Source of the DNA: Eledone cirrhosa
Taxonomy: Eukaryota
Direction: 5' to 3'
Assembly (NCBI GenBank): GCA_964016885.1
Contig: OZ024750.1
Span: 41,354,001-41,418,000 of the forward strand
DNA length: 64,000 nt
This document shows, piece after piece, positions 1 through 64,000 of this stretch. Position 1 is the first letter of the stretch; each line of letters begins with the position of its first letter. A program made the position numbers and the translations under genes. Under the pieces are notes generated by a model, which ran no database searches, was not told the DNA's origin, and saw only the letters and a program-made list of their open reading frames with translations.

Positions 1-445
1 CCTGTGTGAGGTGCGCGATGCTGCATGGTAGTGAGACTTGGGCAGCAACTGCAGAGGATATGCGACAGCTGAAGAGAAATGAGGCAAGTATGCTCCGTTG
101 GATGTGCAGTGTAAATGTGCGTGAACAGCCGAGCATGGATGTGTTGAGAGAGAAACTGTGTCTGAGAGGGATAAATTGTTGTGTATGGGAGAGGAGACTG
201 TGATGCGCATGGAGGATGACCGATGGGTGAAGTGCCAAGAAATGCCAGTTGAAGGAAGACATGGTAGTGGTAGACCATGAAAAACATGGGCGGAAGTGGT
301 GAGAGCTGACCTCAGATCGCTGAAGCTCACGGTGGAGATGACAAAGGACCGTGATGAGTGGAGAGATGCTGTGCTGAATAGGACCCGTCCCACCCTTGCA
401 AGCAGGGAAAAGCGGACGTAAAATGATGATGATGATAATGATGAT
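1..445 (+). mobile_element. RTE-clade LINE, 3' fragment (degenerate ORF C-terminus plus tail)
   Basis: Translation MLHGSETW...RNEASMLRWMC...ERRL resembles the RTE ORF at 12721-14115. Ends CCCACCCTTGCAAGCAGGGAAAAGCGGACGTAAAA(TGA)n followed by (TA)n. Confidence 0.85.
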
Positions 446-558
446 ATACATATATATATATAGAAAGAGAGAGACGGAGAGAGGGTGAGATGTGTGTATG
501 TCTGAGATGCCTACATATTAAAAACAGTTAACTTTATAGAGTTATATATATATATATA

Positions 559-812
559 TAGAATTCACATGAATCAAAGTTCTGTTCAAACCATTTATTA
601 GCTTACAATTGTTTCATCCAAACCGAGGTTTGGAGTCTTCGGAGCATTTTTCAATGTTTGTTTACATACATGACCTCCTTTCCAACACAAGAGACATTCA
701 GATACATATGTATATATTGATGCACAGTGGGGTGACATCCATTATATTATTTCTGAATGGCAATATAAATTCAAAAATTAAAATCAGAACTTTGATTCAT
801 GTGAATTCTATA
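559..812. mobile_element. Small MITE-like element with ~26-bp terminal inverted repeats
   Basis: TAGAATTCACATGAATCAAAGTTCTG (559-584) is the reverse complement of CAGAACTTTGATTCATGTGAATTCTA (785-810). TA flanks, non-coding interior. Confidence 0.5.
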
Positions 813-958
813 AAACTGCTCTGTAGAACAACTGATGTTATTACATTGAGCTATTTATCTTACTGGTAATAAGTTACTGACTTTCACTGTTTAGGGTTTA
901 AAATATATATAACTATAAAAAGTTTTAGTATATACCTAACCATAAATAGTATCCTTAA

Positions 959-1010
<52 letters not shown>

Positions 1011-1168
1011 ATACTTTGGGAGGGTCATGTTGCCAATAAGAAACACACGCACCAGTTGCTTTCACTTCAGTTTATTATATATTTATAAATTTATAAATTT
1101 ACAAATCTACAAACCTATAAATTTCTGGTTGGTTGGTTGGTTCCACAACCAGATAGTTGTTTATATAT

Positions 1169-1213
1169 AGTCATAGTCCTTTCGTCACACACTCTGTGAC
1201 CTCTTCAGTGACT
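1169..1213 (-). ncRNA. Minimal type I hammerhead ribozyme motif (left arm of Penelope palindrome)
   Basis: Reverse complement of 2469-2513. Confidence 0.65.
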
Positions 1214-1849
1214 GGGGATTCCTTTCCTTTGTTTCTGTGCCTTTCCTTTCTTCTATCCTACGCCATTTTGTTTCTGTGTGTGTGTTGTGTGCTCAGTTTG
1301 CGCATGCGCCATATCCGGGTGTCTGTGTGTGTTTGTGTTCATTTATCTATTTGTTTATTTATTTATTTATTTATTGTTGGTTGGTTGTTTGTTCTATGTG
1401 TGTGTGTGTTTTCATTTTGTCCTGTGTGTGTTTTCATTTTGTCCTTAATTGTAAGTTGTTTGTTCTATGTGTGTGTGTGTTTTCATTTTGTCCTGTGTGT
1501 GTTTTCATTTTGTCCTTAATTGTAAATTGTGATGTTGCTGTTCCACTCATATTTTCTATTTAATTTTGGTTTTAATTCTTTTATGCTTACTGCCTCTGTA
1601 ATTTGCCTAAACATTGCGTCTTTTCTGTGTGTGGATTCTATTTTTATTTCTATGTTCTCTAGTCTACCTCTGTGTTCTATCTTAGCATGTTGGTAGAGCA
1701 CAGATGATTCTTTATTATCTTGGAGGTCTCGCCAGTGTTCATTTATTCGTTCCCCTATACTACGAGCTGTCTCACCTATGTACACTATATTTTTGTTTCT
1801 ACATTGTCCTTCTGTACATCTTATGCTATACGTATGTATAGCATACGTA

Positions 1850-2166
1850 TGTATAGCATAAGATATACAGAAGGACAATGTAGAAACAAAAATATAGTGT
1901 ACATAGGTGAGACAGCTCGTAGTATAGGGGAACGAATAAATGAACACTGGCGAGACCTCCAAGATAATAAAGAATCATCTGTGCTCTACCAACATGCTAA
2001 GATAGAACACAGAGGTAGACTAGAGAACATAGAAATAAAAATAGAATCCACACACAGAAAAGACGCAATGTTTAGGCAAATTACAGAGGCAGTAAGCATA
2101 AAAGAATTAAAACCAAAATTAAATAGAAAATATGAGTGGAACAGCAACATCACAACTTACAATTAA
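1850..2166 (+). pseudogene. GIY-YIG endonuclease domain of a Penelope-like element (5'-truncated; mirror copy on - strand 1516-~1830)
   Basis: MYSI...VYIGET.R....R..EH...E...I....P.LN motif pattern. No RT upstream. The N-terminal part of the ORF-track protein is only the antisense arm. Confidence 0.8.
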
Positions 2167-2468
2167 GGACAAAATGAAAACACACACAGGACAAAATGAA
2201 AACACACACACACATAGAACAAACAACTTACAATTGAGGACAAAATGAAAACACACACAGGACAAAATGAAAACACACACACACATAGAACAAACAACCA
2301 ACCAACAATAAATAAATAAATAAATAAACAAATAGATAAATGAACACAAACACACACAGACACCCGGATATGGCGCATGCGCAAACTGAGCACACAACAC
2401 ACACACAGAAACAAAATGGCGTAGGATAGAAGAAAGGAAAGGCACAGAAACAAAGGAAAGGAATCCTC

Positions 2469-2513
2469 AGTCACTGAAGAGGTCACAGAGTGTGTGACGA
2501 AAGGACTATGACT
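2469..2513 (+). ncRNA. Minimal type I hammerhead ribozyme motif in Penelope pLTR
   Basis: AGTCA-CTGAAGA-G-GTCACA(GAGTG)TGTGAC-GAAA-GGAC-TA-TGACT. Stem I AGTCA/TGACT, core CUGANGA and GAAA, stem II hairpin, vestigial stem III. Confidence 0.65.
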
Positions 2514-2804
2514 ATATATAAACAACTATCTGGTTGTGGAACCAACCAACCAACCAGAAATTTATAGGTTTGTAAATTTATAAATTTATAAATATATAAT
2601 AAACTGAAGTGAAAGCAACTGGTGCGTGTGTTTCTTATTGGCAACATGACCCTCCCAAAGTATAACAATATCGGTTTCAACACACGATTTCAGATAAAGA
2701 ATCTTGCTAAACAAATTCAGAAACGAAATATATATATATATATATATATAACCCATGCTAGCGTGGAAAGTGGACGTTAAACGAGGATGATGATAATATA
2801 TATA

Positions 2805-2997
2805 ACGAAGGATGTGTGGTAAGGAACCAGATGGACCATAACGCACCAGAGTAGTCAATACTTAGGGTAGTAGAGTGGGTAATAGGAAAATGTTTAACCC
2901 CGACGGCAGAGCTCAAGCCATTTGGACGGCTATTTCTGGACTGAAATAACCGTCGAAATGGCTTGCGCTCTGCCGTCGGGGTTAAACATTTTCCTAT
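2805..2997. repeat. Fold-back insert: ~116-bp hairpin (2882-2997) with ~77-bp unpaired extension, between TA runs
   Basis: ATAGGAAAATGTTTAACCCCGACGGCAGAGC ... GCTCTGCCGTCGGGGTTAAACATTTTCCTAT. Confidence 0.85.
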
Positions 2998-3057
2998 ATA
3001 TATATATCATCATCATCACCGTTTTACGTCCGTTCTTCCACGCTAGCATGGGTTAGA

Positions 3058-3097
<40 letters not shown>

Positions 3098-3409
3098 ACT
3101 TTTGATAATTTAGAATACAAGCTAATGATAAAATAAACAATATCTTTAAAAATGTAACCCCCAAGGGTGTGTGGCCCTAAGCTACAGTTTATTAAGCTTA
3201 TAGGTAAGTCCAACACTGCCTAAATAGAATAAAAGATCTCTTTAATTCTGATGTGATGCTTCTGATCAAGAAACAGATATTTACGTGATCAGTGATAGAA
3301 AATATCTACTTTAGACATTGATCTTTTATTTTAGCTAATTTAGTTTATTTTATTTCCATAAAAGGTTACTAAGGTCAGAACTGTGAGAAATTAACTGTGA
3401 TTTATATAA

Positions 3410-3955
3410 TCCATCATCATCACCATCAGTACCACCATCAGTACCGCCATCACCATCATCATCACCATCAGTACCACCATCAGTACCGCCATCACCATCA
3501 TCATCACCATCAGTACCACCATCAGTACCGCCATCACCATCATCATCACCATCAGTACCACCATCAGTACCGCCATCACCATCATTATCACCATCAGTAC
3601 CATCATCAGTACCACCATCAGTACCACAATCATCATCATCATCTTCATTACCACCACCACTACCACCATCTTTATCATCACCCTCACTATCATCATCATC
3701 ACCATTACCCCTACCACCATCAGCTCCCCCATCACCGCCACCATCTTCATCATCATAACCACCACCACCACCACCACCACCATCCCCACCACCCCCACCA
3801 CCACCATCACCACCCCACTACCACCACCCCCACCCCACCACCCCACTACCACCACCCCCACCCCACCCCCACCCCCACCACCCCACTACCACCCCCCACC
3901 CCACCCCCACCACCACCACCCCACTACCACCACCACCACCCCACCCCACCACCAC
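3410..3955. repeat. (CAC/CAT)n low-complexity tract including a 39-bp higher-order unit
   Basis: Repeated CACCATCAGTACCACCATCAGTACCGCCATCACCATCAT, then CAC/CCC-rich sequence. Confidence 0.9.
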
Positions 3956-4324
3956 ATCTATTGTAAACCAGATACATACAGGGATGAATGTATGTCTGGT
4001 CCTTTAACTGCTAAGGAAGTTGTAAAGGTACCGTATTGATATACAACATTTCTAGGGCCTTATTAAGGAGCGGTGGATTGGCTGTATCGGTAGAGGGTCG
4101 GACGCCATGCTTTAACACATAGAGTTATGGCCCTTACCATTCTGAGTTCAAATCCTGCTGAGGTTAACTTTGCCTTTCATCCTTATAGGGTCGATAAAAT
4201 AAAGTACCAGTAATGCACTGGGTAATTGCTGGCCTTGTGCCAAAAAGTAGAAACAATTATTTACCTGGCATTCTGAGTTCAAATCCCACCGACGCTTGTT
4301 TTGCTTTTTATCCTTACGGTATTC

Positions 4325-4543
4325 TCTTTTGAAGAGAAGAGATGGGCAGAGGTGACTGAGGCCCGCGAAAGGAGGAGAAAGACATCAACAGCTGCCCCAA
4401 GCAACTCCGGTCTCTTCCCCTGCCCCCACTGTCCCCAGACCTGCAAGTCAAAGATCGACCTCCACAGCCACCTTTGTGCCCACGGCAGACGGGAACTAAA
4501 ATAAAGGAAATGTCATCATCGTTTACGATGGACAACCAAGAGA
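4325..4543 (+). mobile_element. 3' end of a LINE (RTE-like) with C-terminal C2H2 zinc finger, inserted inside a SINE
   Basis: FEEKR...RERRRK...FPCPHCPQTCKSKIDLHSHLCAH-stop plus short 3'UTR. It splits the SINE between CCTTACGGT and TTGATAAAATAAAGTACC. Confidence 0.65.
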
Positions 4544-4767
4544 TTGATAAAATAAAGTACCAGCAATGCACTGGAGTCGATTTAATCGATTTTTCCCTTC
4601 CTTCCCCAAAAAGCTAGAAACCATTATTGAACCTGGCAGGTGGATTGGCAGTGTCGGCAGAGGGTTGAACGCCATGCTTTTCAGCAAAGAGTTACGGCCC
4701 TTTATGATCTGAGTTCAAATCCCGCCGAGGTTAACTTTGCCTTTCATCCTTACGGGGTTGATAAAAT

Positions 4768-5390
4768 AAAGTACCGGGAATGTACTGGGGTAATTGATGG
4801 CCTTGTGCCAAAAGTAGAAACCATTATATTAAAGTACCAGGAATGTACTGGGGTAATTGATGGCCTTGTGCCAAAAGTAGAAACCATTATATTAAAGTAC
4901 CAGGAATGTACTGGGGTAATTGATGGCCTTGTGCCAAAAGTAGAAACCATTATATTAAAGTACCAGGAATGTACTGGGGTAATTGATGGCCTTGTGCCAA
5001 AAGTAGAAACCATTATATTAAAGTACCAGGAATGTACTGGGTAATTGATGGCCTTGTGCCAAAAGTAGAAACCATTATATTAAAGTACCAGGAATGTACT
5101 GGGGTAATTGATAGACTTGTGCCAAAAGTAGAAACCATTATATTAAAGTACCAGGAATGTACTGGGTAATTGATAGACTTGTGCCAAAAGTAGAAACCAT
5201 TATATTAAAGTACCAGGAATGTACTGGGTAATTGCTGGCCTTGTGCCAAAAGTAGAAACCATTATATTAAAGTACCAGTAATGTACTGGGGTAATTGATG
5301 GCCTTGTGCCAAAAGTAGAAACCATTATATTAAAGTACCAGTAATGCACTGGGTAATTGCTGGCCTGTGCCAAAAGTAGAAACCATTATT
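4768..5390. repeat. 63-bp minisatellite (~10 copies) from the SINE family B 3' half
   Basis: Unit TAAAGTACCAGGAATGTACTGGGGTAATTGATGGCCTTGTGCCAAAAGTAGAAACCATTATAT; 21-aa periodicity in the ORF track. Confidence 0.92.
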
Positions 5391-5585
5391 GAACCTGGCA
5401 GGGCCCATCTCTTCTCCTGGTCAGAACACAGAAGATTTCTTCCAGAGAAAGATAGAGAGTGAGAGAAAGAAGGTGAGAAGGAGATATAGAGGAAGAATCG
5501 ACCTCAGTACAAGACTGGTACTTTTTTTTATCGAACTTGAAAGGATGAAAGGCAAAGTTGACCCTGGCAGGATTCTGAACACTCG
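5391..5585 (-). mobile_element. SINE family B variant fragment with CT-rich tail (similar copy at ~50515-50650)
   Basis: GAAAGGATGAAAGGCAAAGTTGACC is the reverse complement of the central domain. Shares AACCTGGCA...TTCTTCCAGAGAAAGA...GAGGAAGAATC with 50515-50650. Confidence 0.6.
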
Positions 5586-5589
5586 ACGG

Positions 5590-6082
5590 CGGTGGTGACG
5601 GCGATGGTGAAGATGATAACAATGGTGATGATGGTGATGATGATGGTGATGATGATGATGGTGATGATGATGGCGATGGTGATGATGATGGTGATGATGA
5701 TGATGATGATGATGATGACAATGATGATTATGATGATGATGATGACAATAACAATGATAATGATGATGATGATGATGATGACAATGATGATTATGACAAT
5801 GATGATGATGATGATGATGATGATGACGATAACAATGATAATGATGATGATGATGATGATGATGATGACAATGATGATTATGATGATGATGATGACAATA
5901 ACAATGATAATGATGATGATGATGATGATGACAATGATGATTATGACAATGATGATGATGATGATGATGATGATGACGATAACAATGATAATGATGATGA
6001 TGATGATGATGATGATGACAATGATGACGATGACAATGATGATGATGACGATGATGATTATGATGACAATGATGACGATGAT
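5590..6082. repeat. (GAT)n microsatellite with internal block duplications
   Basis: Direct reading. Confidence 0.95.
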
Positions 6083-6353
6083 AGTGAAATAAAGTGAAAT
6101 CCTATTTAGGTATTAATAAACCCTGGTTATGGAAGGCCAAAATAAATAGCAACATTTTATTGTTATTTATTCCATAACCTTTACCAGTAACAGTCTGACA
6201 TAGTTGGCAACATCGACAACATAGAAGCAACCATCACATAAAACCCATTAATTATTTCAGCCTTCCAGCGCAGCTTAAAGGGTCACTTATTCATTTTAGC
6301 TGAGTAGAAGAAACATAATTTACTGTCAGACCAACATTTGGTTGTATAATTAA

Positions 6354-6792
6354 CCCTTTCATTATTATTTCCTCAAATAAAAGACACTGCCTATAATTTT
6401 CAAATCATTTTGAAAAATAATTGTTTCTACATTTGGCACAAGGCCAGCAATTATCCCAGTACATTACTGGTACTTTATTTTATCGACCCCCCCCCCCCCG
6501 TAAGGATGAAAGGCAAAGTTAACCTCGGCGGGATTTGAACTCAGATCGTAAAGGGACGTAACTACGCTGGAAAGCATGGCGTCCGACTCTCTACCTATAC
6601 TGCCAATCCATCGCCCTCTTTTGAAAATCCACCCTATTTTGAAAAATAATCTAGAATTTATAGATTTAGTAAAATTTTCTCATTATTTGTTGGTATTTAC
6701 TTCTTCTTCTTCTTCTTCTTCTTCTACTTCTTCTTCGCCCACTTATTTCTGAGAGGGTCCTGGAGGCAGAGTCTGATTTAAATGCTGAAGGG
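6354..6792. mobile_element. piggyBac-type MITE (different interior) with a family B SINE (~6418-6615, -) inserted
   Basis: TTAA-CCCTTTC left end and TTTAAATGCTGAAGGG-TTAA right end. Confidence 0.5.
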
Positions 6793-6809
6793 TTAATCAA
6801 TGACGATCT

Positions 6810-6840
<31 letters not shown>

Positions 6841-7617
6841 AATAAGCACATTAAAACAAAATTTTGTTTTATTGTAGATCCAGGGACAGTTTAAGACAGT
6901 CTCATATCAAAAGGATATCTCCTATACTAAAGCACTCCGATAAAATATGACAAATACAGACTGAAAAATAAAATTATCTGTTCATCTGCAACACAAATCT
7001 CTAGCAATAACTTGTTCTGAATGAGTTAACATTATTAGCAGAACAGATAAGAAGGCAAGGGTTATTTCCCTTTATTGGTTTGTTGTAAAAATGTCACTAC
7101 TTCCATTGCTGCTATTCCTCTCGGGAGATAGAATAAATTCTTATCGACTTTTGAAGTACACATGAACTCTATAAAGTTCTCAGTTGAGTGGTAGCTACAG
7201 AAATGTGATTGGAGAGAAACACAATAGATACATCAACTAACATTTCTTTAAGGGCTTAACCACTATCATTATTATTGTTATTATTATTATTATTATTACT
7301 ATTATTGTCATCATCACTACAAAGGCAAAAGGATAATACAAATTCATCCAAATCACTGAATTCTAATTTTATTCATTCTTTCTTCTTCTTCATCTTAGCT
7401 TCATCCACCTCCACCTCCTCCCCTTCTTCTTCTCCACCCATTTTCTCTACTCTTTCTTTTCTTCTTTCTTCTTTTTTTCCTTCTTCCTTCTTTTACAATT
7501 TATAAATTATAATCCTGGCTGTGAAAATAAACAAGTGTAAACACATTTTGTGTTATTTTCTCCATACACAGAAAAACAAGACATTAATACATTTCATAGA
7601 TTTTGTTTGTCCCCTGA

Positions 7618-7772
7618 AGGCAATGAATTGGCAGAGTGGTTAGAATGTCAGATAGAATGTTTTGTGTCATTTGTTCTGACTCTGCTCTCTATGTTTAATC
7701 CTACTGAGGTCAACTTTGCTTTTCATCCATTCGAGGTCGATAAAAAAAGTACCAGTCCAGTACTGGGGTCAA
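7618..7772 (+). mobile_element. Diverged SINE family B copy
   Basis: GGCAATGAATTGGCAGAGTGGTTAG head and TTTGCTTTTCATCCATTCGAGGTCGATAAAA central domain. Confidence 0.65.
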
Positions 7773-7774
7773 TT

Positions 7775-8041
7775 CATCATCATCATCATCATCACCGTTT
7801 TACGTCCGTTCTTCCACGCTAGCATGGGTTAGACGGGTTGTCCTGTTGTGGGCAGTGTCCGGTCGTCTGACCATGCCTTGCTCATACGGGAACTGATTCT
7901 GGCTTGATTTCTACAGCTGGATGCCCTTCCTAACACCAACCTCATTTACAGTGAGTGATGGGTGCTTTTTTTCCGTGGCTCCTACAGGTCCACTTTACAG
8001 TGTGGACTGGGTGCTTTTGTGACGTGGCACCTCCACGACCA
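7775..8041 (-). mobile_element. SINE family A, 5'-truncated, with long RTE-type tail
   Basis: Reverse complement of the 3' half of 21711-22106; starts with (CAT)n. Confidence 0.8.
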
Positions 8042-8273
8042 CTTCATTGTTATTGTTAAATTAATATGTAATATTTCAGACTCTGTATCTAAATGATTGA
8101 CTCAGCAAAACATGGAACCAATCTCTGAATCTCACTGAATTACTGGCTAACGGATTACATTGAGTTCTAACTATGGTATAGACCCTACTATGAAAGGTAG
8201 ACCACATTGATTATATATATATAATGAAGGCAGTATGCTGGAAACTTACATCATTTTATTAATTATGTCATTG

Positions 8274-8330
8274 CTGTTATACACATTTCAGTAGTATCAA
8301 TTATATAATAGATTTGACCTCATCAGACAG
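8274..8330 (-). ncRNA. Degenerate minimal hammerhead ribozyme motif (probable Penelope pLTR remnant)
   Basis: Minus strand CTGT-CTGATGA-GGT...ACT-GAAA-TGTGTA-TA-ACAG; stem II imperfect. Confidence 0.45.
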
Positions 8331-8416
8331 TACATATGTAATTTTCATACTGTGATATGCCTTGGATGAGTATTTTGATGATGCCTGTTGACATATATAT
8401 CATCATCACAGTTTAA

Positions 8417-8637
8417 CTCTTTAGCATTTATATTTCTCCATATTTACTATTTTATTTTCACAGTAAAGGATTTACCCCACATAATATCTCACATAATATC
8501 GAATCTATGAGATTTTCATATTATTTATTTTTAGAACAATACTGTAACATAAGTATGAGAGGCCAGTTACAGCTCGTTTGAACACACAAAAAAGGAGAGA
8601 ATTCTTTCCAGATATGGTCAGTTTAAATGCTAAAGGG
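8417..8637 (+). mobile_element. ~220-bp piggyBac-type MITE, empty copy (Tx1 target family)
   Basis: TTAA-CTCTTTAGCATTTA ... TAAATGCTAAAGGG-TTAA; interior matches 20850-21069. Confidence 0.85.
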
Positions 8638-8686
8638 TTAATGTCTGTTTTCCACACGTGCATGAGTTAGATTGAATTGCAATTAA

Positions 8687-8784
8687 CCTTCAGCATGCTG
8701 TTGGTGACAAGAGAGTAATCTCCCCTTAATATATAATACAGTGTCAAGGGGAGCAATTCATGAAAATATTCAGCATGCTAAAGA
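8687..8784. mobile_element. ~100-bp TTAA-flanked MITE with related TIRs
   Basis: TTAA-CCTTCAGCATGCTG ... CAGCATGCTAAAGA-TTAA. Confidence 0.5.
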
Positions 8785-8812
8785 TTAATGTAGTTGTACA
8801 TTGCACTCAGTA

Positions 8813-8845
<33 letters not shown>

Positions 8846-9093
8846 TTTACGTCTGCTTTTCCCTGCTAGCACAATAATTCCAAGGTGAATCCATGGCAAC
8901 ACAAGGGACCAGTTGATGTGTGTAATTGACTGAAAAGCCCATTACCTAAAGACTCACACCCTATCATTACATAATTGTAATTGTGAATGGCTTTGAGCCA
9001 ACCCACAGGTGAAACACATGTAATGAAATAAACATATGTTAAACTATCTTTCTCTCATATATATATATATGTGTGAATATATATATATATATA

Positions 9094-9248
<155 letters not shown>

Positions 9249-9260
9249 GTGTGTATATAT

Positions 9261-9864
9261 CATCATCATCATCATCATCATCAACGTTTAACGTCCGTGT
9301 TCCACGCTTGCATGGGTTTGGACGGGGGTAGTCCCACTTGAGGCAAGAGTGATTGTCTTGCTCGCATAGGACTGTCTGGCAGGTTTTCTACAGTTGGATG
9401 CCCTTCCTAACACCAACCACATTTACAGTGTGGGTCTGGGAGGTTTTTACCGTGTTGCCTACACGGCCACATTACAGCGTGGACTGTGTGTTTTTTTTTG
9501 TCGTGACACCTACACGATCTCATTTGTTTCGGCCTGGATGGCGCGGCACCAACATAACTTTACATAGAACGGGGTGGTGTGGATGGGGTGGTGGTGGTGG
9601 TGGTGGGACGGGGTGTATTTTGTTAGAGATGCCTACTGGCAAGGCGGGTCTTCTCTGTTACTGAGTACCGCCAAAGGTCTCGGTCCAGTGACATTGTCTT
9701 GGAGAGGTGTAAGTGTGTGAGGTCGGAGTTTATCAGCTCGTCCCAGGTTTTTCTAGGTCTGCCTATTCCGTGGCTACCGTCTATCTTTATTGCCCTGCAC
9801 TTTGTTATACAGCTATCGACTTTCATGCGCATCACGTGTCCATACCAACGTAGCCTTCTCTCGA

Positions 9865-9865
<1 letters not shown>
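9261..9865 (-). mobile_element. RTE-clade LINE 3' fragment in (TA)n
   Basis: ORF end [30 protein letters not shown]... and 3'UTR nearly identical to 52354-53225; (TGA)n tail. Confidence 0.92.
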
Positions 9866-9898
<33 letters not shown>

Positions 9899-9949
9899 GT
9901 TTTAATCAACAGTGGTAGCGGTGGTGGTGGTGGCATAGTGCTTGTAACA

Positions 9950-10846
9950 ATGGTGATGGTGATGATGACACTGCTGACACTGCTGATGCTGTTGCTGATG
10001 CTGCTGCTGCTTGTGCTGATGCTGGTGCTGGTACTGCTGCTGATGATGATGGTGCTGCTGAAGGTGATGGTGCTGGTGCTGCTGAAAGTGTTGGAGCTGA
10101 TGATGGTGCTGGTGCTGATGTTGGTGCTGCTGAAGGTGATGGTGCTGCTGCTGCTGATGATGATGATGATGGTGCTGATTATGGTGCTGCTGAAAGTGTT
10201 GGTGCTGCTGCTGCTGCTGCTGCTGAAGGTGATGGTGCTGATGATGATGATGATGGTGCTGCTGAAGGTGTTGGTGCTGCTGCTGCTGATGATGATGATG
10301 GTGCTGGTGCTGATGTTGGTGCTGCTGAAGGTGATGGTGCTGCTGCTGCTGATGATGATGATGGTGCTGATGATGGTGCTGCTGAAGATGTTGGTGCTGC
10401 TGAAGGTGATGGTGCTGATGTTGGTGCTGCTGAAGGTGATGGTGCTGATGATGATGGTACTGATGTTGGTGCTGCTGAAGGTGTTGGTGATGCTGCTGAT
10501 GATGATGATGATGATGGTGCTGCTGAAGGTGATGGTGCTGCTGAAGGTGATGGTGCTGCTGAAGATGCTGGTGCTGATGTTGGTGCTGGTCCTGATGTTG
10601 GTGCTGCTGATGATGATGATGATGATGGTGCTGCTGAAGGTGATGGTGCTGCTGAAGATGATGGTGCAGCTGCTGCTGCTGAAGATGATGGTGCTGGTAC
10701 TGATGTTGGTGCTGCTGCTGCTGATGATGATGATGATGCTGCTGCTGGTGTTGATGATGGTGCTGCTGAAGGTGTTGGTGCTGATGCTGATGTTGGTGCT
10801 GCTGCTGAAGGTGAAGGTGCAGCTGCTGCTGAAGGTGATGGTGTTG
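9950..10846. repeat. Compound trinucleotide tract (GCT/GAT/GGT/GAA)
   Basis: Direct reading; source of the spurious 320- and 348-aa low-complexity ORFs. Confidence 0.9.
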
Positions 10847-10894
10847 GTATTTATATCCTCACAGAATCTAGTCCTCATTAACAGTCGTGTTCAA

Positions 10895-11402
10895 CAATAA
10901 TTGTTTTCTACTTTAGGCACAAGGCCAGCAATTAAGCCCCAGTGCATTACGGGTACTTTATTTTATTGACCCTGTAAGGATGAAAAGCAAAGCCAGCCTC
11001 AGCAGGATTTGAACTAAGAACGTAAAGGGCCGTAACTCTATGCCACAAAGTTAACCTCGGCGGGATTTGAACTCAGAAAATAAAGCGACATAACTATATG
11101 CTGTGAAGCAGGGTGTCCGACACTCTACTGATTCTGCCAATCCACATCAATAATAATAATGGTTTTTACTTTAGGCACAAGGCCAGTAAATTTGGTGGGG
11201 AGAGGGGGGGAATGTCAATTTAATTGACCCCAGTGTATTACGGGTACTTTATTTTATTGACCCTGTAAGGATGAAAAGCAAAGCCAGCCTCAGCAGGATT
11301 TGAACTCAGAACGTAAAGGGCCGTAACTCTATGCCACAAAGTTAACCTCGGCGGGATTTGAACTCAGATCATAAAGGGAGGTAACTCTATGCTTCAAAGC
11401 AT
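10895..11402 (-). mobile_element. Cluster of rearranged or duplicated SINE family B copies
   Basis: Repeated GGATTTGAACTCAGA (B-box reverse complement) and GGATGAAAAGCAAAG; ~10940-11075 is duplicated at ~11228-11365. Confidence 0.75.
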
Positions 11403-11849
11403 GGTGAATATTGATGTCCTCCAAGAATAATATTTGGTGTTAGTAATGTTCCATCTAATTTAAAATATCAGCTTCCATTCCGAACATTTCTGCAACAGTT
11501 TCTATGTCCCAAGCACACAATTGATATATTCTTGTGAAAGTAACAAACTTTATCGATGTAAATTAAGATGTGTCAGAAATTCTGAACAATTTAATTTAAC
11601 GCACTCATCTAACACAACATCTGCTACAAAGATACTTCTTTGCTTTAGCTTGTAGTTGATTGCTTTTAAAGGGGAGAGAATCACCATAAAACTTTGTAGA
11701 TACAAATTTGAAGCAAATGGGATTTAAAAGTTTTATACGTGCTTTTAAATTCTCTTTATCATTTTATATTCAAAAACTTACTAGATAATCAAATTATTCA
11801 AACCAAACTAACAATTCTTCAAATACTTTTGTGAAATTACAACTTTCAA

Positions 11850-24155: not shown

Positions 24156-24640
24156 CCCTTTAACATTTACATATATACACCGGGTGATGTGTTGTTTCCT
24201 TGAGCAAGACACTTTATTTCACATTGCTCCAGTTTACTCAGCTGTAGAAATGAGATGATAGGGACTGGACTGGGGTCCCTATCATTCCACTGCAAAGTGG
24301 TCGTGGAGGTGCCACGGCAAAACAGCACCCAGCCCACACTGTAAAGTGGATGTGTAGGCGCCACGGAAAAAAGCACCCAGCACTCACTGTAAATGAGGTT
24401 GGTGTTAGGAAGGGCATCCAGCTGTAGAAATCAAACCAGAATCAGTTCTCATCCCACCCTTGCAAGCAGGGAAAAACGGAGGACGTAAAATGATGATGAT
24501 GATTACTCTATATTTACTGTTGTATTTTCATGGGAAACATTTTATCTCACATAATATCAAATCTATAAGATTTTGATATTACATATTTTGAGAACAATAC
24601 CTTAACATAAGTATGAGCAGCCAGTTTAAATGCTAAACAG
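24156..24640 (+). mobile_element. piggyBac-type MITE interrupted by a 5'-truncated SINE A (24179-24502)
   Basis: CCCTTTAACATTTACAT, then SINE, then ATTACTCTATATTTAC...TTTAAATGCTAAACAG-TTAA. Confidence 0.75.
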
Positions 24641-24959
24641 TTAATCTTCTTTTATTGATTCTGATAGGATGAATGACAAAGTTGACTACAGTGGAGTTTG
24701 AACTCAGAGTACAGAGAACCAGAAGAATTGTTAAGAACATTCAGCCTGCTACCTTAACAATTCTGGCAATTTGCTTCCAATATATAAAGAACTCACCTTC
24801 TAATGTTCTTTTATTCCTGTTTGTCAATGTTGATCAACAAATAACATATATTCTAATAACACAAATCTTCCTACTCTGATCTCAAGGGAGACTGATGCTA
24901 TCATACTATCAGCTGATCCTTCCTTAACACTTTATTTAGCTCTATTAACACTTTAGCAT

Positions 24960-25525
24960 TCACATTACTCTAATTATACTATTGTAATTTCATGGTAAAG
25001 GGTTTACCTCATATAACATTTACATTACTCTATATATACTATTGTATTTTCACAGTAAAGGCTTTACCCCACATAATATCTCACATAATATTTACATTAC
25101 TCTATATATACTATTGTATTTTCACAGTAAAGGCTTTACCTCACATAATATCTCACATAACATTTATATTACTCTATATATAGTATTGTATTTTCACAGT
25201 AAAGGCTTTACCTCACATAATATCTCACATAACATTTACATTACTCTATATATACTATTGTATTTTCACAGTAAAGCCTTTACCTCACATAATATCTCAC
25301 ATAACATTTATATTACTCTATATATACTATTGTATTTTCACAGTAAAGGCTTTACCTCACATAATATCTCACATAACATTTACATTTACTTTATATATAC
25401 TATTGTATTTTCACAGTAAAGGCTTTACCTCACATAATATCTCACATAACATTTACATTTACTTTATATATACTATTGTATTTTCACAGTAAAGGCTTTA
25501 CTTCACATAATATCTCACATAACAT
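24960..25525 (+). repeat. MITE-derived 60/72-bp minisatellite (~8 units)
   Basis: 72-bp unit TTACATTACTCTATATATACTATTGTATTTTCACAGTAAAGGCTTTACCTCACATAATATCTCACATAACAT. Confidence 0.92.
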
Positions 25526-25735
25526 CTCGTATACGAGAGACGTGTGTTGACGTGTGTGAACAAGCTCGGCTACCGAGTCGGATTTACTTACTCAAAAAGT
25601 GAGTTTTGATTAATTTTTTATACTGTAATATACGTTAACCCCTTGCCTTGGTCGTCAAACTTTGAGTTTATTTATTTTCGCCCCTTTTTGGGGCGAATTT
25701 TCCAGTTAAAAATTTATTACGGCAAACTAATAGAA

Positions 25736-27462
25736 ATGGACGGAATTTTCACATCTCATCCTAACGTGAAAGCCACGCCCCCTAAGAAAGGTGATACAGA
25801 GAAGCTAGAAGCACAAGGCTCTAAGTCTTCCCTCCTCACTTCTGCAAAAGAAACATGGAACACGGAATTAAAAGAAAAATTTGTAAAAATGGGTGAAAAC
25901 CCAGAAAGTCACATAAACGCAGACAAAAACAACAACGATAATAACAGCAATAGTCACAACACCAACCAAGGAAAAAATAACGATAACACCAAACAAAGCG
26001 AACCCACTACTGGTGCCTCCTTTGCACAGGCGGTCCGGAAAACACAAACCTGCAAGCAACTGGACATTACAACTCTGAGAGAAAAGATGAAGGAAGCGAA
26101 ACAGTATGTAACTTTCAAAGAAGGAGGAGACTTCACAATCACCTCCCCACAAGAAATCAAAAGAGACACGACGCTAAGAACGATATCTTTCAGAACAATT
26201 TCCAACATAACAAGGAAACCAACTCAATTATCCCAAAAAGAGATTGAGTTGGTCCTAAAAAATGTGTGGAGTGATATATCGTTCATACAAAAAGGGCCAC
26301 TCTATGGGAATATAACGGTCCTAATGAAGGATCAATTGACGGCCAGGAAATACTCTGTGGCACCAATTGTTTCCAAGCTACATACATTTTTCCCCACATA
26401 TTTAGGGAAAAGAACGCAGAAGATAAGGGTTTCCGGAATCCGGCCAAATGCATGCATTTCCTGGGTACTAACAGGATTTTTAGAAGACGAGGACGGAATC
26501 CTCTCAGTAGGAGAAGTCACCACAGACGTTTTCGGCGGTTTGAGCGTGGAGGTTCTGGTCCAAATGAAACCAGAACGAATAGCTAGAATACCACAGAGGG
26601 TGTCCCTCGATGGAGAAACATTTATATATATTTCAGCTGAGGGTAGGAGGCCCATATGTTACTACTGTTCAAGCAGGGGTCATCTAAGGGCTGCTTGTCC
26701 TCAATTGACAAAAAAAAAGGCTCTTTTGCCTACACCCCACACACCACCACCGCCACCACCACCACCACCACCACCACAACAACAACAAAAACAACACGGA
26801 AAAATAACACAAGACACGGCCCCACCCAAAACAACTCCCAAAACACACACAAATACAACAAAACCCCAAAATACACCACTACCCGACAGCACGGACGAGG
26901 GCCCAGCGGAAACGGCACCTAGTGACGAAGAGGGGGAACCCTTCCAACCTGTAAAAAGGAAAAAAAGAAAGCACCACTCGAACATAAACGAAACAAACAC
27001 ACAACCACCAACAAAAACAAAACAAACAGAACAAACAAAATCCGCCCCACCCCAAAACATAACACATACAACAAAACGTAAGCACACACAAGAACAACAA
27101 ACAAACACAACACAAATAAAACAGTATACATACATTAACACAAATAACAAAGAACTAGTAAAAACAATACACAAAGACCCTTTGGTGGAAACTGAAGTGA
27201 ATTCTTTGCAAGCGCGGCCAACAAACCGCATTTAAAAATGATAAGACTCCCAATGGACACCTATGCAAAACTAAGAGAGAACTTTCCTGAGGACGTGGGG
27301 AAAACATGTACTCGACCCTATAACCGCGTCCTCTTGAAACGTTTCCCCACCCACACCTCACCAAACACCCCCACTCCACCACAGAACAACACCCCACCAA
27401 ACAACCCCTCCAATACGCCCATGGATATTGTGCAACCTGCTCCTCAGGAGCCGAACAGGTAG
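25736..27462 (+). pseudogene. Tx1 ORF1 (CCHC zinc knuckle), frameshifted
   Basis: CYYCSSRGHLRAAC. GAAGTGAATTC versus GAAGGACAATTC in copy 3 (1-nt loss). Confidence 0.9.
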
Positions 27463-27483
27463 GTCCTTCCTCTTTTAACCAAC

Positions 27484-30400
27484 ATGGCTGATATAAGAGT
27501 TGGGTGTCTGAATGTACGTGGCCTGGGACTGTCTTGGAAACAAGGCAAACTTTTAAACGATCTCAGGTCGCATAGAATGGATGTAATGGCTATTTGCGAG
27601 TCCAGGATCAGCAGCGAGCACCAACTGGCGCCCCTCTTCGACGACTTTGAGATCTTCGCATCTCTCTGTCAACCGGGGGGTGGGGGTGGAGTTGTCGTTC
27701 TGCTGCGAAAACACCTGGGCCTCGCCATACAGAAGGTGCACCTGGACCCGGAGGGTCGACTGGTGGTTTTAGACGTCGGCAGTAGTGAAAGTGGAGCCCT
27801 TAGACTAATAGCTGTGTACGCCCCTTTTTGGGCAGCGCGGCCGGAATACTTCCAACGTCTGGAAACTTTTCTGGGAACGTCCCGCTCCTTGCTTTTAGTG
27901 GGGGACTGGAATGGTATCCTGGATGCACGTTGGGACTATGTAGGGGCATGTGCCAATAGAGGGGGGTGTAAAAGCCTCAAAAGGTTAATCGGCCGATTTG
28001 ACCTGGCCGATAGATATCGACTAGATTTTCCGACTGTACCACTATGGACGTGGACCAATCGCAGTGGAACATCTAGGTCGTACCTAGATAGGGTCCTAGT
28101 TAGAGAGAACGATAGGGACACATTTAGCTGTCCAAAAATGTTCATGGTTGACTATTCGGATCACAAGTTAGTGACCTGCATAGCCAACCTTGATAGAACC
28201 CATAGACAGGGACCCGGTTACTGGAAGCTGAACTTGTCCTTACCGAGAAGCAAAGCTTACAGTAAACGGATTAGCACGTTAGTTAAGCAGAGTTTGACAG
28301 GGGCAATTGTCAACAACAGGTGGTGGAGCTCTCTTAAGAGAGCAATTAGAATAGAATCGATAGGTTTTAGTCAAGAATTAGCAAGGGATAGGAACAAGAC
28401 GGAAAGGGAATTAGTAGATAGAGTAGAAGAGGCGATTAGGAGTGGCAATGTAGCCGGCGTGCTGGCATCAAGAATGGCCTTAGACCAGTTCTTTGAGGTG
28501 AAGCATGAAGGCTGCGTTGTCAGGAGTAAAATACGTGCTCTGGGTAATGAGGGAGCCAAAGCTGTGAGCTGGGCCCGAGTGACAGAGGCAAAAAGTGGGA
28601 ACAAGTCCACGATTCGGTCTTTGAAGGACCAGGATGGGCGTGTGATCCTTGAACCTGGGCAGATGTGTGCGGCCTTTCAGCGGCACTTTGCACGACTGTT
28701 CGAGAGGGGCGGCGCGCCGGGTGAGACTATGGATTTCAATCCATACCTCGACGGTCTGCCGCGCCTCTCGGACGCGGAGGCGAAGTCCTGCGAAAGGACG
28801 ATTTCTGCTGCTGAGATAGGGGCGGCGCTGAGCCAATGCGGCAAACGCAAATCCCCGGGTCTCGATGGTCTACCATACGAGCTATATGTAGCGATGCCGG
28901 ACTTGTTCTCCGATATCCTCGAAGCGGTCTACTGCAACTGGCAGCAGAACGGGAGAATTCCCAGTTCTGTGACCAAGGGCGTAGTTACGCTGGTGAGGAA
29001 GGATGAGAACAAGGGGGATGACATAAGTAACTTCAGACCCATAACTCTGCTAAATACAGAGTTAAAGATTTTGGCCAAGGTGTTAGCGAAGAGGTTGGCG
29101 CTTGTCGTTGGAAACCTGGTGGGAGAAGCGCAGACATGCGCAATCCCGTCCAGGTCCATTCACGACAATCTCCACCTTATGCGATACATCATAGAGAGGG
29201 TAGGGAATGAACCCGGCTTTGGTGGGGCCCTGATCAACTTGGATCAATCTAAAGCTTTCGATAGGGTTGACCATCGTTACCTGGATGCGGTGCTCGCGGC
29301 GGCAGGCTTCGGACCCGTTTTCAGGGGTTGGATTGCTGCGATGCACAGCAGCAACGTCTGCTCAAGGGTCAAGGTGAACGGCCACCTCTCGGAGCCGTTC
29401 CAAATCATGCGATCCATCCGACAGGGATGCCCTCTCTCCTCCCTACTGTATGTGCTGGCTCTTGAGCCACTACTGCGGAAGTTGGAGCGGTTGCAGGGCA
29501 TCCCTTTGGAACCGGGATTGCAGAAAGCGGCGTCGGCCTACGCCGATGACGTGACAGTAATGGTGTCGAAAACCTCGCAAATCGGTGAGATCGGCACCTT
29601 ACTGGAGGAATATGAAAGGTTTACAGGAGCCAAGCTGAACCGGGACAAGTCCGTCGGTTTGCAACTCGGAACATGAAAAGGCAAACCGATGCCCTCCAAC
29701 GACGTCGTCGGACGCTGGACGGAGGGCCCGGTGAAGCTGCTTGGGGTCTGGTTCGGACCAGACCTCCAGGTGGAGAAAAACTGGAACGAGGTAACGGCCA
29801 GGGTGTTTGCACTCACCCAGAAGTGGGCCCAGTGCAAACTATCCCTGAAAGGTCGAGCGGAGGTGGCGAATACTTATATAGCATCCGTCATCTACTACCG
29901 CTTGACCGTCGTGCCTTGCCCAGTGAAAAGACTCGCCAAAATGGAGTGCTCGCTGTTCCAATTTCTTTGGAACAAGCGGACCCCTTTGGTGAGGAGATCC
30001 ATCTGCTGTCAACACCATTCGAAAGGAGGGCTGGGGATGCCGTGGCTACAGATGCGTAAACACGCATTAAGGCTACGGCACCTCCAGGTATTCCTCACCG
30101 GTCAACCGGTGTGGGCCCCGTTTGTGAGGCGAGCCTTTCCCAGACTCGTCTCGCTCACCGAGCTGCAATCCTGGGTCAAGCAAAGACCGAGAAAAGTGGG
30201 CGACTGGCACATTGAATGTGCCCAGGCGCTCACGGCCCTCTGGAAAGCGGACCCGGCAATCAGTGGAGACTCCACCTCGACATTCTATAGAGGGTTGGTA
30301 CGCAGCAGGTGCGACGATGCTCTCGGAGAAGCTCTAGGCATGGAGGAAGATGAACTGGCCAGTCTGTTCGGTAGGACGTTTGGCCCTGGACCGATGGACA

Positions 30401-30921
30401 ACTTCCAAAAGTCCCTGGCTTGGCAGTGCTACCGAGGGGCTCTACCCGTTCGAGACAAGCTCCACAGGCATGGGAGCCTGGGTAGAGATCCTTTGAATAA
30501 GATCTGTCCGAGATGCGTGCATGATGACGAAACCGTTGCGCACGCATTCGTACACTGCCCAGGCATTGCTGACCTGTGGGGCTATGTGGAACGACTACTG
30601 TCGAGGGTGGGACCAATCCGGTTGACCACCGAGTCCATTGTCACGATCAAACCGCCTCCCCCTTTCAAAAACGAAGGAGAGGCGGTTTTTCTCTGTGTGG
30701 TAGCCATGGCTAAAGAAGTTGTATGGTGGACGAGGCTGAAAGGGCTGAGGTCAGACACCTTTCTCTCCGGCCAACAACTGGTCCCCTTTTTCAAATACCA
30801 TTTTAAAAGAAGGATCAGAATGGAGAGAGAGGTGCTCTACCCCAGCAAGTTTTATGAAAGGTGGGTGAAAGTAGGGAGAATGGCCAGAGTGAATGGGTCT
30901 TCTCTCTATATCAGCCTGTAG
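27484..30921 (+). pseudogene. Tx1 ORF2 (APE-RT-CCHC) with one premature stop
   Basis: Colinear with 38992-42429; Trp codon changed to TGA at 29674. Confidence 0.92.
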
Positions 30922-31492
30922 GTGAAAGAAGAGGAAAAAGAGGAGACGAGGGAAGCACCTACTCTTTGTGCTCCTGAGGAGAAGGGTTGCACATTTTTTC
31001 CGGGGTGTGTGCGACGCATGTTAATGCCCCCTCCCTATTGAGGACTTCGTTTGTTGTTGTTATTTCATTGTTATATTTTTGTACTCGTTAATTATATGTA
31101 AACTTCCCCCCTTGTATCTGTCCCTACCTTTTGTGCCCTAGTGGCAAATAAAGAAACCACTCTATATATACTATTGTATTTTCACAGTAAAAGCTTTACC
31201 TCACATAACATTTACATTACTCTATATATACTATTGTATTTTCACTGTAAAGGCTTTACTTCACATAATATCTCACATAACATCTCGTATACGAGAGACG
31301 TGTGTTGACGTGTGTGAACAAGCTCGGCTACCGAGTCGGATTTACTTACTCAAAAGTGAGTTTTGATTAATTTTTTATACTGTAATATACGTTAACCCCT
31401 TGCCTTGGTCGTCAAACCTTGAGTTTATTTATTTTCGCCCCTTTTTGGGGCGAATTTTCCAGTTAAAAACTTATTACGGCAAACTAATAGAA

Positions 31493-33208
31493 ATGGACGG
31501 AATTTTCACATCTCATCCTAACGTGAAAGCCACGCCCCCTAAGAAAGGTGATACAGAGAAGCTAGAAGCACAAGGCTCTAAGTCTTCCCTCCTCACTTCT
31601 GCAAAAGAAACATGGAACACGGAATTAAAAGAAAAATTTGTAAAAATGGGTGAAAACCCAGAAAGTCACATAAACGCAGACAAAAACAACAACGACAATA
31701 ACAGCAATAGTCACAACACCAATCAAGGAAAAAATAACGATAACACCAAACAAAGCGAACCCACTACTGGTGCCTCCTTTGCACAGGCGGTCCGGAAAAC
31801 ACAAACCTGCAAGCAACTGGACATTACAACTCTGAGAGAAAAGATGAAGGAAGCGAAACAGTATGTAACTTTCAAAGAAGGAGGAGACTTCACAATCACC
31901 TCCCCACAAGAAATCAAAAGAGACACGACGCTAAGAACGATATCTTTCAGAACAATTTCCAACATAACAAGGAAACCAGCTCAATTATCCCAAAAAGAGA
32001 TTGAGTTGGTCCTAAAAAATGTGTGGAGTGATATATCGTTCATACAAAAAGGGCCACTCTATGGGAATATAACGGTCCTAATGAAGGATCAATTGACGGC
32101 CAGGAAATACTCTGTGGCGCCAATTGTTTCCAAGCTACATACATTTTCCCCCACATATTTAGGGAAAAGAACGCAGAAAATAAGGGTCTCCGGAATCCGG
32201 CCAAATGCATGCATTTCCTGGGTACTAACAGGATTTTTAGAAGACGAGGACGGAATCCTCTCAGTAGGAGAAGTCACCACAGATGTTTTCGGCGGTTTGA
32301 GCGTGGAGGTTCTGGTCCAAATGAGACCAGAACGAATAGCTAGAATACCACAGAGGGTGTCCCTCGATGGAGAAACATTTATATACATTTCAGCCGAGGG
32401 TAGGAGGCCCATATGTTACTACTGTTCAAGCAGGGGTCATCTAAGGGCTGCTTGTCCTCAATTGACAAAAAAAAAAGCTCTTTTGCCTACACCCCACACA
32501 CCACCACCGCCACCACCACCACCACAACAACAAAAACAACACGGAAAAATAACACAAGACACGGCCCCACCCAAAACAACTCCCAAAACACACACAAATA
32601 CAACAAAACCCCAAAATACACCACTACCCGACAGCACGGACGAGGACCCAGCTGAAACGGCACCTAGTGACGAAGAGGGGGAACCCTTCCAACCTGTAAA
32701 AAGGAAAAAAAGAAAGCACCACTCGAACATAAACGAAACAAACACACAACCACCAACAAAAACAAAACAAACAGAACAAACAAAATCCGCCCCACCCCAA
32801 AACATAACACATACAACAAAACGTAAGCACACACAAGAACAACAAACAAACACAACACAAATAAAACAGTATACATACATTAACACAAATAACAAAGAAC
32901 TAGTAAAAACAATACACAAAGACCCTTCGGTGGAAACTGAAGGGCAATTCTTTGCAAGCGCGGCCAACAAACCGCATTTAAAAATGATAAGACTCCCAAT
33001 GGACACCTATGCAAAACTAAGAGAGAACTTTCCTGAGGACGTGGGGAAAACATGTACTCGACCCTATAACCGCGTCCTCTTGAAACGTTTCCCCACCCAC
33101 ACCTCACCAAACACCCCCACTCCACCACAGAACAACACCCCACCAAACAACCCCTCCAATACGCCCATGGATATTGTGCAACCTGCTCCTCAGGAGCCGA
33201 ACAGGTAG
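31493..33208 (+). CDS. Tx1 ORF1 protein, intact (571 aa from first ATG)
   Basis: ATG of MDGIF; CX2CX4HX4C knuckle; Pro/Thr/Gln-rich C-terminus; KRKKRK basic motif. Confidence 0.85.
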   Translation: MDGIFTSHPNVKATPPKKGDTEKLEAQGSKSSLLTSAKETWNTELKEKFVKMGENPESHINADKNNNDNNSNSHNTNQGKNNDNTKQSEPTTGASFAQAVRKTQTCKQLDITTLREKMKEAKQYVTFKEGGDFTITSPQEIKRDTTLRTISFRTISNITRKPAQLSQKEIELVLKNVWSDISFIQKGPLYGNITVLMKDQLTARKYSVAPIVSKLHTFSPTYLGKRTQKIRVSGIRPNACISWVLTGFLEDEDGILSVGEVTTDVFGGLSVEVLVQMRPERIARIPQRVSLDGETFIYISAEGRRPICYYCSSRGHLRAACPQLTKKKALLPTPHTPPPPPPPPQQQKQHGKITQDTAPPKTTPKTHTNTTKPQNTPLPDSTDEDPAETAPSDEEGEPFQPVKRKKRKHHSNINETNTQPPTKTKQTEQTKSAPPQNITHTTKRKHTQEQQTNTTQIKQYTYINTNNKELVKTIHKDPSVETEGQFFASAANKPHLKMIRLPMDTYAKLRENFPEDVGKTCTRPYNRVLLKRFPTHTSPNTPTPPQNNTPPNNPSNTPMDIVQPAPQEPNR

Positions 33209-33229
33209 GTCCTTCCTCTTTTAACCAAC

Positions 33230-36200
33230 ATGGCTGATATAAGAGTTGGGTGTCTGAATGTACGCGGCCTGGGACTGTCTTGGAAACAAGGCAAACTTTT
33301 AAACGATCTCAGGTCGCATAGAATGGATGTAATGGCTATTTGCGAGTCCAGGATCAGCAGCGAGCACCAACTGGCGCCCCTCTTCGACGACTTTGAGATC
33401 TTCGCATCTCTCTGTCAACCGGGGGGTGGGGGTGGAGTTGTCGTTCTGCTGCGAAAACACCTGGGCCTCGCCATACAGAAGGTGCACCTGGACCCGGAGG
33501 GTCGACTGGTGGTTTTAGACGTCGGCAGTAGTGAAAGTGGAGCCCTTAAACTAATAGCTGTGTACGCCCCTTTTTGGGCAGCGCGGCCGGAATACTTCCA
33601 ATGTCTGAAAACTTTTCTGGGAACGTCCCGCTCCTTGCTTTTAGTGGGGGACTGGAATGGTATCCTGGATGCACGTTGGGACTATGTAGGGGCATGTGCC
33701 AATAGAGGGGGGTGTAAAAGCCTCAAAAGGTTAATCGGCCGATTTGACCTGGCCAATAGATATCGACTAGATTTTCCGACTGTACCACTATGGACGTGGA
33801 CCAATCGCAGTGGAACATCTAGGTCGTACCTAGATAGGGTCCTAGTTAGAGAGAACGATAGGGACACATTTAGCTGTCCAAAAATGTTCATGGTTGACTA
33901 TTCGGATCACAAGTTAGTGACCTGCATAGCCAACCTTGATAGAACCCATAGACAGGGACCCGGTTACTGGAAGCTGAACTTGTCCTTACCGAGAAGCAAA
34001 GCTTACAGTAAACGGATTAGCACGTTAGTTAAGCAGAGTTTGACAGGGGCAATTGTCAACAACAGGTGGTGGAGCTCTCTTAAGAGAGCAATTAGAATAG
34101 AATCGATAGGTTTTAGTCAAGAATTAGCAAGGGATAGGAACAAGACGGAAAGGGAATTAGTAGATAGAGTAGAAGAGGCGATTAGGAGTGGCAATGTAGC
34201 CGGCGTGCTGGCATCAAGAATGGCCTTAGACCAGTTCTTTGAGGTGAAGCATGAAGGCTGCGTTGTCAGGAGTAAAATACGTGCTCTGGGTAATGAGGGA
34301 GCCAAAGCTGTGAGCTGGGCCCGAGTGACAGAGGCAAAAAGTGGGAACAAGTCCACGATTCGGTCTTTGAAGGACCAGGATGGGCGTGTGATCCTTGAAC
34401 CTGGGCAGATGTGTGCGGCCTTTCAGCGGCACTTTGCACGACTGTTCGAGAGGGGCGGCGCGCCGGGTGAGACTATGGATTTCAATCCATACCTCGACGG
34501 TCTGCCGCACCTCTCGGACGCGGAGGCGAAGTCCTGCGAAAGGACGATTTCAGCTGCTGAGATAGGGGCGGCGCTGAGCCAATGCGGCAAACGCAAATCC
34601 CCGGGTCTCGATGGTCTACCATACGAGCTATATGTAGCGATGCCGGACTTGTTCTCTGATATCCTCGAAGCGGTCTACTGCAACTGGCAGCAGAATGGGA
34701 GAATTCCCAGTTCTGTGAACAAGGGCGTAGTTACGCTGGTGAGGAAGGATGAGAACAAGGGGATGACATAAGTAACTTCAGGCCCATAACTCTGCTAAAT
34801 ACAGAGTTAAAGATTTTGGCCAAGGTCTTAGCGAAGAGGTTGGCGCTTGTCGTTGGAAACCTGGTGGGAGAAGCGCAGACATGCGCAATCCCGTCCAGGT
34901 CCATTCACGACAATCTCCACCTTATGCGATACATCATAGAGAGGGTAGGGGCCCTGATCAACTTGGATCAATCTAAAGCTTTCGATAGGGTTGACCATCG
35001 TTACCTGGATGCGGTGCTCGCGGCGGCAGGCTTCGGACCCGTTTTCAGGGGTTGGATTGCTGCGATGCACAGCAGCAACGTCTGCTCAAGGGTCAAGGTG
35101 AATGGCCACCTCTCGGAGCCGTTCCAAATCATGCGATCCATCCGACAGGGATGCCCTCTCTCCTCACTACTGTATGTGCTGGCTCCTGAGCCACTACTGC
35201 GGAAGTTGTAGCGGTTGCAGGGCATCCCTTTGGAACCGGGATTGCAGAAAGCGGCGTCGGCCTACGCCGATGACGTGACAGTAATGGTGTCGAAAACCTC
35301 GCAAATCGGTGAGATCGGCACCTTACTGGAGGAATATGAAAGGTTTACAGGAGCCAAGCTGAACCGGGACAAGTCCGTCGGTTTGCAACTCGGAACATAG
35401 AGAGGCAAACCGATGTCCTCCAACGACGTCGTCGGACGCTGGACGGAGGGCCCGGTGAAGCTGCTTGGGGTCTGGTTCGGACCAGACCTCCAGTTGGAGA
35501 AAAACTGGAACGAAGTAACGGCCAGGGTGTTTGCACTCACCCAGAAGTGGGCCCAGTGCAAACTATCCCTGAAAGGTCGAGCGGAGGTGGCGAATACTTA
35601 TATAGCATCCGTCATCTACTACCGCTTGACCGTCGTGCCTTGCCCAGTGAAAAGACTCGCCAAAATGGAGTGCACGCTGTTCCAATTTCTTTGGAACAAG
35701 CGGACCCCTTTGGTGAGGAGATCCATCTGCTGTCAACACCCTTCGAAAGGAGGGCTGGGGATGCCGTGGCTACAGATGCGTAAACACGCATTAAGGCTAC
35801 TGCACCTCCAGGTATTCCTCACCGGTCAACCGGTGTGGGCCCCGTTTGTGAGGCGAGCCTTTCCCAAACTCATCTCGCTCACCGAGCTGCAATCCTGGGT
35901 CAAGCAAAGACCGAGAAAAGTGGGCGACTGGCACATTGAATGTGCGCAGGTGCTCACGGCCCTCTGGAAAGCGGACCCGGCAATCAGTGAAGACTCCACC
36001 TCGACATTCTATAGAGGGTTGGTACGCAGCAGGTGCGACGATGCTCTCGGAGAAGCTCTAGGCATGGAGGAAGATGAACTGGCCAGTCTGTTCGGTAGGA
36101 CGTTTGGCCCTGGACCGATGGACAACTTCCAAAAGTCCCTGGCTTGGCAGTGCTACCGAGGGGCTCTACCCGTTCGAGACAAGCTCCACAGGCATGGGAG

Positions 36201-36645
36201 CCTGGGTAGAGATCCTTTGAATAAGATCTGTCCGAGATGCGTGCATGATGACGAAACCGTTGCGCACGCATTCGTACACTGCCCAGGCATTGCTGACCTG
36301 TGGGGCTATGTGGAACGACTACTGTCGAGGGTGGGACCAATCCGGTTGACCACCGAGTCCATTGTCACGATCAAACCGCCTCCCCCTTTCAAAAACGAAG
36401 GAGAGGCGGTTTTTCTCTGTGTGGTAGCCATGGCTAAAGAAGTTGTATGGTGGACGAGGCTGAAAGGGCTGAGGTCAGACACCTTTCTCTCCGGCCAACA
36501 ACTGGTCCCCTTTTTCAAATACCATTTTAAAAGAAGGATCAGAATGGAGAGAGAGGTGCTCTACCCCAGCAAGTTTTATGAAAGGTGGGTGAAAGTAGGT
36601 AGAATGGCCAGAGTGAATGGGTCTTCTCTCTATATCAGCCTGTAG
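33230..36645 (+). pseudogene. Tx1 ORF2, disrupted
   Basis: Fragments 33230-34771, 34816-35211, 35215-35400 and 35413-36645 are colinear with the intact ORF2. Confidence 0.92.
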
Positions 36646-37227
36646 GTGAAAGAAGAGGAAAAAGAGGAGACGAGGGAAGCACCTACTCTTTGTGCTCCTG
36701 AGGAGAAGGGTTGCACATTTTTTCCGGGGTGTGTGCGACCCATGTTAATGCCCCCTCCCTATTGAGGACTTCGTTTGTTGTTGTTATTTCATTGTTATAT
36801 TTTTGTACTCGTTAATTATATGTAAACTTCCTCCCTTGTATCTGTCCCTACCTTTTGTGCCCTAGTGGCAAATAAAGAAACTACTCTATATATACTATTG
36901 TATTTTCACAGTAAAGGCTTTACCTCAATATCTCACATAACATTTACATTTACTTTATATATACTATTATATTTTCACAGTAAAGGCTTTACCTCACATA
37001 ATATCTCACATAACATCTCGTATACGAGAGACGTGTGTTGACGTGTGTGAACAAGCTCGGCTACCGAGTCGGATTTACTTACTCAAAAAGTGAGTTTTGA
37101 TTAATTTTTTTATACTGTAATATACGTTAACCCCTTGCCTTGGTCGTCAAACTTTGAGTTTATTTATTTTCGCCCCTTTTTGGGGCGAATTTTCCAGTTA
37201 AAAATTTATTACGGCAAACTAATAGAA

Positions 37228-38970
37228 ATGGACGGAATTTTCACATCTCATCCTAACGTGAAAGCCACGCCCCCTAAGAAAGGTGATACAGAGAAGCTAG
37301 AAGCACAAGGCTCTAAGTCTTCCCTCCTGACTTCTGCAAAAGAAACATGGAACACGGAATTAAAAGAAAAATTTGAAAAAATGGGTGAAAACCCAGAAAG
37401 TCACATAAACGCAGACAAAAACAACAACGACAATAACAGCAATAGTCACAACACCAACCAAGGAAAAAATAACGATAACACCAAACAAAGCGAACCCACT
37501 ACTGGTACCTCCTTTGCACAGGCGGTCCGGAAAACACAAACCTGCAAGCAACTGGACATTACAACTCTGAGAGAAAAGATGAAGGAAGCGAAACAGTATG
37601 TAACTTTCAAAGAAGGAGGAGACTTCACAATCACCTCCCCACAAGAAATCAAAAGAGACACGACGCTAAGAACGATATCTTTCAGAACAATTTCCAACAT
37701 AACAAGGAAACCAACTCAATTATCCCAAAAAGAGATTGAGCTGGTCCTAAAAAATGTGTGGAGTGATATATCGTTCATACAAAAAGGGCCACTCTATGGG
37801 AATATAACGGTCCTAATGAAGGATCAATTGACGGCCAGGAAATACTCTGTGGCACCAATTGTTTCCAAGCTACATACATTTTTCCCCACATATTTAGGGA
37901 AAAGAACGCAGAAGATAAGGGTCTCCGGAATCCGGCCAAATGCATGCATTTCCTGGGTACTAACAGGGTTTTTAGAAGACGAGGACGGAATCCTCTCAGT
38001 AGGAGAAGTCACCACAGACGTTTTCGGCGGTTTGAGCGTGGAGGTTCTGGTCCAAATGAGACCAGAACGAATCGCTAGAATACCACAGAGGGTGTCCCTC
38101 GATGGAGAAACATTTATATATATTTCAGCCGAGGGTAGGAGGCCCATATGTTACTACTGTTCAAGCAGGGGTCATCTAAAGGCTGCTTGTCCTCAATTGA
38201 CAAAAAAAAAGGCTCTTTTGCCTACACCCCACACACCACCACCGCCACCACCACCACCACCACCACCTCCACCACCACCACCACAACAACAACAAAAACA
38301 ACAGGGAAAAATAACACAAGACACGGCCCCACCCAAAACAACTCCCAAAACACACACAAATACAACAAAACCCCAAAATACACCACTACCCGACAGCACG
38401 GACGAGGACCCAGCGGAAACGGCACCTAGTGACGAAGAGGGGGAACCCTTCCAACCTGTAAAAAGGAAAAAAAGAAAGCACCACTCGAACATAAACGAAA
38501 CAAACACACAACCACCAACAAAAACAAAACAAACAGAACAAACAAAATCCGCCCCACCCCAAAACATAACACATACAACAAAACGTAAGCACACACAAGA
38601 ACAACAAACAAACACAACACAAATAAAACAGTATACATACATTAACACAAATAACAAAGAACTAGTAAAAACAATACACAAAGACCCTTTGGTGGAAACT
38701 GAAGGACAATTCTTTGCAAGCGCGGCCAACAAACCGCATTTAAAAATGATAAGACTCCCAATGGACACCTATGCAAAACTAAGAGAGAACTTTCCTGAGG
38801 ACGTGGGGAAAACATGTACTCGACCCTATAACCGCGTCCTCTTGAAACGTTTCCCCACCCACACCTCACCAAACACCCCCACTCCACCACAGAACAACAC
38901 CCCACCAAACAACCCCTCCAATACGCCCATGGATATTGTGCAACCTGCTCCTCAGGAGCCGAACAGGTAG
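37228..38970 (+). CDS. Tx1 ORF1 nucleic-acid-binding protein (580 aa from first ATG), CCHC knuckle
   Basis: CYYCSSRGHLKAAC and a poly-Pro tract. The ORF-track start at 37135 is a TTG. Confidence 0.9.
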   Translation: MDGIFTSHPNVKATPPKKGDTEKLEAQGSKSSLLTSAKETWNTELKEKFEKMGENPESHINADKNNNDNNSNSHNTNQGKNNDNTKQSEPTTGTSFAQAVRKTQTCKQLDITTLREKMKEAKQYVTFKEGGDFTITSPQEIKRDTTLRTISFRTISNITRKPTQLSQKEIELVLKNVWSDISFIQKGPLYGNITVLMKDQLTARKYSVAPIVSKLHTFFPTYLGKRTQKIRVSGIRPNACISWVLTGFLEDEDGILSVGEVTTDVFGGLSVEVLVQMRPERIARIPQRVSLDGETFIYISAEGRRPICYYCSSRGHLKAACPQLTKKKALLPTPHTPPPPPPPPPPPPPPPPQQQQKQQGKITQDTAPPKTTPKTHTNTTKPQNTPLPDSTDEDPAETAPSDEEGEPFQPVKRKKRKHHSNINETNTQPPTKTKQTEQTKSAPPQNITHTTKRKHTQEQQTNTTQIKQYTYINTNNKELVKTIHKDPLVETEGQFFASAANKPHLKMIRLPMDTYAKLRENFPEDVGKTCTRPYNRVLLKRFPTHTSPNTPTPPQNNTPPNNPSNTPMDIVQPAPQEPNR

Positions 38971-38991
38971 GTCCTTCCTCTTTTAACCAAC

Positions 38992-41900
38992 ATGGCTGAT
39001 ATAAGAGTTGGGTGTCTGAATGTACGTGGCCTGGGACTGTCTTGGAAACAAGGCAAACTTTTAAACGATCTCAGGTCGCATAGAATGGATGTAATGGCTA
39101 TTTGCGAGTCCATGATCAGCAGCGAGCACCAACTGGCGCCCCTCTTCGACGACTTTGAGATCTTCGCATCTCTCTGTCAACCGGGGGGTGGGGGTGGAGT
39201 TGTCGTTCTGCTGCGAAAACACCTGGGCCTCGCCATACAGAAGGTGCACCTGGACCCGGAGGGTCGACTGGTGGTTTTAGACGTCGGCAGTAGTGAAAGT
39301 GGAGCCCTTAGACTAATAGCTGTGTACGCCCCTTTTTGGGCAGCGCGGCCGGAATACTTCCAACGTCTGGAAACTTTTCTGGGAACGTCCCGCTCCTTGC
39401 TTTTAGTGGGGGACTGGAATGGTATCCTGGATGCACGTTGGGACTATGTAGGGGCATGTGCCAATAGAGGGGGGTGTAAAAGCCTCAAAAGGTTAATCGG
39501 CCGATTTGACCTGGCCGATAGATATCGACTAGATTTTCCGACTGTACCACTATGGACGTGGACCAATCGCAGTGGAACATCTAGGTCGTACCTAGATAGG
39601 GTCCTAGTTAGAGAGAACGATAGGGACACATTTAGCTGTCCAAAAATGTTCATGGTTGACTATTCGGATCACAAGTTAGTGACCTGCATAGCCAACCTTG
39701 ATAGAACCCATAGACAGGGACCCGGTTACTGGAAGCTGAACTTGTCCTTACCGAGAAGCAAAGCTTACAGTAAACGGATTAGCACGTTAGTTAAGCAGAG
39801 TTTGACAGGGGCAATTGTCAACAACAGGTGGTGGAGCTCTCTTAAGAGAGCAATTAGAATAGAATCGATAGGTTTTAGTCAAGAATTAGCAAGGGATAGG
39901 AACAAGACGGAAAGGGAATTAGTAGATAGAGTAGAAGAGGCGATTAGGAGTGGCAATGTAGCCGGCGTGCTGGCATCAAGAATGGCCTTAGACCAGTTCT
40001 TTGAGGTGAAGCATGAAGGCTGCGTTGTCAGGAGTAAAATACGTGCTCTGGGTAATGAGGGAGCCAAAGCTGTGAGCTGGGCCCGAGTGACAGAGGCAAA
40101 AAGTGGGAACAAGTCCACGATTCGGTCTTTGAAGGACCAGGATGGGCGTGTGATCCTTGAACCTGGGCAGATGTGTGCGGCCTTTCAGCGGCACTTTGCA
40201 CGACTGTTCGAGAGGGGCGGCGCGCCGGGTGAGACTATGGATTTCAATCCATACCTCGACGGTCTGCCGCGCCTCTCGGACGCGGAGGCGAAGTCCTGCG
40301 AAAGGACGATTTCAGCTGCTGAGATAGGGGCGGCGCTGAGCCAATGCGGCAAACGCAAATCCCCGGGTCTCGATGGTCTACCATACGAGCTATATGTAGC
40401 GATGCCGGACTTGTTCTCCGATATCCTCGAAGCGGTCTACTGCAACTGGCAGCAGAACGGGAGAATTCCCAGTTCTGTGACCAAGGGCGTAGTTACGCTG
40501 GTGAGGAAGGATGAGAACAAGGGGGATGACATAAGTAACTTCAGGCCCATAACTCTGCTAAATACAGAGTTAAAGATTTTGGCCAAGGTGTTAGCGAAGA
40601 GGTTGGCGCTTGTCGTTGGAAACCTGGTGGGAGAAGCGCAGACATGCGCAATCCCGTCCAGGTCCATTCACGACAATCTCCACCTTATGCGATACATCAT
40701 AGAGAGGGTAGGGAATGAACCCGGCTTTGGTGGGGCCCTGATCAACTTGGATCAATCTAAAGCTTTCGATAGGGTTGACCATCGTTACCTGGATGCGGTG
40801 CTCGCGGCGGCAGGCTTCGGACCCGTTTTCAGGGGTTGGATTGCTGCGATGCACAGCAGCAACGTCTGCTCAAGGGTCAAGGTGAACGGCCACCTCTCGG
40901 AGCCGTTCCAAATCATGCGATCCATCCGACAGGGATGCCCTCTCTCCTCCCTACTGTATGTGCTGGCTCTTGAGCCACTACTGCGGAAGTTGGAGCGGTT
41001 GCAGGGCATCCCTTTGGAACCAGGATTGCAGAAAGCGGCGTCGGCCTACGCCGATGACGTGACAGTAATGGTGTCGAAAACCTCGCAAATCGGTGAGATC
41101 GGCACCTTACTGGAGGAATATGAAAGGTTTACAGGAGCCAAGCTGAACCGGGACAAGTCCGTCGGTTTGCAACTCGGAACATGGAGAGGCAAACCGATGC
41201 CCTCCAACGACGTCGTCGGACGCTGGACGGAGGGCCCGGTGAAGCTGCTTGGGGTCTGGTTCGGACCAGACCTCCAGGTGGAGAAAAACTGGAACGAGGT
41301 AACGGCCAGGGTGTTTGCACTCACCCAGAAGTGGGCCCAGTGCAAACTATCCCTGAAAGGTCGAGCGGAGGTGGCGAATACTTATATAGCATCCGTCATC
41401 TACTACCGCTTGACCGTCGTGCCTTGCCCAGTGAAAAGACTCGCCAAAATGGAGTGCGCGCTGTTCCAATTTCTTTGGAACAAGCGGACCCCTTTGGTGA
41501 GGAGATCCATCTGCTGTCAACACCCTTCGAAAGGAGGGCTGGGGATGCCGTGGCTACAGATGCGTAAACACGCATTAAGGCTACGGCACCTCCAGGTATT
41601 CCTCACCGGTCAACCGGTGTGGGCCCCGTTTGTGAGGCGAGCCTTTCCCAGACTCGTCTCGCTCACCGAGCTGCAATCCTGGGTCAAGCAAAGACCGAGA
41701 AAAGTGGGCGACTGGCACATTGAATGTGCCCAGGCGCTCACGGCCCTCTGGAAAGCGGACCCGGCAATCAGTGGAGACTCTACCTCGACATTCTATAGAG
41801 GGTTGGTACGTAGCAGGTACGACGATGCTCTCGGAAAAGCTCTAGGCATGGAGGAAGATGAACTGGCCAGTCTGTTCGGTAGGACGTTTGGCCCTGGACC

Positions 41901-42429
41901 GATGGACAACTTCCAAAAGTCCCTGGCTTGGCAGTGCTACCGAGGGGCTCTACCCGTTCGAGACAAGCTCCACAGGCATGGGAGCCTGGGTAGAGATCCT
42001 TTGAATAAGATCTGTCCGAGATGCGTGCATGATGACGAAACCGTTGCGCACGCATTCGTACACTGCCCAGGCATTGCTGACCTGTGGGGCTATGTGGAAC
42101 GACTACTGTCGAGGGTGGGACCAATCCGGTTGACCACCGAGTCCATTGTCACGATCAAACCGCCTCCCCCTTTCAAAAACGAAGGAGAGGCGGTTTTTCT
42201 CTGTGTGGTAGCCATGGCTAAAGAAGTTGTATGGTGGACGAGGCTGAAAGGGCTGAGGTCAGACACCTTTCTCTCCGGCCAACAACTGGTCCCCTTTTTC
42301 AAATACCATTTTAAAAGAAGGATCAGAATGGAGAGAGAGGTGCTCTACCCCAGCAAGTTTTATGAAAGGTGGGTGAAAGTAGGGAGAATGGCCAGAGTGA
42401 ATGGGTCTTCTCTCTATATCAGCCTGTAG
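38992..42429 (+). CDS. Tx1 ORF2: apurinic-like endonuclease, reverse transcriptase and C-terminal Cys/His motif (1145 aa)
   Basis: APE motifs LNVRGL, GDWN, YLDR, SDHK; GPGYWKLN linker of L1/Tx1; KSPGLDG, FRPITLLN, DQSKAFDRV, RQGCPLS, YADD; CPRC...ETVAHAFVHC. Confidence 0.95.
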   Translation: MADIRVGCLNVRGLGLSWKQGKLLNDLRSHRMDVMAICESMISSEHQLAPLFDDFEIFASLCQPGGGGGVVVLLRKHLGLAIQKVHLDPEGRLVVLDVGSSESGALRLIAVYAPFWAARPEYFQRLETFLGTSRSLLLVGDWNGILDARWDYVGACANRGGCKSLKRLIGRFDLADRYRLDFPTVPLWTWTNRSGTSRSYLDRVLVRENDRDTFSCPKMFMVDYSDHKLVTCIANLDRTHRQGPGYWKLNLSLPRSKAYSKRISTLVKQSLTGAIVNNRWWSSLKRAIRIESIGFSQELARDRNKTERELVDRVEEAIRSGNVAGVLASRMALDQFFEVKHEGCVVRSKIRALGNEGAKAVSWARVTEAKSGNKSTIRSLKDQDGRVILEPGQMCAAFQRHFARLFERGGAPGETMDFNPYLDGLPRLSDAEAKSCERTISAAEIGAALSQCGKRKSPGLDGLPYELYVAMPDLFSDILEAVYCNWQQNGRIPSSVTKGVVTLVRKDENKGDDISNFRPITLLNTELKILAKVLAKRLALVVGNLVGEAQTCAIPSRSIHDNLHLMRYIIERVGNEPGFGGALINLDQSKAFDRVDHRYLDAVLAAAGFGPVFRGWIAAMHSSNVCSRVKVNGHLSEPFQIMRSIRQGCPLSSLLYVLALEPLLRKLERLQGIPLEPGLQKAASAYADDVTVMVSKTSQIGEIGTLLEEYERFTGAKLNRDKSVGLQLGTWRGKPMPSNDVVGRWTEGPVKLLGVWFGPDLQVEKNWNEVTARVFALTQKWAQCKLSLKGRAEVANTYIASVIYYRLTVVPCPVKRLAKMECALFQFLWNKRTPLVRRSICCQHPSKGGLGMPWLQMRKHALRLRHLQVFLTGQPVWAPFVRRAFPRLVSLTELQSWVKQRPRKVGDWHIECAQALTALWKADPAISGDSTSTFYRGLVRSRYDDALGKALGMEEDELASLFGRTFGPGPMDNFQKSLAWQCYRGALPVRDKLHRHGSLGRDPLNKICPRCVHDDETVAHAFVHCPGIADLWGYVERLLSRVGPIRLTTESIVTIKPPPPFKNEGEAVFLCVVAMAKEVVWWTRLKGLRSDTFLSGQQLVPFFKYHFKRRIRMEREVLYPSKFYERWVKVGRMARVNGSSLYISL

Positions 42430-42665
42430 GTGAAAGAAGAGGAAAAAGAGGAGACGAGGGAAGCACCTACTCTTTGTGCTCCTGAGGAGAAGGGTTACAC
42501 ATTTTTTCCGGGGTGTGTGCGACCCATGTTAATGCCCCCTCCCTATTGAGGACTTCGTTTGTTGTTGTTATTTCATTGTTATATTTTTGTACTCGTTAAT
42601 TATATGTAAACTTCCCCCCTTGTATCTGTCCCTACCTTTTGTGCCCTAGTGGCAAATAAAGAAAC

Positions 42666-43005
42666 CACTCTATATATACTATTGTATTTTCACAGTAAAG
42701 ACTTTACCTCACATAACATCTCACATAACATTTACATTTACTTTATATATACTATTGTATTTTCACAGTAAAGGCTTTACCTCACATAATATCTCACATA
42801 ACATTTACATTACTCTATATATACTATTGTATTTTCACAGTAAAGACTTTACCTCACATAACATCTCACATAACATTTACATTTACTTTATATATACTAT
42901 TGTATTTTCACAGTAAAGGCTTTACCTCACATAATATCTCACATAACATTTACATTACTCTATATATACTATTGTATTTTCATGGTAAAGACTTTACCTC
43001 ACATA
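42666..43005 (+). repeat. MITE-derived 72/73-bp units downstream of copy 3
   Basis: Same unit as 24960-25525. Confidence 0.9.
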
Positions 43006-43746
43006 ATATCAAATCTATGAAAATTTGATATTATTTATTTTGAGAACAATACCTTAACATCAGTATGAGCGGCCGGTTTGAACAGAAAGAGGTGGAAAAA
43101 TTCTGGTTGGATATGGCCAGTTTAAATACATCCCCGCTTTCCTCACATCAGTTGTTATATGGTATAAAGTACAAATTACTTAATATAAAACTGGTTAGAA
43201 GGTTTTTACCCAGTTAAGTACTTAACCAAATATATATATATATGTATGTATAAGTAGGATAACTGAATATGTTTATTGACCTAACTACTTGTCATTCATA
43301 TGCAGCAGAGTCCATATTGTAACAAATATTTTACTAATGTTGATAGGGTTTTTCTTTTCTTTTCATTTTTTTGTAATTTTGTTGTATTTTTTATCGTTTT
43401 TGAATGTTATCTAGAAAAAGATCTAAAAGGAATTAATGAAATATTTTCCATCTTCAGATTCTAATATTGTTTAGAGGTGCTTCATCAAAGAAGTGAAGAC
43501 ATGTTTTGTAAGATACCAGTCAAATATAGTCTTCTGTCATCTTTAAACGACAGTTTCTTCAAATTTTTTTCTTTCCCTTTTCTTTCAAATTTATATTTTG
43601 GATATAACAAAATTATAAAAATAAACTTTTTTCTTGTTTAAATCTGGATTTTTTGGTACATGTAGAAAGTCATTGCGTAATTTTTATAGTTATATTTTAT
43701 TTATTTTGTTTAAAATTTGCTTTTTTTATTTTTACTTTCACTTCAT

Positions 43747-44016
43747 CTAACCCATGCTAGTGGTCTAACCCATGCTAGTGGTCTAACCCATGCAAGTGGT
43801 CTAACCCATGCAAGTGGTCTAACTCAAGCTAGTGGTCTAACCCATGCAAGTGGTCTAGCCCAAGCTAGTGGTCTAACCCAAGCTAGTGGTCTAACCCATG
43901 CTAGTGGTCTAATCCAAGCTAGTGGTCTAACCCAAGCTAGTGGTCTAACCCATGCAAGTGGTCTAACCCAAGCTAGTGTAGAAAATGGACATAAAATGGT
44001 GATGATGATGATGATG
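43747..44016 (+). repeat. 18-bp tandem repeat (~13 copies) derived from the RTE/SINE 3'-terminal motif, ending in a normal tail
   Basis: Unit CTAACCCA(T/A)GC(T/A)AGTGGT; the last unit continues GTGTAGAAAATGGACATAAAATGG(TGA)n. Confidence 0.85.
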
Positions 44017-44065
44017 ACTTCCAGAGTCCACGCAAGTTTAACAAAGGAAAACAAAAATGATATAA

Positions 44066-44222
44066 ATATGGTTGGTGTTAGGAAGAGCATCCAGCCGTAG
44101 AAAACCAGCCAGAAGTAGTTCTATACGAGTGAGACATGGTCACCCAACCAATCTTGCCTCGAGTGGGACAAACCCATCTAACCCATGCTAAGATGGACGT
44201 TAAATGATGATGATGATGATGA
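44066..44222 (+). mobile_element. Older RTE/SINE 3'-tail fragment
   Basis: GGTTGGTGTTAGGAAGAGCATCCAGCCGTAGAAAA...CTAACCCATGCTAAGATGGACGTTAAA(TGA)n. Confidence 0.7.
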
Positions 44223-45177
44223 GCTGAGCAACAATTAATTCTGCACCAAACAGCCTGAATTAAAGACATAACAACCTCATCTCATTCAACGATATTAACA
44301 TTCTCGTATGTGGTAAGGTAACTCACCTACAATTGATCGAATCACGCAATAACACCCCAGGCCTCATTCACTTACCAAGTGGAGTGGAACTCATCAGATT
44401 AGACCAAGGAAACAATGTTTCCATTGGTCTTTCCATTGCTGATACTACCTACCAGTCACAACTCCTGGCAGAAAGAGCAGTGTGAAATAAAATGTCTTGC
44501 TCAAGGACATAATGCATCACCTGGCCTGGGAATCGAACTTGCAACCTCATGATTGTGAATCCAACTCTCTGACCACTAAGCCACTCATCTTCACTACTTT
44601 ACTTTGACTCATGAACAAACACAACTAAAGAATTTACACCCTTTACAAATAACTCACACCCTCTCATAGCCTTTTATGATGACCCCTTCCATATAACAAA
44701 GACTTAACAGCTTTTCTTAATCAGGCCCAGAAAACATTTCGGTTCTGAATGGTTGTTGACTTTCTACAACACACAAAGCTTTTATTATATGAGAATACTT
44801 CCTGCTCATATATCAAGGACAATATCGTCACCATCACACACACACACATCATATATATATATATATTGGTACAGTTAACCATATTTAAAAAAAAGGAAAA
44901 GAATGACTTCACTTGTAGTTCTAAACAATTTAATTTAATGTTAGAATGTGATTTTACAATTTGGTTTTGTAGATCTACAATATATATATATATTTATCCT
45001 TATCGAGTCCTCTTTGGATTTTAGTCTTCAAATTGATTATTATTACTATATATATATATATATATATGTAGATAAATCTACCAAGAGTTTACGGTAGTGT
45101 CCAATCCGTATGAAGAACTCAATGTAATCCGGATATCATGGAAAGAAGAGATGCAATGAAAAATCACTTTTAATATT

Positions 45178-45221
<44 letters not shown>

Positions 45222-45294
45222 GTTCTGATCTAGCTGTCAAAATGGCTGAAGCTCAGCACTCGAGGTCCTGACTCTTTTCCTATATATATATATG

Positions 45295-45641
45295 TGGAGG
45301 CACATGGCTTAGTGGTTAGAGCATTGGCCTTGCAATCGAAAGGTTGTGAGTTCAATTCTAAGACCGGGTGATGTGTTGTTTCCTTGAGCAAGACACTTTA
45401 TTTCACATTGCTCCAGTTTACTCAGCTGTAGAAATGAGATGATAGGGACTGGGGTCCCTATCATTCCACTGCAAAGTGGCCATGGAGGTGCCACGGCAAA
45501 AAAGCACCCAGCACTCACTGTAAATGAGGTTGGTGTTAGGAAGGGCATCCAGCTGTAGAAATCAAGCCAGAATCAGTTCCCGTCCCACCCTTGCAAGCAG
45601 GGAAAAGTGGACGTAAAATGAAATGATGATGATGATGATGA
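45295..45641 (+). mobile_element. SINE family A, full length, short RTE tail
   Basis: A and B boxes; tail CCCGTCCCACCCTTGCAAGCAGGGAAAAGTGGACGTAAAA matches 385-423; inserted in a TA tract. Confidence 0.9.
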
Positions 45642-45660
45642 TATATATATATATATATTT

Positions 45661-45694
<34 letters not shown>

Positions 45695-45817
45695 GGAGGT
45701 GAGTTTTATTGTAGTACAATAAAGCAATGCAGATATCGGATAAGTAGCACTCTACAGTTTGTAGGACTGGAGTATAAATAATATATAAGATCAAAAGATG
45801 GTTAAAAGAGTTCGATG

Positions 45818-45888
45818 TATTTTATTATGCGCATTTCAAAAACAAATATCATCATGCGATGACATTTGCGTTTTCGTCAGATAAAATA
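45818..45888 (-). ncRNA. Type I hammerhead ribozyme (CUGACGA core), left arm
   Basis: Reverse complement of 46032-46102 with N7=C. Confidence 0.75.
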
Positions 45889-46031
45889 GGGAGACATGAT
45901 ATGAAGGTTAAAAAAACACTTGTGAATAGTGCAGTTTTAAATCACACATCAATCTAAAACTACTTTTCATATATGTTGATTTAAAACTGCATTATTCACA
46001 AGTGTTTTTTAACCTTCATATCATGTCTCCC

Positions 46032-46102
46032 TATTTTATCTGATGAAAACGCAAATGTCATCGCATGATGATATTTGTTTTTGAAATGCGCATAATAAAA
46101 TA
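46032..46102 (+). ncRNA. Type I hammerhead ribozyme with palindromic stem III
   Basis: TATTTTAT-CTGATGA-AAACGCAAATGTCATC(GCAT)GATGATATTTGTTTTT-GAAA-TGCGCA-TA-ATAAAATA. 8-bp stem I, long stem II, ATGCGCAT palindrome. Confidence 0.8.
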
Positions 46103-46132
46103 CATGGAACTCTTTTAACCATCTTTTGATCT

Positions 46133-46180
<48 letters not shown>

Positions 46181-46224
46181 AAGTTAAATAAAAGTCAAAT
46201 GATTAAAATTTAGCTTCGTTTATT

Positions 46225-46279
46225 ACTGCTATATATATTTCAGTGACAGCCATCTTTGGCTGTGACCTCATCAGGTAGT
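46225..46279 (-). ncRNA. Minimal hammerhead ribozyme motif (Penelope pLTR remnant)
   Basis: Minus strand ACTAC-CTGATGA-GGTCACAGCCA(AAGA)TGGCTGTCACT-GAAA-TATATA-TA-GCAGT, then AATAAA and (TA)n. Confidence 0.6.
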
Positions 46280-46379
46280 TTGAATTAGTATCGTATAGAC
46301 AAGTTCATATGTTGTTTAGGTGTATAATATTGTCCATACTCTGATATGCCCAGTTCCTTGTTTGGTTGTTAATTCACTG

Positions 46380-46498
46380 AGGAACTGGAGTCTGTTGGAG
46401 ATGCAGGATATGGCAGCGATAATGAGGGACAGAGACCGCTGGAGAGAACTCGTCCATGGATCTCGGGAATTTTACCCGCCTTAGATAGATAGATAGAT
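46380..46498 (+). mobile_element. LINE (RTE-like) extreme 3' fragment with (TAGA)n tail
   Basis: DMAAIMRDRDRWRELVHGSREFYPP-stop, then TAGA repeats. Confidence 0.5.
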
Positions 46499-46617
46499 AT
46501 ATATATATAAGGGATAACAAAATATTGTTATATGTAATCTAGTTAGAGGTGAATACTTCGCATTATGGATATATATTATATATATATATATCCATTCATA
46601 AACACACCAACACACAC

Positions 46618-46669
<52 letters not shown>

Positions 46670-47164
46670 GTGCACATACATACATATATATATACATAAC
46701 ATATACATATATATAGATATATATACACATACATACACACACACATATATACACACATGCATACGAACTCACATATAAAAGGATGCATATGCACACACAC
46801 AAATAAGAATAAATAATCATAGTAGGCCGTCACATACAAATAAGCAAATAAAAAATAAGGATTAAGAAAATAAAAAAAATAAAAATATTATAAAGTTGAC
46901 AGCAATACAAGACGGCAAAATTAAAAATAAAAATAATAAAAATAATAATAATAATAAATGACCAAACGCACGTGGTAAGCAAATGCACCAAAAAAACTAA
47001 ATATATATATATATGTGTACATACACACACACACATATATATATACATATACACACACACATACATATAAATATATAAGCACACCCCATACATATAAACA
47101 CAGCACAGACACAAATACATATACACACACACATAAATTCATACAACCACATACACACATATAG

Positions 47165-47422
47165 TTGACACAACACACACAAAACAAGATGGCGTAGGAC
47201 AGAACAAAGGAGAGGCACAAAAACAAAGAAAAGAATCCCGAGTCACTGAAGAGGTCACAGAATGTGTGACGAAAGAACTTTGACAATATATGAACAATCA
47301 TCTGGTTGTGGAACCAACCAACCAACCGAAAATTTATAAATTTAATTTATAATAAATTGAAGTGAAAGCAACTGGTGTGTGTGTTTCTTATTGGCAACAT
47401 GACCCTCCCAAAGCATAACAAT
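47165..47422 (+). mobile_element. Diverged Penelope pLTR of the same family as 1003-2728, including hammerhead 47242-47284
   Basis: ATGGCGTAGGA...AGTCACTGAAGAGGTCACAG.ATGTGTGACGAAAG...GGCAACATGACCCTCCCAAAG.ATAACAAT. Ends in (TA)n at the same point as the short arm at 1003. Confidence 0.85.
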
Positions 47423-47588
47423 ATATATATATATATATATATATATTAAAGAGTTAAACAAGATTCAATGAGTACATCAAATAATGAGTTTTACAGTAGA
47501 TTGGAAGCACTCTACAGAAAATATTTTCCAGAGTTATTAATATTAAAATACAAATATTAATAAAATAGATGTTCTTTTGATCAATTAA

Positions 47589-47641
47589 ATTTTATTATAC
47601 ATATTTCAGAGGTACAACAGTACGTCCTCATCAGACAAAAT
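47589..47641 (-). ncRNA. Minimal hammerhead ribozyme motif
   Basis: Minus strand ATTTTGT-CTGATGA-GGACGTAC(TGTT)GTACCTCT-GAAA-TATGTA-TA-ATAAAAT. Confidence 0.6.
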
Positions 47642-47967
47642 ATAATGATATATGACATACCCTGAGATGTTAAATGGTTAAGATTTAATCAAGGTAGTGA
47701 TTAACCTATGAGAAAACTCAACATGCACTCCCCACCCCTAACCAAGTATCCACCTTAAGATGTTGTAAGTTGAACATCAGCCAGGTTCACTCTACTAATG
47801 CTATTACATACAAGGGTTATTTATAAGCAGTGTCTTTCTTCACTGAAACAACTGTAGTATTTTCCTGTAGACATACGTAGGTTAGTATTGGTTATTCCAA
47901 AGAATATGTTCTGATTGTGATTAGTAGTTTTTATCATATGGAATACATTACTTAATTGTTAATTAAT

Positions 47968-60614: not shown

Positions 60615-62357
60615 CTACCTGTTCGGCTCCTGAGGAGCAGGTTGCACAATATCCATGGGCGTATTGGAGGGGTTGTTTGGTGGGGTGTTGTTCTGTGGTG
60701 GAGTGGGGGTGTTTGGTGAGGTGTGGGTGGGGAAACGTTTCAAGAGGACGCGGTTATAGGGTCGAGTACATGTTTTCCCCACGTCCTCAGGAAAGTTCTC
60801 TCTTAGTTTTGCATAGGTGTCCATTGGGAGTCTTATCATTTTTAAATGCGGTTTGTTGGCCGCGCTTGCAAAGAATTGTCCTTCAGTTTCCACCAAAGGG
60901 TCTTTGTGTATTGTTTTTACTAGTTCTTTGTTATTTGTGTTAATGTATGTATACTGTTTTATTTGTGTTGTGTTTGTTTGTTGTTCTTGTGTGTGCTTAC
61001 GTTTTGTTGTATGTGTTATGTTTTGGGGTGGGGCGGATTTTGTTTGTTCTGTTTGTTTTGTTTTTGTTGGTGGTTGTGTGTTTGTTTCGTTTATGTTCGA
61101 GTGGTGCTTTCTTTTTTTCCTTTTTACAGGTTGGAAGGGTTCCCCCTCTTCGTCACTAGGTGCCGTTTCCGCTGGGTCCTCGTCCGTGCTGTCGGGTAGT
61201 GGTGTATTTTGGGGTTTTGTTGTATTTGTGTGTGTTTTGGGAGTTGTTTTGGGTGGGGCCGTGTCTTGTGTTATTTTTCCCTGTTGTTTTTGTTGTTGTT
61301 GTGGTGGTGGTGGTGGAGGTGGTGGTGGTGGTGGTGGTGGCGGTGGTGGTGTGTGGGGTGTAGGCAAAAGAGCCTTTTTTTTTGTCAATTGAGGACAAGC
61401 AGCCCTTAGATGACCCCTGCTTGAACAGTAGTAACATATGGGCCTCCTACCCTCGGCTGAAATATATATAAATGTTTCTCCATCGAGGGACACCCTCTGT
61501 GGTATTCTAGCGATTCGTTCTGGTCTCATTTGGACCAGAACCTCCACGCTCAAACCGCCGAAAACGTCTGTGGTGACTTCTCCTACTGAGAGGATTCCGT
61601 CCTCGTCTTCTAAAAACCCTGTTAGTACCCAGGAAATGCATGCATTTGGCCGGATTCCGGAGACCCTTATCTTCTGCGTTCTTTTCCCTAAATATGTGGG
61701 GAAAAATGTATGTAGCTTGGAAACAATTGGTGCCACAGAGTATTTCCTGGCCGTCAATTGATCCTTCATTAGGACCGTTATATTCCCATAGAGTGGCCCT
61801 TTTTGTATGAACGATATATCACTCCACACATTTTTTAGGACCAGCTCAATCTCTTTTTGGGATAATTGAGTTGGTTTCCTTGTTATGTTGGAAATTGTTC
61901 TGAAAGATATCGTTCTTAGCGTCGTGTCTCTTTTGATTTCTTGTGGGGAGGTGATTGTGAAGTCTCCTCCTTCTTTGAAAGTTACATACTGTTTCGCTTC
62001 CTTCATCTTTTCTCTCAGAGTTGTAATGTCCAGTTGCTTGCAGGTTTGTGTTTTCCGGACCGCCTGTGCAAAGGAGGTACCAGTAGTGGGTTCGCTTTGT
62101 TTGGTGTTATCGTTATTTTTTCCTTGGTTGGTGTTGTGACTATTGCTGTTATTGTCGTTGTTGTTTTTGTCTGCGTTTATGTGACTTTCTGGGTTTTCAT
62201 CCATTTTTTCAAATTTTTCTTTTAATTCCGTGTTCCATGTTTCTTTTGCAGAAGTCAGGAGGGAAGACTTAGAGCCTTGTGCTTCTAGCTTCTCTGTATC
62301 ACCTTTCTTAGGGGGCGTGGCTTTCACGTTAGGATGAGATGTGAAAATTCCGTCCAT
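60615..62357 (-). CDS. Tx1 ORF1, intact (580 aa)
   Basis: Nearly identical to 37228-38970. Confidence 0.88.
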   Translation of the reverse strand: MDGIFTSHPNVKATPPKKGDTEKLEAQGSKSSLLTSAKETWNTELKEKFEKMDENPESHINADKNNNDNNSNSHNTNQGKNNDNTKQSEPTTGTSFAQAVRKTQTCKQLDITTLREKMKEAKQYVTFKEGGDFTITSPQEIKRDTTLRTISFRTISNITRKPTQLSQKEIELVLKNVWSDISFIQKGPLYGNITVLMKDQLTARKYSVAPIVSKLHTFFPTYLGKRTQKIRVSGIRPNACISWVLTGFLEDEDGILSVGEVTTDVFGGLSVEVLVQMRPERIARIPQRVSLDGETFIYISAEGRRPICYYCSSRGHLRAACPQLTKKKALLPTPHTPPPPPPPPPPPPPPPPQQQQKQQGKITQDTAPPKTTPKTHTNTTKPQNTPLPDSTDEDPAETAPSDEEGEPFQPVKRKKRKHHSNINETNTQPPTKTKQTEQTKSAPPQNITHTTKRKHTQEQQTNTTQIKQYTYINTNNKELVKTIHKDPLVETEGQFFASAANKPHLKMIRLPMDTYAKLRENFPEDVGKTCTRPYNRVLLKRFPTHTSPNTPTPPQNNTPPNNPSNTPMDIVQPAPQEPNR

Positions 62358-62633
62358 TTCTATTAGTTTGCCGTAATAAATTTTTAACTGGAAAATTCGC
62401 CCCAAAAAGGGGCGAAAATAAATAAACTCAAAGTTTGACGACCAAGGCAAGGGGTTAACGTATATTACAGTATAAAAAATTAATCAAAACTCACTTTTTG
62501 AGTAAGTAAATCCGACTCGGTAGCCGAGCTTGTTCACACACGTCAACACACGTCTCTCGTATACGAGATGTTATGTGAGATATTATGTGAGGCAAAGCCT
62601 TTACTGTGAAAATACAATAGTATATATACAGTG

Positions 62634-64000
62634 GTTTCTTTATTTGCCACTAGGGTACAAAAGGTAGGGACAGATACAAGGGGGGAAGTTTACATATAAT
62701 TAACGAGTACAAAAATATAACAATGAAATAACAACAACAAACGAAGTCCTCAATAGGGAGGGGGCATTAACATGGGTCGCACACACCCCGGAAAAAATGT
62801 GCAACCCTTCTCCTCAGGAGCACAAAGAGTAGGTGCTTCCCTCGTCTCCTCTTTTTCCTCTTCTTTCACCTACAGGCTGATATAGAGAGAAGACCCATTC
62901 ACTCTGGCCATTCTCCCTACTTTCATCCACCTTTCATAAAACTTGCTGGGGTAGAGCACCTCTCTCTCCATTCTGATCCTTCTTTTAAAATGGTATTTGA
63001 AAAAGAGGACCAGTTGTTGGCCGGAGAGAAAGGTGTCTGACTTCAGCCCTTTCAGCCTCGTCCACCATACAACTTCTTTAGCCATGGCTATCACACAGAG
63101 AAAAACCGCCTCTCCTTCGTTTTTGAAAGGGGGAGGCGGTTTGATCGTGACAATGGACTCGGTGGTCAACCGGATTGGTCCCACCCTCGACAGTAGTCGT
63201 TCCACATAGCCCCACAGGTCAGCAATGCCTGGGCAGTGTACGAATGCGTGCGCAACGGTTTCGTCATCATGCACGCATCTCGGACAGATCTTATTCAAAG
63301 GATCTCTACCCAGGCTCCCATGCCTGTGGAGCTTGTCTCGAACGGGTAGAGCCCCTCGGTAGCACTGCCAAGCCAGGGACTTTTGGAAGTTGTCCATCGG
63401 TCCAGGGCCAAACGTCCTACCGAACAGACTGGCCAGTTCATCTTCCTCCATGCCTAGAGCTTCTCCGAGAGCATCGTCGCACCTGCTGCGTACCAACCCT
63501 CTATAGAATGTCGAGGTGGAGTCTCCACTGATTGCCGGGTCCGCTTTCCAGAGGGCCGTGAGCGCCTGGGCACATTCAATGTGCCAGTCGCCCACTTTTC
63601 TCGGTCTTTGCTTGACCCAGGATTGCAGCTCGGTGAGCGAGACGAGTCTGGGAAAGGCTCGCCTCACAAACGGGGCCCACACCGGTTGACCGGTGAGGAA
63701 TACCTGGAGGTGCCGTAGCCTTAATGCGTGTTTACGCATCTGTAGCCACGGCATCCCCAGCCCTCCTTTCGAAGGGTGTTGACAGCAGATGGATCTCCTC
63801 ACCAAAGGGGTCCGCTTGTTCCAAAGAAATTGGAACAGCGCGCACTCCATTTTGGCGAGGCTTTTCACTGGGCAAGGCACGACGGTCAAGCGGTAGTAGA
63901 TGACGGATGCTATATAAGTATTCGCCACCTCCGCTCGACCTTTCAGGGATAGTTTGCACTGGGCCCACTTCTGGGTGAGTGCAAACACCCTGGCCGTTAC
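62634..64000 (-). mobile_element. Tx1 copy 5, 3' part (continues beyond the window)
   Basis: ORF2 C-terminus open at 62870-64000; same 3'UTR and junction; separated from copy 4 by 66 bp of target repeat. Confidence 0.93.

Follow-up and report, generated by a model that had tools for sequence, protein, structure and literature searches.

An L1/Tx1-like LINE inserted at one phase of a MITE tandem repeat in Eledone cirrhosa, with six to seven target bases lost at each insertion

The window analysed is a stretch of 64,000 nucleotides of Eledone cirrhosa DNA (contig OZ024750.1) and contains five copies of a 5.6-kb LINE, which differ from one another by 0.27-1.1%. Three copies (c1-c3) lie head to tail on the plus strand, spanning 25526-42665, and two (c4 and c5) lie head to tail on the minus strand from 56920 to the window end (Table 1). 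The most diverged copy is c2, with 38 private substitutions, while c4 is closest to c3 (0.27%; 15 differences in 5649 nt). The element has a 5' UTR of 211 nt and, in c3, a 3' UTR of 237 nt that holds a single AATAAA. Searches with blastn and tblastn revealed no truncated pieces of the element in the window outside the five copies. The element is young. Sequencing artefact is an unlikely source of the variation, as 51 of the 65 private changes are transitions, and a segmental duplication joining c3 and c4 was rejected as their similarity stops inside the surrounding MITE.

The zinc knuckle of ORF1 was found by motif and is the only one; its Pfam score of 17.5 is below the cut-off of 20.8. The poly-proline tract of the same protein is encoded by (ACC)n, the length of which differs among copies, and no homologue of ORF1 (residues 95-335) was found among 1180 candidates. 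A zinc knuckle in ORF1 is typical of the Tx1 clade. The ORF2 protein has Pfam matches above the cut-off to Exo_endo_phos (22-227) and RVT_1 (512-756), with the catalytic motifs present, and its C-terminal zf-RVT lies at 976-1032 with a CCHC at 1008. The best PDB match is L1 ORF2 (E 9e-53, residues 4-857), while R2 is matched at 3e-23 over the RT portion only. Among the matches listed the closest database protein has 70% identity, and a group at ~40% comes next; the homologue lists for ORF2 (75 and 150 entries) contain no family name, and a tree of 61 relatives, all of them unnamed, is uninformative on clade. The features of the L1 group (L1/Tx1) are present, namely two ORFs, an N-terminal APE followed by the RT, a C-terminal zf-RVT/CCHC and greater similarity to L1 than to R2, as is the sequence-specific insertion into a repeat that marks the Tx1 clade (five of five copies). 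The sequence thus points to an L1/Tx1-like APE-RT LINE, where 'Tx1-like' is based on architecture and target specificity and not on phylogeny.

The target, which is not a free satellite, is a tandem unit of 60/72 bp within a MITE ending in TTAA. The unit corresponds to the left 60 or 72 bp, tandemly duplicated, of a 228-bp MITE that has TIRs of the sequence TTAACCCTTTAGCATT, with CCC...GGG termini inside the TTAA; a literature search for these end motifs gave no relevant match and one unrelated grapevine paper. In addition to the two LINE-bearing hosts (B and C), the window contains two plain copies and an empty array (MITE A). The ends of MITE A are TCAA... (11846) and ...TTGA (12309), a symmetry of the inverted and not the direct-repeat type, while the other copies have TTAA. 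Array unit starts are filled at 5 of 29 positions and empty at 24. Across the three host MITEs the units diverge by 3.5-3.9%, and within arrays by 3.0-4.0%, whereas the tails of the host MITEs differ by 14-18%, those of the two LINE-bearing hosts showing 83.8% identity across 74 aligned nt. In array B the first unit has differences at 7 of 50 positions. Units two apart often share variants (B3/B5, D3/B15 and B14/B16), and the local sharing of variants by A2 with A-end and by D3 with B-end indicates that local duplication also occurs.

The DNA of the window is animal-like and rich in microsatellites and minisatellites, and its short repeats may be of an octopus-like kind. Other homogeneous minisatellites, with units of 35, 51, 63, 64 and 101 bp, are located at 15387-19487, 22280-23534, 4767-5389, 48576-49201 and 55059-55664; none of these arrays contains the LINE, and some may likewise have arisen as duplications inside short mobile elements. 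A 71-bp repeat region present as an inverted pair (about 1336-1530 and 2152-2346) suggests a small fold-back element ~1 kb long. A separate RT frame of 464 aa with an inserted PHD-like finger (12721-14115, plus strand) is probably a fragment of another LINE, which we take to be RTE-like.

Table 1 Coordinates of the LINE copies, their reading frames and junctions, and the MITEs of the window.
Feature	Position	Strand	Description
Plain MITE, second copy	8413..8641	+	Empty
MITE A	11846..12309	+	Empty five-unit array of 60-bp units
Plain 228-bp MITE (TTAACCCTTTAGCATT...AATGCTAAAGGGTTAA)	20846..21073	+	Single site, empty
Host MITE B, left end and upstream array	24945..25525	+	Units: one divergent 60-bp, six 72/73-bp, one 66-bp
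LINE copy c1	25526..31157	+	Full length; ORF1 frameshifted, ORF2 with stop
Spacer c1-c2	31158..31283	+	126 bp (60+66); one intact empty site between units
LINE copy c2	31284..36881	+	Full length; ORF2 broken
Spacer c2-c3	36882..37016	+	135 bp (69+66); first base T
LINE copy c3	37017..42665	+	Full length; ORF1 and ORF2 both open
c3 ORF1	37228..38970	+	580 aa; CCHC zinc knuckle at 308-321; poly-proline tract
c3 ORF2	38992..42429	+	1145 aa; APE endonuclease, RT (YADD), zf-RVT, CCHC
AATAAA of c3	42655..42660	+	5 nt short of element end
Host MITE B, downstream array and tail	42666..43130	+	X-Y-X-Y, 73/72/73/72
Host MITE C, downstream array and tail	56420..56919	-	Five 72-bp units; (TTC)n run cuts tail
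LINE copy c4	56920..62567	-	Full length; single stop in ORF2
Palindrome over c4 5' junction	62555..62568	.	Perfect, 14 bp; one target base and 13 element bases
Spacer c5 (3' end)-c4 (5' end)	62568..62633	-	66 bp; 72-bp unit minus last 6 nt
LINE copy c5	62634..64000	-	3' 1.37 kb only; 5' end beyond window edge

All five copies are in one phase and one orientation of the 72-bp unit and none is found elsewhere in the window; by simple arithmetic, the chance of this is (1/144)^4 if the insertions are independent. The four visible 5' ends are full length and identical, preceded by ...CTCACATAACAT and starting CTCGTATACGAG, and they remain identical for 68 nt, first differing at element position 69. 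The five 3' ends all read AATAAA-GAAAC followed by array sequence, with no A run. The 3' junction is CACT in c1, c3, c4 and c5 and TACT in c2, and none of the 24 array units away from the 3' junctions starts with C. An empty site reads ...ACATAACAT TTACAT TACTCT... and a filled site ...ACATAACAT, the element and (C/T)ACTCT...; TTACAT is absent at every filled site (TTACATT if the C is reckoned as part of the element). The initial annotation had recorded the uniform full-length 5' ends, the tailless 3' ends 5 nt past AATAAA, the CACT at four of five 3' junctions and the three spacer lengths, and all of these were borne out. It had also described the spacers as one or two target units. All three are whole units minus the same 6 nt (TTACAT), which had gone unremarked, and only one of the three is a single unit. 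In that 66-bp spacer the first base is the junction C, and there are private substitutions at unit positions 5 and 41.

The 14-bp palindrome at the c4 5' junction is also present over the other 5' junctions (25525-25538, 31283-31296 and 37016-37029). Three further short hairpins are found in the 5' UTR past the palindrome and have no Rfam match. In three of the four 5' flanks there is a substitution at -24 or -26 (unit positions 41-43, e.g. 62593).

In a 72-bp array the loss of TTACAT can be read as a 6-bp deletion or as a 66-bp duplication. If the target had been duplicated, the 65 nt before and after a copy would have been identical at insertion. The flank pairs of c1, c2, c3 and c4 differ by 3, 3, 4 and 2 events (12 in total), compared with 1.5 in total expected from the private changes of the copies (P=7e-8; per-copy P of 0.003, 0.06, 1e-5 and 0.02), and are similar to random unit pairs, for which the mean is 2.3 differences in array B (102 pairs) and 2.0 in array C (14 pairs). 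This comparison assumes that the flanks mutate at the rate of the element, and the units differ by 3-4%, hence are older or faster-changing. The unit upstream of c3 is of the Y type and the downstream run is X-Y-X-Y, in which the first X equals the second X apart from the junction base; c3 occupies a native Y/X boundary minus six bases, and the intact X-Y-X-Y run makes it difficult to suppose that the units were fully scrambled after its insertion. Likewise, the unit downstream of c1 is of the 60-bp type and the upstream unit of the 72-bp type. The ~65-bp target duplication put forward in the initial annotation was rejected on the flank variants and the X-Y-X-Y pattern, with only c4 (2 differences, P=0.02) borderline.

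Each insertion replaces TTACAT(T), with 6-7 bp lost, and so uses up a site and creates none. The suggestion that every insertion leaves a new site and thereby drives head-to-tail arrays does not agree with this loss or with the 24 empty boundaries, which indicate that the 'arrays' are neighbouring pre-existing sites that become filled. Filled sites in array B are not significantly clustered (P=0.12). The same mode of deletion in the Drosophila element R1A is accompanied by few or no tandems, as described in PMC2718515.

Our analysis, which covers five insertions in two loci, favours, with a probability of roughly 0.55, a LINE RNA with short target tags at both ends as the best mechanism for these insertions. 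The element would insert by target-primed reverse transcription at one phase of the MITE tandem repeat. Cleavage of an mRNA usually takes place 10-30 nt past AATAAA and, as the AATAAA is 5 nt from the element end, is expected inside the next target unit; the mRNA would be cleaved 5-25 nt inside the downstream unit and would thus end in target sequence before any poly(A). At the start of the unit the endonuclease would nick the bottom strand, where the RNA tag would anneal, and copying would begin at the element boundary, which would account for the absence of an A-tail, the fixed 3' end and the donor-derived C. The TACT of c2 may represent a case where the target base wins over the donor C. 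The transcript would begin a few to about 35 nt upstream, within the array, and the end of the cDNA would anneal to matching upstream sequence at the new site with the loss of the 6 unpaired target bases, such that finished insertions would be full length and precise. Head-to-tail copies would arise by the filling of adjoining pre-existing unit boundaries.

Neither the 5' nor the 3' end of the element matches the target beyond 5-6 nt, so pairing-based priming would need a read-through tag; L1 priming is described as depending on, or favouring, terminal pairing (PMC3649969). Four identical 5' junctions with the same 6-nt loss are the outcome to be expected of a cDNA that ends in upstream target sequence and anneals. 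The proposal has a precedent in the melanogaster-type R1A, an element with an APE endonuclease for which integration by target-tagged RNA has been proposed: a precise 9-bp deletion without junction variation is reported in 75% of its full-length insertions, 7-28 nt of upstream 28S are found on its off-target copies, and its tandems are rare (PMC2718515). No off-target insertions of the present element are found in the window. Read-through RNA with target sequence at both ends, the other possibility raised in the initial annotation, is plausible, though inferred, and any tag copied into DNA is shorter than about 38 nt, since the flanks differ by then. The array-native variants kept in the downstream flanks are consistent with tagged RNA but are not a test of it.

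The flanks of c1 and c2 have in common a T at -24 that is found in 0 of 24 other units compared. This one site is the sole sequence evidence for a 5' tag, and it can be accounted for just as well by conversion or by the local history of the array. Variants at unit positions 40-44 are present in three of four 5' flanks compared with 2 of 22 (P=0.014, or P=0.057 with c1 and c2 counted once), a post hoc hint of an excess near a possible TATA-driven start. TATATATA is located at unit positions 6-13, and it is a speculation that it could start transcription ~30 nt before the element in this AT-rich DNA.

An alternative to the doubly tagged RNA, and one we consider unlikely, is precise insertion without an upstream tag, where an internal promoter starts at +1 and 3' read-through may or may not occur. 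The top strand would be nicked 6-7 nt upstream of the bottom nick, giving a 5' overhang, and the 5' join would be fixed by the terminal palindrome or by microhomology of 1 nt. Staggered cuts with a 5' overhang are described as yielding target deletions (PMC6895275), target truncations are reported for SINEU-2, which is thought to be mobilised by Tx1 elements (PMC4494074), the palindrome does span the 5' junctions and the 211-nt 5' UTR could house a promoter. However, full-length 5' junctions formed without annealing usually vary, those of R2 and ancestral R1 having extra nucleotides or variable deletions (PMC2718515), whereas all four are identical here. Extended pairing of the upstream flank with the 5' end of the element is at chance level: a fold-back of the two gave z=-3.1 for 280 nt, yet shuffled flanks (212 and 179 of 1000) and random flanks (249 and 189 of 1000) did as well. 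The 3' UTR is no more structured than its shuffles, 85 of 100 of which fold as well, and the window contains no Rfam ribozyme match at the gathering level, only two sub-threshold matches near the 5' end that are at chance level.

Copying at the DNA level is slightly less probable again and would have one founder insertion propagated among homologous arrays through gene conversion or unequal exchange, with the identical junctions being one event inherited repeatedly. It would explain the full length, the common junctions and the common C at once, units equally alike between and within loci imply that the arrays exchange sequence somehow, and R1 dimers are described as expanding by unequal exchange, tandems of transposable elements from double insertion and unequal exchange being known (PMC5932611). 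The adjoining copies c1 and c2 share a haplotype over the first 2.1 kb only (9 of 10 informative sites, P=9e-4) in addition to the -24 T, which could stem from conversion or unequal exchange between neighbours, and it is mainly for this pair that the explanation is kept. The c1/c2 and c3/c4 haplotypes are confined to positions 1-2100 (5' UTR, ORF1 and the start of ORF2), and c3 and c4 differ by 0.10% in these 5' 2.1 kb and by 0.37% in the remainder.

Against DNA-level copying, the junctions are identical in two separate host MITEs on opposite strands, and the nearest relative of c3 is not the adjoining copy but c4, on the other strand and in the other host MITE. The flanks of different copies part within 24-38 nt upstream; downstream, a first difference appears by +36 in all 10 pairs, the shared flank ends by +36 in 8 of 10, and 8 of 10 have at least one internal difference by +36 as well as two differences by +52. 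The number of private changes is 12 in c1 and 38 in c2 (P=3e-4), and the three spacers are all unlike. Synonymous changes among the copies are in excess, at 32 of 69 compared with 20.9 expected (P=0.003; 15 of 26 in ORF1, P=0.002, and 17 of 43 in ORF2, P=0.15), as expected if the copies passed through active sources. By far the weakest explanation, and largely refuted, is a 66-bp TSD, in which a top-strand nick 66 nt downstream would mimic a 6-bp deletion and leave a reusable half-site, c4 having inserted at the c5 3' junction: the spacer between c5 and c4 measures exactly 66 bp and, like the unit that follows c4, starts with C, a 126-bp TSD is reported for R9 (PMC6895275) and TSD-separated tandem insertions are known for R1 and SINEU-3, but all four testable flank pairs differ and the units on the two sides of c3, and of c1, are of different types.

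The Tx1L element has as its target an internal repeat of the DNA transposon Tx1D and makes a 23-bp TSD. The present insertions differ in having a 6-7-bp deletion in place of that short duplication, and in their host, a 228-bp MITE with a 60/72-bp unit. The two systems have in common an L1/Tx1-type APE-RT element at one sequence inside a non-autonomous DNA transposon, Tx1L being described from Tx1D of Xenopus (PMC1950540, PMC1919474). The element behaves like the Tx1L/Tx1D composite but is not a member of it. The crocodilian families Tx1-Mar and Tx1-9_AMi are reported to prefer Mariner-N4 and Harbinger elements, and SINEU forms tandems around its TSD with target duplications and truncations and sometimes target-derived 5' extensions (PMC4494074). 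The preference for non-autonomous DNA transposons, the tandem insertions and the altered targets are points of likeness; differences are, in that account, a weaker site preference, frequent 5' truncation, the poly(A) of SINEU and tandems that sandwich a 16-bp TSD.

With R1A, described in PMC2718515, the element shares a precise target deletion (6-7 bp here, 9 bp there) and an invariant full-length 5' junction, identical in four of four copies here. R1A differs in belonging to the R1 clade and targeting 28S rDNA, for which there is no Rfam match in the window, whereas the present protein is L1-like and its target a MITE repeat; R1A in addition gives rise to truncated copies that have TSDs and to rearranged junctions, neither of which is seen among the five copies. 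For R2, an upstream 28S tag on the RNA is linked to full-length insertion and R2Bm deletes 2 bp, but R2 has a single ORF, a restriction-like endonuclease and a ribozyme-processed co-transcript (PMC6895275), in contrast to the two ORFs and APE of the present element and the lack of an Rfam ribozyme match. The identical long direct repeats that the R9 TSD would predict are absent, given the 12 differences in four flank pairs. The MITE resembles DTC84 of the clam Donax in its variable internal tandem array but has other termini, and the portion of that description drawn on here does not mention a targeting LINE (PMC3879986). An annotation of Octopus vulgaris lists 13 recently active L1-Tx1 families and gives, in the portion cited, no junction anatomy (PMC13282606).

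LINEs of the Tx1 type with DNA transposons as targets and an APE-type element, R1A, that makes precise deletions via target-tagged RNA are thus already known separately. The literature searched, which took in neither Repbase nor most subscription papers, yielded no account of a fixed target deletion made by an L1/Tx1-type element in a MITE array, and the novelty of both features together in an L1-like lineage is to that extent a weak claim.

The greater similarity of the units than of the tails among host MITEs suggests that units have been moved or homogenised between loci by some process, for which the ordinary answer is gene conversion. It is conceivable, though doubtful, that the LINE lineage spreads its own target via read-through RNAs that carry several downstream units. 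Priming of such an RNA at a distal unit would on occasion lead to its being copied into old MITEs, whether or not the copying reached the element, and near-identical arrays would be seeded in this way, e.g. the empty array at 11846-12309. Multi-unit transfer would account for the divergence of the units, of the tails and of the first unit of array B, and ordinary gene conversion between arrays accounts for the same numbers. If true, it would revive the idea of a self-spreading target in another form, not as a duplication per insertion.

Second-strand priming and 5' joining in APE LINEs are described as still open (PMC6895275). The combination of features in this element would represent an independent origin of homology-guided, all-full-length integration. 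The presence of both open ORFs in c3, together with a short defined target, makes the mechanism open to direct testing, and insertion that is both precise and full length is of interest to genome engineering.
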